Origin: Syntrophaceae bacterium UBA2280
GTDB lineage: Bacteria; Desulfobacterota; Syntrophia; Syntrophales; Smithellaceae
Length of the DNA stretch: 64,000 bases
Direction of reading: 5' to 3'
Assembly (NCBI GenBank): GCA_002347685.1
Contig: DDWS01000013.1
Span: 146,472 to 210,471, forward strand
In this document: piece after piece, positions 1 to 64,000 of the stretch
How positions within the stretch are numbered: the first letter of the stretch is position 1
Layout of the letters: every line of letters begins with the position of its first letter
Notes under the pieces: generated by a model
Seen by the model: only the letters and a program-made list of their open reading frames with translations
Told to the model about the DNA's origin: nothing
Database searches by the model: none
Program-made: the position numbers and the translations under genes

Positions 1-6
1 CCTTTT

Positions 7-58
7 ATTAGTCTATTAGCCTATTAGACTGTAGGCTGTTAGACTGTAGGCTGTTAGG
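7..58. repeat. Heptanucleotide tandem-repeat tract (units CTGTAGG / CTGTTAG / CTATTAG)
   Basis: Read directly: ttagtct attagcct attagact gtaggct gttagact gtaggct gttagg, with a period of about 7 nt. Same family as the tracts at 124-160, 1004-1031, 29595-29631 and 38995-39019. Confidence 0.7.
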
Positions 59-123
59 TTAAGAGGTGCGGCGTATAAAGCGCCGTCATCCGTAAAAAAG
101 AATAAAGCCGGAGGCCACAAAGC

Positions 124-160
124 AGCCCTAATAGCCTACAGCCTACAGCCAAATAGCCTA
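124..160. repeat. Heptanucleotide tandem-repeat tract (AGCCTAC type) overlapping the stop codon of the 158..940 gene
   Basis: Sequence is cagcccta atagccta cagccta cagcc aaatagccta. The final cta (158-160) is the TAG stop of the minus-strand enoyl-CoA hydratase gene. Confidence 0.7.
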
Positions 161-940
161 TTTACCTATGAACGCAGGTTTTCGTTTTTCCAGAAACGCC
201 TTCATGCCTTCTTTCTGATCCTGCGTGCTGAAGCACTGCGAAATCGCGCCAAGTTCAAGCTTTACCGCGTTATCGAGGGACATGTCAAATCCGTAATTGA
301 TACTGTTTTTTGCCATCTTCAAAGCAAAACCCGGAAGGGTGGTGAACTTCCCGGCCATCTTTCCTGCTTCTTCCATAAGCTGCGCCAGCGGGACCACTTT
401 ATTGACCAGACCGATCTCATAGGCCCGCTGCGCGCTGATCTGGCCGCCACCCAAAATCAGCTCCTTGGCAATGCCCATGCCCACCAGTCGCGGCAGCCTC
501 TGTGTACCGCCCCATCCGGGCAGAATGCCAATGAGAATTTCCGGCTGACCGAACATGGCATTTTCCGCTGCAATCCGGATGTCGCAGGCCAGCGCGATTT
601 CCGTGCCGCCGCCCAGCGCGAAACCGTTTACGGCGGCAATCGACGGTTTCCCCATCGTTTCGAGGAAACGCAGGGTTTCCTGACCCAACTCCATGAGCTT
701 CATGATATCCACCGGCGTCGCATTCTGCATCTGTGAAATATCCGCGCCCGCCACAAATGCCTTTTCCCCGGCCCCCGTCAGAACGAGCACTTTCACCGCG
801 TCATCCCGATCGCAGACTTTAAGCGCATCCGCCAGTTCGGACATCACTTCATAACTCATCGCGTTTAAAACTTTAGGGCGGTTGAACGTAATCCGGGCGA
901 TCCCTTCACTGATTTCCAATAAAATATTCTTATAATCCAT
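158..940 (-). CDS. Enoyl-CoA hydratase/isomerase (crotonase family)
   Basis: 260 aa. Crotonase-fold signatures are present (VLTGAGEKAFVAGADI, NGFALGGGTEIALACDIRIAAENA, FGQPE). Confidence 0.85.
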   Translation of the reverse strand: MDYKNILLEISEGIARITFNRPKVLNAMSYEVMSELADALKVCDRDDAVKVLVLTGAGEKAFVAGADISQMQNATPVDIMKLMELGQETLRFLETMGKPSIAAVNGFALGGGTEIALACDIRIAAENAMFGQPEILIGILPGWGGTQRLPRLVGMGIAKELILGGGQISAQRAYEIGLVNKVVPLAQLMEEAGKMAGKFTTLPGFALKMAKNSINYGFDMSLDNAVKLELGAISQCFSTQDQKEGMKAFLEKRKPAFIGK

Positions 941-961
941 TTTATTCTCCTGTTGTGCTTA

Positions 962-997
962 TGAAAAAGCCCCTTGTCCGGCAAGGACAAGGGGCTT
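962..997 (-). terminator. Rho-independent terminator after the Fe-S oxidoreductase gene
   Basis: 13-bp stem aagccccttgtcc / ggacaaggggctt with a 5-nt loop. On the minus strand it is followed by TTTTTC. Confidence 0.6.
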
Positions 998-1003
998 CAA
1001 TCA

Positions 1004-1031
1004 ATAGCCTATAGCCTATTGCCTATAGCCT
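1004..1031. repeat. Heptanucleotide tandem repeat (ATAGCCT x4, one variant unit)
   Basis: Sequence is atagcct atagcct attgcct atagcct, lying 6 nt downstream of the stop codon (1037-1039) of the minus-strand gene. Confidence 0.75.
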
Positions 1032-1036
1032 GTTTT

Positions 1037-3151
1037 TTATACCGCACAAGTGTCCACGGGCGGCTTGATTTCTTCCTTGCCCATAGCCTTGACGACCAGT
1101 TCGGCAAGATCCCAGGTCTGCATCGACTCGGTCATCTGGTTATCCTTGATCCCGTCGGCCATCATAGTCAGACAGAACGGGCAGCCCACGGCAATCGTGT
1201 CGGCCTTGACATCCATCGCCTGCTTCGTACGCGTGTTATTGATGCGATCTCCGATATCTTCTTCCATCCACATTCTCGCACCACCTGCGCCACAGCAGAA
1301 GCTCTTGTCGAGGGTTCTCTCCATTTCGACAACTTCTATGCCGCGGATGGCCTTCAAAATCTGACGCGGTGCGTCATAGATTTTGTTGTAGCGGCCCAGG
1401 AAGCATGAATCGTGATACACAAACCTGCCCTTCAACGCTTCCGGCAGCTTGATTTTGCCGTCGGCGATGAGCTTCGCGATAATCTCGGTGTGGTGATACA
1501 CTTCGTAATTTCCGCCGAAATTGGGGTAATCTTTTTTCATCGCGTTAAAACCGTGCGGACAGATGGCGATGATCTTCTTCACGCCGTATCCGTTCATCGT
1601 GTCAATATTGGCCTGAGCCAGCGCCTGGAAAAGGTACTCGTTACCAGCACGCATGGCGGAATCACCGCAGCAGCCTTCCTCGTTACCCAGGATACCGAAG
1701 CTGACACCCGCTTCCTGCAGAATCTTCGCAAACGCGACGGAAATTTTCTTGCCGCGATCGTCAAACGAACCGGAACAGCCGACGTAGAACAGATATTCCA
1801 CGTTGGGATCTTCGGCCAGTGTCTTGACACCCATCTCTTTGGCCCAGTCGCCGCGAAGATGCGCACCCACACCCCAGGGATTGGAATTGTTCTCCATGTT
1901 GCGGCAGGTCAACTGAAGCTCAGGAGCAAAATCCGCTTCGGTCAGAACCTTGTAGCGTCGCATGTCAATAATTTTCGGCACATGTTCGATGGACGAGGAA
2001 CAATGTTCCATACAATACATACAATTGGTGCAAGCCCACAGTTCATGCAGATCGACCACTTCGCCGACCAGCGCTTTCCCGCCTTCTTCTTCGGTCGGTA
2101 CCTCGCCTGCTTTAGCGGCTTTTACCGCGGCGGGGGCCTTTTCCAGCCAGAAGGTTTTAATGTCCTGAACCAGCTTCTTGGGCGACAGGGGCTTGCCGGT
2201 CAGATAGGCCGGGCAGCCGTCCTGACAGCGACCGCAGCGAGTGCAGGCGTCAGAATCAAAGATCTGCTTCCAGGTGAATTCCTCGAGTTTGCCGACACCG
2301 AATGCCTCGGCGTTTTCAAAATCACGGATTGGTTCAATGTAACCGGTCGGCTTATGGGACTGGAGGAAATGATTCGCGGGTGTCGTAATCATATGCAACA
2401 GACGCGAATAGGGAATGTAGGCGATGAAACCGAGCGCCAGAATGGCATGCACCCACCAACTCGCCAGATGCAGTGTGCGGGCGGTATCCAACTCGACGCC
2501 TGTAAACGTCTTGGCCAATAGCCAGCCCACAAACGACCAGTATTCCCAGGGCGGATTGGTCACGTGAATACGAAGAGCCTCGACAATGAAGCCGGTTACA
2601 ATGATGGCGCCGATGAGCAGCAGAACAATCACGTCGTCCGGCGTGGTGTCCATCTTGCCCTTATAGCCCAGACGATCGGGTTTTGTGACGAAGCGGCGGT
2701 CGAGCGCCATGATCACACCGACCAGCACGAACAATCCGAAGAGATCCAACAGGAAAGAAAAGCCTAAATAAAAATTGCCTTTGAGAAATGTCCAGCCGAA
2801 CAGGGGTTCCGTGACATGGTGCTGACCTGCGTCAAAAGCGGCGCCGAAAATCAAAACAAAAAAGCCGAAAAAGATCAGGCCATGCATGATGCCGGGATAA
2901 AGGTCACGCCAGGTCTTCACCTGCAACAACCCTTCAAGAATGACGGCTTTCACTCGTTCGCCCATATTGTCTAAACGCATTTCCGGCTTGCCCATGGCTT
3001 TCCACATCTGCCAGCGGCGGTAGACACCATAGCCGAAAATGGCCATCGCGACCGCCGTAAGTGCGAAAAGTAGGATCTCAAACGCCGGCAGAGGAATGTT
3101 CCAGAAAACCTCTCGACCTTCCATACCTACATAAAATTCATGTTCTTTCAT
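1037..3151 (-). CDS. Membrane-bound Fe-S oxidoreductase: N-terminal multi-TM NarI/DsrM-like domain fused to an HdrD/DsrK/GlpC-like domain with two 4Fe-4S motifs and CCG domains. Probable Etf:quinone oxidoreductase partner.
   Basis: 704 aa. The N-terminus is hydrophobic. Ferredoxin-type motifs CTRCGRCQDGCP and CTNCMYCMEHC are present, as are cysteine-rich CCG-type motifs (GCCGDS, FCCGAGG). It lies directly downstream of etfBA. Confidence 0.8.
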   Translation of the reverse strand: MKEHEFYVGMEGREVFWNIPLPAFEILLFALTAVAMAIFGYGVYRRWQMWKAMGKPEMRLDNMGERVKAVILEGLLQVKTWRDLYPGIMHGLIFFGFFVLIFGAAFDAGQHHVTEPLFGWTFLKGNFYLGFSFLLDLFGLFVLVGVIMALDRRFVTKPDRLGYKGKMDTTPDDVIVLLLIGAIIVTGFIVEALRIHVTNPPWEYWSFVGWLLAKTFTGVELDTARTLHLASWWVHAILALGFIAYIPYSRLLHMITTPANHFLQSHKPTGYIEPIRDFENAEAFGVGKLEEFTWKQIFDSDACTRCGRCQDGCPAYLTGKPLSPKKLVQDIKTFWLEKAPAAVKAAKAGEVPTEEEGGKALVGEVVDLHELWACTNCMYCMEHCSSSIEHVPKIIDMRRYKVLTEADFAPELQLTCRNMENNSNPWGVGAHLRGDWAKEMGVKTLAEDPNVEYLFYVGCSGSFDDRGKKISVAFAKILQEAGVSFGILGNEEGCCGDSAMRAGNEYLFQALAQANIDTMNGYGVKKIIAICPHGFNAMKKDYPNFGGNYEVYHHTEIIAKLIADGKIKLPEALKGRFVYHDSCFLGRYNKIYDAPRQILKAIRGIEVVEMERTLDKSFCCGAGGARMWMEEDIGDRINNTRTKQAMDVKADTIAVGCPFCLTMMADGIKDNQMTESMQTWDLAELVVKAMGKEEIKPPVDTCAV

Positions 3152-3206
3152 TGATCCTCCAACTTATATTGAGGGCTGCTTTGTTTCTTTTCGAATATGA
3201 GCTCTT

Positions 3207-3250
3207 CAAAAAAAAGGTCTTTGCCCCGCATCACGGGGCAAAGACCTTTG
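3207..3250 (-). terminator. Rho-independent (bidirectional-looking) terminator after etfA
   Basis: Perfect 13-bp stem aggtctttgcccc / ggggcaaagacct with a 7-nt loop, flanked by an A-run and a T-run. On the minus strand it is followed by TTTTTTTT. Confidence 0.8.
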
Positions 3251-3255
3251 GTTTT

Positions 3256-4233
3256 TTAAGCAACCAGTTTTTTGCAAACGGCTGTCAGTTCGGGAATGAC
3301 CTTGAACAGATCGTCAACCACACCGTAATCCGCTTTCGTGAAGATGGGGGCTTCCGCATCCTTGTTGATCGCGACAATGCATTTAGATGAGCTCATGCCG
3401 GCCAGGTGCTGAATCGCGCCGGAAATGCCGCAGGCGATATAGAGGTTCGGAGAGACAACCTTACCGGTCTGTCCGACCTGATCTTTCTGAGCCTTCCATC
3501 CGGCATCCACTGCCGCACGGGATGCGCCAACCGTACCTTTGAGCACGTCAGCCAGTTCGTCCAGAATCGCAAATCCTTCAGGGCCTTTCATGCCGCGGCC
3601 GCCGGAAACAATCACTGTGGCTTCCGTCAGGTCGACTTTGCCGCTGGTGTCTTTCTGCACTTCCAGGACCTTGCTCTTGATCGAAGCCGCATCAATGGCC
3701 ACATCGACCTTCACCACTGCACCGGCTTTGGCGTTTTCAGCCGCCGGAAACACATTGGGACGCAGCGAGGCCATCTGCGGGTTCGCAGCTACCACGACTT
3801 CGCCATAACACTTTCCTGCATACATCGGACGGGTTGCAACCAGCTTGCCGCCGTCAATCTTTACGTCCGTGCAATCGGTCGCCAGACCGGTCGCCAGTTT
3901 CGCTGCGACTCGCGAGGACAGATCCTTGCCCTGAACCGACGCGCCCAGAAGCAGAATCGACGGATCGTTTTCTTTCACAATCTTCGCGACGACTTCCGCA
4001 TGGGCTTCCGTAACATAGGGCTCCAGCGCTGCGTTGTCACCAACGAATACTTTATCCACACCGTATTTGCCAAGCTCTACGGCCAGACCTTCAATTCCTG
4101 AACCCAGTAGAATGGCGCTGACTTCATCGCCGGACTGATCAGCCAGCTTGCGGGCTGTCGAAGCCAGCTCCAGGCTGATCTTTCTGAGCGCGCCGTCCCG
4201 CTGTTCTGCAACTATCATGACTCCTTTTGCCAT
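3256..4233 (-). CDS. etfA: Electron transfer flavoprotein alpha subunit
   Basis: 325 aa. The EtfA C-terminal FAD-binding region is present (PNLYIACGISGAIQHLAGM). Confidence 0.9.
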   Translation of the reverse strand: MAKGVMIVAEQRDGALRKISLELASTARKLADQSGDEVSAILLGSGIEGLAVELGKYGVDKVFVGDNAALEPYVTEAHAEVVAKIVKENDPSILLLGASVQGKDLSSRVAAKLATGLATDCTDVKIDGGKLVATRPMYAGKCYGEVVVAANPQMASLRPNVFPAAENAKAGAVVKVDVAIDAASIKSKVLEVQKDTSGKVDLTEATVIVSGGRGMKGPEGFAILDELADVLKGTVGASRAAVDAGWKAQKDQVGQTGKVVSPNLYIACGISGAIQHLAGMSSSKCIVAINKDAEAPIFTKADYGVVDDLFKVIPELTAVCKKLVA

Positions 4234-4254
4234 TTTTAAATCCTCCGCTTTTCT

Positions 4255-5025
4255 TTAAATAGCTTTTGCTTCTTCTCTGAGTAACCGGCCTAATTCAGCC
4301 GCCTTTTGCGCGGGCTCATCTCCACAGATGATCTTTCCGGGAGGTCTGGCCGGAGGCGGAATGGTTTTGGCGACTTTGGCTTTCGCGTCGGTTGCAATAC
4401 CCAGCGCGGCGGCATCTTTCACATCGACCGGTTTCTTCTTTGCCTTCATGATGCCGGGCAGAGATGCGTAACGCGGTTCATTGAGACCTTTCTGCGCCGT
4501 CACGACACAGGGCAGTACCGTTTCAACCGACAGCTGAGCGCCTTCAATCGGGCGAATCACTTTCACCGTGGAACCGGTGTATTCGAGTTTGGTGACCAGG
4601 GTCAGCTGAGGCAGTCCGAGGGCTTCCGCCAGCATCGAACCCACCTGGCCTGCGTCATCATCGATGGCGCGCTGGCCGCATAAAATAATGTCATGGGGCA
4701 GGGTTTTGATCACAGCGGCAAGAGCATTGGCCACAACAAACGCATCCGCACCGTCAAAAACGGGGTCGCAGATGTGGACGCCCTTATCGGCGCCCATTGC
4801 CAGAGCCGTACGGATGGTTTCCATGGCTCTCGCGGGGCCGACAGAAACGACCGTCACTTCGCCGCCGTTCTTCTCTTTGAGTTTCAATGCCTCTTCCACG
4901 CCATACTCGTCATAGGGATTCATCACCCATTTGATCTGGCCTTCTTCGATACCTGAACCGTCAGCTTTGACTTTGATCTGAGCCTCGGTATCCGGCACTT
5001 GCTTCACGCATGCAATAATATTCAC
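4255..5025 (-). CDS. etfB: Electron transfer flavoprotein beta subunit
   Basis: The EtfB N-terminus reads VNIIACVKQVPD. I place the start at the GTG (5025), which is preceded by GGAGG. The ORF-track start at 5076 adds 17 aa that do not look conserved. Confidence 0.85.
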   Translation of the reverse strand: MNIIACVKQVPDTEAQIKVKADGSGIEEGQIKWVMNPYDEYGVEEALKLKEKNGGEVTVVSVGPARAMETIRTALAMGADKGVHICDPVFDGADAFVVANALAAVIKTLPHDIILCGQRAIDDDAGQVGSMLAEALGLPQLTLVTKLEYTGSTVKVIRPIEGAQLSVETVLPCVVTAQKGLNEPRYASLPGIMKAKKKPVDVKDAAALGIATDAKAKVAKTIPPPARPPGKIICGDEPAQKAAELGRLLREEAKAI

Positions 5026-5100
5026 TGTTAAAACCTCCTTCTCCTGCGCGTCGCACAATCGGGGCGATTCGCGCATTAAAATTGTCTTGCAAATTTCGTT

Positions 5101-5139
5101 TTATTAAAACGCCCGATTCTCTCGAAAGAGAACCGGGCG
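5101..5139 (-). terminator. Putative terminator after acs
   Basis: Imperfect hairpin cgcccgattctc...gagaaccgggcg, followed on the minus strand by TTTTAATAAAA. Confidence 0.45.
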
Positions 5140-5148
5140 CTGATACTG

Positions 5149-7119
5149 CTACAGTCTGTTCTTGACGATGTCGTCAACCACTGACGGATCGGCCAGCGTG
5201 CTGGTGTCACCCAGGTTACTGACGTCGTTGGCGGCGACTTTCTTCAGAATTCTTCTCATGATCTTGCCTGAGCGGGTCTTGGGAAGACCATCGGCCCACT
5301 GAATCTTGTCGGGCGTTGCGATGGGACCGATAACCGTACGGACATGAGCGATCAGTTCTTTCTTCAGCTCGTCGGACTTCGTCTCGCCGGTCTTCAGGGT
5401 AACATAAGCGTAAATGCCCTGGCCTTTGATGTCGTGCGGCATACCGACCACGGCGGCTTCCGCGACGGCCTTGTGAGCAACCAGAGCGCTTTCGACTTCA
5501 GCGGTGCCCATGCGGTGACCGGACACGTTGATGACGTCGTCGATGCGGCCGGTGATCTGATAGTAACCGTCTTTATCGCGGCGGCAGCCGTCGCCGGTTA
5601 CGTAGTAGCCGGGGAACTGTTCGAAGTAGGTTTCCTGGAAACGCTTGGGATCGCCGTAAACACCCCTCATGATGCCGGGCCACGGAACTTTGATGCACAG
5701 CGCGCCGCTGGCGACGGTATCAGTGAATTCCTTGCCTTCGTCATCGACCAGCACAGGCTGTACGCCGAAGAAGGGCATGGTCGCCATACCGGGTTTGATG
5801 TCGATTGCGCCGGGCAGCGGGGTGATCAGGATGCCGCCGGTTTCTGTCTGCCACCAGGTGTCCACAATGGGGCATTGGCCGCGGCCGATGACATTATAGT
5901 ACCAGTTCCAGGCTTCGGGGTTGATCGGCTCGCCGACGGTGCCGAGCGTGCGCAGGCTGGAAAGATCGCAGCCTTTCACAAACGAGTCGCCTTCTTTGGC
6001 AATCGCGCGGATCGCGGTGGGAGCAGTGTAGAAGATGTTGACTTTGTATTTTTCGACCACCTGCCAGAAGCGGCTGTAGGTCGGATAGTTGGGAACGCCT
6101 TCAAACATAACGGACGTGGCGCCGTTGCAGAGCGGTCCATAAACGATGTAGCTGTGACCGGTGACCCAGCCTAAGTCGGCGGTGCACCAGTAGACATCGC
6201 CGTCATGATAATCGAAAACGATCTTGTGGGTGTAGGACGTGTAAACCAGATAGCCGCCTGTGGTGTGCATAACACCCTTGGGCTGTCCGGTGGAGCCGGA
6301 GGTGTAAAGAATGAACAGGGGATCTTCTGCATCCATCCATTCCGGTTCGCAGTTGGCATCGACTTTGGCCATTTCTTCATGGTACCATTTGTCGCGGCCG
6401 GCAGTCAGCTCGCACTTGATCTTGTCGCCGACTCTGTTGACCACGATGACGGACTTAATGGAGGGGCAGGACTTCAAAGCGTCGTCGGCAATGGCTTTCT
6501 GGGGAACAGCCTTGCTGCCGCGGAAGGTGCCGTCGCAAACCACCAGAACCTTGGCATCGCAGTTGACGATTCTGTCACGGAGTGCATCCGCGCTGAATCC
6601 GCCGAAAACGATTCCATGCACCGCACCAATGCGGGCGCAGGCCAGCGCGGCAACCGCAAGCTGCGGAACCATCGGCATATAAAGAACAACACGGTCGCCC
6701 TTGGTCACGCCATTGGCTTTCAGAACATTAGCGAATTTGCAGACTTCTTCGTGCAGCATTTTGTAGGTGATGGCTTTTTCTTCGCCCGGCTCGTTGCCTT
6801 CCCACTGAATGGCAACCTGATTGCCGCGTTTTTCGAGGTGTCTGTCGAGGCAGTTGTAAGAAACATTGAGCTTGGCGCCTTCGAAGAATTTGACATAAAT
6901 GGGACCTTTTTTAATGTCAAAGTTGTAATCCATGACTTTGTCCCACTTTTTGAACCAGGTCACCTGCTGATCGGCGATGTCCGCCCAGAAGGCTTCCGGT
7001 TCTTCCACTGAGCGCTTCCAGAGCTTGTCATACGCATCTCTTCCGCTGACCCAGGCTTTCTTTTTTGCCGCTTCAGGAATCGGATATATTTCCTTTAATT
7101 GTACCTTTGCATCCGCCAT
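5149..7119 (-). CDS. acs: Acetyl-CoA synthetase (AMP-forming)
   Basis: 656 aa. Acs-typical motifs are present: [19 protein letters not shown], and the C-terminal [11 protein letters not shown]. Confidence 0.95.
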
Positions 7120-7652
7120 GTTAAGTGTTCCTCCTAAGTTTTAGTTTTTTATATTTTCAAACGTTTACTCAACGTCTCACCACCTTGAAAAATCCCACCA
7201 GAAACCCTGCTGATCCGTATCACAAATCGGGATTGCGCCTGCAAACACGAGCGCTTTGGTACGCTTAAGGTGCAAGCAATGAGCAGCTGACTCACTGAAG
7301 AGGAAGTGCGCCACTGTTTGTGAGCACTTAAAATAACTTTGACCTTAAGCCGCAAAGCGTGTCGGAGAGCCCGCCTGCGCCAATTTCTTTTTTAAAAAAA
7401 CTGCTTGCCCCTGATACGCATCCTGATACGGGGCACGCCAGGAGATGTCATCCTGAAAGCCTTGAATCTCGCTGAATTTACGAACATGGGGTCATAATTT
7501 GACCGCAAGTCAATCTACCCTTGCGCTCTCACCTACCTTAATATGAACCCCGTGTCAAGAATTATTTGGGTTCGCAAAAGGGCAAAAAAACGCTTTCGGC
7601 GCAGAACCGCCAAATAAATATTATGTTAATAATATCAAAAGCATAGTTATCA

Positions 7653-8045
7653 TTATTTTTTACCACATGTCTTGGTCGCCGTAAATTTTTTTATCCCCTG
7701 ACGCCTCCGGCGCATCCATCTCACCGTCGCGCACGCCATATCGGGCAGCATCACCGCTTCGGCCACCTGAAAACTGACCCCTTCGAACGGATTGATCACC
7801 TGGCGAACGCCTTGCGACGGGAGGTATAGCTTGTCGCGATCTTCGGCTTTGGTGGTCTCACAGCAAAGGTCCGACCCGCCGCGCGGCTCGGTCAGGCATT
7901 CCGCCGCAAATGATAACAGAAAGCGGCCTGAATCTGTACAAATTTGGCTCTTTATACCGGTAAAAAAACGCCCTTGACTATTATTCATTATTGTGACCAA
8001 TGATCCGGCAATGCGAGCGTGTTGTTTTTTTAGAATACAGATCAT
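7653..8045 (-). CDS. Hypothetical protein (possibly a gene remnant; start uncertain)
   Basis: The C-terminal two thirds (LTEPRGGSDLCCETT...VRWMRRRRQG) use GC3-rich codons like neighbouring real genes. I see no recognisable family and no convincing RBS. Confidence 0.25.
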   Translation of the reverse strand: MICILKKQHARIAGSLVTIMNNSQGRFFTGIKSQICTDSGRFLLSFAAECLTEPRGGSDLCCETTKAEDRDKLYLPSQGVRQVINPFEGVSFQVAEAVMLPDMACATVRWMRRRRQGIKKFTATKTCGKK

Positions 8046-8067
8046 CTTTATTTAATCAATAAGACGC

Positions 8068-8106
8068 AACCACCGGACGCGCTTTTTGTTCTGGTGGTTT
8101 TTTGTT
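8068..8106 (+). terminator. Orphan plus-strand intrinsic terminator-like hairpin
   Basis: 10-bp stem aaccaccgga / ttctggtggtt with a 12-nt loop, then a run of six T. No annotated plus-strand gene lies upstream. It is about 200 nt upstream of the RRM gene. Confidence 0.5.
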
Positions 8107-8312
8107 CACACCGATGTGCAAACGGTGTTATTGAAAAAGATCATCGCATTGGCGATATCGACAAACCGGGCAAGTGTATCCGTCCGGCAGGTGAGGCATA
8201 CAAGCCCATCCCTTCAACCTTCCTTCTCAACCAGGAGCTGGACGGGGGTGAATTTGATGCTTTGTGGGGCCCCGTCGGGGAATGAAGATTAAAATGATGA
8301 AAGGGATAGAAG

Positions 8313-8666
8313 ATGAACAAGAATTTGTATGTCGGCAACCTGTCTTTCAAGGTCACGGATGAAGACCTGAAGGCAAATTTTTCAGAAGCGGGAGAAGTCG
8401 CCACAGCGGCGATCATCAAGGACAAATTCACCGGGCAGTCCAAGGGATTTGGATTCGTCGAGATGAAAACGGAAGAAGGCGCCACTCAGGCCATTGAGAA
8501 ATTTCACGGCGGCATGCTCGACGGCAAAGCCATTACCGTGAATGAAGCCAGACCCAAGAAAGAATTCAGCGCCGGTGGAAACCGCGGCGGTGGAAACCGC
8601 AGCGGTGGCGGCGGTGGCTTTGGCAATCGCAGCGGTGGCGGTGGCGGCGGTCGCGGCAGATACTAG
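8313..8666 (+). CDS. RNA-binding protein, single RRM domain with a Gly/Arg-rich tail
   Basis: 117 aa. RNP-2 is LYVGNL and RNP-1 is KGFGFVEM. The C-terminus reads GGNRGGGNRSGGGGGFGNRSGGGGGGRGRY. Confidence 0.9.
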   Translation: MNKNLYVGNLSFKVTDEDLKANFSEAGEVATAAIIKDKFTGQSKGFGFVEMKTEEGATQAIEKFHGGMLDGKAITVNEARPKKEFSAGGNRGGGNRSGGGGGFGNRSGGGGGGRGRY

Positions 8667-8698
8667 AACTGACCGCACCATCCCATAACAGCTAAAAA

Positions 8699-8742
8699 AG
8701 AGCGGAAGGCTGATCCACTCAAACCTTCTGCTCTTTTTTTTA
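8699..8742 (+). terminator. Rho-independent terminator of the RRM gene
   Basis: Stem agagcggaagg / ccttctgctct (one G-U pair) followed by TTTTTTTT. Confidence 0.8.
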
Positions 8743-8802
8743 TTTTATTACTCTGGCGGTTAAATACTTCAATCATTCATTCTACCCTGTGTGTTGGGTC
8801 TG

Positions 8803-8945
8803 TCCCTCGCTGGCGGGGGATTGAGGGGGTGGATGTTTTCATGTTCCTGCAATTGTTATCCAATTTAAGGTTCGAAATCCGTCATCCACCTCCGTCGCTT
8901 CGTGACATCTGGCATACGCCGGACTGAACCCTCCGCCAGCGGAAG
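8803..8945. repeat. About 140-nt long-range inverted repeat (structured RNA or MITE-like element)
   Basis: cgctggcggggg (8808-8819) pairs with ccctccgccagcg (8929-8941). gagggggtggatg (8823-8835) pairs with catccacctcc (8883-8893). It lies in the gap between two convergent genes. Confidence 0.4.
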
Positions 8946-9115
8946 ACACGGCAGTGGCAATCACCTCAATATTTAGTTGCCGGAGTAATAATGATCGGTT
9001 GAAGTGTTGAGATTCATTCCCGCCATGTTGTCCCGGGGCGTTCCGTACAGGGGCAAATCATTTCATTTCGACGACGCAAAGCAGACTCCCGGCATATGCC
9101 TTTCCGTGGGGAACA

Positions 9116-9904
9116 CTAATACACGGGAATATTCCTTTTGAACATGTCCACGATGATATTTTCCATCGAGTACAGGCCGACGGGGGCGCTCACCATCCAT
9201 TTCGCCGCAAAAATCGCGCCCTGCCCGAATGCCGCCCTGCTGATGCTTTCATGAACCAGCCGGATGGTCTGATTGGGCAGTCCGAAAATGATTTCGTGCC
9301 TGCCCACGATTCCTCCCACACGAATGGAGTTGACATGTTTGTCTTTGTCCAGGCACAGAGCGTCCGCGATTTTAAAGGCGGTGCCGGATACTTCTTTCTT
9401 GCCGCGAAAGTGTTCTTCCACGATTTCAATATCCGCGTGAGGTGCAATTTTCTGAAGAATCTGCGAGGCCACCAAAAGAAAATTGACACCCAGGGTAATG
9501 TTCGGTGAATACAGCACGGCCGTCTTTTCAGCGAGCCGTTTTAAGGCGACCAGATCCTTTTCTTTGTATTTTGAAATGGCGGAAATGATCCGAATCCCGA
9601 AATCAGCGGCAGATGCATAGCATTCATAGGCCCGGGCGCTTGCAAAATCGATGATGATGTCCACAGGATTCTCCTGAAAAAAAGCGCAAGTCACCTCCTC
9701 TGCCGAAAAAATCGGGGCACCGTCCACTTCATGCCCCAAAAGACGGGTGGCATATTTGTGATGATCTTTGTGCGTGCGCCTGACCACCCACTCCAGACTG
9801 AACAGCCTTTCTTTGAAAAACTCATCAGCTATGATCCGGCCTGTTTTACCAAATCCGAAAATCCCTACCCTGATTTTATTCTGATTTTCATCTTTCTTTT
9901 TCAT
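9116..9904 (-). CDS. Dihydrodipicolinate reductase (DapB) family oxidoreductase, divergent
   Basis: N-terminal Rossmann motif IRVGIFGFGKTGR. DapB-like core SPNITLGVNFLL...IEIVEEHFRGKKEVSGTA. I place the start at the ATG at 9904. The ORF-track extension to 10141 overlaps the upstream gene. Confidence 0.6.
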   Translation of the reverse strand: MKKKDENQNKIRVGIFGFGKTGRIIADEFFKERLFSLEWVVRRTHKDHHKYATRLLGHEVDGAPIFSAEEVTCAFFQENPVDIIIDFASARAYECYASAADFGIRIISAISKYKEKDLVALKRLAEKTAVLYSPNITLGVNFLLVASQILQKIAPHADIEIVEEHFRGKKEVSGTAFKIADALCLDKDKHVNSIRVGGIVGRHEIIFGLPNQTIRLVHESISRAAFGQGAIFAAKWMVSAPVGLYSMENIIVDMFKRNIPVY

Positions 9905-10014
9905 GCGCAAACCCCTTCGATGTCTTTCCTTACGCAAACGATGAATTGTTGCTGTTGAACTTTTGACACATTTTTGTAAACGTGAAAGACATACGAGGGA
10001 TCGGCTATCTTTTT

Positions 10015-10812
10015 TTATGGAAATGTTATTGCGTCTCTCCCCGATGCCTTCCAGACAACCAGACTTGTCCCTTGAATATTTTTCAACCCAAGTTTCTTTT
10101 TGCCTTCGATTTCTTCCAGCGCACGGGTCACGCCCGGCCAAACGCCATAGTCATGCCAGATAATCGTTCCTGTGTTCTTGATCAGTCGAAACGCTGTTTT
10201 CGTATCATTGATGACATACTCATGGGCGTGAGAACCGTCAACGAAAACCAAATCACATTTGCCCTCATATGGAGTAAAATCAAATTGCGCGGAATCTCCA
10301 TAAAGCTTCGTGATCCGTTCGACTGCATCGGGAAAACGTTGAGCGTTTTTCAAAAATATTTGACCGGAGCCTTCCTTTTCAATGAAATGTCTCTCACCCG
10401 GCTCCGTCGCAAAAAGCGTTTTATTTTTTGCAGGAAGATCCAGGGTTGCAACACGGCAACCGGGCGCGTTTAACGCAAGGTTGAAAGTGGTTCTTCCATC
10501 GAAGGTTCCAATTTCAAAAATCTGCGAACGGGGGGAAAGATGACGCGCGAACCGGCATAGCACACCCAGTTCTGAAAAACGCACACCCCCGTCGTTTTTT
10601 CGGGATTCCTGAAAACAAATAGGTTTTCTGTGAATAATAGACTTCCATGGCATAACCGGCAAAATTGCCCTCTGCTCATACACATCTTTTTTATTCCTGA
10701 GCACGCGCGAAAAATTACGTACAGCATCCGTTATTAAAGAGACGGGCAGATAGATTTCCGTGGCATGAAACCCCTGAAAATATCCGGTATTTTTTTTAAG
10801 AAAGATCGCCAT
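10015..10812 (-). CDS. Class I SAM-dependent methyltransferase (O-methyltransferase-like)
   Basis: 265 aa. Motifs are IFEIGTFDGRTTFNLA (SAM motif I-like) and CDLVFVDGSHAHEYV. Its start codon directly abuts the stop codon of the upstream traR/dksA-like gene. Confidence 0.65.
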   Translation of the reverse strand: MAIFLKKNTGYFQGFHATEIYLPVSLITDAVRNFSRVLRNKKDVYEQRAILPVMPWKSIIHRKPICFQESRKNDGGVRFSELGVLCRFARHLSPRSQIFEIGTFDGRTTFNLALNAPGCRVATLDLPAKNKTLFATEPGERHFIEKEGSGQIFLKNAQRFPDAVERITKLYGDSAQFDFTPYEGKCDLVFVDGSHAHEYVINDTKTAFRLIKNTGTIIWHDYGVWPGVTRALEEIEGKKKLGLKNIQGTSLVVWKASGRDAITFP

Positions 10813-11154
10813 TTACTTCCTTTTTGCGCACTCCAGGCAGCGCGTACTGGTAGGGTCCGCCTCCAGACGGCGCAAGTCCATGTCCTCGCCGCAGACAAAA
10901 CAATAGCCATATTCATCGGATTCGATCCGTCTAAGCGCGCCTTCAACGGCGGATAATTGAGCCTGTCTTCGTCTGGCGGAAGCAAGCGACATCTGCTGCG
11001 CCTGAATCGCATCCACACGCGAAACCCATCCGATGGCTGACTGATCCAGTTCAACAGGTTTTGTCGATTCCCTGGACAAATCGTCAACTTCCTGAAGCTC
11101 CAGTCGAAGCTGAAGCAGTCTTTCTTTCAAGTGTTCTTGTTCTTCCTTGTTCAT
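10813..11154 (-). CDS. TraR/DksA family C4-type zinc-finger protein
   Basis: Coiled-coil N-terminus, then CFVCGEDMDLRRLEADPTSTRCLECA. I place the start at the ATG at 11154 (MNKEEQEHLKERL). Confidence 0.7.
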   Translation of the reverse strand: MNKEEQEHLKERLLQLRLELQEVDDLSRESTKPVELDQSAIGWVSRVDAIQAQQMSLASARRRQAQLSAVEGALRRIESDEYGYCFVCGEDMDLRRLEADPTSTRCLECAKRK

Positions 11155-11455
11155 ACGTCTATTTAACCGGTTTCTTCGCCTGTAGGCTGTTTTCAGATAC
11201 GTTTGAAAAACAAGATGGAACATTTTTCCTGAAAGCAGAACTATAACTATACGTTTTCCGTCTTAATATATCTGCATTATTTCATTTATGGATTAGCGCC
11301 GGAACTTGCTAAAGCGCGAAGCCTGATACTTAAGGCATCCTGATTAACGCCGACTTCCGGTAAATTTTATACAGAAAGTCAGACTGGATGTCAATTTTAA
11401 AAGTTCGCCTCATCCCGGTCTGGCTAAATACAAAATCTGGTGATAAAGATAATGT

Positions 11456-12115
11456 ATGCTGCTACTCGAAACAACATCGACAAAAGTCGCCGGGCAAATT
11501 TGCCCCTTGTGCGAACATCGCGCCAATCCGGTGGAAGCGGATGAGCTCTTTGAGTGCGATACCTGCCGGGGCATCTTCCGATTCCACGAATTTCATTTGT
11601 CGCCCGAGCGGGAAAAGGAAAGGTATCTCGAACATAACAACGACGTGCATGACGCCGGATACCGGCAATTCGTCTTTCCCATCACGAATGCAATTCTCAA
11701 AACTTATGACCGGCAAGCTATCGGTCTGGATTTCGGCGCGGGTACCGGTCCCGTTATTTCCGAAGTGCTTCAAGAAAAAGGCTATCGTGTTGTGCAATAT
11801 GACCCGTTCTTTTTTCCTGATAGCCGGCTGCTCAATGCAACCTATGATTACATCGTCTGCTGCGAAGTGATCGAACATTTTTCCAATCCCGCAAGGGAAT
11901 TTGCGTTATTGAAAAGGCTTTTGAAACCCGGCGGCCGATTGTATTGCATGACACATCTTTATGATGAAACCATTTCCTTCAGCAACTGGTATTATAAGAA
12001 GGATCCGTCGCACGTCTTTTTTTACCGCGCCGAAACCCTGACGTGGATAGCGCAAGCGTTCGGGTATTCAAGCGTCAATATTCAAAACCGACTGGTCGTA
12101 TTTCAAAATGACTGA
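11456..12115 (+). CDS. Class I SAM-dependent methyltransferase with an N-terminal zinc ribbon
   Basis: 219 aa. The zinc ribbon is CPLCEHRA...CDTCRGIF, followed by GLDFGAGTGPV (motif I) and LKPGGRLY. Confidence 0.7.
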   Translation: MLLLETTSTKVAGQICPLCEHRANPVEADELFECDTCRGIFRFHEFHLSPEREKERYLEHNNDVHDAGYRQFVFPITNAILKTYDRQAIGLDFGAGTGPVISEVLQEKGYRVVQYDPFFFPDSRLLNATYDYIVCCEVIEHFSNPAREFALLKRLLKPGGRLYCMTHLYDETISFSNWYYKKDPSHVFFYRAETLTWIAQAFGYSSVNIQNRLVVFQND

Positions 12116-12229
12116 GCATTGCTCAATAGGCCGCCTGCGCAAAACCTATTCAAAAAAACACAGATCGTCTCGTCGCACACAAGAACGGATCTGTACCCTG
12201 TTTCATGCAGCAGTTAAGAAAGGAGCCTT

Positions 12230-13021
12230 ATGTATCTGTTCGATTCCGATACCCGGTTAACCGATTTAAAAAATTCCCGTTTCGGCTGCGTCATCTCCGA
12301 TAACTGGTCCGTCAACGGCAATCCCAATGGCGGCTATCTCATGGCAATGATGGCCGGCGCGATGCTGCGTGCAAGTGATCAGCATAAAACCCCTGTGGTG
12401 ACCGCGAATTATCTGTCCCGATGCGTCCCGGGCGAGGCGGAAATCCAGGTTTCCGAAATGGCCCGATCGCGCCAATTTACTCGTTTCGAGGCCAGACTCT
12501 TCCAGCAGGGTATAGAGAAAATCCGGGCTTTGGGCACCTTCTTATCCAGCAACGATTCTTGTGTTGTCGAGCGTTACGAAGCAGGGCCCCCGGAGCTTGC
12601 GCACCCCGACAAGTGCGTGCCCGTGCCGCGAATGAATGGATACAGCCTTTTTGATCAACTCGATCTTCGGTTGGATCCGTCCTGCGCCGGTTGGATGATG
12701 GGAGGCCCCTTAGCGGAAATATCACAAAACAAGGGCTATTTATCCTTTCGGGACGGCCGCCCCATCGATCTTTGCTCCCTTTTTCTGATCATCGACGCCA
12801 TGCCGCCTGCCGTAATGGCCACTCAGGGCGTGACGGCCTGGGTGCCGACCATTGAGCTTTCCGTCAATATCCGGAATCTGCCAAAGACCAATCGGCTCAA
12901 ATGCAGTCTTCGAAGCCGGTTTATGACCTGTGGACTGCTGGAGGCAGACGGAGAAGTCTGGGATGAAGAAGGCAATCTCGCGGCCATTTCACGCCAGATT
13001 GCCCAGTTTAAAAAGTTGTGA
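12230..13021 (+). CDS. Acyl-CoA thioesterase-like (TesB/4HBT_3 hot-dog family) protein
   Basis: 263 aa. The NGNPNGGYLMAMMAGAM motif and double hot-dog length are typical of this family. Confidence 0.6.
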   Translation: MYLFDSDTRLTDLKNSRFGCVISDNWSVNGNPNGGYLMAMMAGAMLRASDQHKTPVVTANYLSRCVPGEAEIQVSEMARSRQFTRFEARLFQQGIEKIRALGTFLSSNDSCVVERYEAGPPELAHPDKCVPVPRMNGYSLFDQLDLRLDPSCAGWMMGGPLAEISQNKGYLSFRDGRPIDLCSLFLIIDAMPPAVMATQGVTAWVPTIELSVNIRNLPKTNRLKCSLRSRFMTCGLLEADGEVWDEEGNLAAISRQIAQFKKL

Positions 13022-13071
13022 GGTTGTGCCCGTCCCGGTCTTGTATCGCCATACCGGGTGGAAGCCGAAAA

Positions 13072-14376
13072 CTACTTGCTGGAATTAATATACTCGGTAA
13101 TCTTTGACGCGATGGTTTTAACAACGTGCTCGAATTCGTCGACATCCTTGTCCAGAAGCGTCATGCGGAAACCCGGCAGCGGCGAGAAAAACGACGTCAG
13201 CGGCACCACGCAAATGCCGGTGGCCGCCAGCAGGTAGTAAACAAACCGCTTGTCGTATTCGATGGTGCCTTTCGTCAGGTCTTCCACATATTTTTTGATC
13301 TCCGGCTGTTCAATCTGCAGGTGCTGGCGTTCATTGAGAACCGACTCATTGAAGATGACCGTGTTGTAAAACGCGCCGTTGGTCTTGTTGGCAATCAGGA
13401 AGGGAACATCCTTCAAAATGCCATAGGCGATCGCGGAGAGCTTTTCGTAGTGATCCGTACGCTGGCGCAGATAATTCTTGTATTCCGGATGCTGCATGAT
13501 CCGGGGGAGCGCCATTTGCGGAAGCGTGGTGGAGCAGACTTCCGACATCTTCTGGTGCAAAATGGTGTTGATGAAACGCGCAAAGATCGGGTCCTTGTCC
13601 GCGTTATACACTTCCATCCAGCCGCAGCGCGCACCCGGCCATGGGGCTTCTTTGGAGATACTCTTCATGGCGATCGCGGGGACATCGCCGATAATATCGC
13701 CAAGCGGCACGGTTGTTTTTCCGTTATAGACAATGTTGATATACGTTTCATCGGAAATCACAAAAAGGTCGTTTTCCTTCGCAATCCGCACCACATTCTG
13801 GAGCGCTTCGAGAGGATACACAAATCCGGTGGGGTTGTCGGGATTGATGATCAAAATGCCGACAATCGCCTTGTGGCTTTTGACTTTCTGCTCGAGTTCC
13901 CTCAAGTCCGGATGCCAGTTGTTGTAAGGATTCATCCGGTATGTGTTGGACGGAAAGGAGGCATGGAGCACTTCCGCCATAAAATGCGTGGAATACGTGG
14001 GCTCCGGCATGATCATGCGGGCATCCACCTGGATGGAACTGTAGGCGCGGGCAATCGCGTCGCCCAGCCCGTTGAAGAAAATGACGTCTTCGGGGGTAAT
14101 CTGGATTTTGCCCCGCGCATTGACGCCCTCGGCGATAAACGCCCGCGTGCTGTCGATGCCCTTGGTGGGTGAATACGCGTAGGAGCTATCATCTTTCAAA
14201 ATATCGATGAGGACCTCTTTCATCCAGTCGGGAATTTTTTCGCCTTTTTGAACCGGGTCGCCGATGTTTTCCCAGATGATCTTCACGCCGTATTCCTGAA
14301 GCTTCTTGGCAATCAGCACGATATTGCGGATCTCGTAGGTCAGCCCGCTGCCGCCGCGGGAAATTTCAAAACGCAT
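13072..14376 (-). CDS. PLP-dependent aminotransferase, class I/II (alanine/aspartate aminotransferase-like)
   Basis: 434 aa. Motifs are INPDNPTG, the SISKEAPWPGARCGW lysine motif, and the overall fold-type I pattern. Confidence 0.75.
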   Translation of the reverse strand: MRFEISRGGSGLTYEIRNIVLIAKKLQEYGVKIIWENIGDPVQKGEKIPDWMKEVLIDILKDDSSYAYSPTKGIDSTRAFIAEGVNARGKIQITPEDVIFFNGLGDAIARAYSSIQVDARMIMPEPTYSTHFMAEVLHASFPSNTYRMNPYNNWHPDLRELEQKVKSHKAIVGILIINPDNPTGFVYPLEALQNVVRIAKENDLFVISDETYINIVYNGKTTVPLGDIIGDVPAIAMKSISKEAPWPGARCGWMEVYNADKDPIFARFINTILHQKMSEVCSTTLPQMALPRIMQHPEYKNYLRQRTDHYEKLSAIAYGILKDVPFLIANKTNGAFYNTVIFNESVLNERQHLQIEQPEIKKYVEDLTKGTIEYDKRFVYYLLAATGICVVPLTSFFSPLPGFRMTLLDKDVDEFEHVVKTIASKITEYINSSK

Positions 14377-14545
14377 AAGTCACCAAACTCCTTGAATATT
14401 CTTTCAACGGTCATAATATATATTCTATAATTAATCCAGACATTTTTCATTTTCGCAGGGGATCACACTCATTTTTTTCTGAAGGACAAAAAATCCTTTT
14501 CATGATAGATTAGTAATTATCTGAAACACTAAAGGACATAATCTA

Positions 14546-15727
14546 ATGGAAGACACAAAGAGTTTTGCCGAAATGTTTGAAGAATCCTACGCCACGCCCA
14601 AACATTTTTCAGTCGGTGAAAAGGTGGAGGCAACGATTGTCAATATTTCCCCTGAATGGGTTTTTGTGGACCTGGGCGCGAAAAGCGAAGGCTACATTGA
14701 CAAAAAAGAATTTCTCGCCGATGACGGCAGCCTGACGGTTAAAGAAGGAGACGTCATCACCGCATACTTTCTGTCATCGCGCCACAGTGAAAAACTCTTC
14801 ACGACCAAGCTGACCGCGAAAAAAAGCGTGGATGAATTCCTCGTCAACGCTTATCAAAACGCCATTCCCCTGGAGGCCATCGTTGAAAGGGAAGTCAAGG
14901 GAGGCTTTTCCGTAAGAATCAGCGCCAACGCGAACGGTTTTTGCCCCTTTTCGCAAATGGAAACGCGCAGAATCGACACTGCCGCGGATTATATTGGCAA
15001 AAAATTGGATTTTATCGTCATTGAATACGGAGAAAACGGCCGCAAGATCATCTTGTCGCGACGTCCTTTGCTCGAAAAAATCGAGCAGGACAAAATCGCC
15101 GGACTCAAAGAAACCCTCAAAAAGGGCATGACCGTGCAAGGCGTGGTCACCTCCGTGCGCGACTTCGGTGCGTTTGTCGATATCGGCGGCATGCAGGCGC
15201 TGCTTCCGGTTTCGGAAATGACCTGGGGCCGGGTGGACGATACGAAATCTCTCTATAAGCCGGGCGACACCATCGAAGCCGTCATCATCAACCTGGATTG
15301 GGAAAACGACCGCGTAACATTGTCCTTTAAGGACACCCTGCCGGATCCGTGGAATGAGGTTGTCCGCAATTACGTAGAAGGCAGCACCCACAGGGGTAAG
15401 GTCTCACGGCTGACGGATTTCGGCGCGTTTATCACGCTGGAGGCAGGCGTGGACGGCCTTTTGCATATCTCCAAGCTGGGCAAAGGAAAAAAGATCAAAC
15501 ACGCCCAGGATGTCTTGTCCAAAGATCGCGAAATCGACGTGAAGATCGAAAAGATCGACCGCGACAGCAGGAGAATTTCGCTGGACCTGGCATCCAACGA
15601 CGAGGGAAAACAGGCGGTAGACAAAGAAGAGAAAGACGATTATCAGAACTATCTGCCCAAGTCACCCAACACCATGGGCACCTTCGGAGATTTGCTGAGC
15701 GGGGCTAAAAAGAAGAAAAGCCCGTAG
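14546..15727 (+). CDS. S1 RNA-binding domain protein (four S1 repeats, Lys-rich tail)
   Basis: 393 aa. Repeated S1 signatures are present (GxxVxGxVxxxxxFGAFVDIGG, RLTDFGAFITL). It is shorter than a canonical six-domain RpsA. Confidence 0.75.
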   Translation: MEDTKSFAEMFEESYATPKHFSVGEKVEATIVNISPEWVFVDLGAKSEGYIDKKEFLADDGSLTVKEGDVITAYFLSSRHSEKLFTTKLTAKKSVDEFLVNAYQNAIPLEAIVEREVKGGFSVRISANANGFCPFSQMETRRIDTAADYIGKKLDFIVIEYGENGRKIILSRRPLLEKIEQDKIAGLKETLKKGMTVQGVVTSVRDFGAFVDIGGMQALLPVSEMTWGRVDDTKSLYKPGDTIEAVIINLDWENDRVTLSFKDTLPDPWNEVVRNYVEGSTHRGKVSRLTDFGAFITLEAGVDGLLHISKLGKGKKIKHAQDVLSKDREIDVKIEKIDRDSRRISLDLASNDEGKQAVDKEEKDDYQNYLPKSPNTMGTFGDLLSGAKKKKSP

Positions 15728-15758
15728 CCTTTAGCCTTTATCATGTCAATGTTGCGGT

Positions 15759-15819
15759 GTCATTTCGAAGGAGCCTTGACGACTGAGAAATCCAGGATTT
15801 CTCCTGCGGTCGAAATGAC
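15759..15819. repeat. Nested-palindrome REP/MITE-like element, copy A
   Basis: Outer arms are gtcatttcga / tcgaaatgac. The inner palindrome is gagaaatcc-a-ggatttctc. The reverse complement matches 33886-33921 (gtcatttcgaccgc(c)aggagaaatcc) with one indel. Confidence 0.7.
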
Positions 15820-16058
15820 ATTACCTGGTTGAGGCAACACCAGGAGGCTGTCCGAGACCTTCCTTTCGCAATACCAAAGATTTCGATGGAATTGATGGAC
15901 TAAAAATCGTTAATCCGTGGAAAGCCTCTTAATCATACGCCAACATTATTATCCGTTTCATTATCAGAGGGTTCTGCTTTTTCATGTCATCGTGGCGCCC
16001 AGCACTGCGGTTGATCGCCGATTATTTGACAGCAGCGACGGTAATGTCGAGATATTTC

Positions 16059-16072
16059 GTCAATTAATTGAC
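16059..16072. promoter_or_regulatory. Perfect 14-bp palindrome GTCAATTAATTGAC, candidate enhancer-binding-protein site
   Basis: Read directly. It lies about 100 nt upstream of the sigma-54 promoter at 16171. A second inverted repeat (ATGGCA-N13-TGCCAT) follows at about 16083-16107. Confidence 0.35.
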
Positions 16073-16170
16073 CTCTTTAATGGCATTCATTGCATCATTG
16101 CCATCACGGAACATCACATAAATTGAAATAAGATCATAATGATACACATGACAAGGGCAACAAAATGCCG

Positions 16171-16186
16171 TGGCACCAATATTGCA
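16171..16186 (+). promoter_or_regulatory. Sigma-54 (-24/-12) promoter of the sugar/glycosyltransferase operon
   Basis: TGGCAC-caata-TTGCA is an exact match to the TGGCAC-N5-TTGCA consensus. It lies 57 nt upstream of the rfbF ATG. Confidence 0.7.
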
Positions 16187-16242
16187 AAATGTCGGATTGT
16201 CGGATTTTACCCATAAGAAACCACAGGGGGTATGGATTCATC

Positions 16243-17022
16243 ATGAAAGTCGTTATCTTTGCAGGCGGAGCCGGAACGCGGATCTCGGAAGAGTCTTATT
16301 TGAAACCCAAACCAATGATCGAAATTGGCGAAAAGCCCATTCTCTGGCATCTGATGAAACTTTTTGAGGCCCAGGGATTCAATGATTTCATCATTTGCGT
16401 CGGCTATAAAAGCTTCATGATAAAGGAATATTTCCTCAATTATTACGTTTACAACTCGGATGTGACCGTCAATCTTCTGACAAACAGCTTCGAGGTGCAC
16501 CGGTCCAATACGGAAAAATTCCGTGTCACGTTGGTAGACACGGGCCTTCATACGCAAACCGCGGGACGTTTGAAGCGGGCCCGACAATATGTCGGCAATG
16601 AAGAATTTCTTCTGACTTATGGTGATGGACTGGCGGATGTTAACCTCAAGGTGCTGATTGATTATCACCATGAGCACGGGAAAATCGCCACGGTCACCGC
16701 TGTTCAGCCAGCAGGCCGCTTTGGACTTCTGGGGCTTGAGGACGACGCGCGTGTGTCGAGTTTTAAAGAAAAAACACTGGGAGATGGCGGATGGATCAAC
16801 GGGGGCTTCTTCGTTCTGAAACCGGACGTCTTCGACTATCTGCCGGAAAACTCCGATCAATTGATGTGGGAGGATGCCCCGCTGGAAAAACTGTCCGCGG
16901 AAGGTCAACTAGTCGCCTATAAGCATCACGGGTTCTGGCAATGCATGGACGCCATGCGCGATAAGGAAATACTCGAACAGCTCTGGCGCTCAGGACAGGC
17001 GAAATGGAAGATGTGGGAATAA
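16243..17022 (+). CDS. rfbF: Glucose-1-phosphate cytidylyltransferase
   Basis: MKVVIFAGGAGTRISEES...KPKPMIEIGEKPILWHLM and the C-terminal WQCMDAMRDK are typical of RfbF. I place the start at the ATG at 16243. Confidence 0.9.
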   Translation: MKVVIFAGGAGTRISEESYLKPKPMIEIGEKPILWHLMKLFEAQGFNDFIICVGYKSFMIKEYFLNYYVYNSDVTVNLLTNSFEVHRSNTEKFRVTLVDTGLHTQTAGRLKRARQYVGNEEFLLTYGDGLADVNLKVLIDYHHEHGKIATVTAVQPAGRFGLLGLEDDARVSSFKEKTLGDGGWINGGFFVLKPDVFDYLPENSDQLMWEDAPLEKLSAEGQLVAYKHHGFWQCMDAMRDKEILEQLWRSGQAKWKMWE

Positions 17023-17036
17023 ATCGCGGATAACCT

Positions 17037-18128
17037 ATGTTCGACAATATTTATTCAAATAAGAATATTCTCATCACAGGACACACGGGATTCAAGGGAT
17101 CATGGCTGGCCCTGTGGCTTTCGCAACTCGGCGCACAAATCACCGGTTACTCATTACAACCACCCACAGACCCGAACCATTTTCAGTTGCATGATCTCCA
17201 TATCAACTCCGTGATTTGTGATATTCGCAACGCGGATAAACTCAAACAAGTTTTCCAAGAGCAGCAACCGGAAATCGTTTTTCATCTGGCCGCGCAGGCC
17301 ATTGTCCGGCGATCCTACCGCGAACCGGTGGAAACATTTACAAGCAATGTACTGGGCACGATTAATCTGCTGGAAGCCGCGAGGGCCTGTGACTCCGTTC
17401 GCGCCATCGTGATCGTCACCAGCGACAAATGCTATGAAAACAAGGAATGGTTTTGGGGCTATCGCGAAATCGATCCGCTGGGCGGATATGACCCCTACAG
17501 CGCCTCGAAAGGGTGCGCTGAAATCGTCACCGGTTGCTGGCGCAATTCCTATTTCAACCCGAAGGATTATGGCAAAAGCCATCAGACGCTTCTTGCCAGC
17601 GCCCGCGCCGGCAATGTGATTGGCGGCGGCGACTGGGCAGCCGATCGCCTGATTCCGGACATCATGCGCGCGACGGCACAATCTCAAAAAGTAACGATTC
17701 GCAATCCCCACGCGACCCGCCCCTGGCAGCATGTTCTTGAACCTCTGAGCGGCTATCTGCTGCTGGGTCAAAGACTTCTGGAGGGCCGCAAGGAATTTGC
17801 CGACGCGTGGAATTTCGGACCTTCCGAGGAAGAAAATCTCAGCGTCGATGAAATCGTCGGTCAGGTTAAAGCGCTCTGGCCGAAAATGGATTATCATATT
17901 GAGGGATCACCGGATCAACCCCACGAAGCGGGCCTGCTTCGGTTGGATTGCTCTAAAGCCCGCGCCCAATTACAATGGGCGCCTGCATGGACCGGCAGCA
18001 ATGCCGTTGAGAAAACCGTCTCCTGGTATAGAAATTTTTATGAAACCGGTATAATATTGAGCATGGATCATCTTCATCAATATGTTGCAGACGCGCAAAA
18101 CAAACACATCGCATGGGCGGAAAAATGA
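17037..18128 (+). CDS. rfbG: CDP-glucose 4,6-dehydratase
   Basis: 363 aa. SDR motifs are ITGHTGFKGSWL and YSASKGCAE. Confidence 0.9.
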   Translation: MFDNIYSNKNILITGHTGFKGSWLALWLSQLGAQITGYSLQPPTDPNHFQLHDLHINSVICDIRNADKLKQVFQEQQPEIVFHLAAQAIVRRSYREPVETFTSNVLGTINLLEAARACDSVRAIVIVTSDKCYENKEWFWGYREIDPLGGYDPYSASKGCAEIVTGCWRNSYFNPKDYGKSHQTLLASARAGNVIGGGDWAADRLIPDIMRATAQSQKVTIRNPHATRPWQHVLEPLSGYLLLGQRLLEGRKEFADAWNFGPSEEENLSVDEIVGQVKALWPKMDYHIEGSPDQPHEAGLLRLDCSKARAQLQWAPAWTGSNAVEKTVSWYRNFYETGIILSMDHLHQYVADAQNKHIAWAEK

Positions 18129-18661
18129 AATTTATCGAAACAAAACTTCAAGGCGCGTTCATCATTCGGCCGGATCTCATTGAAGACGAGCGAGGTTTCT
18201 TTGCCCGCACTTTCTGCCGACGTGAATTTGAAGAACATGGCTTAAATACCAATCTGGTTCAGTGCAACATTTCCTTCAACAAACAAAAAGGAACCCTGCG
18301 CGGCATGCATTATCAGGTTCCGCCGCATGCCGAGGCCAAGCTGGTTCGCTGCACGGCGGGAGCCATTTACGACGTCATCATCGATCTACGTGCCGCTTCA
18401 TCAACATTCAAGCAATGGTTTGCAGTGGAGCTGACAGCCGAAAATCATCAGTTGCTCTACGTTCCGGAAGGCTTTGCGCACGGATACCAAACGCTACGTC
18501 CGGATACGGAAATCCTTTATCAAGTATCCGAATTCTATCATCCGCAAAGTGAAGAAGGTGTCCGTTGGAATGATCCGGCTTTTGGAATAGTATGGCCGCT
18601 ACCTGCTACTGCCATGTCCGGCAAAGATGCATCCCATCCTGATTGGGGGGCAGACAAATGA
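18125..18661 (+). CDS. Sugar-nucleotide 3,5-epimerase, RmlC-like cupin (probable CDP-4-keto-6-deoxyhexose epimerase)
   Basis: MKFIETKLQGAFII..DERGFF...GTLRGMHYQ..P..EAKLVRC is an RmlC-family pattern. There is an ATGA overlap with the rfbG stop. Confidence 0.8.
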   Translation: MKFIETKLQGAFIIRPDLIEDERGFFARTFCRREFEEHGLNTNLVQCNISFNKQKGTLRGMHYQVPPHAEAKLVRCTAGAIYDVIIDLRAASSTFKQWFAVELTAENHQLLYVPEGFAHGYQTLRPDTEILYQVSEFYHPQSEEGVRWNDPAFGIVWPLPATAMSGKDASHPDWGADK

Positions 18662-19797
18662 AAGTCAGACTTTTTCAACCTTCCGTGGGACAAGAGGAGC
18701 TAAATGCCATCCAGGAAGCTTTTAATGATGCCTGGATTGGCCTTGGGCCGAAAGTAACGGAATTTGAAAATGCATGGCGCAATTTTATCGGCTGTAGACA
18801 TGCCGTGGGCATGAATTCGGCTACCGCGGCCTTACATCTGGCCTTGGCCGTCTATCGCTTCCCTAGGGGCAAGAAAGTCCTTATCCCCGCGGTAACATTT
18901 GTCGCCACCGCAACCGCCGCCTTGTATTGCGGTTTGCAACCGGTGTTTGTGGACGTTCGCGAAGACACCCTGGGCATGGATTTGGATGATCTCGAGCGTA
19001 AAATTGATCCGGATTGCGTGGCGGTAATGCCTGTGCATCTCTGCGGGCATCCCGTCGAAATGGACAGGCTGCTTGCTATCGCTCATAAAAACAGTCTCAA
19101 AGTAATTGAAGACTGTGCGCATACTGCGGGCGGTATATACAAAGGAAAAACTTTGGGTACCTGGGGAAATATCGGCTGCTTTTCATTTGAAGAAAAAAAG
19201 TGCATGACCACAGGCGACGGGGGAATGTTTTGCACGGATGACGAGGAATTGGTGGCTCCCGTTCGCGCCATGCGCTGGGTCGGTATCGATAAAGACACAT
19301 GGAAACGAAACGTCGGCTACACCTGTGAAGGCATCGAAGACCGCCACTGGTATTATGAGATTTCCTTGCTGGGATACAAGTACAACATGAATGACCTGGC
19401 AGCCTCCATTGGTCTGGTCCAGCTGCGAAAACTGCCAGAGATGAACGCGAGAAGAACCGCAATCATCGCTCGCTACCTGGATGGAATTGAGCACCTTGAA
19501 CATATCAGGCCACTTATCCCCTATGATTTATCCGGCGGAAATGTTTACCACATATTTGGAGTGCGGACTGACGCCAATAACCGCGACAATCTGATGCGCT
19601 ATTTAAAACAGCATGAAATTTCCACAGGCCTACACTACACGCCGCTGACACTCCATCCTCTTTTCCGCGCTCACAAAGAGGCAGTACCAAACGCACTATC
19701 GGTTTATCATCAAATTATGACTCTTCCGCTTCATGCGGCTTTGACCGACCAAGAAGTCGATTATGTCATCGACGCAATTTGTAGATGGAGCAAATGA
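18658..19797 (+). CDS. DegT/DnrJ/EryC1/StrS family sugar aminotransferase
   Basis: The family pattern is present (AVGMNSATAALHLAL, FSFEEKKCMTTGDGGM). There is an ATGA overlap with the upstream stop. Confidence 0.9.
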   Translation: MKVRLFQPSVGQEELNAIQEAFNDAWIGLGPKVTEFENAWRNFIGCRHAVGMNSATAALHLALAVYRFPRGKKVLIPAVTFVATATAALYCGLQPVFVDVREDTLGMDLDDLERKIDPDCVAVMPVHLCGHPVEMDRLLAIAHKNSLKVIEDCAHTAGGIYKGKTLGTWGNIGCFSFEEKKCMTTGDGGMFCTDDEELVAPVRAMRWVGIDKDTWKRNVGYTCEGIEDRHWYYEISLLGYKYNMNDLAASIGLVQLRKLPEMNARRTAIIARYLDGIEHLEHIRPLIPYDLSGGNVYHIFGVRTDANNRDNLMRYLKQHEISTGLHYTPLTLHPLFRAHKEAVPNALSVYHQIMTLPLHAALTDQEVDYVIDAICRWSK

Positions 19798-19836
19798 CAG
19801 CTGTCTTAAAAGATCCGAAAAAATGAGAAAAATATC

Positions 19837-20484
19837 ATGAAACAAAAACCGTCCATAAACCCAATTTCATCGATCCTGAAAAATCATTACGAAAAGAGTT
19901 TCGAAAAATTCGGCCCAAGTTCTGCTGGCGTTGATTGGGGACAGGACAAAACCAGAATGCTTATAAGATATAATAATATGTTGGATCTTGTGGAAAAACC
20001 GCAAGCACGCAAAAAGCAGTCTCTTCTGGATGTGGGTTGCGGTTTCGGCGGTCTGGCAGCTTATGCGCGCCAAAAAGACATCGCTTTAAATTATACCGGG
20101 ATTGACGTTGCAACAAACATGATCCGGTGGGCTAAAAAAAATATTAAGCAGTCAAAATTTATCGAAGACGATTTTCTCGCGCACGATTTTTCCGGAGCAA
20201 CTTACGATTATATCATCTGTAATGGTATACTGACTCAAAAGCTGGATTGCAGTCTGCGCGAAATGGATGTGTTTGCCAAAGCCTTGATTCATAAAATGTA
20301 TAGCTTGTGTAAAAAGGGCATCGCTTTCAATATCATGACGACCTATGTTAATTTTTTTGCTCCCAATCTTTATTACAAGCATCCGGCCGAATTACTTTCT
20401 TATTGCCTGTCCGAATTGAGCACGAAGGTAAAAATCGATCACGCGTACGGGCTTTATGAATTCACCGTATATGTGTACAGATGA
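19837..20484 (+). CDS. Class I SAM-dependent methyltransferase
   Basis: 215 aa, with motif I LLDVGCGFGGLAAYA. Confidence 0.7.
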   Translation: MKQKPSINPISSILKNHYEKSFEKFGPSSAGVDWGQDKTRMLIRYNNMLDLVEKPQARKKQSLLDVGCGFGGLAAYARQKDIALNYTGIDVATNMIRWAKKNIKQSKFIEDDFLAHDFSGATYDYIICNGILTQKLDCSLREMDVFAKALIHKMYSLCKKGIAFNIMTTYVNFFAPNLYYKHPAELLSYCLSELSTKVKIDHAYGLYEFTVYVYR

Positions 20485-20492
20485 GGAATGAC

Positions 20493-21143
20493 ATGGCAGA
20501 CATCATTATTTACGGAACCGGCCTTATTGCCGAAGTTGCGCATTTCTATTTCACACACGATACCGGACGGCACATCGCATGCTTTACAAATGCCGGCTCA
20601 TTTATTAAAGAATCCACCCTTCTCAATCTGCCTGTGGTGCCTTTTGAAAATATTGAGGCGCTTTTCCCTCCCGAGCACTACGACATGTTTATCGCAATCG
20701 GTTATACCAAAACGAATCAAATTCGTCAGCAGAGATACGCGGAGGCAAAAGCAAAGGGCTATCGGCTTGTAACCTATATAAGCTCACGGGCGGCATATTA
20801 CGCAACGCCGGTAGGCGACAATTGTCTCATCCTGGAAAATAACGTGATCCAGCCATACGTGACCATCGGCAACAATGTCACCTTATGGTCGGGCAATCAC
20901 ATTGGACATCATTCAGTCATTGAAGACCATTGTTTTATCAGCTCTCATGTCGTCGTCTCGGGATCCTGTTATATTGAAGAAAACTGTTTTCTGGGTGTCA
21001 ACAGCACATTAAGGGACAATGTAAGAATCGGAAAACTGTCCGTCATAGGTTCCGGAGCGACCGTTATGAAAAATTGCGGTGAACGGTCCCTGGTTCAGCC
21101 GGCAAAATCAAGGCATGAAATCATAGAAAAAGACATAATCTGA
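20493..21143 (+). CDS. NeuD/PglB/VioB-type sugar N-acetyltransferase (left-handed beta-helix)
   Basis: The N-terminus is IIIYGTGLIAEVA and the C-terminus carries hexapeptide repeats (IGNNVTLWSGNHIGHHSVIEDHCFISSHVVVSG). The start may be 20481 or 20493. Confidence 0.8.
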   Translation: MADIIIYGTGLIAEVAHFYFTHDTGRHIACFTNAGSFIKESTLLNLPVVPFENIEALFPPEHYDMFIAIGYTKTNQIRQQRYAEAKAKGYRLVTYISSRAAYYATPVGDNCLILENNVIQPYVTIGNNVTLWSGNHIGHHSVIEDHCFISSHVVVSGSCYIEENCFLGVNSTLRDNVRIGKLSVIGSGATVMKNCGERSLVQPAKSRHEIIEKDII

Positions 21144-21150
21144 AGGAAAG

Positions 21151-22110
21151 ATGCAAAGTCGGGATCAGCTGATGAATATGAAGTGGAAAAAAAAGGGGCA
21201 AATCTTTGTTCCGCCAGGTAACGGATTTTTCAAGACTCACGTAACCCGTTCAATACCTTATCGTATCGATCCTTCAACATTACGCATTTATTTTTCATCG
21301 CGCAGCAGCGAAGACATCCCATACCCTACCTTCATAGACGTTGACCCCGCATGTCCAGATAGGATATTACATATCAACGCAACTCCAATGATGGACTTGG
21401 GCAGAACCGGAACTTTTGACGACTCGGGTATCACGCCAACATGTATTCTGAAGCATAAAAATCAAGTAATGATGTATTATGTCGGATGGAAAAGGCGTCG
21501 CTACGGTGTTACCATTGAAGCATCCATCGGGCTTGCAATTTTAACCGACCACGGCACCAAGTTAAAAAGATGTTTTGAAGGCCCTATTATAGGTCAGGAT
21601 AAAAATCATCCCATCATGACGGCGGCACCTTTCGTTTTGTTTGACAATCGCAGATACAGAATGTGGTATTGTTCCGCTACAGAATGGAGGCAATGCAGCG
21701 GATCACCCGAACCCATTTATACCGTATGCTACGCTGAATCGGAAAACGGAATAGATTGGAAACCGCTAAGAAAACCTATTATACAAAACAGATTTGATGG
21801 CGAAGTTGTTTCTGCGCCATGGGTAATCAAGGCAGGCAACATTTATCACATGTGGTATTCAACGCGAGGTTCCGCGACAAACGAAGATAAGAAGTTCGTC
21901 ATTGGTTACGCAAAATCCCCTGATGGCGTCAAGTGGCGGCGCCTTGACAGCCAAGCGGGAATTGAGCGGTCGGAAGACGGATGGGATTCCGAAATGATTT
22001 GTTATCCTTCATTCTTTACCCATAAGGATATTACCTATATGTTTTACTCCGGCAACAATGTCGGGAAAGGCGGGCTCGGCTACGCCGAGACGAAAAATTT
22101 TCTATTGTGA
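21151..22110 (+). CDS. Uncharacterised beta-propeller-like protein (GH32/43/130-like fold suspected) of polysaccharide clusters
   Basis: 319 aa. Repeated W/Y-rich blade-like segments are present (MMYYVGW, YRMWYCS, YHMWYST, YMFYSG). The family assignment is tentative. Confidence 0.4.
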   Translation: MQSRDQLMNMKWKKKGQIFVPPGNGFFKTHVTRSIPYRIDPSTLRIYFSSRSSEDIPYPTFIDVDPACPDRILHINATPMMDLGRTGTFDDSGITPTCILKHKNQVMMYYVGWKRRRYGVTIEASIGLAILTDHGTKLKRCFEGPIIGQDKNHPIMTAAPFVLFDNRRYRMWYCSATEWRQCSGSPEPIYTVCYAESENGIDWKPLRKPIIQNRFDGEVVSAPWVIKAGNIYHMWYSTRGSATNEDKKFVIGYAKSPDGVKWRRLDSQAGIERSEDGWDSEMICYPSFFTHKDITYMFYSGNNVGKGGLGYAETKNFLL

Positions 22111-22121
22111 GGAAGTAACCG

Positions 22122-22847
22122 ATGTCCGTCACCATCGTTATATTGCAACCGATGTTTATTCCCTGGTTGGGTTTATTTGAGCAAATCCGGTTATCCGATA
22201 TTTACGTGCATTACGACGATGTGCAATTGCCACAGGGCCGGAGTTTTACAACGCGCGTGCAGATTAAAACATCCGCCGGTATCACATGGCTGACTGCGCC
22301 GGTCGATCGAACGCATTCGGGTGCCATGATCAACGAAACTTGCCTGGTTCAGGATAACAATTGGCGTATCAAACATCTTAAAAGCTTAAAGCAGTGGTAC
22401 GCACGCGCGCCTTTTGTTGACACGATGATGGAAATAGCAAATCAGATATACGCTTTCGATTCAAACAATCTTGCTTTATTTAATCTTCACGCCATTGAAT
22501 TAGTCACTGCATGGCTTGGCTTAAAGACTCGTTTTTCGAGCTCATCGGAGTTGGGAATAGCAGGATCAAGCACCAGGCGCCTGGTGGATATTTGTCAGTA
22601 TTACAAAGCGGATACATATGTGACCGGATTGGGTGCGCTTCATTATCTCGATTATGAACAGTTTGAGAGTTACGGCATATCGGTCAGATACATGGACTAT
22701 GAAAAAAGGACCTATCCCCAGTTACATGGAACCTTCACGCCTTTTGTCTCCATTCTGGATACCATAGCCAATTGCGGCAGGAAGACCGAAGAATTAATCC
22801 GTTCCGGGGCAATTTACTGGAAAGACTTCCTGTTGCGCGGGCAATAG
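22122..22847 (+). CDS. WbqC-family protein
   Basis: 241 aa. The N-terminus ILQPMFIPWLGLFEQIRLSDIYVHYDDVQ is characteristic of WbqC-like proteins. Confidence 0.75.
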   Translation: MSVTIVILQPMFIPWLGLFEQIRLSDIYVHYDDVQLPQGRSFTTRVQIKTSAGITWLTAPVDRTHSGAMINETCLVQDNNWRIKHLKSLKQWYARAPFVDTMMEIANQIYAFDSNNLALFNLHAIELVTAWLGLKTRFSSSSELGIAGSSTRRLVDICQYYKADTYVTGLGALHYLDYEQFESYGISVRYMDYEKRTYPQLHGTFTPFVSILDTIANCGRKTEELIRSGAIYWKDFLLRGQ

Positions 22848-22908
22848 ACAATTTTAGGGAGTGCCAGATAAAGAATCTCTATTTCCATCATAGCGCTCAG
22901 GGGGAACA

Positions 22909-24150
22909 ATGAATCAGGAAAACAAGCAGCAATTAACGCTGCTGAACACAATCAGCGATGCCGTTGAATACATTAAAATCAAACCCGAAGCCGAACAACA
23001 CCTGTATCAACGCCTTAAAGAAGCTTTTCTGGCTATTGGCTTACCCACCCGAAATCGCATGATTGAACTCCTGGACACGCTTCCGACGAACAGGTCGCAG
23101 CTGGATGAATTTGCAAAGCTCTTTGATAAGTGGCTGGACTTAAACATCATTGCCTTATCCAATCGCATCAGGACATCGGATTCCTATAAAAAAGGGCTTT
23201 ATGGCGCCGATAGAAAATTTAATGAATTAATCAGCCTGATTAACGGAAGTCATGCACAGACGCTTATCACCCACGCGATGGACTGTCTGCAAAAAATCAG
23301 GGACGAAAACCCGCCTCTCTATGAATTTCTCACCGTCGGATATCGCGGCTGGTATTTCGAAAACAACTGGCTAGATGGAATCGGCGGTAAAAATAATTCT
23401 CTCATAAACAACAGAATAACGACTTTAAAGAACAACATATCCAAATTCGAATGGTTCTACGACCACTTGGAAGATAACCTGTCAAAGCGATCTCTCAACG
23501 CCCTTATAAACAATTGGTTGACCTTTTCGATGAATGAGGCTCTCGATGTTTCGCTGTATGCATCGCACAATGTCGTGGCCAACACGGACATTTTTCCTCT
23601 TTATGAAAATGAGGTCTTTGTTGATTGCGGCGCTTACGTCGGAGACACCGTGGCCGATTTCGTCAACGAGTTCAACAGAGGCTATCGAAATATCTACACC
23701 TACGAGATTTCAGCGCCAACCGTCGACATTATGAAAAAGCATCTCCAAAACCTCCGGAATGTCATTTACAATGTGAAAGGCGTAGCGGATCAGAAAGGGG
23801 AATTAAGTCTTGCAGGCGTTGATGGACCTTTTCTCGGCAACCGGCTGGTAGAAGGCAAAGGAATTAAAAAGGTCCCTATCGTTAAGCTTGACGATGATAT
23901 TCAGGAACCGATTACGTTTCTCAAAATTGACGTCGAAGGATTGGATAAACAGGCTATCCTCGGCGCAAAAGAACAGATCGCCCAGCATCATCCCAAAATG
24001 CATATCGATACTTATCATAAACTGGCCGACGTGGTTGATGTGCCACTATTGGTTCACAGCATTGATCCAACCTACAGGTTTTATCTGAGGCTGACGAACT
24101 CCACCGAAAATAAAATGATGTTCGCAATTTCTTGTATTTATCCAATATGA
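22909..24150 (+). CDS. FkbM-family methyltransferase with an N-terminal extension of unknown function
   Basis: The C-terminal half carries FVDCGAYVGDT ... FLKIDVEGLD (FkbM motifs). The N-terminal roughly 200 aa are unassigned. Confidence 0.7.
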   Translation: MNQENKQQLTLLNTISDAVEYIKIKPEAEQHLYQRLKEAFLAIGLPTRNRMIELLDTLPTNRSQLDEFAKLFDKWLDLNIIALSNRIRTSDSYKKGLYGADRKFNELISLINGSHAQTLITHAMDCLQKIRDENPPLYEFLTVGYRGWYFENNWLDGIGGKNNSLINNRITTLKNNISKFEWFYDHLEDNLSKRSLNALINNWLTFSMNEALDVSLYASHNVVANTDIFPLYENEVFVDCGAYVGDTVADFVNEFNRGYRNIYTYEISAPTVDIMKKHLQNLRNVIYNVKGVADQKGELSLAGVDGPFLGNRLVEGKGIKKVPIVKLDDDIQEPITFLKIDVEGLDKQAILGAKEQIAQHHPKMHIDTYHKLADVVDVPLLVHSIDPTYRFYLRLTNSTENKMMFAISCIYPI

Positions 24151-24162
24151 GGGGGTTTTTCT

Positions 24163-27100
24163 ATGCGGTTTTCTATTTGTTTGGTCGAACCCGATGGGTA
24201 TCGGTTCTCACACTTTCTTTATGATACATGCAAATACCTTTGCTATACGATTGAAGCAAACGGCTTTGATTGTTGCATGGTCAAGAATAAATTCTTCCAG
24301 GATCGAATCAATCTTATCTTAGGCGCACACAATCTCAAAGATCCCAACGTCGTCAACATAATCCGGCGGGCGGGAAAATACATCATCATTCAATCCGAAG
24401 TTCTCACAGAAAACGGGATAGCAGGCTGGAACAACCAAGCATCTTTTACCGACGTTTATCTGCCACTAATGCTGCATGCATACGCTGTATGGGATGGCAT
24501 GGAATCCAATCAGACATACATGCAGAGGGCCGGAATCAGCGCGGATATAATTCCTCATTTCGGCTACCTTTCTGCATTGAAGGAGGTGATACCCAAAAAA
24601 AGCAAAGATATAGACTTTTTATATTATGGTTCCCTGACGCCACACAGAAAAAAGATGATAGACGAACTTAAAAAACGCGGGGGCAATGTTGTCTGTATCT
24701 TTGATGAATCTGCAATTTTTCGAAATGATTATATTGCGAGAGCGCGCATTAACTTGGCACCAAGACAGACACCAGAAAACGACCACATGACATCAAGAAT
24801 ATTATATCTGCTGAATAATCAATCAATTGTAGTTGTTGAACGTTGTCGCGACCAAGCATGGGTTGAACATTGTTTTTTATCTGCAGACACCGATAAATGG
24901 GCCGAATTGTGTATGCAGACCTTGCAGCGCTCCGATCTGGATTCACTCGCCGACCAATGCTTTGAGAATTATAAAAAACTCGATATGACAGGGCTGTTCC
25001 GGCCGCTGCTGAAAAAGCTTTGTGATGAACAAGAAATCAGCAAACCAAATATATCAATGACCTCCCAAGAGAAAAAAAGCATTATAGAAAATGATGCCCA
25101 TTCAGATGATCCTGCACCACCGTTCTTAAAAGAAATAAACATACCCGGCCTGACTTCCATCATCATCCTCACGCACAATCGGCTCGAACAAGCCAAAAAA
25201 TGCGTAAAAAGCATTCGCAGGCACACGCCAGAAGCGCATGAGATTATTTTTGTCGATAACGGATCGACCGACGGCACCGTTAAATGGCTGCAAAGTCAGA
25301 TTCGGGAAAATAAGAACTATCAATTGATTGAGAATAGAGAAAACGTTGGCGTGGCAAAGGGCCGCAATCAGGGCATGAATCTATCACAAGGGGAATTTCT
25401 ACTGCTTCTGGATAATGATGTCATCGTCAGTGAAGGCTGGCTATCCGGCATGCAGGAATGCCTGAAGCACGCGCCGGATGCCGGCATTGTCGGACCGATG
25501 ACCAACAGCAAATCTGGTCTTCAGCAGATAGCGGATGAATCTTATCGATCGGTCGATTATCTCGATAAGTACGTGGCAAAGTTTAAAGAGCAATACCGTC
25601 ATCGCCGGATTTCCAGCCGAAACATCACGGGATTCTGCCTGTTGTTCAAGCGCGCCCTGGTGGAGAAGATCGGCCTGCTCGATGAACGCTTTGACACCGG
25701 TCGTTTTGAAGATGAGGATTTCTGCTGGCGCTCGGCGCTGGAGGATTATCGGAACTACATCGCGGGGGATGTTTTTGTCCACCATAACGGAAGTAAAACA
25801 TTGCCGGGTGATCGGAAAATCTTAGAGACAAAGTGGACGCTCAGCATGGCCAGCCCCGAGGGAAAGAAGCTGGCGGTGCTGAGGGCAACAGAGTTGGCCA
25901 ATACCTATTATGTAAAAGGGTATATGGATCAGGCCGTGGAAACACTGGTCAATTGTATAAAATATACGCCGGACGAGCCGCAAATTTATTATGAGCTGAC
26001 CCGTTTTTTCATTGAATCTAAAAAATTTCCCGAAGCAAGGGACGTTGTCGCCTCCATGCCGGAAACGGCGAAAAACCATTTGAGAGGGCTGGAATGCGCA
26101 AGTTATGCCAAAGAGGGCTTAGGGCTGGATGATGAAGCGGCGGCCTTTGCCGATCAGATGTTGTCTCAACACGAAAACAATTCCGCAGCACTGAATCTGA
26201 AAGGCGTTTTGGCATTCAAAGAAGGTAAAAAGGAAAAAGCGCAGGATTTCTTCCAAAAAGCGATCAGCGCCGATCCGGGTTACGCAGAAGCCTATACCAA
26301 CCTGGGTGTTTTGTACTGGGGAATGGAAAATACGGATGCAGCTTTTTCCCATCTGAAAAAAGGGTTTATGCTGTCACCTGCGATTCCTGATGCCAGTTCA
26401 CTTTATTATTCGGTCGTCTCGTCTTTAGGCCGTTTTTCTGAAGCCGAATCGGATTTCAAAGAAGCCTGTCGTCTAAATCCCAACCACAAAAATCTTGCTT
26501 TTCTCCTGATTGATATTCTCATTCAACAGGGCAAGTTTGATGCAGCAATCATCAAGATCGAAGATGCGCTTGCCTTGTTTGGACTCGACGATGGCACTCT
26601 GAAAGCGGCTCTGGCTGTTCGCGAAAAGATCGGCCCGATGGAAATCGAAAAACCGGGCCAAAAAGGATCCTTGTCCATTTGCATGATTGTAAAAAATGAG
26701 GAAAAGCATCTGGTCAGATGCTTAAAAAGCGTCCGGGATGTGGTTGATGAAATGATCATTGTTGATACGGGCTCGACGGATAAAACGGTTAATATCGCAA
26801 AAATATTTGGCGCAAAAATTTACGAATTCCCCTGGACGGGCGATTTTGCCGCAGCCCGTAATGAGTCGCTAAAATATGCGACCGGTGATTGGACGCTAAT
26901 CCTCGACGCCGACGAAGTCATCGCCGAACGTGATTTTGATGAATTGAAAACATCAATCCACAAGCGCTCACCATCAAAAGCCGCCTATTCGATTGCCACA
27001 AGGAATTATACCAACGATATCGGACTGCTCGGGTTTGCACCCAACGATGGAAAGCATTCGGAAGAAGCAGGTGCCGGATGGGTGCCGAGCGCAAAGGTCC

Positions 27101-27927
27101 GTCTGGCACCACGAGGAAAAGATATATTTTTTATCAATCCGGTCCATGAGCTACTGGAGCCATCATTAAAATCAACTAAAATCCCCATCTATCCCAGCAA
27201 GATTATCGTTCATCATTATGGAAAGTTAGACATTCATAAAGACGCTCAAAAGGGCGAAGATTACTATCTGTTAGGAAAAATCAAGTACGAAAGCGATCCG
27301 ACAAACTTGAAAGCTATTTTTGAACTGGCCAAGCAGTCCCATTTGCTCAATAAGTATGACGAGGCCACAGAGCTGTGGCTCAAGCTCCTGGCACTTATAG
27401 AAGCCGACCCTCAATCATCAGGTTTTCAGGAAATTGTCCGGAGTACTCACGGGGATCCCTTGCCGGAAATTTATATTCAGCTTGCCTCGGCCTACTTGCT
27501 GCAGGATCGTTTTGATGAGGCTTTGCAGACAGCAAGCAAAACGCTGGAGGCTAAAGTTAAGCTCAAAGAATATATCAATATTTACGCGTTGTGCGAAATC
27601 ATAGCCGGTTCGTTGGACAAAGCATCTTATGAACTCAAAGAAACCCTTAAAACAGCGCCCGACTACGCGCCCGCACATCTATTGATGGCCGTCATTTCCT
27701 GTTTGAAAGGGGAAAAAGAACAAACGCAGGAACTATTGGGACTATTGCGGCAAAAACAAATCCAGATAACGGGCCACTTAAACAAGCTAGCCAAGCAACT
27801 TTATACTCGCGCGAGGAAGGATGAGGCGTTACTGATTCTCAACGCAACGATTGAAAACAATATAAGCAATGCTGAAACAATCGCGCTGCTTGAGGAATAC
27901 CAGAAAGGGCAACGGAATACTGGTTGA
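24163..27927 (+). CDS. 1254-aa multidomain glycosyltransferase: N-terminal GT-B/CgeB-like domain, GT2 domain, TPR block, second GT2 domain, second TPR block
   Basis: GT2 #1 is TSIIILTHNRLEQAKKCVKSI...FVDNGSTDGT...LLLLDNDV. GT2 #2 is LSICMIVKNEEKHLVRCLKSV...IIVDTGSTDKT...LILDADE. TPR-like repeats lie between and after the two GT2 domains. Confidence 0.75.
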   Translation: MRFSICLVEPDGYRFSHFLYDTCKYLCYTIEANGFDCCMVKNKFFQDRINLILGAHNLKDPNVVNIIRRAGKYIIIQSEVLTENGIAGWNNQASFTDVYLPLMLHAYAVWDGMESNQTYMQRAGISADIIPHFGYLSALKEVIPKKSKDIDFLYYGSLTPHRKKMIDELKKRGGNVVCIFDESAIFRNDYIARARINLAPRQTPENDHMTSRILYLLNNQSIVVVERCRDQAWVEHCFLSADTDKWAELCMQTLQRSDLDSLADQCFENYKKLDMTGLFRPLLKKLCDEQEISKPNISMTSQEKKSIIENDAHSDDPAPPFLKEINIPGLTSIIILTHNRLEQAKKCVKSIRRHTPEAHEIIFVDNGSTDGTVKWLQSQIRENKNYQLIENRENVGVAKGRNQGMNLSQGEFLLLLDNDVIVSEGWLSGMQECLKHAPDAGIVGPMTNSKSGLQQIADESYRSVDYLDKYVAKFKEQYRHRRISSRNITGFCLLFKRALVEKIGLLDERFDTGRFEDEDFCWRSALEDYRNYIAGDVFVHHNGSKTLPGDRKILETKWTLSMASPEGKKLAVLRATELANTYYVKGYMDQAVETLVNCIKYTPDEPQIYYELTRFFIESKKFPEARDVVASMPETAKNHLRGLECASYAKEGLGLDDEAAAFADQMLSQHENNSAALNLKGVLAFKEGKKEKAQDFFQKAISADPGYAEAYTNLGVLYWGMENTDAAFSHLKKGFMLSPAIPDASSLYYSVVSSLGRFSEAESDFKEACRLNPNHKNLAFLLIDILIQQGKFDAAIIKIEDALALFGLDDGTLKAALAVREKIGPMEIEKPGQKGSLSICMIVKNEEKHLVRCLKSVRDVVDEMIIVDTGSTDKTVNIAKIFGAKIYEFPWTGDFAAARNESLKYATGDWTLILDADEVIAERDFDELKTSIHKRSPSKAAYSIATRNYTNDIGLLGFAPNDGKHSEEAGAGWVPSAKVRLAPRGKDIFFINPVHELLEPSLKSTKIPIYPSKIIVHHYGKLDIHKDAQKGEDYYLLGKIKYESDPTNLKAIFELAKQSHLLNKYDEATELWLKLLALIEADPQSSGFQEIVRSTHGDPLPEIYIQLASAYLLQDRFDEALQTASKTLEAKVKLKEYINIYALCEIIAGSLDKASYELKETLKTAPDYAPAHLLMAVISCLKGEKEQTQELLGLLRQKQIQITGHLNKLAKQLYTRARKDEALLILNATIENNISNAETIALLEEYQKGQRNTG

Positions 27928-28015
27928 TCGTGGATGGTGAAGGGACAAAGACGGTTATTCCGAACACATGTGAGGAATCACAGGGCAACGACTTTTATTA
28001 GAAACAAGATGGAAT

Positions 28016-28399
28016 TTAATCCGCCGGACTGCCACGGAGCCCGGCGGCCAGATTCAGGTTGATATCCATAATGATCTTGAGCTTTTCCGGCTGAGGGTCG
28101 GCCATGATCTGAATGATGCGGTTGTCGATAAATACACTGAGCGTCAGGATGCTCTGGCGGATCTCGATCGGAAGCGGATTATCGTCTCTGACCAGTTCCG
28201 ACTGGAGGATGCTCCAGACGACCTGGTTGGTTCTAAGCGCTTCGGCCAAGAGGTCATCACGATCAGGCGTGTCCCAGTTTTTCACGCAATCGGACAAAAG
28301 CAGCGCGCAACGTGTCAGCGCGGCGGCCTCGATGTCTCTCCCCGACATATTATCGGTTTTCTGTGCTGTTCGATAGGCTTCGAGTTCTCTCGGATACAC
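28016..28399 (-). CDS. flaF: Flagellar biosynthesis regulator FlaF, paralog 1
   Basis: 127 aa, with a GTG start. The FlaF pattern is present (AYRTAQ...REIEAAALTRCALLL...NQVVWSILQSEL...NPLPIEIRQSILTLSVF). Confidence 0.75.
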   Translation of the reverse strand: MYPRELEAYRTAQKTDNMSGRDIEAAALTRCALLLSDCVKNWDTPDRDDLLAEALRTNQVVWSILQSELVRDDNPLPIEIRQSILTLSVFIDNRIIQIMADPQPEKLKIIMDINLNLAAGLRGSPAD

Positions 28400-28434
28400 C
28401 GCCCACCCCCTGACCCTTTTTTATGACTATTACT

Positions 28435-28461
28435 TTATCGGTATTTACAAGAGAAACATTA
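28435..28461 (-). promoter_or_regulatory. Sigma-28 (FliA)-type promoter for flaF paralog 1
   Basis: The minus strand reads TAATGTTT-N11-ACCGATAA, against the consensus TAAAGTTT-N11-GCCGATAA. It lies about 36 nt upstream of the GTG start. Confidence 0.55.
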
Positions 28462-28602
28462 AGCCCATGCAACGTAATAGATACTTTCAAGGCTGATCAT
28501 AATCGTCGATAAAACCTGACCAATCTTGATGATACTGGCATTTATCGGATGAATAATGTAGGATAGCAGACACAAAGGCAAACGATATTGCAGAGGAAAA
28601 CT

Positions 28603-28980
28603 GTGAAAAACGATATCTGTCATGAACTGCGGAACAAAAAACCCCTTATGCCGGTTCTGCCGGATGAGCAAAAAGTGAACGAGCAGGATTCTCTTTCGTT
28701 ATCTTTGCTACGACCATCTTTGTTCTGGGATGTGAATCCGGATAGGCTGGACGCAGACCGGCATGCAGCCTTCATTATTGTCCGTGTTATGGAACGCGGC
28801 ACACGGGAAGATGTCAACACCGTCTGGCATTATTACGGTGAGGAGACTATAAAAATACATCTTTTAGCCGCGAGATCATTGCATAAAAAGACCATTTCCT
28901 ATTTTGCAAATAAGTTCAGTGTCAGCCGCGCACAATTTAAAAGCTTTCACCACGGAGAGCAGGTCCAGCCATGGCCTTAA
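28603..28980 (+). CDS. Small partner protein of the AbiEii-like nucleotidyltransferase (putative antitoxin-like; LFWD motif family)
   Basis: It contains PSLFWDVNPDRLD...HAAFIIVRVMERG, a pattern I recognise from proteins encoded upstream of AbiEii-like genes. The start is ambiguous (28588 TTG, 28603 GTG after AGAGGA, or 28648 ATG). The 3' end overlaps the next gene by 10 nt. Confidence 0.5.
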   Translation: MKNDICHELRNKKPLMPVLPDEQKVNEQDSLSLSLLRPSLFWDVNPDRLDADRHAAFIIVRVMERGTREDVNTVWHYYGEETIKIHLLAARSLHKKTISYFANKFSVSRAQFKSFHHGEQVQPWP

Positions 28981-29588
28981 CAGAAATTATTAAAATAGCC
29001 GTTACTGACGATGTTCTAACGCTTCTTCATAGAATTATGCAGGATGCGGTTTTTGATGATTTTTATCTGGTTGGCGGTACAGCGCTGGCTTTGCAAATTG
29101 GACACCGCGTATCGATAGATATCGACCTTTTTACGGGTGAAATATTCGATACCGACCAAATCAGCGATTATATCTGTCATGTTTACGAAGGTAAAGAAAT
29201 AGAGGTGGAACGAAACACCGTTCGAGCAATCATCGATAGCATCAAGCTCGATTTAATGACTCACAAGTATCCATTGCTTGAACCACTCGAAAAAAAAGAG
29301 AATATCCGCATGGCAAATCTAAAAGACATCGCCGCTATGAAAATTAACGCCATTGCCAGTCGGGGAAGCAAAAAGGATTTCTGGGATTTTGCCGCCCTGC
29401 TTGATTTCTTTCAGGCACAGGAAATGCTTTCGTTTTTTCAATCCAAGTATTCCAATGCAAACGTATGGCACGCCGAAAAATCTTTGTCGTATTTCGACGA
29501 CGCCGACCTGGAGCCTGACCCAAATGACATAACAGGGAAAAACTGGGAGGAAATCAAGCAACGCATCAACAGTTCACTAAAGGTTTGA
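28971..29588 (+). CDS. Nucleotidyltransferase AbiEii/AbiGii toxin-family protein
   Basis: 205 aa. The motif FYLVGGTALALQIGHRVSIDIDLF is typical of the AbiEii-like NTase fold. Confidence 0.65.
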   Translation: MALTEIIKIAVTDDVLTLLHRIMQDAVFDDFYLVGGTALALQIGHRVSIDIDLFTGEIFDTDQISDYICHVYEGKEIEVERNTVRAIIDSIKLDLMTHKYPLLEPLEKKENIRMANLKDIAAMKINAIASRGSKKDFWDFAALLDFFQAQEMLSFFQSKYSNANVWHAEKSLSYFDDADLEPDPNDITGKNWEEIKQRINSSLKV

Positions 29589-29594
29589 AATTTT

Positions 29595-29631
29595 TAGACC
29601 TACAGCCTAACAGCCCACAGCCTAATAGCCT
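29595..29631. repeat. Heptanucleotide tandem-repeat tract
   Basis: Sequence is tagaccta cagccta acagccc acagccta atagcct. It fills the gap between the AbiEii stop (29588) and the flaF2 stop (29638). Confidence 0.7.
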
Positions 29632-29637
29632 TTAATA

Positions 29638-30021
29638 TCATTCCGCCGCGCTGCCTCTGAGCCCCGCGGCGAGATTCAGGTTAATGTCGATGACGATCTT
29701 GAGTTTTTCCGGTTCGGGATTCGCCATAACATCAATAATTCGTTTATCAACAAAAAGGCTGAGTGTCAGGATGTTGTTGCGAATCTCGACGGGCAGGGGA
29801 TTGTCATCTTTCACCAGCTCCGATTGTAGAATACTCCAGACCACCTGGTTGGTTCTGAGCGCCTCGGCTAAATTTTCATCACGGTCGGGGGCATTCCAGT
29901 GTTTACGGCAATCCTCCAGCAAGAGTGCGCAACGGGTCAGCGCAGCGGCTTCAATATCGCGGCCGGACATATTATTGGAATTCTGTGCGGTTCTATAGGC
30001 TTCGAGTTGCAGTGCGTACAC
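29638..30021 (-). CDS. flaF: Flagellar biosynthesis regulator FlaF, paralog 2
   Basis: It aligns along its full length with paralog 1. I place the start at the GTG at 30021, which lies 9 nt after GGGAGG and matches the paralog 1 N-terminus (YxxxLEAYRTAQ). The ORF track extends it to 30048. Confidence 0.75.
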   Translation of the reverse strand: MYALQLEAYRTAQNSNNMSGRDIEAAALTRCALLLEDCRKHWNAPDRDENLAEALRTNQVVWSILQSELVKDDNPLPVEIRNNILTLSLFVDKRIIDVMANPEPEKLKIVIDINLNLAAGLRGSAAE

Positions 30022-30400
30022 GGTTGATGACCTCCCGTTCGTATTCAATGAGTTTTTTCGTTTGTTTCAGCGCCTGATAATGCCGGTCGTTGAGAATATC
30101 GTTGCTGATCTCCTGCAACATTGGCTTGGTGGAAGGCGCCGCCTGGGCCACATCCTTGACCAGTTCCCAGTAAATCTTGTGATGCTCCGGAAGATTCTTG
30201 CCATCGATATACATGAGCTGAATGGCAAAATAAATTTTCTTGCACGGAGTGTCCGCCGACTGAAGCGTCAGAATATCTTTTTCCCGCAGGATCGGCACAT
30301 CGTTTTCAAGCACAAAGGTACTTTTGGCATCGCCGTTGGCGATGACCGCGCCGCCGAGAATGAATTTTTCGTGCGGCTTGAGCGTTATTTTTAGGGCCAT
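29993..30400 (-). CDS. flbT: Flagellar biosynthesis repressor FlbT
   Basis: 135 aa. MALKITLKPHEKFILGGAVIANGD...VLENDVPILREKDI matches the FlbT N-terminal pattern (LKLSLKPGEK..NGAV..N.....L....VLREKDI). Confidence 0.75.
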   Translation of the reverse strand: MALKITLKPHEKFILGGAVIANGDAKSTFVLENDVPILREKDILTLQSADTPCKKIYFAIQLMYIDGKNLPEHHKIYWELVKDVAQAAPSTKPMLQEISNDILNDRHYQALKQTKKLIEYEREVINRVRTATRSL

Positions 30401-30407
30401 AGCAAAC

Positions 30408-30890
30408 CTATGCCTCCAGTTTCAGGATCGAGCCGGGTTGAATATTATCTTTCGACACGGCCAGGCTTCGGGACAAAGTATCCCGAAGAGTCTTCAGGTT
30501 GTCAACAGCATTGGCGATTTGCTGATCGTTCGCGTCATCTTTCAATTTCTCGCCGGAAACGGCTTGTTTGATTTCCGGGCTAAGCGATGAGCGCTCGACC
30601 TCCACCTGAATGTTCCTGACCTCGCTGATGAGATCCATTCGCTGGTAGGTTGCTATGGGGAAAAAAGGCGGATCCTTAACTTCATTGAGGTTCCACTGTT
30701 TCTGCAGAGCATTCACGCGTTCCGCGATCCCCAGCAACCGGGCACTGCTGGTTTCCACCCCCGCTCTCGGCGCGGGTGCGCTTCGGTCGGAAGACAAAAC
30801 CTGCCTGTTGTCGTCGCTGGAGCTGTTCGAACCGCCAGGGCGAATCGCATTCTGCAGTCCCTGATACGGGTTAATTTGATTAATCATCAT
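30408..30890 (-). CDS. Hypothetical protein of the flagellin locus
   Basis: 160 aa. The N-terminus is Ser/Pro-rich and looks disordered. I recognise no family. It sits between fliC and flbT on the same strand. Confidence 0.5.
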   Translation of the reverse strand: MMINQINPYQGLQNAIRPGGSNSSSDDNRQVLSSDRSAPAPRAGVETSSARLLGIAERVNALQKQWNLNEVKDPPFFPIATYQRMDLISEVRNIQVEVERSSLSPEIKQAVSGEKLKDDANDQQIANAVDNLKTLRDTLSRSLAVSKDNIQPGSILKLEA

Positions 30891-30904
30891 TTTTCTGTAC
30901 CGAA

Positions 30905-30940
30905 AGAACCGGGTGGAGGGGAATTCTTCCCCTCCACCCG
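30905..30940 (-). terminator. Hairpin terminator/attenuator after the flagellin gene
   Basis: Perfect 11-bp GC-rich stem gggtggagggg / cccctccaccc. The downstream minus-strand sequence GGTTCTTTCGG is only moderately T-rich. Confidence 0.5.
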
Positions 30941-30959
30941 ATGCCTGGTTATGTTTCTA

Positions 30960-32276
30960 CTACTGGAACAATCTCAGAACCGACTGGGCTGCCTGTGCCG
31001 ACATGCTCAGAGCGGTCGTGCTGAGAGACTGACGGGTCTGCAGCATCAGCATGTTCGCGCCTTCTTCGTTCGCGTCAGCCAGGGTCAGCTTGTCCGCGCC
31101 TTGGGTCAGCGTGTTAATCATGTTCGTCGAGAAATCCTGACGAACGGTGATGATACTCAGGTTGCCGGATAGCTTGGACGATTCAGAACGAAGCGTGATT
31201 AAAGCAGTATCCAGAGCAGCCAGATCGGTATCAATGTTGCCGCCGTCTGTCCAGGTTGCCGCATTAATGCCCAGATCGGCTGCAGCGGCGCTAAAGCCCA
31301 CCACTTCCAGATCGATCCCTTCAAATTTCACAGTCAGCGTATCTGCGCTCAGGAGATTTTTCCCCTTGTAGCCTGAGTCTTCCGCCAACGCAGTCAACTG
31401 AGTCAGCAGGGTGTTGTACTGTCCCTGCAAGGAGACGAGTTCCGGGGAGGGCACTTCAGTATATGTCACACTGACTGCGCCTACGGCAGAAACTGTCGCT
31501 GTTTCAACACCTGTGATAGCGCCTAGTTCACCTTGCAATGCTGTAAAGGCGGCCGTAGCAGAAGCGCCGGTTGCCGAATACGCAGTTGTACCAATTGAGA
31601 AGGTAGCGGTTTCTACGTGCGCGACAGGCCCTGCAGCCCCAGTCGCATCTCCAGCAGTGACAGCGGTGCCTGTAATACTGCCTGCAGCAACATCAGCTGC
31701 AGCGTTCGAAATAGTGATAACTTCACCTGTAGCGGAGGCTGTATAACCTGTCAAAGCATCTATCTTGGCAGCCAGATCTGTAGCAGATCCGTCAAAACTG
31801 GTGGCACCGCCTGCATCCGTATTGACCGCAAACGTCGTGGTGCCGATGACGATGGTTTGACCCGTGGTAGTCAGACCTCCAGTGGTCAATGTTAATGTTG
31901 CGTTCGCATAGGAGGTTACTGTAGCAACGGCAGTTCCGGTCACTTCATCAGGTGTCGTGGCGGGTGCCGCGCTCAGAGCGGACTGCGCAAGACCTTTGGC
32001 CTGTTCAATCATTGCACTGATGGCCGTGATACCTTTGTCGGCGGCGGTGATCGTCTGAACGGCCTGTCCCATGGCATCCTTCAAACCATCAATGATGGAC
32101 GCACGCGAGGTCAGTGACTGAGCCGCGAAGAATGATACGGGATTGTCAATAGCGGTGTTAACTTTTTTGCCTGTCGCCAGGCGGCTTTGGGTTCTGTCTA
32201 AAAGATCAACGGTGTTCTGAAGTGCTAAAAGGTTGGATCTCATACCGGAAGTTAATGATACGTCGTTAATAGCCAT
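30960..32276 (-). CDS. fliC: Flagellin (Caulobacter/alphaproteobacterial-type termini, Thr/Ala/Gly-rich central domain)
   Basis: 438 aa. The N-terminus reads LTSGMRSNLLALQNT...RLATGKKVNTAIDNPVSFF. The C-terminus reads ANEEGANMLMLQTRQSLSTTALSMSAQAAQSVLRLFQ. Confidence 0.9.
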   Translation of the reverse strand: MAINDVSLTSGMRSNLLALQNTVDLLDRTQSRLATGKKVNTAIDNPVSFFAAQSLTSRASIIDGLKDAMGQAVQTITAADKGITAISAMIEQAKGLAQSALSAAPATTPDEVTGTAVATVTSYANATLTLTTGGLTTTGQTIVIGTTTFAVNTDAGGATSFDGSATDLAAKIDALTGYTASATGEVITISNAAADVAAGSITGTAVTAGDATGAAGPVAHVETATFSIGTTAYSATGASATAAFTALQGELGAITGVETATVSAVGAVSVTYTEVPSPELVSLQGQYNTLLTQLTALAEDSGYKGKNLLSADTLTVKFEGIDLEVVGFSAAAADLGINAATWTDGGNIDTDLAALDTALITLRSESSKLSGNLSIITVRQDFSTNMINTLTQGADKLTLADANEEGANMLMLQTRQSLSTTALSMSAQAAQSVLRLFQ

Positions 32277-32427
32277 GATTTGTTCTCCTTTTCTAGGTTG
32301 TTATCTGACCATTCTGGCCAGGGGGTTAAATTTTGCCGATGGCTGTCGGCTATTCTGCTTTTTCTATTTGACTGACTCTTTTCTGCCCACCTCCTTCTCG
32401 ACATATATGTCGTTCGCTTTGATTCTG

Positions 32428-32454
32428 TTATCGGAAATGTCATACAAAACTTTA
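32428..32454 (-). promoter_or_regulatory. Sigma-28 (FliA) promoter of the flagellin gene
   Basis: The minus strand reads TAAAGTTT-tgtatgacatt-TCCGATAA, matching 15 of 16 positions of TAAAGTTT-N11-GCCGATAA. It implies a 5' UTR of roughly 140 nt. Confidence 0.75.
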
Positions 32455-32585
32455 GGGGTTTTTGGAAAAATCTAAAAATAATCAAAAAAATCGAGGTGAT
32501 GGGCAAGAGGCTACAGCCCTTCGAATCTTTCATCTTCCCCATCCACTATTCACCAGCCACCATCCACCATCCACCGCCCCTCCCC

Positions 32586-32613
32586 TCAAGTTTCCCTGCC
32601 CCCCTGCCGATAG
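32586..32613 (+). promoter_or_regulatory. Sigma-28-like promoter for the TPR gene (divergent from fliC)
   Basis: TCAAGTTT-N12-GCCGATAG. The spacer is 1 nt longer than consensus. It lies about 33 nt upstream of the ATG at 32646. Confidence 0.45.
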
Positions 32614-32645
32614 GGTTATCAAATGAAGGAGAATCGGGAACTATC

Positions 32646-33857
32646 ATGAAGGAATACGGCATATCGGCGGAAGCCATCCATTACCTGTTTTCATCTACCA
32701 GAGCCAACACCCAGGCCAATCTGGATGCTTTGTCCTCGAATGTGCTGGGGCAGGGAATTGATTATTTTCAGTCCGGAAAATACGATCTGGCGATCAGCGC
32801 CTTTAAACGCGCCGCCGCGCTTTCTCCTTTCTCCGAAAATTCCATAAAATCCTATCAGTTTATCGGGGAGGCATACCTCAAACAGGAAAAAACAGAAGAA
32901 GCGATTAAAAATTATAAAGAAGCAACCCGTATTTACCCGAATCGCGCCGAGTTTCATCGGGCCCTGGGCGATATCTACATCCAGCAGGAAAGACCGGAAG
33001 AAGCTCTTAAGGCATTTGAAGCCGCCGTGAAGAATGATCCGGATGACGCAGAGGCGCGTTATTCGCTGGGACAGTCTTATATTGAGGCGGGCGAACCGGG
33101 AAAAGCCCGCGAACAGTTCGCCAAAGTCGTCCAGTTGACGCCGATCAGTGCAGCCGGTTTCTATGGCCTGGGTCAGACGGCCCGCGCGTCAGGGGATCTG
33201 GATGAAGCGGTCTCGCAACTGCAAAATGCCATCCGGGTCAACCGGAATTTTGAAATTGCCTATGTGGAGCTGGGGCGCACCTACGCCGATAAGGGCGATT
33301 TTCACAGGGCCGAAGATCAATTGTCCATGCTCAAGGCCAAAGGTTCCGACAAAACCACTGAACTGGAAGGCTACATCGGGCAGGCCAGGCAGCCGCGTAT
33401 GCTTTCGGCTTTTTCAAATAACGGGTTTGGCACCTATTTGGGGCCCAAAACCAATGTGGCTTTTCTGGATCCACCCAATTCAGCGCTGGATCGGGCAAAC
33501 GGCAAAAAACTCTTTTCGATGAGTTTTTCTTTTTCCAAGGATATGGATTTGGCGTCCGTCATCAATCCCTTCAACTGGAAAATCTCGCGGGCGACGATTC
33601 AGGACAATGGCGGCGTATATAATGGTGGATTGACTCCGCCGTCTACGGAAGCCCTGATTCTCCCGAAGCCCGCGTATGTCACGTACAACAGCCAAACCAA
33701 TACGGCCACCGTCAATTTCTGGGTTTCTCAAAACGCAGACGTCAACGCGACGATTGACCCCAGGCATATCGTGTTTAAATTCTCAGGTGTTGACGCCTAC
33801 GGCAAAGCTATGGACCCATCCGGCGACGAATACAGCGGCTTTTCCCGCATCGCATAG
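32646..33857 (+). CDS. TPR-repeat protein with a C-terminal beta-rich (Ig-like?) domain
   Basis: TPR motifs occur throughout residues about 40-260 (AIKNYKEATRIYPNRAEFHRALGDIY and others). I place the start at the ATG at 32646, after AAGGAG. The upstream 50 aa in the ORF track are low-complexity. Confidence 0.7.
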   Translation: MKEYGISAEAIHYLFSSTRANTQANLDALSSNVLGQGIDYFQSGKYDLAISAFKRAAALSPFSENSIKSYQFIGEAYLKQEKTEEAIKNYKEATRIYPNRAEFHRALGDIYIQQERPEEALKAFEAAVKNDPDDAEARYSLGQSYIEAGEPGKAREQFAKVVQLTPISAAGFYGLGQTARASGDLDEAVSQLQNAIRVNRNFEIAYVELGRTYADKGDFHRAEDQLSMLKAKGSDKTTELEGYIGQARQPRMLSAFSNNGFGTYLGPKTNVAFLDPPNSALDRANGKKLFSMSFSFSKDMDLASVINPFNWKISRATIQDNGGVYNGGLTPPSTEALILPKPAYVTYNSQTNTATVNFWVSQNADVNATIDPRHIVFKFSGVDAYGKAMDPSGDEYSGFSRIA

Positions 33858-33885
33858 ATTACAAAATCAGCAGCCCTCAAGTCTT

Positions 33886-33945
33886 GTCATTTCGACCGCC
33901 AGGAGAAATCCAGATTTCTCCTTTGTAATCACGCCTTCGACATGG
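33886..33945. repeat. Nested-palindrome REP/MITE-like element, copy B (degenerate, inverted relative to copy A)
   Basis: Sequence is gtcatttcgaccgccaggagaaatc-ca-gatttctcc ... tcgacatggcac. The inner palindrome is intact and the outer right arm is decayed. Confidence 0.6.
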
Positions 33946-34038
33946 CACTTTCGGGTTGCGCTGTAAAATAGTTTCGTCTTTACAAAACCCTTCGTTCCTG
34001 ATTAAAGTCATCCTCAAAAAAACCGGGAGAAAACACCC

Positions 34039-35001
34039 ATGACAAAAATCGATTTGCCGCAATATGACTATGATGTCGTGATTATCGGCGGCGGGCCGGC
34101 AGGCTACACGGCCGGCATCTACGCGGCGCGCGCCGCGCTCAAAACGCTTCTGGTGGAAGGTGCGGGCACCATCAGCCAGATCACGATCACGGATATGATT
34201 GAAAACTATCCGGGAATCCCCGACGGAATCGGCGGATTTGAACTGATGCAGCTCTTTAAGAATCAGGCCCTGAAATTCGGACTGGAAGTTCTTCCCAAAG
34301 ATGTCACAGCCATTAAGAAAATTTCAGATACCCCGGTGATCTGGGAAGTCACAGCGGGAGACAAAACCATGAAAACCTTGAGCATCATTGCCGCCACCGG
34401 CGCGATGTGGCGAAGCCTGGGCGTTCCGGGCGAGGCGGAGTTCGCGGGCAAAGGCGTGTCGTATTGTGCCACGTGCGATGGTCCCTTTTACCGAAACCGT
34501 GATGTTGTGGTGGTGGGCGGCGGCGACACAGCTATCCAGGAAGCGCTGTTTCTCACCCATTTTGCCAAAAAAGTCACCGTCATTCACCGTCGCGACCGCC
34601 TGCGCGCGGCAGGCATGCTGCAAAACCGTGCCTTTGCTGAAAAGAAAATCGAGTTTGCCTGGAATGCTACCGTGGAAGAAATAACCGGATCGGAGTTCGT
34701 CACGGGCGTTAAAGTCAAAGATGTCCAAACCGGCAGCATCAAGGAAATCGCAGCGGAAGGCGCGTTTATTTTTGTCGGCCGCCTGCCTTATACGGACATT
34801 TTCAAAGGTCTGGTGAATATGGATAAAACCGGTTTCATCATCACCGATGAGGAATTGCGGACCAAAGCGCCCGGCATTTTCGCCGCGGGCGACTGCCGCG
34901 CGAAGCTTTTCCGCCAAGTGATCACCGCCGCGGGCGACGGGGCCAACGCCGTCCACAGCGCGGAGCTCTACATCGATGACGTGAAAGGCCGGACATACTA
35001 A
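34039..35001 (+). CDS. trxB: Thioredoxin-disulfide reductase
   Basis: 320 aa. Motifs are VVIIGGGPAGYTAGIYAAR, the redox motif CATCDG, and GDCRAK. Confidence 0.9.
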   Translation: MTKIDLPQYDYDVVIIGGGPAGYTAGIYAARAALKTLLVEGAGTISQITITDMIENYPGIPDGIGGFELMQLFKNQALKFGLEVLPKDVTAIKKISDTPVIWEVTAGDKTMKTLSIIAATGAMWRSLGVPGEAEFAGKGVSYCATCDGPFYRNRDVVVVGGGDTAIQEALFLTHFAKKVTVIHRRDRLRAAGMLQNRAFAEKKIEFAWNATVEEITGSEFVTGVKVKDVQTGSIKEIAAEGAFIFVGRLPYTDIFKGLVNMDKTGFIITDEELRTKAPGIFAAGDCRAKLFRQVITAAGDGANAVHSAELYIDDVKGRTY

Positions 35002-35873
35002 TGGACGCCCTCATCAGCGCATGGCAGCATCTGCCTTCCTCGATCAGCCCCAGCCTTTTTAGCATCGGCTCCTTCGAGCTGCGGTACTACAGCCTCATGT
35101 ACCTGGTGGCTTTCGCCGTGGCGTATTTTCTGTTTACCTGGCGAATCCGGCGCAAGGAAATTCCGGTCACATCGGAAACCATTCAGGATTATCTCGTCTG
35201 GGCGATGGTCGGCCTCATTGCCGGCGCAAGAATCGGCTACGCGCTTTTTTACAACTTCAGTTATTACCTGTCGAATCCCCTGGAAGTCATTCTTCCCTTT
35301 GAGCTTTCCAACGGATTTCGCTTTGTCGGCTTAAGCGGCATGTCCTATCACGGCGGTCTCATCGGCGTGGTGCTGGTCACCTTTATTTTCTGCCACAGGC
35401 GGAAGATAAACCCGTGGCAGTTCGGCGACTGGATCTGCGCCGCCGCACCCCTGGGCTACATGTTCGGCCGGTTCGGCAATTTCTTAAACGGTGAACTCTG
35501 GGGCCGCGCAACAACAGTACCCTGGGGCATGTACTTTCCGCTGGACGCCACGCAAAGCCTGCGTCATCCGTCACAGCTCTACGAGGCGTTTTTTGAAGGA
35601 TTGGTTTTGTTTGCGGTTTTATGGCTGATCCGAAACAAGAATCCCTTTCACGGCTTTTCAGTCGGCCTTTATCTTTTCGGCTACGGCCTGGTGCGGTTTT
35701 TCATCGAGTTTTACCGCGAACCGGACGCACACCTGGGGTTTGTCCTGGGATTCAACACCATGGGACAGGTTTTATGCATTCTGATGATGCTGTCGGGCAT
35801 CGCGCTCATTTTGTGGCGCAGGCAGGCGGCCATGAAACACAGCAATAAAAGCGTCAAAAAGCGAAATCCGTAA
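35001..35873 (+). CDS. lgt: Prolipoprotein diacylglyceryl transferase
   Basis: 290 aa. Lgt motifs are LRYYSLMYLVAF, GRFGNFLNGELWG and HPSQLYEA. Confidence 0.9.
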   Translation: MDALISAWQHLPSSISPSLFSIGSFELRYYSLMYLVAFAVAYFLFTWRIRRKEIPVTSETIQDYLVWAMVGLIAGARIGYALFYNFSYYLSNPLEVILPFELSNGFRFVGLSGMSYHGGLIGVVLVTFIFCHRRKINPWQFGDWICAAAPLGYMFGRFGNFLNGELWGRATTVPWGMYFPLDATQSLRHPSQLYEAFFEGLVLFAVLWLIRNKNPFHGFSVGLYLFGYGLVRFFIEFYREPDAHLGFVLGFNTMGQVLCILMMLSGIALILWRRQAAMKHSNKSVKKRNP

Positions 35874-35911
35874 CCTTTTACGAACCCGTCAATCATGATG
35901 CGGAGGTTCAT

Positions 35912-37243
35912 ATGGCCAAAAATTTAGTGATTATCGGCGGCGGAGCGGGCGGCGGTTCCACAGCCGCCGAGGCGAAAAGAAACGATCCCTCCCTGAATGT
36001 CACCATGGTGGAGCAGGGAAAATTCGTTGCGTTTGCCGCCTGACCGATGCCCTATTACATCGGTGATGTAATCAAAGACCAGACGAGACTGATCGCGCGG
36101 ACCCCGGAAAAGTTCCGCGAAGGCGGCATTGACGTCCGGACCCGGACACGCGTGAGCGGGATTGACATGGCGCGCGGCGTGGTCGAACTTCAGGAAAACC
36201 AAAACATACCCTATGATTTTCTGGTCATGGCCACGGGCGCGTCCGCGTTTGTGCCGGACATGCCGGGGCTGGACCTTCCCGACGTTTTTGCACTGCGCAA
36301 TCTCGAAGACGCCATCCTCATCAAGACCCGGCTCAAAGAGAAAAACGCGAAACACGTCGTCATCATCGGCGGCGGTTTTATCGGACTGGAAATGTGCGAA
36401 GCCCTGCATGCCGCAGGGATTGCCGCAACCATCATCCACAAAGACGGGCTTCCGGCCAACCGTTGGGACGCTGCCCTGTCAGCGGTCATGCTCGAAGAAC
36501 TGCTGGCCCACGGCGTGGAATTCGTCGCAAATGCGACGGCGCAATCCATTGAAACGGGCAAGGACGCCCCGCTTCGCGTTAAGACAGACCGGGGCGACTA
36601 TGAAGGCGATCTGGTCATGCTGGCCATCGGCGTGAGGCCGGATTCCCAACTGGCGAAAGCGGCCGGCTTGAAGATCGGCGCCTCCGGCGCCGTGGCGGTC
36701 AATTTCGCCCAGCAGACCTCCATTGAAAATATCTACGCGGTGGGAGACTGCTGCGAATCTTTTCATAAAGTCAGCCGTCGCTGGGTCAACCTTCCGCTGG
36801 GCGACATTGCCAACAAGCAGGGGCGTGTCGCGGGGCGCAACATCGGCGGCCGGCCGCTCACGTTCGACGGCATGGTCGGCGCGCAGTCCTTCCGGCTTTT
36901 CAATCTGGAATGCGCGGCTTGCGGCCTTTCGGAAAAAGAAGCCGTCGCCGCAGGCTTTTCCCCCGCGAGCAACATCACCTGGGGGAGCGCCATGGCGCCT
37001 TCGATGGGCATAAAAAAAATCGGGCTGAAACTGACTGCCGACAGTTCATCGGGCGGTCTACTGGGTGCACAGGCGGTCGGGGTGTCCGGAGCGGTGGACC
37101 GCATCAACACCCTGTCTGTCGCGCTGGCGGCAGGCATGAACCTGGATCAAATCGGCTGGCTGGACCTGGCCTACGCTCCGCCGTTTGGGCCGGCCTGGGA
37201 TATCATTCACAACGCGGCCCAGGCGCTGGGCCGGACACTATAA
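35912..37243 (+). CDS. CoA-disulfide reductase / NADH oxidase-family pyridine nucleotide-disulfide oxidoreductase with in-frame UGA (probable selenocysteine at residue 44)
   Basis: The ATG at 35912 follows GGAGG and opens MAKNLVIIGGGAGGGSTAAEAKR...VAFAA-TGA-PMPYYIGD. The TGA (36041-36043) is in the same frame as the 36047..37243 ORF. It occupies the position of the redox Cys in SFANC(G/A)LPY.IG of CoADR/Nox/Npx. The total of 443 codons is typical for the family. Confidence 0.7.
36054..36072 (+). promoter_or_regulatory. Candidate bacterial SECIS hairpin
   Basis: Perfect 8-bp stem attacatc / gatgtaat with a GGU apical loop, beginning 10 nt after the TGA. An alternative overlapping hairpin is accgatg / catcggt. 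Confidence 0.5.
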
Positions 37244-37260
37244 ACAAGGAAATTTGATCA

Positions 37261-38211
37261 ATGACACTGTGGTGGATCCTCTTTACGGTCTTTATTCTGG
37301 GCATGCTGGTTCTCGATCTTGGCGTCATCAACCGCAGGGCGCACGTCATCAAAATGAAAGAGGCCCTGATCTGGACATCCGTATGGGTTTCCCTCGCCCT
37401 TCTGTTCGGTGTCGGTGTTTACTATCTGCAGGGCCATCACAAGGCGATGGAATATTTCGCCGGCTACCTTATCGAAAAGTCGCTGAGCATTGACAACCTG
37501 TTCGTCTTTATGCTGATTTTCGCCTATTTCGGCATTCCGCGTGAGCTGGAACACAAAGCGCTTTTCTGGGGGATCCTGCTGGCGTTGGTCACGCGCGCCA
37601 TCTTTATTTTCGCGGGCGTCGCGCTGATCAACACCTTCCATTGGATTATCTATATTTTCGGCGTGTTTTTGATCTATACCGGCATCAAAATGGCGCTGAA
37701 CAAACAGACGGAGGTCCATCCGGACCGCAATATCGCCATCCGGATCTTGCGCTTTTTCATTCCTGTTTCCGACAAATTTGACGGCTCGAAATTTTTCGTT
37801 GTTAAAAAGGGCGTGCGCTATGCCACGCCGATGCTGGCGGTTGTACTGGTTTTGGAAACGACGGATATTTTATTTGCCATTGACTCGATTCCCGCGGTGC
37901 TCGCGATCTCCAAGGACCCGTTTATCGTCTATACCTCTAATGTGTTTGCGATTCTGGGTATGCGGTCCCTGTATTTCGCGATCGCCGGCCTGATGCGCCT
38001 GTTTCACCTCCTGCACTTCGGCCTGGCGGGAATTCTGTCGTTTGTCGGCGTGAAAATGCTCGTGGAAGATTTTCTTCACATCCCCGTGACGACCTCACTG
38101 ATTGTGATCGCCTCCATTCTGGTGGTCGCAATCGTCTCATCCATCATCTGGCCGAAAAAAGAGGAAGAAGAGAAGGAAGGCGAAGTCCCTCCTTTAGCGA
38201 TGAAGGAATAA
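37261..38211 (+). CDS. TerC/Alx-family integral membrane protein
   Basis: 316 aa, multi-TM. The motif YLIEKSLSIDNLFVF is typical of the TerC family. Confidence 0.85.
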   Translation: MTLWWILFTVFILGMLVLDLGVINRRAHVIKMKEALIWTSVWVSLALLFGVGVYYLQGHHKAMEYFAGYLIEKSLSIDNLFVFMLIFAYFGIPRELEHKALFWGILLALVTRAIFIFAGVALINTFHWIIYIFGVFLIYTGIKMALNKQTEVHPDRNIAIRILRFFIPVSDKFDGSKFFVVKKGVRYATPMLAVVLVLETTDILFAIDSIPAVLAISKDPFIVYTSNVFAILGMRSLYFAIAGLMRLFHLLHFGLAGILSFVGVKMLVEDFLHIPVTTSLIVIASILVVAIVSSIIWPKKEEEEKEGEVPPLAMKE

Positions 38212-38218
38212 CATTCTT

Positions 38219-39010
38219 ATGCAAACCCTGTTTCAAAACGCATCACAAAACCAGGTAAAACAGTGGGCAAGGCTTGCCGACGCAAAATTCCGCAGGGAAG
38301 ACAGCATGTTTCTGGCCGAGGGCGCAAAAGTCGTTGAAGAACTGTTGAAAAGTGACTGGGAGGCCCGGGCGCTGCTGGTTTTGTTGGGAAAAGACCGGTA
38401 TTGGGAAAAACGGATCGATCTCGATGCGAACCGGATCCCCGTTTATCAGCTGACACGTCCGCAGTTCAATAAATTAAGCCAGGACAAGGAACCGGAGGGG
38501 ATTGCGGCCGTGGTTCAGAAAAAAGACCCGCCCACGCTGACATCGTTTCTTCCCTCCGCGACAGGGCCCCTGCTCATCGGCCATGAAATCGCCAATCCGC
38601 AAAATCTTGGGGCGCTTGCGCGCAGCGCCCACTGGTTCGGCTTCGCGGGCATTCTTCTGGGTGCGCGCAGCGTGGACTGGACAAACCCCAAGGTTATCCG
38701 CGCCTCGATGGGCAGTATTTTCCATTTGAACGTTTTTGAGGACATGGATCTGGCCTCGGTGCTTCCGGACGTGAAAAAACATTATCTGCTCATCGGCAGC
38801 GACGTGCGACAGGGTGTTTCGCCGCGCACCCCCGGGGGGAAAACGGCCCTCCTTTTGGGCAGCGAAAGCCACGGCCTGCCGGAGAGTTTGCTGGGCATGG
38901 CCGACGAGCGCTGGCGCATCCCCGGCGGCAGTCAAACCGAATCGCTCAGCCTCCCGCAGGCGGCGGCAATCATGATGCATGAAATGACGAAGAAGGCTGT
39001 AGGCTGTTAG
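38219..39010 (+). CDS. TrmH/SpoU-family RNA 2'-O-methyltransferase
   Basis: 263 aa. SpoU motifs are PQNLGALARSA, LLLGSESHGLP and SLSLPQAAAIMM. Confidence 0.8.
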   Translation: MQTLFQNASQNQVKQWARLADAKFRREDSMFLAEGAKVVEELLKSDWEARALLVLLGKDRYWEKRIDLDANRIPVYQLTRPQFNKLSQDKEPEGIAAVVQKKDPPTLTSFLPSATGPLLIGHEIANPQNLGALARSAHWFGFAGILLGARSVDWTNPKVIRASMGSIFHLNVFEDMDLASVLPDVKKHYLLIGSDVRQGVSPRTPGGKTALLLGSESHGLPESLLGMADERWRIPGGSQTESLSLPQAAAIMMHEMTKKAVGC

Positions 39011-39019
39011 GCTGCTAGG
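38995..39019. repeat. Heptanucleotide tandem repeat overlapping the trmH-like stop codon
   Basis: Sequence is ggctgta ggctgtt aggctgc tagg. The gene's TAG stop (39008-39010) is one of the repeat TAGs. Confidence 0.7.
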
Positions 39020-39045
39020 AATTTATCAAGTCGATAGGAGATAAA

Positions 39046-39381
39046 GTGAAAGTTATGAATCAATTTATTCAGGTGATGACGACGACGGAAACGAAAGAGC
39101 AGGCGCAAATCATTGCCCGTCATCTGGTGGAAGAAAAACTGGCGGCCTGTGTTCAGATCTCGGACGCGGTGGAAAGCACTTATCTGTGGAAGGGCAATAT
39201 CGAAACGTCCCGGGAATTTCACTGTCTGATTAAAACACAAGAAGACCTGTTCGGCCGGGTACAGGAAGTCATCAAAAAACTTCATTCCTACGAAACCCCC
39301 GAGATCATTGCGCTTCCAATTATTAACGGCAGCCCGGACTATCTTCAGTGGCTGGAAGAATCGCTGGCCCAGAAGCTTTAA
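39046..39381 (+). CDS. cutA: Divalent-cation tolerance protein CutA
   Basis: 111 aa. The CutA pattern is present (LAACVQI...S.Y.WKG.IE...E....IKT....F..V...IKKLHSYE.PEI). Confidence 0.85.
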   Translation: MKVMNQFIQVMTTTETKEQAQIIARHLVEEKLAACVQISDAVESTYLWKGNIETSREFHCLIKTQEDLFGRVQEVIKKLHSYETPEIIALPIINGSPDYLQWLEESLAQKL

Positions 39382-39460
39382 ATCGTCAAAAAATTTTTCC
39401 GTGCAATATTTAACTGTTTGTTCTAAATGAACCTTGACCAAATTTATCCTAGGAGACACC

Positions 39461-41521
39461 ATGTCTGATAAAAACGAGCTGGAAAAACAATGTATTGATA
39501 CCATTCGGTTTTTGGCGGCCGACGCCATCGAAAAGGCCAAGTCCGGCCATCCCGGCATGCCGCTCGGCGCCGCGGCGGCAGCCTTCACCCTGTGGACAAA
39601 ACACTTAAAACACCATCCGAAAAATCCCTCATGGCCGGACCGGGACAGGTTTGTCCTGTCCTCCGGTCATGCCTCGATGCTTTTATACGCACTTTTACAT
39701 TTAACCGGATACGATCTTTCGCTCGACGATATCCGGAATTTCCGCCAGTGGGGAAGCCTGACACCCGGTCATCCGGAATACAGGCACACGCCCGGCGTCG
39801 AAGTCACCACCGGCCCCCTGGGTCAGGGTGTTGCCAACGCAGTCGGCATGGCCATTGCCGAAGCCCATCTGGCGGCTCGTTTCAACCGTGACGGACAGTC
39901 CCTCGTGGATCATTACACCTATGTCATGGCCGGTGACGGCGACATGATGGAAGGCGTGGCCGCCGAAGCCTGCGCGCTGGCCGGCCATCTCCAGCTGGGG
40001 AAACTCATTGTTCTCTACGACGACAACAAAATCACGCTCGCCGGTTCCGCAGGCCTTTCCTTCACCGAAGACATAGACATGCGCTTCAAATCCTACGGCT
40101 GGCAGGTCCAAAAGGTCAAAGACGGCAATGACGTGGCCGCCATCGACCGCGCCATAAAAAAAGCAAAAAAGGAAACCCGCAAGCCTTCTTTGATTTGCAT
40201 TGAAACCACCATCGGCTACGGCGCGCCCGGCAAGCAGGGCTCGTGCGACGCACACGGCTCGCCGCTGGGCGAAAAGGAACTGCGGGGCGCGAAAGACAGT
40301 TGCGCCTGGCCCTCCGAAGCATTCTTCTACATCTCCGGCGATGTTTTAAAATATTTCCGGAAGGCTCTTTCGCGCGGAAAGAAAAGCGAAAAGCTCTGGA
40401 ACGAAGCGCTTGCAGACTGCCGACGCAAGGACGCGGCGCTGGCCGCCGAGCTGGAAAGAACCCTGCGAAACGAACTGCCCGCCGACTGGGAGACCGGGCT
40501 TGCCGAATTTCCACAAGATACCAAAGATGTCGCCACGCGCAAAGCCTCGGAAATCGTCATGCAGGGCATCGCGGCGAAGCTCCCGGAATTGATCGGTGGA
40601 TCGGCGGACCTTAACCCGTCAACTTTCACCTGGCTCAAAGGCATGGGCGATTTTCAATGTCCGGCCCTGCCGAGCGAGGACCTGCACGGCATGGTGGGCG
40701 GTCCCTGGGACTACTCCGGCCGAAACATTCACTTCGGCGTGCGCGAGCACGCGATGGGGGCCATTGCCGTCGGCATGGCGCTTCACGGAGGGATGATCCC
40801 TTACACAGCCACTTTTCTGACCTTTGCCGATTACATGCGCCCGCCCATGCGGCTGGCCGCTTTGATGGGCCTGCGCGCGATTTTCGTTTTCACGCACGAC
40901 AGTATCGGTGTGGGCGAAGACGGCCCGACGCATCAGCCCGTTGAGCAGGTCATGAACCTGCGGCAGGTTCCAAACATGACCGTGCTGCGGCCGGCCGACG
41001 CCAATGAAACCATGGAAGCCTGGCGCCTGGCCGTCATGAACACGCAAGGCCCGACGACACTCGTTTTCAGCCGTCAGAATCTGCCGGTTCTGGACCGGTC
41101 GCTCTGCGCTCCCGCTTCAGGCACACGCAAGGGCGGTTACATCTTATGGGATTCATCCACCCTTGCCCCGAATATCATTCTCATGGCCACCGGTTCGGAA
41201 GTTGCCATGACGCTTGATGCGGCCCGCAAACTGGCGCAGGAGGGCGTTCGCGTTCGCGTTGTCTCTATCCCCAGCTGGGAAATCTTCGACCGCCAGCCGA
41301 AAGCGTATCGCGATGCCGTGCTTCCGCCGCACATTGCCGCAAGAATCTCCGTGGAAGCGGGCATCCGGCTCGGATGGGAGCATTATGTAGGACTTTCCGG
41401 AAAAATCATCGGCATGGACACCTTCGGCGCATCCGCGCCCGGTCCCGTGCTGTATGAAAAATTCGGTTTCACCCCGGACCATATTTTAACGGCGGCAAGG
41501 GAAATGCTCAAAGCGAAATAA
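39461..41521 (+). CDS. tkt: Transketolase
   Basis: Motifs are [30 protein letters not shown] and [17 protein letters not shown] place the start at the ATG at 39461, after AGGAG. Confidence 0.95.
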
Positions 41522-41536
41522 CAAGGGAGACAGATC

Positions 41537-43231
41537 ATGGATCAGGCCGGCATTTCCTATTTCCTGGGCCCCTATCAGAGCGCCCACGAAAACGCGCTTC
41601 AGAAGATGCGCCGCAACAGCATCGCCGCGCGCATCTGGGCAAACGACTTCAACGTCTGGAAGCCTTCGCCGCACGAGATTACCAATCGTCTGGGATGGCT
41701 TTCGGCACCTTCGGAAACTCTGGGCAACCTGCATCATATCCGCTCCATTCTCCAGCCTCTGACATCCGACGGGCTTTCCGACGTTGTGCTTCTGGGCATG
41801 GGCGGATCCAGCCTGGCGGCGGATGTTTTTAACCGAATCTTCGGCAGCGCACCGGGCTTTCCGAAGCTGCAAATCCTGGATACCACGGATCCGGCCGTCA
41901 TTCTTGAGACGGCTGACCGTCTGGATCCTAAAAAAGCATTGTTTCTCGTATCGTCGAAATCGGGAACAACCCTTGAGGTTGTATCGCTTTTTCATTATTT
42001 CTATCAGCTCACCGAAAGGAAACTCGGCGCGCAGGCGGCCGAACATTTTATCGTCATCACGGATGAAGGAAGCCCCATGCTGGAGACGGCCTGGCAGCAC
42101 AAACTCCGCTATGTGTTCGTCAACAACCCGAACATCGGCGGCCGGTATTCGGCGCTTTCGCTGCCGGGCATCGTGCCGGCAGCCATGATCGGCGTAGACA
42201 TTGAGAAACTCCTGCACAACGCGGTGGCGGCCGCCCGCCAGGAAAAAGCGGATTTCTTTTCAGGGGGGAATGATTCAGAGGGTTTCAGGCTGGGCGCGGC
42301 CCTCGGCGTGCTTGCGCAATACGGCCGCGACAAGCTCACACTGATTCTGCCGCCGCAATGGATCGCCTTTGGCGACTGGCTCGAACAGCTCATCGCGGAA
42401 AGCACCGGAAAAGAAGGCAAGGGCATTGTGCCGGTGGTCAGCGAGCCGCAGCCGGACGCCGGCGTTTACGGAAAAGACCGGGCGTTCGTGGTGTTTGATA
42501 ATGGATCCGCGCTCTGGGAGACGCGAATCGCAGATGTAGCCTCGGCAGGACACCCGATTTTGAAAATCAGAATCGACGATGCATATGATCTGGGCCGCCA
42601 GATGTTTCTGTGGGAGATGGCTACGGCCGTCGCTTCGCATTGGATGGGCATCCATCCGTTCGATCAGCCGGATGTTGAGGCCACGAAAATCCATACCCGT
42701 CAAAGCATTGAACAGTTTAAAATCAACCGGACCTGGCCTGGGGAAAAACCGGCGATTACAACGGGGAATGCCGACGTTTACGGCGACATTGCCGGCGCAA
42801 CACCCGATGAGGCACTGGTGAATTTTCTTTCAGAGGGACAACCCGGCGCGTACGCGGCGCTGCTCGTTTATCTGAGCCCGTCTGATCCAATCGATCAGGC
42901 GCTGTCTTGTCTACGGAAAGCGTTGATCCGCAAGTTCAAAATGGCGGTGACCATCGGCTATGGCCCGCGCTATCTGCATTCTACCGGGCAACTGCACAAA
43001 GGAGACGCCGGACACGGCCTGTTTATTGTGCTCACCGACGATATCAAAAAAGACGCGGGCATTCCCGACGTTTTCGGCAAACCTGAATCCTCCATGACAT
43101 TCGGCGAACTCAAGACCGCGCAGGGTGCAGGTGAAATCAAGGCGCTTCGTGAAAAAGGCCGCCGCGTGATCCGCGTCCATTTCAAAAGCGACGCCGCAGC
43201 CGAACTGGCCGGGCTTGCCAGCAGGCTGTAG
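41537..43231 (+). CDS. pgi: Glucose-6-phosphate isomerase (SIS-domain type, like the PGI half of Tal-Pgi fusions)
   Basis: 564 aa. Motifs are VVLLGMGGSSLA, LVSSKSGTTLE and IGGRYSALS. Confidence 0.75.
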   Translation: MDQAGISYFLGPYQSAHENALQKMRRNSIAARIWANDFNVWKPSPHEITNRLGWLSAPSETLGNLHHIRSILQPLTSDGLSDVVLLGMGGSSLAADVFNRIFGSAPGFPKLQILDTTDPAVILETADRLDPKKALFLVSSKSGTTLEVVSLFHYFYQLTERKLGAQAAEHFIVITDEGSPMLETAWQHKLRYVFVNNPNIGGRYSALSLPGIVPAAMIGVDIEKLLHNAVAAARQEKADFFSGGNDSEGFRLGAALGVLAQYGRDKLTLILPPQWIAFGDWLEQLIAESTGKEGKGIVPVVSEPQPDAGVYGKDRAFVVFDNGSALWETRIADVASAGHPILKIRIDDAYDLGRQMFLWEMATAVASHWMGIHPFDQPDVEATKIHTRQSIEQFKINRTWPGEKPAITTGNADVYGDIAGATPDEALVNFLSEGQPGAYAALLVYLSPSDPIDQALSCLRKALIRKFKMAVTIGYGPRYLHSTGQLHKGDAGHGLFIVLTDDIKKDAGIPDVFGKPESSMTFGELKTAQGAGEIKALREKGRRVIRVHFKSDAAAELAGLASRL

Positions 43232-43243
43232 AGTACCGCCTCA

Positions 43244-43822
43244 TCAGCCCGCTTCGACAATGATGCGAAGAATATCCGGCGCGTGCCGCTCGGACGGTGC
43301 GGGAATCGCTTTGGGATACCCCAGAATCAGCGGCGCGACAATCCGGCAGTTCTCCGGAAGGCCTAACTCCCCCTTCAATTGAGGATCGCGGATGTTCGCG
43401 CCAAGGGCAACCCAGCAGGTGCCCAGGCCCCGGGCGGCAGCGGCAAACATGATGTAGCCTGCCGCAAGCGCGCCGTCCACATCCAGCGTGTTCACCGAAG
43501 CCGATCCGGCGATGAAAATGAGACAGGGCGCGTTGTAAAACACATTGAAGTTTTCGTTTTGCAAAAAGCCCACATAATCTGGATTGAGCTTAATCTTTTT
43601 TTCCGCATGATCGCTAAGAAGATTTGCCTTGCTTTCGTCGGACAGCGCTTTGATCGTCTTTCGGCAATGCACCACAACAAAGCGGCAGGGCTGATTGTTG
43701 CTCGCCGACGGCGCAAGGGTTGCTTCCTGAAGTATGGCTTCCACCACATTTTCCGGAATCGGTCGGTCTTCAAAATCCCGGATCGCCCTTCTTTTGAGTA
43801 AAAGATCCGCATAATTCATCAT
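43244..43822 (-). CDS. Nitroreductase-family protein
   Basis: 192 aa. The motifs LLKRRAIRDF...APSASNNQPCRF are typical of this family. Confidence 0.8.
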   Translation of the reverse strand: MMNYADLLLKRRAIRDFEDRPIPENVVEAILQEATLAPSASNNQPCRFVVVHCRKTIKALSDESKANLLSDHAEKKIKLNPDYVGFLQNENFNVFYNAPCLIFIAGSASVNTLDVDGALAAGYIMFAAAARGLGTCWVALGANIRDPQLKGELGLPENCRIVAPLILGYPKAIPAPSERHAPDILRIIVEAG

Positions 43823-43857
43823 GTTATCCTCCCTTTCTCAGGCCCGCGGGCCTGCCT

Positions 43858-44487
43858 TTAAGGTATCAGAAGTGAAATGACTGCAACTATGACATTTTGA
43901 AAAAGGTTGATGACGGGGGTGAGAACACCCAGCATCAGAAGGCCCAGCACGATAAAAAAGCCGAACGGTTCAAGCTGATACAAGACGCGATTGAACGATT
44001 CCGGCGTGAACCCCATGAGAATCTTGGAGCCGTCCAGAGGCGGAATGGGGATCAGGTTGAAGGCCGCAAGCAGGATGTTGATGCGGGCCAGCAGATAGAG
44101 CACCTGGTGAATCATCGAACCGGGTTCGGGCCCGATCAGCTTCAGCAAAAAAAGCGCGAAAAAGGCAATGATCATGTTGGCCGTCACGCCGGCGGCGGAA
44201 ACCAGAATGAGCCCCTTGCGTCTGGCTGGCGCGGGAATGTTTTCCAGGTTGACCGGAACCGGTTTGGCCCAGCCGAAACCGATCAGCATCAGCGCCGCCG
44301 TCCCGATAGGATCGAGGTGCCTGATCGGGTTGAGCGTGAGCCTGCCTAACCACTTGGCCGTGGCATCGCCCATCCGGTAAGCCACCCAACCATGCGCCAG
44401 TTCATGCAGAATCACAGAATACAAAAGCAGCACAGCCAGCATCACAAATGCGGCCGGATCACTCATCAATAATTTGATTAAACCCAT
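43858..44487 (-). CDS. Site-2 protease (peptidase M50) family membrane metalloprotease
   Basis: 209 aa, multi-TM. The zinc motif is HELAHGWVA, followed by NLIPIPPLDGS. Confidence 0.85.
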   Translation of the reverse strand: MGLIKLLMSDPAAFVMLAVLLLYSVILHELAHGWVAYRMGDATAKWLGRLTLNPIRHLDPIGTAALMLIGFGWAKPVPVNLENIPAPARRKGLILVSAAGVTANMIIAFFALFLLKLIGPEPGSMIHQVLYLLARINILLAAFNLIPIPPLDGSKILMGFTPESFNRVLYQLEPFGFFIVLGLLMLGVLTPVINLFQNVIVAVISLLIP

Positions 44488-44718
44488 CGACTTTTCTAAT
44501 CCTTACGATCCCGGTCCTCGTGCGGCAGGATCAAGCATGGTTTATTCGTTCACTACGAAATCAGTGCTTTCCCCCCTCGGCACCGCTTACGATCCCTTCC
44601 GCCATCGCATCCATCAGCGCCAGGGCGAACGATGTTAACTAAATCAGATGACGCCGTATAAATCAAGGCGCGAGATCGCCTGGCCGGAACTTCCTCCGTC
44701 CACCCCGACGGCCAAGAA

Positions 44719-44747
44719 TTGACAAATGACTTAAGCGTGGCTATGAT
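44719..44747 (+). promoter_or_regulatory. Sigma-70-type promoter for the radical SAM gene
   Basis: TTGACA-N17-TATGAT read directly, about 47 nt upstream of the TTG start at 44794. Confidence 0.55.
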
Positions 44748-44793
44748 TTCAAAATAATTTCAGATTTTTGTATCGAAAAAGAAAGGCGTCCTG

Positions 44794-45792
44794 TTGATAA
44801 CCATTCACAATATCATAAAAAAGAGCCAAAACGGCGAGACGCCGTCGAAGAAGGAGTTGCTCGAGCTTTTAGGGCTGCCTGTCGATTCCGAAGAAAACTA
44901 TTCCATCATGGCCGAAGCCAACCGCCTGGCCAGAGAACTCTCGGGGGGACAGGCCGAAATCCACGCGCAGTTTGCCCTCAACCTGGCCCCCTGCCCCCGC
45001 CAATGCCTGTTTTGCTCATTTGCCGACGTCAACAATATTTTTCATCAGGAATCCCGGATCACACCGGAAGAGGCGGTGGCTTATGCACGGCAACTGGAAG
45101 AAGCCGGCGCCAACGCCATTTACATCATGACAACCGCCACCTATGATTTTGACCAGTTCCTGGAAATGAGCCGGGAGATCCGCGGACAGCTCAGCCCCCG
45201 AACCATGCTGATCGCCAATGTCGGAGATCAGACGCTTAAAAACGCGAAACGCCTCAAGGATGTGGGTTACACAGGCGTCTATCATGCCCTCCGGCTGCGC
45301 GAGGGTAAGGACACGAAAATCTCCCCGGAGAAAAGAAAAAACAGCATCCGGAACTTCCGGGAAGCGGGTCTCGGCGTCGGCACCTGTGTGGAACCGATCG
45401 GCCCGGAACATACAAACGAGGAGCTCGCGGAGATGATCGAATATACCGCGTCGTTTAATCCCTGCTTCAGCGGCGCGGCACGGCGCATTTCCATCCCGGG
45501 CACCGACATGGCCAGGCGCGGCATGATCAGCGAGCTGCGCATGGCCCAAATCGTTGCCATTGTGCGACTGGCCATGCCGCGCACCGTCATAGGCAATTGC
45601 ACGCACGAACCCTGCACCCTGGGGGCACTGGCCGGCGCAAATCTTTTCTGGGCGGAACTCGGCGCCAACCCCAGGGACACCAGGGCCAAAACGCAGGAAG
45701 GGCGGGGCGACACGGTTGAGCATTGCGAGACGCTGTTTCAGGAATGCCACTGGCAGGTGCTTACCGGTCCATCGCGTTTTTTCAGCAAATGA
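44794..45792 (+). CDS. Radical SAM protein (BioB/HydE/PylB-like)
   Basis: 332 aa. The CPRQCLFCSF sequence is a CxxxCxxC cluster motif, and the layout resembles a BioB-like TIM barrel. Confidence 0.7.
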   Translation: MITIHNIIKKSQNGETPSKKELLELLGLPVDSEENYSIMAEANRLARELSGGQAEIHAQFALNLAPCPRQCLFCSFADVNNIFHQESRITPEEAVAYARQLEEAGANAIYIMTTATYDFDQFLEMSREIRGQLSPRTMLIANVGDQTLKNAKRLKDVGYTGVYHALRLREGKDTKISPEKRKNSIRNFREAGLGVGTCVEPIGPEHTNEELAEMIEYTASFNPCFSGAARRISIPGTDMARRGMISELRMAQIVAIVRLAMPRTVIGNCTHEPCTLGALAGANLFWAELGANPRDTRAKTQEGRGDTVEHCETLFQECHWQVLTGPSRFFSK

Positions 45793-45832
45793 TCGACAGC
45801 CTATGGAGACGGCGTTTTTGCGCGGCTACTCG

Positions 45833-46321
45833 TCAAATGCCGGATGGCTTCATGCGCCATTTTACCGCAAGCAGCACGCAAATGAGCAGGGGAATGGCGA
45901 TATCTCCGATATAAAGAGTAGGCCCGGCGTTGTTGATCGCGTAATTGCCGGCCACGACCATTTCACGGATGTGAACGAAAGCCGCTCCGAACAGGAATAC
46001 TGAATAGCCGATGCCGGTGGCCAGCCAGAAACCGTCTTTGAAGATCATACAAAGCACGCCCAAAATCCCAAAGGCGAGATTCGTCATGGCGATTTCAAGC
46101 TGAAAAGGACTGCCCGCCGCCCAGCCGATGGAAGCCGCCACCTGATCAGACAGAAACGCGTGCCCGAAAAAAGCCCAAAGGCCGGTCAGGCCGACATGGA
46201 CCAGCAGAAGATAGAGAAGACAAATATCGACCACCCTCTTCGAGGACAAGTTTTTCCGATGGTGTACCAGGCTGCAGGTGATTCCGACAACCGTCAGAGA
46301 CAATAAAACAAACGTGAACAT
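45833..46321 (-). CDS. Hypothetical integral membrane protein
   Basis: 162 aa with about 5 hydrophobic segments. No family recognised. Confidence 0.55.
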   Translation of the reverse strand: MFTFVLLSLTVVGITCSLVHHRKNLSSKRVVDICLLYLLLVHVGLTGLWAFFGHAFLSDQVAASIGWAAGSPFQLEIAMTNLAFGILGVLCMIFKDGFWLATGIGYSVFLFGAAFVHIREMVVAGNYAINNAGPTLYIGDIAIPLLICVLLAVKWRMKPSGI

Positions 46322-46531
46322 GTCTGCACCTCTTTGATGTCGGAAATCCTACACAAAACAAAATAGAAATGCAATGCGGATGGTTTAATGAAAGATAAAT
46401 GGACCTTGAATCTGGCGGACGCTCTCTCCTTGGCCACATCGGTGAAGGAGAAGGCCGTCAAAGCAATGGAAACCCTGGGCATGACGGTGCCTGCAGGTGC
46501 CAAATCGTAGATTCAGAAAATAAAACAAGCA

Positions 46532-46570
46532 GGGGGCGTACTTTCCTTAGGACAGGCACGCCCCTTTTTT
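46532..46570. terminator. Hairpin terminator, usable on both strands (downstream of the minus-strand DUF4126 gene)
   Basis: Stem ggggcgt...acgcccc followed by TTTTTT on the plus strand. The minus-strand side is followed by ctgcttgttttatttt. Confidence 0.6.
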
Positions 46571-46581
46571 ATGGCCATCTG

Positions 46582-47157
46582 TCAGTTGCGGTTGCTTTTT
46601 GTCCCTGAAAACAGCAGGTTTTCGGCTTTTCGTATCACCCAGATGAAAAATATCAAGAGGAGGCCCAGGCAGGCGATTGGAATAAATATGGCTAGAAGAG
46701 CGGTGCCGATGGCACCTGCCAGTTCCAGTGTCGAAAAAACCGGATTGGCCATCCCTGCCGTGGTCAAAGAGGTTTTTGCGCGCAATGCGACCGTTGACGC
46801 CTGCACCAGGCCCGCGATGCCGCCACCGGCTATGAGCGCCATCGTCCATTTCAGGAAAGGAGAAATATCCGCAAAAACGGCCGCGGACGTCAACGTTCCG
46901 GCAATCATCGCTGCGGGGGTTGCAACAGTGTCGAGTGCGTTATCCAGCCACGGAACATAGTAGGCAAGAATTTCGCAAACCGTCGCCGTTGCAAAGGCGA
47001 TCGTCGCGTAAACGCTGCCCATCCAGGCAAATCCGTCGGGCAGAACCAGATATCCCGTAAGCACCGCGACATTCAGGATTAAAAGCGGGACAAATACTCT
47101 GAACCCGCACGCCGCGGCCAATCCGATACCGATGGCGATGGAAAGAAAGGTGTCCAT
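46582..47157 (-). CDS. DUF4126-family membrane protein
   Basis: 191 aa. The sequence MDTFLSIAIGIGLAAACGFRVFVPLL is typical of the DUF4126 N-terminus. Confidence 0.65.
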   Translation of the reverse strand: MDTFLSIAIGIGLAAACGFRVFVPLLILNVAVLTGYLVLPDGFAWMGSVYATIAFATATVCEILAYYVPWLDNALDTVATPAAMIAGTLTSAAVFADISPFLKWTMALIAGGGIAGLVQASTVALRAKTSLTTAGMANPVFSTLELAGAIGTALLAIFIPIACLGLLLIFFIWVIRKAENLLFSGTKSNRN

Positions 47158-47315
47158 GATTTTGCGCCTTTAAAACATCATAAAATGCAAATTCATATTA
47201 ACAGATCACATCATTTATTCAATGACCCTTTTTATTTTTTACAAACTTGTCCGGCAATTGGTCTTTTCCTTGCAATGGCTTTAAACGAACATAAAATATT
47301 AGTTGATATTAGAAC

Positions 47316-47332
47316 AATTTTGTTACAAAATT
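47316..47332. promoter_or_regulatory. Palindrome AATTTTGT-T-ACAAAATT upstream of the sigma-54 activator gene
   Basis: Perfect 8-bp arms. Half-site copies ATTTTGTTAC (48939-48948) and TTACAAAATT (49026-49035) lie upstream of the GOGAT sigma-54 promoter. Confidence 0.35.
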
Positions 47333-47399
47333 CGCAAAAGGTCCCTTGGGCCTGCTACACGCCGGGACTCAAGATCATGATCTTTCGAGGAAGAAAAAA

Positions 47400-48929
47400 T
47401 TGAGCATTCACAGTTATGAAGAATTGGCGGCCCTGCACGCGATTTCAAAAATTCTCGCGCAGCCGGGAGACTTACGCGATCAGTTAGACCAGGTCCTCAC
47501 GGAAATGAGCGCTCGCCTGGGCATGCAGCGCGGGATGATTTCTCTGCTTGATCGCGATAAACAGCAGGCCTGGCTGGATGTCGCCCACGGGGTGAATATT
47601 GACGGACTTGAAGTCACCTACAAGCCGGGCGAAGGAATCACCGGCAAGGTTGCGGAAACGGGACGCCCAATGGCGGTCGCCAATCTCGGTCAGGAAACAC
47701 ATTTCCTGGATCGCACAGGAGCCAGACGCCATTTAAATCGGGCCGAGCTGTCCTTTTTATGTGTTCCCATCATATACGACGCACGGGTCGTCGGTGTTTT
47801 ATCCGCCGATAAGGTTGCCCTGCAGGTGGAAAAACTCGACTCAGAACTGGCCATGCTCTCTGCTGTTGCCGAATTGATGGCCAAGGCGGTGCATATCCGC
47901 GCGCTGGAAGAGGAAAACCGCCGGCTTCGAAAAATCGTCGGCCAGAACCGCGCGCCTTCCATGGAAATCATCGGTCAATCCAAAGCCATGCAGGAAGTTT
48001 TCGGGCTGGTGGCGCAGGTAGCCGATTCCAATACGACTGTGCTGATCACCGGCGAAACAGGCACGGGCAAGGAACTGGTGGCCCGCGCCATCCATAATAA
48101 CTCTCCGCGCAAGGGCGGGCCGATGGTCCAGGTCAACTGCGCGGCGATTCCCGACACGCTCATTGAAAGCGAATTGTTCGGCCATGAAAGAGGCGCGTTT
48201 ACCGGTGCGCTTCAGCAGCGACGGGGCCGTTTCGAAGAAGCCAATGGGGGAACGATATTCTTAGATGAAGTGGGCGAGCTGACCGCCGCCGCGCAAGTCA
48301 AGCTGCTGCGTGTTCTGCAGGAAAAGCGCTTTCAGCCTCTGGGCTCGTCACGGGTGGTCAATGTCAATGTCCGCATCATTGCCGCCACCAACCGTAATCT
48401 TGAGCAGGATATTCTCTCCGAGCGCTTCCGCGCGGATCTGTTCTATCGTCTGAATGTGTTTCCCGTCTATTTGCCGCCGCTGCGCGAGCGCGGCAGCGAC
48501 GTGATCCTGCTGGCCGACTATTTTCTGCTCAAGTATAGCAAGGAAATGGGTAAGAATGTCAAGAGGATCTCCACGCCGGCCATTGAAGTATTCCTGTCCC
48601 ACAAGTGGCCGGGGAATGTCCGCGAACTGGAAAACTGTATAGAACGCGCGGTGTTGCTCACCAAAACAGATCTTGTCGATTGTGTCCACCTGCCGCCTTC
48701 ACTACAGATCAGGGAAAAGGTGTTGGACCGCAGGGACCGCAGCAAACTGTCTTCCGTCGTTGAGGCACAGGAAAGATCCCTGATTATCGACGCGCTGACG
48801 GAAACCGGCGGCAATCAGACCAGGGCGGCAAAAATGCTGGGCACCACCAAACGGATTATCCAGTACAAGATATCAAAAATGGGGCTTGATCCGAAACATT
48901 TCCGGAAAAAAGGCAAAGATCCCGAATAA
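47400..48929 (+). CDS. Sigma-54-dependent transcriptional activator, GAF + AAA+ + Fis-type HTH (NifA-like architecture)
   Basis: The N-terminus is a GAF-like domain. AAA+ motifs are [18 protein letters not shown] and [15 protein letters not shown]. The C-terminal HTH is [16 protein letters not shown]. The start is probably the TTG at 47400, after AGGAAG. The ORF track starts at 47346. Confidence 0.85.
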
Positions 48930-49125
48930 GAGGAAACGATTTTGTTACGATCCTGTAAAAAAGCCGCTGCTGTCACCAATGTGGCGGAAGCAGACCGGAC
49001 AATAATGTTACATGATTCACTTGAATTACAAAATTGTTCGATTTTAAAAATCGCCAAACGATGCTACAGAGCAAAAAAGACAGGATAACAGGCAATTATT
49101 GAACATGACGTGCATTTGCCGCCTC

Positions 49126-49141
49126 TGGCATGACTTTGGCA
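49126..49141 (+). promoter_or_regulatory. Sigma-54 promoter of the glutamate synthase/glnN operon
   Basis: TGGCAT-gactt-TGGCA. The GG and GC dinucleotides have the correct spacing, with two departures from the TGGCAC-N5-TTGCA consensus. It lies 59 nt upstream of the ATG at 49200. Confidence 0.55.
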
Positions 49142-49199
49142 ATCACAGGATCATCAGCCGCAAAGTTTTGCGGCGACAGCTTCAGGAAGGATCATTTCT

Positions 49200-50330
49200 A
49201 TGTGTCGTTTGTTTTCCATAACCAGTAACGAAGCGCTCTCTCCGATCGTGGCCATCAACGCGCTCAATGTGATGAAAGAAGGCCATGATGGTTCCGGTGT
49301 GGGATTGTTTCTGACGGATCTGGGCGGAGAGTTCGAAAAATTTAAAAACGAGCCGATTCTTTCCGGTATTTTTTCCAATGAAGGCATCAAGGCGCTCGAC
49401 CGCTTCATGATCGATCTGGATTTTATGGTGAAGTATAAGCTGTCTTTCCGTCCGAATAGACCGACACCTCCGGGAACGCCGAAAAGAGACAACTACGTCA
49501 TCCGTGTCTACGAATATCCGGCGGACTGGGAAGGTTTCAGTCAGGAAGACATTCAGTTTCGTCTGATGATGATCCAGCTCAGGCTTCGGGAAATGGGCGA
49601 AAAGGATCAATCCATGCTGATCTTCAGCTTCTGGCCGGATGTGATCATGATCAAGGAAGTGGGAGATCCTTTAACGGTGGCTGAATATCTGGGGCTCGAC
49701 CGCAAGGAGCTATCCGCGCGGACCATCTTAAGCCAGGGCCGCCAGAATACGAACTACGCCATCGATATCTACGCCTGCCATCCTTTCTTCATTCAGGGAA
49801 TGTCGACGATGACCAACGGCGAAAACACGGCGTTTGTTCCGATCCGGGAGTTTCTGATGTCGCGCGATTTCCCCGGCTACGCGGGCTACCAGTCGGACTC
49901 GGAGGTCTTCGCCCACATTTTGCACTACATGCACAACAAACTGGGTCTAAGCATGGAGATGTATAAACACATCATCACGCCGCTCAAAGACAATGAACTG
50001 ACCCGTCATCCCGATGGCGGCCTGCTTAGAAATCTAAAACAGAGCTGCCGGCCTCTGATCATTGACGGTCCGAACTGTGTGATCGGCTGCCTGCCGGATA
50101 AATCGATGTTCATGGTGCAGGACTCCAAAAAACTGCGCCCCGGCATTGTCGGCGGCCGGCCGGGCATCTTCGCGTTTTCGTCGGAAATGTGCGGGCTGGA
50201 CGCGGCCATTCCGGAGCGGGACATTAATCTCGATTATCAGCCGATGAAGTATGAAACCGTTTTAGTCCGCAGCGAGCGGCAGGAGATCGTAAAATGGAGC
50301 CAATGGGACACATTACCCCCTCTACACTAA
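49200..50330 (+). CDS. Glutamate synthase, class-II (Ntn) glutamine amidotransferase domain protein (archaeal-type split GltB, part 1)
   Basis: 376 aa. It starts MCRLF, so the catalytic Cys is exposed once the Met is removed. The GltS amidotransferase-like pattern is present. Confidence 0.75.
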   Translation: MCRLFSITSNEALSPIVAINALNVMKEGHDGSGVGLFLTDLGGEFEKFKNEPILSGIFSNEGIKALDRFMIDLDFMVKYKLSFRPNRPTPPGTPKRDNYVIRVYEYPADWEGFSQEDIQFRLMMIQLRLREMGEKDQSMLIFSFWPDVIMIKEVGDPLTVAEYLGLDRKELSARTILSQGRQNTNYAIDIYACHPFFIQGMSTMTNGENTAFVPIREFLMSRDFPGYAGYQSDSEVFAHILHYMHNKLGLSMEMYKHIITPLKDNELTRHPDGGLLRNLKQSCRPLIIDGPNCVIGCLPDKSMFMVQDSKKLRPGIVGGRPGIFAFSSEMCGLDAAIPERDINLDYQPMKYETVLVRSERQEIVKWSQWDTLPPLH

Positions 50331-51928
50331 GCACCAAGGATCTTCCCTGGCAGATTCTCTGGGACAAGGAAAAATGCACACTGTGTGGCAGTTGCACAAC
50401 CGTCTGTCCCGTGCGCGCCATCGATCTGGGCGTGCATCGCAAGCGCAGCCTGCAGGTGCCGGTCGGCCTGGAAACAAGGCCCGGCAATCTTTTCTCCGTT
50501 TATCACGGCATCGATCAGCGAACGGATCCGGCGCATGCCTGTGTCGGCTGCGGCATGTGCACGATGGTCTGCCCCAACGGCGCCATTTTGCCCGTGCACG
50601 GCGATGAAATCGACAAGCTGCGTTTTCACGTCAACCAGGGCGGAGAACCCCGCAGGCGGGGCGGTCGACGCAACACCACCGACAGCGTCCTGGATAAAAT
50701 CAAATTTATCCGTATTTCCATGCTGACCGACCCGGCGCTCGACGCGGGGCGTCATGAATTCGAATTACGCACGCTGCTGGGCCGGGTGCTGCCGCCGGAG
50801 GCCATGCTGAAAGTCCGCCGGAAGGAAGGCTGGATACCGCCGGTGCGGGAAATTTATCCGCTGGTGATCGGCAGCATGTCGTTTGGCGCGCTTTCCCCGA
50901 ACATGTGGGAGGGCCTGCAAATGGGCGTGGCGTATCTCAATGAAGAGATGGGGATGCCGGTACGCATCTGTACAGGGGAAGGCGGATGCCCTCCGCGGCT
51001 TTTGAAATCGCGCTTTTTAAAATACGTGATTTTACAGATCGCCAGCGGGTATTTCGGCTGGGATGAAATCATCCACAGCCTGCCGAAAATGAAGGAAGAC
51101 CCCTGCGCGATTGAAATCAAATACGGCCAGGGCGCCAAGCCCGGAGACGGCGGCCTGCTGATGTGGTACAAGGTCAACAAGCTGATCGCGGCAATCCGCG
51201 GCGTGCCTCAGGGCGTGAGTCTTCCCAGCCCGCCCACGCACCAGACCAAATATTCTATCGAGGAGGCGGTCGCCAAGATGATCCAGTCCATGTCGATGGC
51301 CTGGGGCTTCCGCGTGCCGGTGTATCCGAAAATTTCGGCGACCAGCACGGCAATGGCCGTCCTCAACAATCTGACGCGCAATCCCTACGCCGCGGGCCTG
51401 GCCATCGACGGCGAAGACGGAGGCACGGGCGCGGCTTACAATGTCTCTATGGACCACATGGGACATCCCATTGCCAGCAATCTGCGCGACGCGTATTTGA
51501 CTCTGGTGAAACTGGGCAAACAAAACGAGATCCCCCTTTTCGCGGGCGGCGGTATCGGCAAGAACGGCAACCTGGCCGCCAATGCCGCCGCCTTGATTAT
51601 GCTCGGCGCCAGCGGCGTGCAGACCGGGAAATATATCATGCAGGCCGCTGCGGGCTGTCTGGGTTCGGAGACCGACCGCTGCAACATCTGCAACATCGGC
51701 CTGTGTCCCAAAGGCATCACCTCACAGGACCCGCGCCTGGACCGCAGACTGGATCCCGAGAAAGTCGCACAAAGGGTGGTCGATATGTATATGAGCTTCG
51801 ATACGGAACTCAAAAAAATCGTCGCGCCGCTGGGACGATCCACGTCTTTGCCGATCGGCATGTCCGACGCGCTGGGGATCAACGACGCGGATGCGGCCGG
51901 GCGCCTCAACATTAAATACGTATTGTGA
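50294..51928 (+). CDS. Glutamate synthase FMN/Fe-S (GltB central) domain protein with an N-terminal 2x[4Fe-4S] ferredoxin domain
   Basis: 544 aa. The ferredoxin motifs are CTLCGSCTTVCP and CVGCGMCTMVCP. The GltS FMN-domain motifs are IKYGQGAKPGDGG and GEDGGTGA. Confidence 0.85.
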   Translation: MEPMGHITPSTLSTKDLPWQILWDKEKCTLCGSCTTVCPVRAIDLGVHRKRSLQVPVGLETRPGNLFSVYHGIDQRTDPAHACVGCGMCTMVCPNGAILPVHGDEIDKLRFHVNQGGEPRRRGGRRNTTDSVLDKIKFIRISMLTDPALDAGRHEFELRTLLGRVLPPEAMLKVRRKEGWIPPVREIYPLVIGSMSFGALSPNMWEGLQMGVAYLNEEMGMPVRICTGEGGCPPRLLKSRFLKYVILQIASGYFGWDEIIHSLPKMKEDPCAIEIKYGQGAKPGDGGLLMWYKVNKLIAAIRGVPQGVSLPSPPTHQTKYSIEEAVAKMIQSMSMAWGFRVPVYPKISATSTAMAVLNNLTRNPYAAGLAIDGEDGGTGAAYNVSMDHMGHPIASNLRDAYLTLVKLGKQNEIPLFAGGGIGKNGNLAANAAALIMLGASGVQTGKYIMQAAAGCLGSETDRCNICNIGLCPKGITSQDPRLDRRLDPEKVAQRVVDMYMSFDTELKKIVAPLGRSTSLPIGMSDALGINDADAAGRLNIKYVL

Positions 51929-51951
51929 CAACGGGGACTTGGCGGGGATTC

Positions 51952-54288
51952 ATGACAAAAACAGATACCATTAAAATACCCGGTGTGGAAAACAGCGTCC
52001 GGGTTGAATCGCGGATTCTCGAAGAGCGCATTCAAAAAGCCGTCACGGAAGGTTACCGCCGGATCGAAGTTTCCGCCTGCGGCCAGCACGGCATCGGCGG
52101 AAGACTATGGCGCGCGGGTGACGATCAGATCAGCGTGGATGTGCTGGGGTCCTCCGGACAACGACTGGGTGCGATGGGTTTTGCCAACACCGTCATTGAA
52201 GTCTTCGGCCCGGCCTCCGATGATATCGGCTGGCTCAACGCGGGCGCCAAAATAATCGTTCACGGCAACGCGACCAACGGCGCGGCCAACGCCATGGCCC
52301 AGGGGAAAGTCCTCATCGACGGCAGCATCGGCGCGCGCGGCATGACCATGACCAAGCACAATCCCCGCTTCGAACCGCCTGAACTCTGGGTCTTCGGCAA
52401 GGTGGGCGACTCTTTCGCCGAATTCATGGCGGGAGGCATCGCGGTGGTCTGCGGCGCGGGAGCGGAAGAGGATGAAAACGTCCTGGGCTACCGGCCATGC
52501 GTCGGCATGGTGGGAGGAAAAATATTCTTCCGCGGCCGCCAGGAAGCATACAGCACACCGGATGCAAAACTCGTTTTGCATTTGCCCGACGAGGAATGGG
52601 GATGGCTTCAGGAAAACCTCAAAAGGTTTCTTCAAGACATCGGCAAGCTGTATTTATTCGACCAGCTTGCCTGCCGCCGTGAAGAATGGCGTCTGCTCGT
52701 CGCGCGAAAGCCGTCTGAAAAGGCAGCCAGGCAGGCACGATCCATGTCCCGGTTCTGCAAGGAGAGCTGGCAGGGCGAGCTCGGCTACGGCGGCGTCATC
52801 GGGGATTTGTCCAGTCTCGACCGGTCGCCGATCGGCTTGATTACCACGGGCGTTTTGCGGCGCCTGGTCCCTGTCTGGGCCAATGAAAAATACCTGCCGC
52901 CCTGCCAGGCGGCCTGCCCGACCGGTATTCCCGTGCAGAAACGCTGGGAGCTGATCCGCCAGGGCAAGCTCGACGAAGCCGTTGATCTGGCACTGCAATA
53001 CACGCCTTTCCCGGCGACGGTTTGCGGATATCTGTGCCCCAATCTGTGTATGAAGAGCTGCACACGAAACCTGGTGAACCTCCAGGCCATCGATGTGCCG
53101 ATCCTCGGAAAAGCATCGCTTACTGCCAAAGAACCGCCACGGCTTCCCGAAACCGGTAAGAAAATCGCCGTCATCGGCGGTGGTGCGTCCGGTTTATCGG
53201 TTGCCTGGCAACTGTGGCTCAAAGGTCACGAGCCGGCCATCATCGAAAGCCGGAAGCAGCTGGGCGGCAAAATCACAGATTCGATCCCCGGAAGCCGGAT
53301 TCCCGGAGATGTGGTGGATCATGAAATCAAGAGGCTTGCGAAAAACATCAAGCAGACGCGCCTGGGGAAACCCTTAACCAAGAATCAGTTCTCGGATCTG
53401 AAACATGCCTACGACTATATCGTCATTGCGACGGGTGCGCAAGCGCCCCGCCGGCTGAATATTCCGGGCATTGAAAAAGCGGTAACCGCACTGGAGTTCC
53501 TGCGGCAAAGCAAACTCGACTGCGCGAAAGTCGGTGATAGAGTGGTCATCATCGGAGCCGGCAACGTTGGCTGCGACGCCGCGACAGAGGCTTTCCGGCT
53601 GGGCGCAAAAAGCGTTCTGCTGATCGATGTGCAGGAACCCGCTTCTTTCGGCGTGGAAAGAAAGCATGCCGAAGCGGCGGGCGCAAAATTTCTGTGGCCA
53701 CGGTTCACAAAGACGGTTACGGATCAGGGCGTGGAAACGACCGAAGGAGAGCTGCTCCCGGCGGACACGGTGATTGTCGCGGTGGGCGATCTGCCCGATT
53801 TGTCGTTTCTGCCCGGTGATATCGCGACGGAAAAGGGGTTTATCGTGGTGGATGACCATTTCGCCACGAGCGATTCTCAGGTTTACGCGATCGGCGACGC
53901 GGTCAGGCCGGGATTGCTTACCGACGCGATCGGCGCGGGACGCATTGCCGCCCGTTCGATTGACGGCCTGCTCAAAGGGACTGAGGAAACCTACGACCGT
54001 CTGCCGCCGATCAGCTATGAGCGGATAAAGATGCAATACTTCGATCCGCGCGTGGGAGAGTTTGCCGATCCTTCTTCGTGCGCGACGAACTGCGCGTCCT
54101 GCGGGGCCTGCCGGGATTGCGGAATGTGCGAGGAAATCTGCCCGCAAAAGGCGATCGCGCGGTCGCAAACAGCGGGCGGCGGTTTTGAGTATATCGTGGA
54201 CAGTGAAAAGTGCATCGGATGCGGTTTCTGCGCGGGGGCCTGTCCCACCGGCGTCTGGGAAATCGTGGAAAATGCACCGATAGAATAA
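51952..54288 (+). CDS. Fusion protein: GXGXG domain (GltB C-terminal) + GltD-like NAD(P)H oxidoreductase + C-terminal 2x[4Fe-4S] ferredoxin
   Basis: The GXGXG-type region is GQHGIGG...VFGPASDDIGWLNAGAKIIVHGNATNGAANAM. The GltD part is CQAACPTGIPV and KKIAVIGGGASGLSVA. The C-terminus carries CASCGACRDCGMCEEICP and CIGCGFCAGACP. The start may be 51925 (GTG) or 51952 (ATG). Confidence 0.8.
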   Translation: MTKTDTIKIPGVENSVRVESRILEERIQKAVTEGYRRIEVSACGQHGIGGRLWRAGDDQISVDVLGSSGQRLGAMGFANTVIEVFGPASDDIGWLNAGAKIIVHGNATNGAANAMAQGKVLIDGSIGARGMTMTKHNPRFEPPELWVFGKVGDSFAEFMAGGIAVVCGAGAEEDENVLGYRPCVGMVGGKIFFRGRQEAYSTPDAKLVLHLPDEEWGWLQENLKRFLQDIGKLYLFDQLACRREEWRLLVARKPSEKAARQARSMSRFCKESWQGELGYGGVIGDLSSLDRSPIGLITTGVLRRLVPVWANEKYLPPCQAACPTGIPVQKRWELIRQGKLDEAVDLALQYTPFPATVCGYLCPNLCMKSCTRNLVNLQAIDVPILGKASLTAKEPPRLPETGKKIAVIGGGASGLSVAWQLWLKGHEPAIIESRKQLGGKITDSIPGSRIPGDVVDHEIKRLAKNIKQTRLGKPLTKNQFSDLKHAYDYIVIATGAQAPRRLNIPGIEKAVTALEFLRQSKLDCAKVGDRVVIIGAGNVGCDAATEAFRLGAKSVLLIDVQEPASFGVERKHAEAAGAKFLWPRFTKTVTDQGVETTEGELLPADTVIVAVGDLPDLSFLPGDIATEKGFIVVDDHFATSDSQVYAIGDAVRPGLLTDAIGAGRIAARSIDGLLKGTEETYDRLPPISYERIKMQYFDPRVGEFADPSSCATNCASCGACRDCGMCEEICPQKAIARSQTAGGGFEYIVDSEKCIGCGFCAGACPTGVWEIVENAPIE

Positions 54289-54321
54289 CAATTGATTGAA
54301 TAACCTAAAGGATGGAGACCT

Positions 54322-56499
54322 ATGAAAAAGACAAAACCAATCACCGCAGCGGAAAGAACCTATGTGATCGAAAAGGAAAAATTTGTACCCGTTTCCGAAT
54401 ATTTCGGCGAAGACACGTTCAATGCCAGGGTGATGAAGGACAAGCTTCCCAAAAACATTTTCAAAAAGCTGATGGACGCGGTCAATGAAGACGTGCACCT
54501 GGATGAAGAAACGGCAAACGTCGTGGCGCACGCCATGAAAGAGTGGGCGCTTGAAAAGGGCGCGACGCATTTCGCGCACTGGTTCCAGCCGATGACCGGC
54601 ATCACCGCCGAAAAGCATGACGCTTTTGTCGATCCGATCGCCCCCGGAGAAGTGATTGAACGTTTTTCCGGCAAGCAGCTCGTCCAGGGCGAACCGGACG
54701 CATCGAGCTTTCCGTCCGGCGGCATCCGCGCCACTTTCGAAGCCCGCGGCTATACAGCCTGGGACATGTCTTCCCCTGCTTTCATCAAGCGTAACGGCAT
54801 TTCCACGACACTGTGCATTCCGACCGTCTTTATTTCCTACACCGGGCAGGCGCTGGACAAAAAGACGCCTCTTTTGCGGTCTATCCGTGCGCTCAATAAA
54901 AGCGCGACGACCATGCTGAAGCTTCTCGGTGTCAAAAACGTCAAGAAGGTCTATTCAAATCTGGGCCCCGAGCAGGAATATTTCCTCATCGACATGGACT
55001 ATTACTACAAACGACAGGACCTGGTGCTCGGTGGAAGAACCGTGGTCGGCGCACCTCCGCCCAAGGGGCAGGAACTGGAGGATCAGTACTTCGGTTCCAT
55101 CAAGGAGCGCATCTCTTCATTTATGCATGATGTAGAGGAAGAACTTTTCAAGCTGGGGATTCCGGCGAAAACGCGCCACAATGAAGTCGCACCCAGCCAG
55201 TATGAACTCGCGCCGGTTTACGAAGAGGCGAATCTGGCCATCGACCACAATCAGCTGGTCATGGAAACCCTGCGGTATGTGGCCAAAAAACACCGTCTGG
55301 CCGCGCTTCTGCACGAAAAGCCCTTTGCCAAAATCAACGGCTCCGGCAAGCATGTCAACTGGTCGATGTCCGACAACAACGATAACAATTTGCTCAATCC
55401 GGGAACAACGCCGCAGGACAACATTGTGTTTCTGGTCTTTCTGATTGCCACGATCCGTGCGGTTTACAAACACGCGGACATTTTGCGCGCCTCTGTCGCG
55501 TCCTACGGAAACGATCACCGGCTGGGCGCCAACGAAGCCCCGCCCGCGATCATCTCGGTGTTTCTGGGTGAGCAGCTCACGCAGATTCTGGACAATATCG
55601 AAAAGGGAACCGTGACCAAGGCAACCAATGCTGAAATCATCGATCTGGGCATATCTTCTTTATATCAGGTCAGCAAAGACAACACGGACCGCAACCGAAC
55701 ATCGCCATTCGCCTTCACCGGCAACAAATTTGAATTCCGCGCAGTGGGCTCTTCGCAGTCCATTTCCACGCAGGTCATCGCGCTCAATACCATCGTAGCG
55801 GAAAGCATTGATGAAATTGCAGAAAAAATCCGCCAGAAGGCGACAAATGCCAAAAACATCAACCAGGCGGTGTTTGACGTTTTAAGAGCAGAAATCAAAT
55901 TCGTCCGCCCTGTCCTGTTCAACGGAGACAACTACACGAAAGAGTGGGAACTTGAAGCCAAAAAGCGCGGTCTGCCCAACGAGAAGACCACCCCGCCTGC
56001 GCTCAGGGCGCTGGTGACGGAAAAGGCCTTGAATCTGTTTGAAAAATATGAAGTTCTCTCCAGAGTGGAACTCAAATCGCGACAGCTGATTCACCTGGAG
56101 CGCTACATCAAGGATCTGGAAATCGAAGTGAAATGCCTCAACACCATCTGCATGAGCCAGATCATTCCCGCGGCGGTTGCCTATCAGCAAACGCTGGCCG
56201 GGGCAATCAACAAAACGAAGGAAGCTTTGGGGTCAGCGGGCGTTTTATCCTCGCAGATCGAGCTTTTGAAAAAGATGCTCGAACTCATCAACAATATCTA
56301 TATCACAAACAAGGATATTCAGGTCAAAGTGGCGACGGCCGAGACGATCCATGATGAGCAGAAGAAAGCCGAAATGCTCGCATCCAAGGTTAAACCGAAG
56401 ATGGACGAGCTGCGCGAATACGCGGACGCTCTGGAAAATCTCGTGGACGATGAAATCTGGCCCCTGCCGAAATTCTGGGAAATGCTGTTTATCTGCTAG
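54322..56499 (+). CDS. glnN: Glutamine synthetase type III
   Basis: 725 aa. The length and the N-terminus (YFGEDTFN...MK..LPK..FKKL) are typical of GSIII, and the core motif NGSGKHVNWS is present. Confidence 0.9.
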   Translation: MKKTKPITAAERTYVIEKEKFVPVSEYFGEDTFNARVMKDKLPKNIFKKLMDAVNEDVHLDEETANVVAHAMKEWALEKGATHFAHWFQPMTGITAEKHDAFVDPIAPGEVIERFSGKQLVQGEPDASSFPSGGIRATFEARGYTAWDMSSPAFIKRNGISTTLCIPTVFISYTGQALDKKTPLLRSIRALNKSATTMLKLLGVKNVKKVYSNLGPEQEYFLIDMDYYYKRQDLVLGGRTVVGAPPPKGQELEDQYFGSIKERISSFMHDVEEELFKLGIPAKTRHNEVAPSQYELAPVYEEANLAIDHNQLVMETLRYVAKKHRLAALLHEKPFAKINGSGKHVNWSMSDNNDNNLLNPGTTPQDNIVFLVFLIATIRAVYKHADILRASVASYGNDHRLGANEAPPAIISVFLGEQLTQILDNIEKGTVTKATNAEIIDLGISSLYQVSKDNTDRNRTSPFAFTGNKFEFRAVGSSQSISTQVIALNTIVAESIDEIAEKIRQKATNAKNINQAVFDVLRAEIKFVRPVLFNGDNYTKEWELEAKKRGLPNEKTTPPALRALVTEKALNLFEKYEVLSRVELKSRQLIHLERYIKDLEIEVKCLNTICMSQIIPAAVAYQQTLAGAINKTKEALGSAGVLSSQIELLKKMLELINNIYITNKDIQVKVATAETIHDEQKKAEMLASKVKPKMDELREYADALENLVDDEIWPLPKFWEMLFIC

Positions 56500-56504
56500 G
56501 GAAA

Positions 56505-56549
56505 AATCTATCGGGAGCGCCGTGACCCGCTCCCGATAGATTTCGTTTG
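56505..56549 (+). terminator. Terminator hairpin after glnN
   Basis: Perfect 15-bp stem aatctatcgggagcg / cgctcccgatagatt with an 8-nt loop, followed by TCGTTT. Confidence 0.6.
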
Positions 56550-56697
56550 ACGGAATTTGAAAAAAACGATAGAAGCGCCTGCCTTTGGCAGGCGTAAGAT
56601 AGACGATGTTGAAGACGCATGCCCCGAAGGTAAACGCGTATCGATTGGTTCCGGTCACACATCCCTGAAATTGCAGTATTGGAGACAAAAATAAAAA

Positions 56698-57840
56698 ATG
56701 CCCCTGTTAAGAAAAGATCGCAAAGCCATTCTGGTTCTGGAAGACGGCAGTCTTTTCGAGGGTTTTGCATTTGCCGGGAACGGTGAAACTCTCGGGGAGG
56801 TTGTCTTCAACACAGGCATGACCGGGTACCAGGAAGTCATCACCGATCCGTCCTATAAGGGGCAGATCGTCACCATGACCTATCCGCTCATCGGCAATAC
56901 CGGGATCAATGACGAGGACATGGAATCGGCCGGCATCCATCTGGAAGGCTTCATCGTCAAGGAATATCAGCACAATCCCAGCAATTGGCGCATGCGGCAG
57001 ACCCTCCAGTCCTTTCTCGAAGATTCCGGAAAAATCGGTCTGGAAGGCATCGATACGCGCGCACTGACACGAAGACTTCGTCTTTCCGGGTCGATGAAAG
57101 GAATCATTTCGACCCAAACAACCAACATCACTGAATTGCTCGAAAAGGTCAGGGCTTACCCCGGACTTGTCGGACGCGATCTGGTGCGTGAAGTATCCTG
57201 CCGAAAACCCTATCTGTGGAGAAGGGGCGCGCCGTCAAAAAGCAAAATCCCCGATAAAAAACCCACAAAAAAACTTCGCGTCGTTGTGCTCGATTGCGGC
57301 GTGAAATACAACATTTTAAGACTGCTGGAAAATAACGGCTGCGAAGTCGTCGTGGTTCCGGCTTTTGCCACCGGAGCGCAGATTCTGTCTTATCAGCCCG
57401 ACGGCGTGCTGCTTTCCAACGGACCGGGCGATCCTGCGGCGCTGCCTTATATTGTCCAAGCCGCCCGCGAGGTGATCGGCATCCAGCCGGTATTCGGCAT
57501 CTGCCTGGGACATCAGATCATCGGCCAGGCCATCGGCGGCTACACGGAAAAATTGAAGTTCGGCCATCACGGCATCAATCAGCCTGTGAAAAACCTCGAA
57601 ACCGGTCGGGTTGAGATCACGTCTCAAAATCACGGCTTTGTGGTGGTGCCGGAATCGGTCGAAAGCAAAGCCGAAAAATCCTACCTGAATTTAAACGACG
57701 CGACTTCCGAAGGCATGAAACTGCCTCTGACCATGAGCGTTCAGTATCATCCTGAAGGGGCGCCGGGGCCGAAAGACACGGAATATCTGTTTTCACAGTT
57801 TGTTGGCGCGATGCAAAACGAAAAGAGGAAAACCAAGTGA
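56698..57840 (+). CDS. carA: Carbamoyl-phosphate synthase small (glutaminase) subunit
   Basis: 380 aa. Motifs are [18 protein letters not shown] and GICLGHQ. Confidence 0.95.
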
Positions 57841-59366
57841 TCCTGATTATTGATTTCGGCTCTCAGTATAACCAGCTCATTGCCCGGCGTGTGCGCGAAC
57901 ATCATGTGTATTGCCAGATCGAACCCCCCGACATCCCGCTGGAAGCGATTAAGGCGCTCGCGCCGGAAGGGATCATTTTATCCGGCGGCCCCGCGAGTAT
58001 CTACGCCAAAGGCTCGCCGCGCGTGGACAAAGGGATCTTTGAGTTGGGCATCCCGGTTCTGGGCATCTGCTACGGACTGCAATTTATGGTGGATTCGCTG
58101 GGCGGCCAGGTTCTCGGCTCGACCAAGCGCGAATACGGATTTGCCGAACTTTCCATCAGGAAACAGGCAGGCATGTTTTCCGGCGTGGAGAAACAGACGC
58201 AATGCTGGATGAGCCACGGCGATTCCATCGGGGAGCTGCCGGACGGTTTCGTCATCACCGCATCGACCGCGAATACAAAAGTTGCGGCAACAGAAAATGT
58301 GAAAAGGCTTTTTTACGGCCTGCAGTTCCACCCCGAAGTCGCCCATACACAGGCCGGGAAAAAAATGCTGGCCAACTTCCTGTTTGACGTCTGCCGATGC
58401 AAAAAATCCTGGTCGATGAAATCTTTTGTGAAATACGCAGTCGAGGAGATCCGGCAGCAGGTCGGACCGGAAAAAGTCATCCTGGGACTTTCCGGCGGCG
58501 TTGATTCCTCGGTGGCGGCGGTGCTGCTGCATAAAGCCATCGGCCGGCAGCTGACCTGCGTGTTTGTGGACAACGGCGTGCTGAGGGCGGGTGAAGCGAA
58601 ACGTGTCATCGACATGTTCAAAAAGCACCTCAACATCAATTTGCGTTTTGCCCGATCCGGAAAACTGTTTCTCGATAAATTAAAAGGCGTGACCGACCCC
58701 GAAAAGAAACGCAAAATCATCGGCCGCATCTTTATTGAAGTGTTTGACGCCCAGGCGCGTAAAATCAAGGACGTAAAATTTCTGGCACAGGGAACGCTGT
58801 ATCCCGATCTGATCGAGTCGCGGTCGGCTTTTGGCGGGCCGAGCGCGGTGATCAAATCACACCACAATGTCGGCGGGCTCCCCAAAACCATGAAACTTCA
58901 ACTCGTCGAACCGCTCAAGCACCTGTTTAAGGATGAAGTGCGACTTTTGGGAAAAGAGCTGGGCCTGGCCGACGATGTGGTATGGCGTCAGCCTTTCCCC
59001 GGACCGGGTCTGGCGATTCGTATCATCGGCGATGTGACCAGCCAAAGGCTGGCCGTTCTTCGCAAAGCCGACACGATCCTGCTTGAGGAAATCCGGGCCG
59101 CAAATCTTTACTACAAGCTGTGGCAATCGTTTACCGTGTTGCTGCCGCTCAAAAGCGTCGGCATCATGGGCGATCAGCGTACCTATGAAAACATCGTGGC
59201 GATCCGCGCGGTCACCAGCGACGACGCCATGACGGCGGACTGGGCGAGACTGCCGCAGGATGTTCTGGCACGCATTTCCACGCGGATCATTAACGAAGTG
59301 CGCGGCATCAACCGCGTTGTGTACGACATCAGCTCCAAGCCGCCCAGCACGATTGAATGGGAGTAG
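57837..59366 (+). CDS. guaA: GMP synthase (glutamine-hydrolysing)
   Basis: 509 aa. Motifs are [30 protein letters not shown] and the C-terminal KPPSTIEWE. The GTG start overlaps the carA stop (GTGA). Confidence 0.95.
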
Positions 59367-59375
59367 GTGGAAGAA

Positions 59376-62300
59376 GTGCCGAAACGAACCGACATCAAAA
59401 AAATACTGCTCATCGGGTCCGGGCCGATTATCATCAGCCAGGCTTGTGAGTTCGACTATTCCGGTACGCAGGCCTGTAAGGCGCTGCGCGAGGAAGGCTA
59501 TGAAGTTGTCCTGATTAACTCGAATCCCGCAACCATCATGACGGATCCGGAAACGGCCGACCGCACATATATCGAACCGATCACCCCCGAGGCGGTGGAG
59601 AAAGTCATCGCCCGCGAACGTCCCTGCGCGCTTTTGCCGACGCTAGGCGGCCAGACCGGCCTCAATACCGCTGTTGCGCTGGCTCAGTCCGGCGTTTTGG
59701 AAAAATACGGAGTGGAAATGATCGGTGCGTCGCTTCCGGTGATCCACAAGGCCGAAGACCGTGAAAAGTTCCGTCACGCGATGGATCGGATCGGGCTGCG
59801 GATGCCCAAGAGCGGCTTTGCACGCAATATGGATGAGGTCCTGACGATCGCAGGCGAGATCGGCTTTCCCATTATTGTCCGCGCTTCTTTTACGCTGGGC
59901 GGCACGGGCAGTGGTGTGGCCTACAACCGTGAAGAGCTCCTTGAAATTGCGAAAACCGGGCTCGACGCCAGCATGATTACCGAGATCATGATCGAAGAAT
60001 CGGTTCTGGGATGGAAGGAATACGAACTCGAAGTGATGCGCGACCGCGCCGACAACGTCGTCATCATCTGCTCGATTGAAAATTTCGACGCAATGGGCGT
60101 GCATACCGGCGAATCGATCACCGTCGCGCCGGCTCAGACGCTCACGGATCGCGAGTACCAGGTCATGCGGGACGCCGCCATCGCCATCATGCGCGAAATC
60201 GGCGTCGAAACAGGCGGCTCCAATGTCCAGTTTGCCATACATCCCAAGACCGGTGAAATGATCGTCGTGGAAATGAATCCGCGCGTGTCGCGTTCATCGG
60301 CGCTGGCCTCGAAGGCCACAGGTTTTCCGATCGCCAAAATCGCGGCCAAGCTTGCCGTGGGCTACACCCTCGACGAGATTCCCAACGACATCACGCGCGA
60401 AACCATGGCATCGTTTGAACCGACCATCGACTACTGCGTGGTGAAAATTCCGCGCTGGACGTTTGAAAAATTTCCGGAAACGGAAGACTTTCTCACGACA
60501 TCGATGAAGTCAGTCGGCGAAACGATGGCCATCGGCCGCACATTTAAGGAAGCCCTTCATAAGGCGATCCGCTCTCTGGAAATCGGGCGTTTCGGTTTCG
60601 GTCAGGAGCTGCCTTTAGATGTGCAGGAAAGAAAAACTCTGCTGAAAAGCAAACTGCTCAAGCCCAACTCGCTGAGGCTGTATTATATCGGCGCGGCGAT
60701 ACTAGACGGCATGACGGTGGATGAGGTCTACGACATCACCGGCGTTGATCCGTGGTTCCTCCACCAGATCAAAGACATCCTGGACGCTCAAGAAGAGCTG
60801 ATCCGTTCAGAGCCCTCGACGGAGCTTCTGCACGCTGCCAAGCGGATGGGTTTTTCGGACCGGACGCTCGCGACGCTGTGGAAGAGTACAGAGCAGGATA
60901 TTCGCGATTGGCGCATGCGGGAAAACATTGTGCCGGTTTACAAACTCGTGGATACCTGCGCGGCGGAGTTCGAAGCTTACACACCTTACTACTATTCCAC
61001 CTACGAAACCCAGAACGAGTCAAGGCCTTCCACCGGAAGGAAGGTCGCGATCATCGGCGGCGGCCCCAACCGCATCGGACAGGGCATTGAATTTGATTAC
61101 TGCTGTGTTCATGCTTCTTTTGCCCTGCGCGAGGAAGGCGTTGAGAGCATCATGATCAACTCCAACCCCGAAACCGTCAGCACCGACTACGACACATCGG
61201 ATAAGCTGTTCTTTGAGCCGGTGACGCTCGAAGACGTTTTGCACATCATCCATACGGAAAAACCAGACGGCGTGATCGTGCAGTTCGGAGGCCAGACACC
61301 GCTGAATCTGGCGCGCGGCTTGGAGGCGGCAGGCGTCCCGATCATCGGAACGTCGCCTGCCGCCATCGACCGCGCGGAAAACCGCGACCGCTTCCAGGAA
61401 ATCGTTCACAAGCTCAAGCTCAATCAACCGGACAACGATACGGCCATGGACGCGGACGAAGCGCTGGTTGCCGCCAAACGGATCGGTTATCCCGTTTTGG
61501 TGCGACCATCGTATGTATTGGGCGGAAGATCGATGGAGATTATCTATGATCCGGAAACGCTGAGGGCGTTTATGGCCAAGGCGCTTCTGGTATCCCCCGG
61601 TCATCCGATTCTGATCGACAAGTTTCTGGAAGATGCGGTGGAAGTCGATGTGGACGCGATTTCCGATGGCACGATCACCGTTGTGGCCGGAATCATGGAA
61701 CACATCGAAGAGGCGGGCATTCATTCGGGGGATTCCGCATGCACCCTGCCACCGATCTCCATTTCCCCCTCTTTGCTCGACCAGATCGAAAGGCAAACGA
61801 AGATGCTCGCCGCAGAGCTGGGCGTGATCGGCCTGATGAATATCCAGTTTGCGATTAAAAACAACGTGCTCTACGTTTTGGAAGTGAATCCCCGCGCGTC
61901 GCGCACGGTACCTTTTGTGAGCAAGGCCATCGGCGTGCCGCTGGCAAAGCTTGCCACCAAAGTCATGCTGGGCAAAACCTTAGCCGAGCTTGGTTTTACG
62001 CAGACGATCCGGCCCGTGCACGTATCGGTGAAAGAAGCGGTCTTTCCGTTCAACCGCTTCCCCGAAGCCGATATTTTATTGGGCCCGGAAATGAAGTCCA
62101 CCGGCGAGGTCATGGGCATTGATCATTCGTTCGGTCTGGCGTTTGCCAAGTCACAAATGGCGGCGGGCTTTAAAATGCCCAAATCCGGCTCCATCTTTAT
62201 CAGTGTTCACGATCATCATAAGGACAGTATCATTGGAGTTGCCCGAACCTTTGCCGGCCTGGGCTTTAAAATACTGGCGACCGGCCAAACGGCCAGGCAC

Positions 62301-62582
62301 CTGAAAGCATCCGGCATCAAATCGGACGTCGTTGCCAAAGTCAGCGAAGGCCGTCCGCACATTGTGGATCACATCAAAAACGGCGATATCGCGATGGTCA
62401 TCAATACCAGTGTCGGACGCAAGTCATCGCGTGACGCATATCATATCCGGCGGGGCGCTCTGACATACAACATTCTTTACACAACCACGCTTGCGGGCGC
62501 GCGGGCCCTGGCCGAAGCGGTCAGCGCCATGCAGAAGGAAAACTGGCAGGTGTGTCCGTTGCAGGAGTACCATCAAAAATGA
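59376..62582 (+). CDS. carB: Carbamoyl-phosphate synthase large subunit
   Basis: The canonical N-terminus is (M)[30 protein letters not shown] prefer the GTG start at 59376 for its spacing from GGGAG. The ORF track starts at 59367. Confidence 0.95.
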
Positions 62583-64000
62583 AATTACGCCAAGAAATCC
62601 CCGATGATTCCGGCCGCCCCCGCGAGGAGTGCGGCGTATTTGCCGTTTACGGTCATGAAGACGCTGCGCGCGTCGCTTTTTTCGGCCTTTTCGCCCTCCA
62701 GCACCGCGGGCAGGAATCGGCGGGCATCGTCAGCTCCGACGGCTGCCAGGTCAGAGAGCACAAGGGCATGGGCCTGGCCTCTGCCGTGTTCGAGGAAGCG
62801 ACGCTCCTGAAGCTTGCCGGTTCGCTGGCTATCGGCCATGTCCGCTACTCCACAACCGGATCCTCCACGCTGTCTAACGCTCAGCCGTTTTTAGCCCATG
62901 TCGGCGAGGAGTATTACGCGCTGGGACACAACGGCAACATCGTCAACGCGCAAAAACTGCGCGCGGAACTGGAAGACAGCGGATCTATTTTCCAATCGAC
63001 CATGGACAGCGAGGTCATCATCCATTTGATGGCGCCGCATCTGAAAAAAGGGCTGGAAGAAGCCCTGACGATCGCTCTGGCACGGGTGGAAGGAGCCTAC
63101 AGCCTAGTGATGCTGACCCGCGACAGAATCATCGCCGCCCGCGATCCGCGCGGATTCAGGCCGCTGGCCCTGGGACAACTCAACGGCGGATGGGTGGTCG
63201 CCTCCGAAACCTGCGCGTTTGACCTGGTCGGCGCCCGGTACGTCCGGGACGTTGAACCCGGCGAGATCCTCATCATCGACGCCAACGGGTGTCAAAGTCT
63301 CAAGCCGTTCGCTTTGGTGAAACACTGCCACTGCATTTTCGAGCTGATTTATTTCGCGCGTCCCGACAGCCAGATCTTCGGCCAGAATGTCTACCTGTGC
63401 CGCAAGCGCCTGGGCCATCAACTGGCCCGTGAATATTGTCCGGATGTCGACTTGGTGATGCCCTTTCCGGATTCCGGAAATTATGCGGCAATTGGGTATG
63501 CAGAACAAAGCGGTCTTCCTTTCGAAATGGGCATGATTCGCAACCACTATGTCGGGAGGACGTTTATTCAACCCACCCAACCGATGCGCGATTTTGCCGT
63601 ACGCGTCAAGCTCAACCCGGTCAAGCCTCTTTTGGAAGGCAAGAAAGTCATGATCGTCGAAGATTCCATCATACGAGGCACAACCAGCCGCAACCGCGTG
63701 AAGCATCTGCAGGGGATCGGTATCAAGGAGCTTCACATGGTCATCAGCTGTCCGCCCACCCTGTTTCCCTGTCCCTACGGCATCGACTTTTCCTCCAAAG
63801 GAGAGCTCATCGCCGCCAAAAAGGAAAACGAAAAAGCCATTGCCGCATTTATCGGCCTGGATTCGCTCCATTACCTGACCGTAGACGGCATGGTCCAGGC
63901 CACCGGCATGCCCAGAGAGTGCTTTTGCCTGGCCTGCTACACCGGCGATTACCCCATCGCCCCGCCCGAGAAGATCGACAAATTCTGCATGGAAATGAAA
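62579..64000 (+). CDS. purF: Amidophosphoribosyltransferase (3' end runs off the window)
   Basis: This gene is not in the ORF track because it is open at the window edge. The ATG at 62579 overlaps the carB stop (ATGA). The translation reads [50 protein letters not shown]... and ends ...[18 protein letters not shown]. Confidence 0.9.

Follow-up and report, generated by a model that had tools for sequence, protein, structure and literature searches.

The flagellin locus of this Smithellaceae genome carries two flaF genes, flaF1 and flaF2, which similarity, gene order and phylogeny trace to an old duplication, and which appear to differ in the transcripts that carry them. As the best explanation of the whole, held with middling confidence, we propose a filament-stage regulatory locus in which flaF1 would provide a supply of FlaF independent of the fliC-flbT-flaF2 transcript. 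The features of the locus are collected in Table 1; "the window" denotes the whole 64-kb stretch of DNA that was analysed.

Table 1. Features of the flbT/flaF locus (positions in the window)
Feature	Position	Strand	Description or support
flaF1, distal paralogue	28016..28399	-	127 aa, GTG start; PF07309 and NF009435 matches
Sigma-28 (FliA)-type promoter of flaF1	28435..28461	-	TAATGTTT-N11-ACCGATAA, 35 nt before start codon
DUF6922 protein, presumed antitoxin	28588..28980	+	PF21956, 69 bits; start may lie downstream of 28588
AbiEii-family nucleotidyltransferase toxin	28971..29588	+	205 aa; PF08843, 62.4 bits (cut-off 22.5); PADLOC AbiEii models
flaF2, ancestral-position copy	29638..30021	-	127 aa, GTG start; PF07309 and NF009435 matches
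flbT	29993..30400	-	135 aa; PF07378
orfX (orf160)	30408..30890	-	conserved gene between fliC and flbT; YPPFFP motif
Post-fliC hairpin	30910..30940	-	14-bp perfect G+C-rich stem directly after flagellin stop; no clear U tract
Flagellin gene fliC	30960..32276	-	438 aa; Pfam Flagellin_N and Flagellin_C; NCBIfam flagellin subfamilies
Flagellin 5′ leader	32277..32427	-	about 145 nt; alignment and RNAalifold
Leader box AACCUAGAAAAGGAG with Shine-Dalgarno sequence	32285-32299	-	alignment and RNAalifold
Leader hairpin 2, conserved	32305-32321	-	CUGGCCAGAAUGGUCAG; alignment and RNAalifold
Leader hairpin 1	32335-32350	-	alignment and RNAalifold
Leader box AAGGAGG, conserved	32383-32397	-	alignment and RNAalifold
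Sigma-28 (FliA)-type promoter of flagellin operon	32428..32454	-	TAAAGTTT-N11-TCCGATAA, 151 nt before flagellin ATG

Identity and age of the two flaF copies

Profile searches assign to FlaF both of the open reading frames that a sequence-only reading of this DNA had taken for it: flaF1 and flaF2 score 95.4 and 103.1 bits against PF07309 (cut-off 23.6; both over profile positions 3-113 of 113) and 110.4 and 117 bits against the NCBIfam FlaF equivalog NF009435 (cut-off 91). The true start of flaF2 is the GTG at 30021, with a GGGAGG just upstream, and the resulting protein is identical in length and in the extent of its N-terminus to flaF1 and the flaF1 orthologues. With the flbT stop at 29993, flaF2 overlaps the 3′ end of flbT by exactly 29 nt, as had been claimed, and the same overlap recurs in relatives out to Syntrophorhabdus and Thermodesulfovibrionales. 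flaF1 lies 1.6 kb away in the same locus, and both copies are thus linked to flbT and the flagellin gene.

The proposed flbT was likewise identified by its profile (PF07378, 151.1 bits, cut-off 27, profile positions 1-125 of 125). It scores below the NCBIfam equivalog cut-offs (NF009432, 139.7 vs 153; NF001995, 110.7 vs 125) and is a family member outside the alphaproteobacterial equivalog thresholds. The label "Alphaproteobacterial-style" suits the two families, which have been studied there, but not the host, which belongs to Desulfobacterota, nor the cassette: fliC-orfX-flbT-flaF is the usual arrangement among the related loci fetched from Syntrophales, Syntrophorhabdia and Nitrospirota. 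Homologues of orfX occupy the corresponding place in loci of Syntrophales and Nitrospirota, and orfX is related to a longer form (hhalign probability 90%). It has no Pfam, NCBIfam or PDB match, and a PDB sequence search found no solved-structure relatives of FlaF or FlbT. A distant long-form protein (L088) weakly matches flagellin-N models; the idea that orfX is flagellin-like is rejected for now because both orfX alignments to the flagellin N-terminus were not significant in profile-profile comparison.

At the DNA level the two flaF copies are identical at 74.5% of positions (286/384). The remark that most nucleotide positions are alike therefore holds, although third codon positions agree at only 49% (flanks about 30%), dS exceeds 1 (dN/dS about 0.08) and synonymous sites are saturated. 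The proteins share 77% amino-acid identity. A single residue, at position 93, is strictly diagnostic of the paralogue, and the comparison of paralogue-specific residues gave no evidence of divergent binding surfaces.

At least seven other genomes (L001, L002, L005, L010, L017, L020 and L024) also have two flaF copies, and in four of them (L001, L010, L020 and L024) the genes stand directly in tandem with no toxin-antitoxin module between them. Of two complete Smithellaceae chromosomes, OY821638.1 has two flaF genes and OY820932.1 has one. The distal copies cluster together in a neighbour-joining tree, within the Smithella FlaF radiation, with weak bootstrap values for the paralogue clades (41-70%). 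Among the flaF copies dN/dS is 0.06-0.17 with dS above 1, and for flaF1 against its orthologues it is 0.07-0.12. Collectively, these comparisons indicate that flaF1 arose long ago by tandem duplication within the Smithella lineage and has been maintained by purifying selection. The choice between duplication and acquisition, for which a phylogeny had been suggested, thus falls to duplication, and the survey of copy number points to a long-standing duplication that the lineage has conserved and that is not special to this genome.

The plus-strand gene pair between the copies, which had been called foreign, is a toxin-antitoxin module with a G+C content of 43.6% vs 52%. It resembles AbiE-type (type IV) systems in its AbiEii toxin domain and in the small upstream gene, which overlaps the toxin gene by 10 nt. 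It differs in its short toxin and in its partner: no AbiEi antitoxin was found upstream of the toxin, the gene there encoding a DUF6922 protein in place of the canonical AbiEi. The same pair occupies the same site in L017, and the spacer of other genomes holds PIN/MazE or ParE modules, with different toxin-antitoxin families in L002 and L005. We conclude from these comparisons that the DUF6922/AbiEii module is an insertion into the flaF spacer, here and in at least one related species. Since different families sit at the same site elsewhere, nothing suggests a functional link between the pair and flaF. One candidate for a variant lacking the pair, L106, was discarded, as its sequence is identical to the window and its upstream "gene" is a spurious ORF call.

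Two other accounts of flaF1 are already contradicted by these data. Horizontal transfer might have delivered it along with the toxin-antitoxin pair, as the low G+C content of that pair, directly beside flaF1, could suggest; we regard this as very improbable, given the tandem loci that have no such module, the other toxin-antitoxin families that fill the spacer in L002 and L005, the position of the distal copies inside the Smithella radiation, and the G+C content of flaF1 itself (54.7%, similar to neighbouring genes). More improbable still for this genome is that flaF1 is a redundant duplicate in decay. A frameshifted distal flaF does exist in one genome, L030, but here the frame is intact, dN/dS against orthologues is low, the promoter and Shine-Dalgarno sequence are conserved, and an identical FlaF1 protein is encoded on nine contigs from at least three different samples. 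DNA contigs of this Smithella came from SRR12666050, SRR12918152 and ERZ27315057.

Promoters, leader RNA and transcript context

We searched the window for sigma-28 sites with the pattern TAAWGTTT-N11-RCCGATAA, allowing up to two mismatches, and obtained only two matches, which precede fliC and flaF1; 0.07 would be expected. In 11 related loci the fliC element has the same position. The flaF1 element, which had been put forward as a FliA-type promoter of its own, agrees with the consensus TAAAGTTT-N11-GCCGATAA at 14 of 16 positions with a spacer of 11 nt. Furthermore, a sigma-28-like site precedes the distal flaF in nine of the ten genomes that have one (background rate 0.006 per 150 nt). The orthologous promoter block is kept in L017, L020, L021, L023 and L024 and is the best-conserved segment upstream of the distal flaF; in L001, L002 and L005 the match is placed differently, and L010 has an intact distal flaF with no recognisable sigma-28 site upstream. 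The gene fliA is absent from the window. A sigma-54 scan of the window (TGGCAC-N5-TTGCW, three mismatches) returned fewer matches than shuffled sequences and none before orfX, flbT or flaF; one perfect sigma-54 site lies at 16171.

The position of the fliC promoter predicts a flagellin leader close to the 140 nt or so first estimated. The gene behind it has a weak Flagellin_N match, and its matches to NCBIfam PRK12688, PRK14708 and PRK12687 are all below cut-offs. A covariance model of the 58-nt leader element (R1) found 76 sites at E≤0.001, all of them flagellin leaders; 93.5% of its cells are paired, and five of its seven pairs show compensatory change. The element is absent before flaF1, the motif was not detected in two alphaproteobacterial loci (L025 and L026), and an Rfam search of 27500-33000 matched no family. 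A covarying hairpin and Shine-Dalgarno box that are specific to flagellin leaders in flbT-carrying loci lend indirect support to an action of FlbT on the fliC leader. Beyond the flagellin gene, the post-fliC hairpin folds into a 16-bp stem (-35.5 kcal/mol, z = -5.45) and has structural equivalents in 12 related loci; it is likely an attenuator, a 3′-end stabiliser or a processing site.

Upstream of flbT-flaF2 the sigma-28 site before fliC is the sole strong promoter, and so flbT-flaF2 and flaF1 probably both depend on sigma-28. Within orfX, a sigma-70-like match (30477-30505) might serve flbT-flaF2 as a separate promoter; such matches occur at chance frequency. From the arrangement of promoters and genes, the difference between the copies appears to be one of transcript context: flaF2 is predicted to lie behind the fliC leader, the strong post-fliC hairpin and flbT, and flaF1 to form a monocistron with a short leader. 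The view that the two copies receive different transcriptional inputs therefore survives as a difference in context but not in the sigma factor, which is apparently the same. With no terminator separating the two flaF genes, transcription that reads on past flaF2, antisense to the toxin-antitoxin pair, might also extend into flaF1.

A proposed separate supply of FlaF and its alternatives

In two reports on Caulobacter (PMC7591256, PMC9812332), FlbT of Caulobacter crescentus is described as a translational repressor that needs a flagellin co-repressor, FljJ, and FlaF as a flagellin secretion chaperone. The description of both proteins as post-transcriptional flagellin regulators, with which the sequence-only reading had started, accordingly fits FlbT there and has been overtaken for FlaF. 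Brucella melitensis FlbT has been reported as an activator (cited in PMC9812332). As the sign of FlbT/FlaF regulation differs between Caulobacter and Brucella, it is not fixed by family membership and may run in either direction in Smithella.

If the Caulobacter model applies, the conserved fliC leader would be the target of FlbT, which would probably work with unsecreted flagellin, and FlaF would relieve this control by chaperoning flagellin for export. The anatomy of the locus suggests a constant ratio of the flaF2 product to FlbT. Both would come from one predicted transcript, which includes the fliC leader and has to be extended through the post-fliC hairpin, and the supply from flaF2 would follow the fate of that mRNA. 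flaF1, by the same anatomy, would be made directly once sigma-28 is active, independent of the fliC transcript, and would raise the FlaF:FlbT ratio at the filament stage. Since FlaF1 and FlaF2 are nearly interchangeable in sequence, the duplication would mainly provide the same chaperone from a second source with its own expression. A dosage or timing switch on FlbT through two FlaF copies, as first imagined, is plausible.

Two other readings were weighed. Each FlaF may serve a different flagellin, flaF1 having arisen with a second flagellin gene, fliC2, as its dedicated chaperone. In L017, indeed, another intact flagellin (881 aa), preceded by a leader motif of its own, stands between flaF_a and flaF_b, and in L030 a decayed leader and truncated flagellin start are followed by the frameshifted distal flaF, which suggests joint loss. 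However, the window and L020, L024, L010, L002 and L005 have an intact, selected distal flaF and no second flagellin nearby (the survey of flagellin copy number covered the best 80 of 408 matches), the paralogues differ by one strictly diagnostic residue only, and the single Caulobacter FlaF binds all six flagellins (PMC7591256); we therefore consider such specialisation unlikely. A similarly low probability is given to plain dosage, in which the second flaF only raises the amount of FlaF and its promoter, merely needed by a tandem copy, has no regulatory logic of its own. The functional near-identity of the two sequences, their probable common dependence on sigma-28, and the distal flaF of L010, which lacks a promoter of its own, all fit this simpler account. 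Against it, at least eight genomes have kept the two copies and the separate promoter at dS above 1, and the flaF1 promoter has survived different insertions into the spacer. This account shades into the independent supply that we prefer, the sole difference being whether independence from the fliC transcript matters.

The independent supply can be drawn out further, at a low probability, into a joint reading in which FlbT would act through the hairpin and Shine-Dalgarno box of flagellin leaders across Desulfobacterota and Nitrospirota, and Smithella would have added a two-arm switch: flaF2 as a self-limiting arm on the FlbT-controlled transcript, and flaF1 as a sigma-28-driven arm outside FlbT control that would ensure release from repression on completion of the hook-basal body. 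The YPPFFP protein encoded by orfX could be a further component of the FlbT/FlaF circuit.

Relation to known systems and significance

Caulobacter flagellins are sigma-54 dependent, unlike the flagellin and flaF1 here, which have sigma-28-type promoters. The two systems are alike in that PF07378 and PF07309 proteins are encoded beside a flagellin gene with a long structured leader as a plausible target, and the same two families act on flagellin production in Brucella melitensis. In contrast to Caulobacter, an alphaproteobacterium, the locus described here, from Desulfobacterota, has two flaF paralogues and an extra conserved gene, orfX, and no dedicated regulatory flagellin paralogue was seen in the window. 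The order also differs: flbT precedes flaF here, with the 29-nt overlap, whereas flaF generally lies upstream of flbT in Alphaproteobacteria (PMC9812332). A TPR-containing glycosyltransferase and a sugar-biosynthesis island adjoin the locus in the window and recall flagellin glycosylation by FlmG in Caulobacter (PMC7591256).

The same logic operates in the FliS and FliW-CsrA systems of Bacillus and Campylobacter, where flagellin synthesis is tied to secretion by two proteins, one that binds flagellin and one that binds the leader and regulates translation. As in CsrA targets, GGA occurs in two boxes of the present leader (AAGGAGG and that of the Shine-Dalgarno sequence); the conserved hairpin loop (AGAAU), a point of difference, contains none. 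The protein families are unrelated to FlbT and FlaF, and neither csrA nor fliW was found among the ORFs of the window scanned against Pfam.

To our knowledge, flagellin control by FlbT and FlaF has been studied only in Alphaproteobacteria. The pair has been described as conserved in that class (PMC9812332), and among the top-ranked literature matches we found no report of FlbT in Deltaproteobacteria, Desulfovibrio, Syntrophus or Smithella. Taken together, the related loci fetched extend the FlbT/FlaF module to syntrophic Desulfobacterota and to Nitrospirota, where it is joined with sigma-28 promoters, a leader RNA structure and an extra gene. Compared with the known system, the variation seen in this locus is genuine but modest. 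The hotspot for toxin-antitoxin insertion between the flaF copies is a small additional point on genome plasticity. As culture of these organisms is difficult and the second flaF probably has a quantitative effect, the practical impact is modest. For the biology of the family, a stable two-copy flaF separates the chaperone from the transcript of the repressor, and could be used to test whether the FlaF:FlbT ratio sets the flagellin switch.

The flbT-flaF locus and its lineage

The sequence-only reading had proposed one FlbT gene and two FlaF paralogues, and Pfam profiles assign all three genes accordingly. Both flaF copies (flaF2, coupled to flbT, and the distal flaF1) furthermore pass the NCBIfam FlaF equivalog NF009435; flbT falls narrowly short of the FlbT equivalogs. 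Annotation pipelines would give all three their right names. ORF calling starts flaF2 at TTG 30048; GTG 30021 has a Shine-Dalgarno sequence (GGGAGG) and yields a 127-aa FlaF2 with the N-terminus VYA.QLEAYR common to flaF1 and all orthologues. With this start flaF2 overlaps flbT by 29 nt, as had been read by eye, and the same overlap is found in relatives as far as Syntrophorhabdus and Thermodesulfovibrionales.

Features of the flagellin locus and regions of toxin-antitoxin (TA) insertion (L002, L005 and L017 are related loci fetched for comparison)
Feature	Coordinates	Strand	Profile or description
sigma-28-type promoter before fliC leader	32428-32454	-	
fliC leader	between the 32428-32454 promoter and fliC	-	~145 nt
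58-nt flagellin-leader element	32274-32330	-	covarying 7-bp hairpin, AGAAU-type loop, box AACCUAGAAAAGGAG
fliC	30960-32276	-	flagellin
hairpin 3' of fliC	30910-30940	-	14-bp, perfect
orfX	30408-30890	-	160-aa ORF
flbT	29993-30400	-	PF07378, 151 bits
flaF2	29638-30021	-	PF07309, 103 bits
gene pair between flaF copies	28588-29588	+	DUF6922 + AbiEii
second sigma-28-type promoter, before flaF1	28435-28461	-	
flaF1	28016-28399	-	PF07309, 95 bits
TA hotspot, window	28400-29640		
TA hotspot, L002	10766-12290		
TA hotspot, L005	1027-2275		
TA hotspot, L017	13471-14456 and 15057-15467		

The FlbT relatives with 80-92% identity belong to Smithella/Smithellaceae metagenome-assembled genomes, which makes the host a syntrophic bacterium of the Desulfobacterota rather than an alphaproteobacterium; among cultured bacteria its closest relatives are Syntrophus and Syntrophorhabdus. 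Using the window flagellin as query, we fetched 77 flagellin loci (a survey of the best 80 of 408 matches) from Syntrophales, Syntrophorhabdia, Thermodesulfovibrionia/Nitrospirota, Desulfobacterales and Geobacteraceae, and flbT and flaF lie directly downstream of fliC in about 60 of them, usually with an intervening ORF. Both genes are conserved among Alphaproteobacteria, where flaF is generally upstream of flbT (PMC9812332), whereas the order in the lineage of the window is flbT then flaF.

An old flaF duplication with its own promoter

A strict sigma-28 pattern matches twice in the 64 kb (0.07 expected), exactly at the sites before fliC and flaF1. Together with a third match that departs slightly from this pattern (TCAAGTTT-N12-GCCGATAG, 32586-32613, plus strand) ahead of a divergent TPR gene, this places all good-quality sigma-28-like sites of the window within one 4.6-kb locus. 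Furthermore, nine of ten genomes have a sigma-28-like site ahead of their distal flaF, against a background of about 0.006 such matches per 150 nt; only L010 has no recognisable site there. The window, L017, L020, L021, L023 and L024 share a block of orthologous sequence (CCGGGC-TWAATGTTTCTC..GCAAAT-RCCGATAAA) that lies 30-40 nt ahead of the flaF1-type start and is the best-conserved segment of their upstream region, and L001, L002 and L005 carry TYAAGTTT-N11-TCCGATAW 82-86 nt upstream. This conservation supports the FliA-type promoter predicted for flaF1.

The high nucleotide conservation noted between the two copies also holds, the genes being 74.5% identical (49% at third codon positions, with flanks at random level) and the proteins 77%. 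Between them dN is 0.14, dS 1.76 and dN/dS 0.08; each copy against its orthologues gives dN/dS of 0.06-0.12, which contradicts the idea that flaF1 is a decaying pseudogene. Two copies share a contig in L001, L002, L005, L010, L017, L020 (a complete chromosome) and L024, and L021 and L023 have a distal-type flaF at the contig start. In close genomes with a single flaF (L006, L008, L009, L011 and others), a convergent glycosyltransferase gene directly follows it. Neighbour-joining trees group the distal copies apart from the flbT-coupled ones, a split whose support is weak given so short a protein. Collectively, divergence, selection and distribution indicate that the duplication is old, limited to a Smithella subclade, and maintained. 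Its ancestral state is likely the tandem arrangement seen in L001, L010, L020 and L024, with copies 170-470 nt apart.

The pair between the copies, previously called foreign, is a TA module, a DUF6922 protein and an AbiEii-family nucleotidyltransferase toxin whose genes overlap by 10 nt, with a G+C content of 43.6% versus 52% for the window. L017 has such a pair at the identical place; the spacer holds a PIN and MazE-like pair in L005 and a ParE toxin with a MazE-like gene in L002. Downstream of the distal flaF, L002 carries AbiEi/AbiEii and L017 a PIN gene. Since the modules differ across genomes, the inter-flaF spacer, with the region just 3' of the distal copy, is a TA insertion hotspot. 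Insertions in the spacer are always upstream of the flaF1 promoter, which is preserved. Horizontal acquisition of flaF1 with the TA pair is contradicted by the tandem copies and the varied modules.

The 49 nt between the convergent AbiEii and flaF2 stops contain a short tandem direct repeat (CCTACAGCCTAACAG / CCCACAGCCTAATAG, 29599-29628), and L001 has a similar motif, TTAGGCTG, after its distal flaF. The repeat may be the scar of an insertion or else a small repeat element.

The flagellin leader and neighbouring genes

Across related loci the fliC leader keeps its length, 136-153 nt counted from the -10 element, and a hairpin showing compensatory changes that closely precedes the invariant box AACCUAGAAAAGGAG. 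When 690 kb of related loci were scanned with a covariance model built on the 58-nt element, 76 matches reached E<=0.001; every one of them ends at a flagellin ATG, and there are none elsewhere. They are spread over loci of Desulfobacterota and Nitrospirota; one belongs to the second flagellin of L017, and another is a decayed remnant in L030. The window has one match, and none before flaF1; nor is the element detected in the two alphaproteobacterial loci carrying FlbT and FlaF. In the alignment 93.5% of cells pair and five of the seven pairs change on both sides, which no shuffle reached. No Rfam family matches. These patterns make the element a good candidate as the place where flagellin translation is controlled; FlbT, or a CsrA-type protein acting via two GGA boxes, may bind it.

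Directly after the flagellin stop codon lies a hairpin of -35.5 kcal/mol (z = -5.45) with a GAAGAAUUC-like centre, structurally conserved in 12 related loci with different stem sequences. As it has no U tract, it may attenuate transcription or stabilise the mRNA 3' end rather than terminate. The following orfX has no match in Pfam, NCBIfam or PDB. Its family, which occurs at the same position across phyla, is marked by an invariant PPFFP-type motif; the C-terminus reads PG..L.LKV. A longer form, with KNYPPYP as its motif, is found in Geobacter-like and Nitrospirota loci and is related to the short one (hhalign, 90% probability). A single long-form protein has a weak resemblance to the flagellin N-terminus; profile comparison gives no support for a flagellin-like protein.

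The TPR gene (32646-33857, plus strand), divergent from fliC, probably starts at the ATG near 32646 rather than at GTG 32496 and looks like a late flagellar gene; sites similar to its sigma-28-like promoter occur in L001, L007, L009, L011 and L017. On the other side, 16165-27927 (plus strand) holds a nucleotide-sugar biosynthesis operon (nucleotidyltransferase, dehydratase, epimerase, DegT aminotransferase, methyltransferases, acetyltransferase, WbqC) and then the gene for a 1254-aa protein that combines TPR repeats with two GT2 domains; this gene is convergent with flaF1 and keeps its position in most related loci. The operon is headed by a perfect sigma-54 consensus (TGGCACCAATATTGCA, 16171-16186, plus strand), the only one with zero mismatches among the matches listed. 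The whole is a probable flagellin glycosylation island.

Possible roles of the two flaF copies

As PMC7591256 and PMC9812332 summarise it, Caulobacter FlaF is a flagellin secretion chaperone, FlbT and a flagellin co-repressor repress flagellin translation, and FlaF-aided secretion relieves this repression. By analogy, the Smithella locus would work in the same way, acting on the conserved fliC leader; as the sign of FlbT action is reversed in Brucella (PMC9812332), control here could run in either direction. flaF2 would be translationally coupled to flbT, on a transcript that would begin with the regulated leader and have to get past the post-fliC hairpin; sigma-28 would switch on flaF1 directly, as a single-gene transcript with a short leader.

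One alternative, that each FlaF has its own flagellin, seems to us unlikely. A second flagellin does lie between the flaF copies of L017, and in L030, a metagenome-assembled relative, what is left at 5638-6240 is the decayed leader of a flagellin gene, a flagellin stub of 7 codons and, after these, a distal flaF with a frameshift; this genome appears to have lost its second flagellin along with its second flaF. However, most two-copy genomes have no second flagellin nearby, Caulobacter FlaF binds all six flagellins (PMC7591256), and the paralogues barely differ, position 93 (K versus N) being the sole strictly diagnostic residue. As judged from their sequences, FlaF1 and FlaF2 probably do the same job. 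That the second flaF just adds FlaF, a reading that lies close to the one we prefer, is in our estimate similarly improbable.

The simplest reading, we infer, is that flaF1 would be a chaperone source independent of the fliC-flbT-flaF2 mRNA, supplying FlaF whatever the fate of that mRNA and raising the FlaF:FlbT ratio at the filament stage. What the sequence-only reading observed is confirmed, and its interpretation is partly supported: the copies stand in different contexts, but probably do not use different sigma factors, and a dosage or timing switch on FlbT activity is plausible. In the literature searched, we found no published description of a flaF duplication with its own promoter, of the TA hotspot or of the leader motif. 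Rather than a new kind of system, the locus represents a known regulatory module in a variant architecture that is conserved in its lineage, within a phylum in which the FlbT/FlaF module has not been studied.

Follow-up and report, generated by a model that had tools for sequence, protein, structure and literature searches.

The locus considered here raises the question of whether a flavoprotein reading frame interrupted by an in-frame TGA represents one gene, in which the TGA is read as selenocysteine (Sec), or whether translation ends at that codon. The reading that we favor, with a probability of about 0.88, is that of one gene, coding for a 443-residue FAD flavoprotein of the homodimeric type and of the CoADR/Npsr/Nox branch, whose flavin-adjacent residue 44 is Sec. 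All coordinates refer to the window, that is, the whole 64-kb stretch of DNA that was analyzed.

Structure of the gene

The list of open reading frames (ORFs) reports only two entries at this locus, a 398-aa ORF (36047..37243) and an antisense ORF (35924..36439). A longer frame can be read on the plus strand from the ATG at 35912, which is preceded, with a 5-nt spacer, by a Shine-Dalgarno GGAGG (35902..35906, plus strand, read directly). Translation from this ATG yields a flavoprotein N-terminus, MAKNLVIIGGGAGGGSTAAEAKR; the frame then crosses the TGA at 36041-36043 (VAFAA-TGA-PMPYYIGD), continues into the 398-aa ORF, and is closed by the TAA at 37241-37243. According to this translation, the complete coding sequence spans 35912..37243 (plus strand), with 443 codons including the predicted Sec codon, followed by TAA. 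An earlier note on this DNA had proposed the same start with its FAD-type N-terminus and the same passage through the TGA, and both proved correct; we also agree with it in considering the minus-strand ORF an artefact, the plus-strand gene being conserved in that region.

Conservation of the frame and of the residue at codon 44

The ortholog set consisted of 76 loci from Smithellaceae/Syntrophales genomes. At the column of codon 44 these loci harbor TGA (47), TGT (20), or TGC (9), and nothing else; in addition, Cys occupies this column in 15 out of 15 full-length protein homologs, and the Cys orthologs are full-length proteins of 441-459 aa. The pairing of TGA with Cys codons (47 vs. 29 loci) that one would expect from a Sec codon is thus present. 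Sec and Cys forms can be regarded as orthologous because they share the same synteny, with the gene order trxB-lgt-X-terC-spoU-cutA-tkt-pgi, and the frequent Sec/Cys switches in the gene family imply that Cys is functionally tolerated.

The TGA is retained in 47 species, down to a protein identity of 58%, and the 43 codons upstream of it are always in frame. Complete Smithellaceae chromosomes that bear the TGA include OY821638.1 and OY820932.1. Over codons 2-43 of 44 Sec forms, the diversity at the first, second, and third codon position is 0.208, 0.117, and 0.555, respectively, which indicates that the 43-codon upstream stretch is translated and under selection. As far as sequence comparison can tell, we show here a continuous, conserved frame, with a predicted Sec/Cys pair at the catalytic column.

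The upstream neighbors of the flavoprotein gene are those previously indicated, i.e., a gene for thioredoxin-disulfide reductase (TIGR01292, 383.7 bits vs. a cutoff of 343.45) and an Lgt gene, and their order is conserved. The functional link with trxB that this position might suggest is unproven, since the conserved order also takes in housekeeping genes.

Domain composition and catalytic residue

The 443-residue translation matches Pfam Pyr_redox_2 (5e-58, 197.3 bits vs. a gathering score of 26.1), Pyr_redox (9e-17, residues 148-224), and Pyr_redox_dim (3.5e-10, 40.5 bits vs. a gathering score of 25.3), and PDB 6ruz gives a full-length match that covers residues 1-437 (3.6e-86). On this domain content, the predicted product belongs to the pyridine-nucleotide-disulfide oxidoreductases, with two dinucleotide-binding domains and a dimerization domain; the full-length alignment with solved structures already fixes the predicted fold and the catalytic column. 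The FAD-binding GxGxxG (G9-G14, 35936..35953, plus strand) is located upstream of the TGA and is, therefore, absent from the 398-aa call. A second GxGxxG, assigned to the NAD(P)H site (G153-G158, 36368..36385, plus strand), falls within the Pyr_redox span; G153, G154, G155, F156, and I157 never vary in the ortholog alignment, and G158 hardly does.

The UGA codon (codon 44, 36041..36043, plus strand), whose reading as Sec is predicted from the TGA/Cys pairing and from structure alignments, aligns without gaps with the Cys that forms the active site in 6ruz, 5l1n/4fx9, and 6pfz; in the last of these, A. fulgidus Npsr, it is Cys42 (PMC7969121). The predicted Sec, then, takes the place of the single redox-active Cys, which upholds what the earlier note had claimed for the TGA; the motif that it gave for this site, SF(A/L)xC(G/A)(L/M)PY, holds only approximately, the clade having V[AS][FY]A[AS]-[U/C]-P[MT]PYYIGD.

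The assignment to the CoADR/NADH-oxidase family stands for the class, with scores closer to CoA-disulfide/persulfide reductases than to NADH oxidase or peroxidase, and does not extend to any equivalog, since no cutoff was passed. The best NCBIfam match is TIGR03385 (2.2e-112, 376 bits vs. an equivalog cutoff of 578.8); the CoADR equivalogs NF007123 (373 vs. 458) and NF010037 (226 vs. 394) and the H2O-forming NADH oxidase equivalog NF046103 (218 vs. 600) also score below their cutoffs. Judging from these scores, the protein would not be assignable to CoA-disulfide reductase sensu stricto, and for the same reason we do not assign a substrate. The reduction of a CoA-linked disulfide, persulfide, or polysulfide has roughly even odds; an oxygen defense of the NAD(P)H oxidase/peroxidase type appears less probable, and a role other than these two is rather unlikely.

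A Cys pair specific to the clade, Cys280-Cys281 (36749..36754, plus strand), lies directly after the FAD-binding GD motif in the ortholog alignment: C280 is found in 73/73 and C281 in 68/73 orthologs, in both Sec and Cys forms, and the nearest structures have V-A or C-V at these positions. A connection of Cys280 with the metal site near the FAD of 6pfz was considered and found unsupported, this site being oxygen-rich and unique to the 6pfz enzyme.

A candidate SECIS hairpin downstream of the TGA

At 36054-36072, 10 nt past the TGA, the arms ATTACATC and GATGTAAT form an 8-bp inverted repeat around a GGT loop. In the RNA this corresponds to a candidate SECIS core hairpin (36054..36072, plus strand), with the stem 36054-36061/36065-36072 (AUUACAUC/GAUGUAAU) and the loop GGU at 36062-36064; the spacer is 10 nt from the UGA to the stem and 18 nt from the UGA to the loop. 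According to the published bSECIS criteria i-iii, the loop should have 3-9 nt, the upper stem 4-16 bp, a G should be present in the first two loop positions, and the spacing should be 16-37 nt (PMC13188914). The hairpin, with its 3-nt GGN loop, 8-bp stem, and 18-nt spacing, lies within all these limits, so that the suggestion that it is compatible with a bacterial SECIS holds for loop size, stem length, loop G-G, and spacing. Under criterion iv the free energy should not exceed -7.5 kcal/mol; the hairpin alone (-5.2 kcal/mol) misses this value, which is reached only if adjacent pairing is counted, as in the free fold of +12..+60 (-8.6 kcal/mol) or in +4..+60 with the hairpin enforced (-11.9 kcal/mol). 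With the hairpin enforced, 39 out of 48 Sec forms attain -7.5 kcal/mol.

The comparison of the orthologs is more informative than the folding of a single sequence. Throughout 34 distinct Sec-form sequences the hairpin is 100% paired (272/272 cells), and compensatory double changes occur at two stem pairs, from U-A to C-G in loci L064 and L072 and from C-G to U-A in locus L018; each combines a synonymous switch of a Tyr codon with an amino-acid change on the opposite arm. Six out of eight stem pairs are invariant, and the covariation amounts to two events. The entropy at the third-codon positions of the stem is 0-0.26 bits in Sec forms vs. 0.8-1.9 in Cys forms; the complete stem of eight pairs is possible in 48/48 Sec forms vs. 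2/29 Cys forms; and +12..+60 has the hairpin as its most stable fold in 42/48 of the former vs. 2/29 of the latter. These alignments show here a covarying hairpin with the geometry proper to a predicted SECIS, restricted to TGA-bearing genes.

When 36041-36100 was folded as a single sequence, the lowest-energy structure was another hairpin, and the z-score was -1.1. This other structure, ACCGAUG/CAUCGGU, starting from the A of the UGA, was rejected as functional: it is 78.6% paired in the 34 sequences, with four of its seven pairs broken in 5-23 of them and no covariation, and it would probably sit inside the ribosome during UGA decoding. The proposal that the hairpin at 36054-36072 acts as SECIS is thus supported by location, conservation, and compensatory changes, and is not significant on the single sequence; we accept the hairpin as real on the comparative evidence and not on single-sequence folding. 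Rfam gave no family match at the gathering threshold, and relaxing the E-value limit to 10 for 35980-36140 yielded chance-level matches only.

Decoding of the UGA codon

On these bases, the following mechanism can be depicted, in which we infer SelB binding, selenium incorporation at the UGA, and the chemistry of the enzyme. Translation would initiate at the ATG at 35912; with the UGA at 36041-36043 in the A site, the ribosome would leave the mRNA uncovered from about +12 on, and the exposed RNA could fold into the 8-bp hairpin at 36054-36072, whose G-G-N loop would be bound by SelB-GTP-Sec-tRNA(Sec), with the insertion of Sec in place of termination. In the finished enzyme, NAD(P)H would reduce the FAD, which would then reduce an oxidized adduct of Sec44; this adduct would be a selenenic acid or else a selenenylsulfide, formed with CoA or with a sulfane-sulfur substrate.

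Genes for the Sec machinery were searched for in related loci and in about 85 kb of this genome, too small a part of it for a negative result to be informative. ARAGORN did not retrieve any tRNA-Sec (selC) or selC* from the 64-kb window and 60 loci; tblastn with E. coli queries did not retrieve SelD, SelA, or SelB from the window and 83 related loci; and no Sec genes emerged when about 45 genes of the window were annotated with Pfam, or from the 10 kb past the left end of the window. At the level of the lineage, Sec insertion is supported by the complete selA/B/C/D set reported for a composite Smithella genome (PMC5389517) and by the 19 selenoproteins of Syntrophus aciditrophicus (PMC1794560).

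Three other explanations of the TGA deserve consideration. The gene callers annotate exactly the split that would be expected if the TGA were a true stop, leaving either a pseudogene or two products, a peptide of 43 residues and a protein of 398 residues with its own initiation, and the ATG at 36047, two codons past the TGA, is available as a start. Nevertheless, this ATG is not preceded by a Shine-Dalgarno sequence, and in 15 out of 44 Sec forms its Met is replaced by Thr, leaving no start codon; a protein of 398 aa would be left without its FAD-binding GxGxxG and without the catalytic residue; and a stop is hard to reconcile with a TGA kept at one column in 47 species behind 43 in-frame codons under purifying selection. 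We consider this explanation very improbable. An assembly or sequencing error, conceivable for a sequence from a metagenome assembly, or a genome-wide use of UGA as a sense codon, as exists among some uncultured bacteria, is the least probable of all, and the data at hand refute it. The TGA is identical, with the same 43-aa + 398-aa split, in three independent assemblies, which excludes a sequencing error, and it is also present in 47 other genomes; moreover, TGA is the ordinary stop in 8 of the 23 other homology-supported window genes, including carA and carB, where it stands at the expected ends. Judging from these stops, we show here a UGA recoding that is predicted to be local and not genome-wide. 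A scan of the window for further TGA-split genes gave 38 mechanical candidates, none of them convincing, which consisted of antisense frames or adjacent same-frame genes.

The remaining explanation shares the hairpin with the Sec reading and differs in the amino acid: the UGA might be recoded to Cys, always or under selenium scarcity, giving a Cys enzyme or a Sec/Cys mix. The decoder would possibly be a selC* tRNA-Cys with a UCA anticodon, a tRNA-Sec look-alike, perhaps acting via a second SelB copy. According to PMC5389517, selC* genes occur in a composite Smithella genome, a second selB adjoins selC* in Syntrophobacterales and Desulfobacterales, and one tRNA-Cys(UCA) was shown experimentally to read the opal Sec codon as Cys; the tolerance of Cys, visible in the frequent Sec/Cys switches, points in the same direction. 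However, the same paper reports complete selA/B/C/D in every selC*-bearing genome, the Smithella composite genome included, so that Sec insertion remains the default (PMC5389517). Furthermore, no selC* gene was found in the window or in the related loci examined, and, if the gene normally gave a Cys enzyme, it would be difficult to see why 47 species keep a costly UGA with its hairpin. We therefore assign to Cys recoding a small probability, well below that of Sec insertion. A related, speculative idea, to which we give only a slightly better chance, is that the UGA plus hairpin of Smithellaceae might be an ambiguous codon, read as Sec with selenium and as Cys, via the selC* tRNA-Cys, without it; if true, one gene would give a Sec or a Cys enzyme, which could help to explain the easy TGA/TGY switching and the fossil hairpins of the Cys forms.

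Relationship with known selenoproteins and flavoproteins

The gene, read as coding for a Sec enzyme, is a further member of an already catalogued prokaryotic selenoprotein family and not a discovery. This family, made up of COG0446/TIGR03385-type flavoproteins, was reportedly first described in 2004. It is listed in PMC1794560, PMC9312934, and PMC13188914, and it shares with the window protein the superfamily, a single Sec that stands at the position of the redox-active Cys and has Pro three residues on, an anaerobic deltaproteobacterial lineage, and the existence of Cys-containing homologs. The lineage differs in being Smithellaceae/Syntrophales, and a 2006 survey gave no such selenoprotein for Syntrophus aciditrophicus. 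The motif also differs, being U-G-x-P in the catalogued family and U-P-M-P in the window protein, although the U-x-x-P spacing is kept; in 73 out of 73 clade members the residue after Sec/Cys is Pro, never Gly (U/C-P-[M/T]-P). We read the U-P-M-P clade as a probable separate sub-branch, not excluded from the catalogued family, because the U-G-x-P motif describes an example sequence, the prototype being WP_011365774.1 of Geobacter metallireducens, and does not define the family.

Among solved single-Cys flavoproteins, full-length homology (3.6e-86 to 1e-76) links the protein to the "NADH oxidase" 6ruz, the CoA-disulfide reductases 4fx9/5l1n and 3kd9, and the Npsr 6pfz, with the same domain layout, position of the catalytic residue, and C-terminal LAYAPPF motif. 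These relatives all use Cys, whereas the window protein is Sec-predicted and carries the clade-specific Cys-Cys after the GD motif. Npsr, in turn, possesses an extra C-terminal rhodanese domain of ~100 residues with a sulfur-accepting Cys (PMC7969121), which is absent from the window protein: Pfam did not detect any such domain, and the protein stops at residue 443 with three Pyr_redox-type domains only.

In comparison with the E. coli fdhF-type SECIS and the bSECISearch model, the hairpin shares the location within the coding sequence, immediately 3' of the UGA, and the small loop starting with G-G; unlike the fdhF-type element it is minimal and AU-rich, with an 8-bp stem, a 3-nt loop, and no demonstrated conserved bulge or lower helix. 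The core measures only 19 nt. Mammalian thioredoxin reductase is a Sec-containing FAD/NAD(P)H flavoprotein of the disulfide-reductase type, belonging to the same superfamily; its Sec lies in a C-terminal Gly-Cys-Sec-Gly extension and shuttles electrons from a flavin-adjacent CxxxxC dithiol, whereas in the window protein the predicted Sec would itself be the flavin-adjacent redox center.

The main practical use of these data is a correction of the annotation, and selenoprotein biology as understood stays unchanged. For the window gene, and likewise for dozens of its orthologs in Smithellaceae/Syntrophales, public records carry the 398-aa call, which is devoid of the FAD-binding motif and of the catalytic residue, where the true product would be a 443-aa selenoenzyme. 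A selenoprotein family of few known sequences now reaches syntrophic alkane/fatty-acid degraders of methanogenic environments, and selenium supply could affect redox or sulfur-stress defense in Smithellaceae/Syntrophales. Lastly, the orthologs, 47 of them Sec and 29 Cys forms, all share one chromosomal position and represent a natural data set on the rise and decay of bacterial SECIS elements. In some of the Cys forms, decaying relics of the hairpin persist.

Organization and reading frame of the gene

A Shine-Dalgarno sequence, GGAGG (35902-35906, plus strand), lies 5 nt before an ATG at 35912, which opens a frame encoding MAKNLVIIGGGAGGGSTAAEAKR...; this frame meets an in-frame TGA at 36041-36043 (VAFAA-TGA-PMPYYIGD), continues to the TAA at 37241-37243, and embeds the inverted repeat ATTACATC-GGT-GATGTAAT at 36054-36072. 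The mechanical ORF list shows only the ORFs 36047..37243 (398 aa) and 35924..36439, the latter antisense. The whole of this description, made in an earlier note from the sequence alone, was confirmed. We consider it highly probable (about 0.88) that the region is a single 443-codon gene with a SECIS-dependent recoded UGA.

The read-through product matches the Pfam families Pyr_redox_2, Pyr_redox, and Pyr_redox_dim. The identical sequence is present in three independent assemblies, where it is publicly annotated as a 43-aa ORF plus a 398-aa ORF; the ATG used by gene callers (36047) has no Shine-Dalgarno sequence, and their false start is due to the presence of this ATG as codon 46 (36047-36049), which is Met in 29 and Thr in 15 out of 44 orthologs with TGA at codon 44 (Sec forms). 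The same codon, two residues past the catalytic Cys, is Thr in all 29 orthologs with TGT or TGC at codon 44 (Cys forms). The finding of the earlier note is right, and the annotation deserves correction to the 443-codon reading.

The gene is preceded by a true thioredoxin-disulfide reductase gene (trxB, score above the TIGR01292 cutoff) and lgt, and followed by terC, a SpoU methyltransferase gene, cutA, tkt, and pgi. The adjacency to trxB, previously pointed out, is conserved and suggestive; however, since the block also holds lgt and the SpoU methyltransferase gene, a functional link is not established.

Comparative analysis of the TGA codon

The best Protein Data Bank match is 6ruz, an "NADH oxidase" (3.6e-86), aligned over the whole length, as are the CoA-disulfide reductases 5l1n, 4fx9, and 3kd9 and the A. 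fulgidus persulfide reductase 6pfz. Residue 44 falls, without gaps, on the conserved Cys of each structure, which in 6pfz is Cys42, described in its paper as the active-site Cys located at the flavin (PMC7969121); hence, the central claim of the earlier note, a TGA in the exact place of the catalytic Cys, holds.

The protein search hits were of two sizes: some full-length, at about 443 aa and 70-78% identity, and others called as 398-399 aa at 79-100% identity, every one of the latter starting at MPYYIGD. The expected pairing with Cys orthologs was borne out, the TGA column being occupied by Cys in 15/15 full-length proteins. Screening bacterial genomes, each species represented by one, gave 80 loci. 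Nearly all bear the titles Smithella, Smithellaceae, Syntrophaceae, Syntrophales, or unclassified Deltaproteobacteria; one bin, L046, is titled Candidatus Aminicenantes. The motif could be placed in 76 of these loci, and there the codon reads TGA 47 times, TGT 20 times, TGC 9 times, and never any other. In the TGA-bearing genes, nucleotide diversity over the 43 codons before the TGA is 0.208, 0.117, and 0.555 at codon positions 1, 2, and 3, respectively; this stretch evolves as coding sequence, from which it follows that translation takes in the N-terminal FAD-binding motif in the same frame as the remainder of the protein. The gene order trxB-lgt-X-terC-spoU-cutA-tkt-pgi is common to Sec and Cys forms, which are thus orthologs rather than paralogs.

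The hairpin downstream of the TGA

In the single sequence, the lowest-energy fold of 36041-36100 is another hairpin, ACCGAUG/CAUCGGU (z-score -1.1), so that the proposal of a SECIS at 36054-36072 looked weak; the comparison reverses that impression. The string TAT TAC ATC GGN GAT GTA AT is almost invariant, synonymous sites included, in 48/48 Sec-form sequences, whereas the 29 Cys forms show drift at these codons. Stem third positions have an entropy of 0-0.26 bits in Sec forms and 0.8-1.9 bits in Cys forms; in the flanks, the two are equal (1.25 and 1.28 bits). The most variable column in Sec forms is the third loop base. The eight pairs are 100% formed across 34 distinct sequences, with compensatory double changes at two pairs (U-A to C-G in loci L064 and L072; C-G to U-A in locus L018); both combine a synonymous switch of Tyr codon in the 5' arm with an Ile/Val change in the 3' arm. 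The full set of eight pairs is possible in 48/48 Sec forms vs. 2/29 Cys forms, and folding of positions +12..+60 relative to the UGA yields this hairpin as the minimum-energy structure in 42/48 vs. 2/29. The competing hairpin, which is also due to the ATG at codon 46 in CCG-ATG variants, is only 78.6% paired, four of the seven pairs being disrupted in 5-23 sequences, with no covariation.

The 3-nt loop, 8-bp stem, loop-initial G-G, and distance of 18 nt from the UGA agree with the published bacterial SECIS model. Its energy threshold (-7.5 kcal/mol or lower) is reached only if neighbouring pairing is counted (-5.2 kcal/mol for the hairpin alone, -8.6 and -11.9 with context), and no Rfam family matches the hairpin. 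The predicted element is an ordinary though minimal bacterial SECIS.

Sec machinery and possible alternative decoding of the UGA

A genome-wide reassignment of UGA is ruled out, because 8 of the 23 window genes with homology support end in an ordinary TGA stop. The only live rival is decoding of this UGA as Cys by a selC* tRNA-Cys, a tRNA-Sec mimic that can translate the opal Sec codon as Cys and whose sources include a composite Smithella genome; all selC*-containing genomes are reported to harbor a complete selA/selB/selC/selD set (PMC5389517). Genes for tRNA-Sec, selA, selB, and selD were not found in the window, the 10 kb past its left end, or 83 related loci, the source-genome part of this search amounting to about 85 kb. 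Sec machinery has lineage-level support in the literature, from Smithella (PMC5389517) and from Syntrophus aciditrophicus, with its 19 selenoproteins (PMC1794560).

Enzyme identity and family

Among NCBIfam models, those of CoA-disulfide reductase score highest (376 and 373 bits), against 218 bits for the H2O-forming NADH oxidase model; all of these scores are below their equivalog cutoffs. A Pfam search of the read-through product revealed no rhodanese domain; NAD(P)H persulfide reductase (Npsr) possesses one (PMC7969121), and this identity was therefore rejected. From the sub-cutoff scores and the lack of this domain, the protein is placed, as judged by sequence comparison, in a putative distinct Syntrophales subfamily of the CoA-disulfide reductase/Npsr/NADH oxidase branch. 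The subfamily is marked by a Pro that replaces the Gly following the catalytic residue, and by two cysteines found in Sec and Cys forms alike, Cys280 (invariant, 73/73 clade members) and Cys281 (near-invariant, 68/73). These two residues (36749-36754) lie directly past the FAD-binding GD motif; in the nearest solved structures, this pair is V-A or C-V.

A 2006 survey of bacterial selenoproteins lists one Sec-containing "NADH oxidase", from Geobacter metallireducens (PMC1794560). The gene thus adds a member to a selenoprotein family already known; it belongs to a different sub-branch, with a UPxP motif, and the finding would not surprise a specialist.

Probable Sec/Cys exchange within the clade

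In the neighbour-joining tree, Sec forms occupy every deep branch, and embedded between them are at least three clades of Cys forms. Three TGC-bearing loci nested among Sec forms, L065 (e.g., TATTACATCGGTAATGTAATA), L067, and L069 (each at 10130-10177), retain 7, 6, and 6 of the eight hairpin pairs, respectively; these look like decaying (fossil) SECIS elements after a Sec-to-Cys change, in line with the dynamic Sec/Cys exchange described in the literature (PMC1794560). L018 (10130-10177) is a lone Sec form within the large Cys clade, where Sec has either been retained or been regained from Cys; this copy, in a different genomic context without trxB, lgt, or terC neighbours and with the C-G to U-A change in its hairpin, may be paralogous.

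Other features of the window

The ORFs 49200-50330 (376 aa, immediately upstream of split glutamate-synthase-like genes), 21151-22110 (319 aa), and 63104-63871 (255 aa) gave no Pfam hit at E<=1e-5, and the last has no exact record in a public gene-position collection. The stretch 7150-8300 (about 1.1 kb), flanked by acetyl-CoA synthetase on one side and by the gene of a glycine-rich RRM RNA-binding protein (8313-8666) on the other, holds no convincing ORF and no Rfam match at the gathering threshold. On the minus strand (1037-5076), EtfA and EtfB adjoin a membrane Fe-S oxidoreductase of 704 aa that carries two CCG domains, an arrangement typical of reverse electron transfer in syntrophs; in Deltaproteobacteria, Fe-S oxidoreductases of the GlpC/CCG type are a known selenoprotein family, and this gene has no in-frame TGA. 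Lastly, inside the flagellar cluster (28016-30021), two flaF paralogs (78% identical as proteins, with a 75% direct repeat of 300 nt) lie on either side of a DUF6922 plus AbiEii toxin-antitoxin-like pair, which looks like a duplication associated with the insertion of this module.
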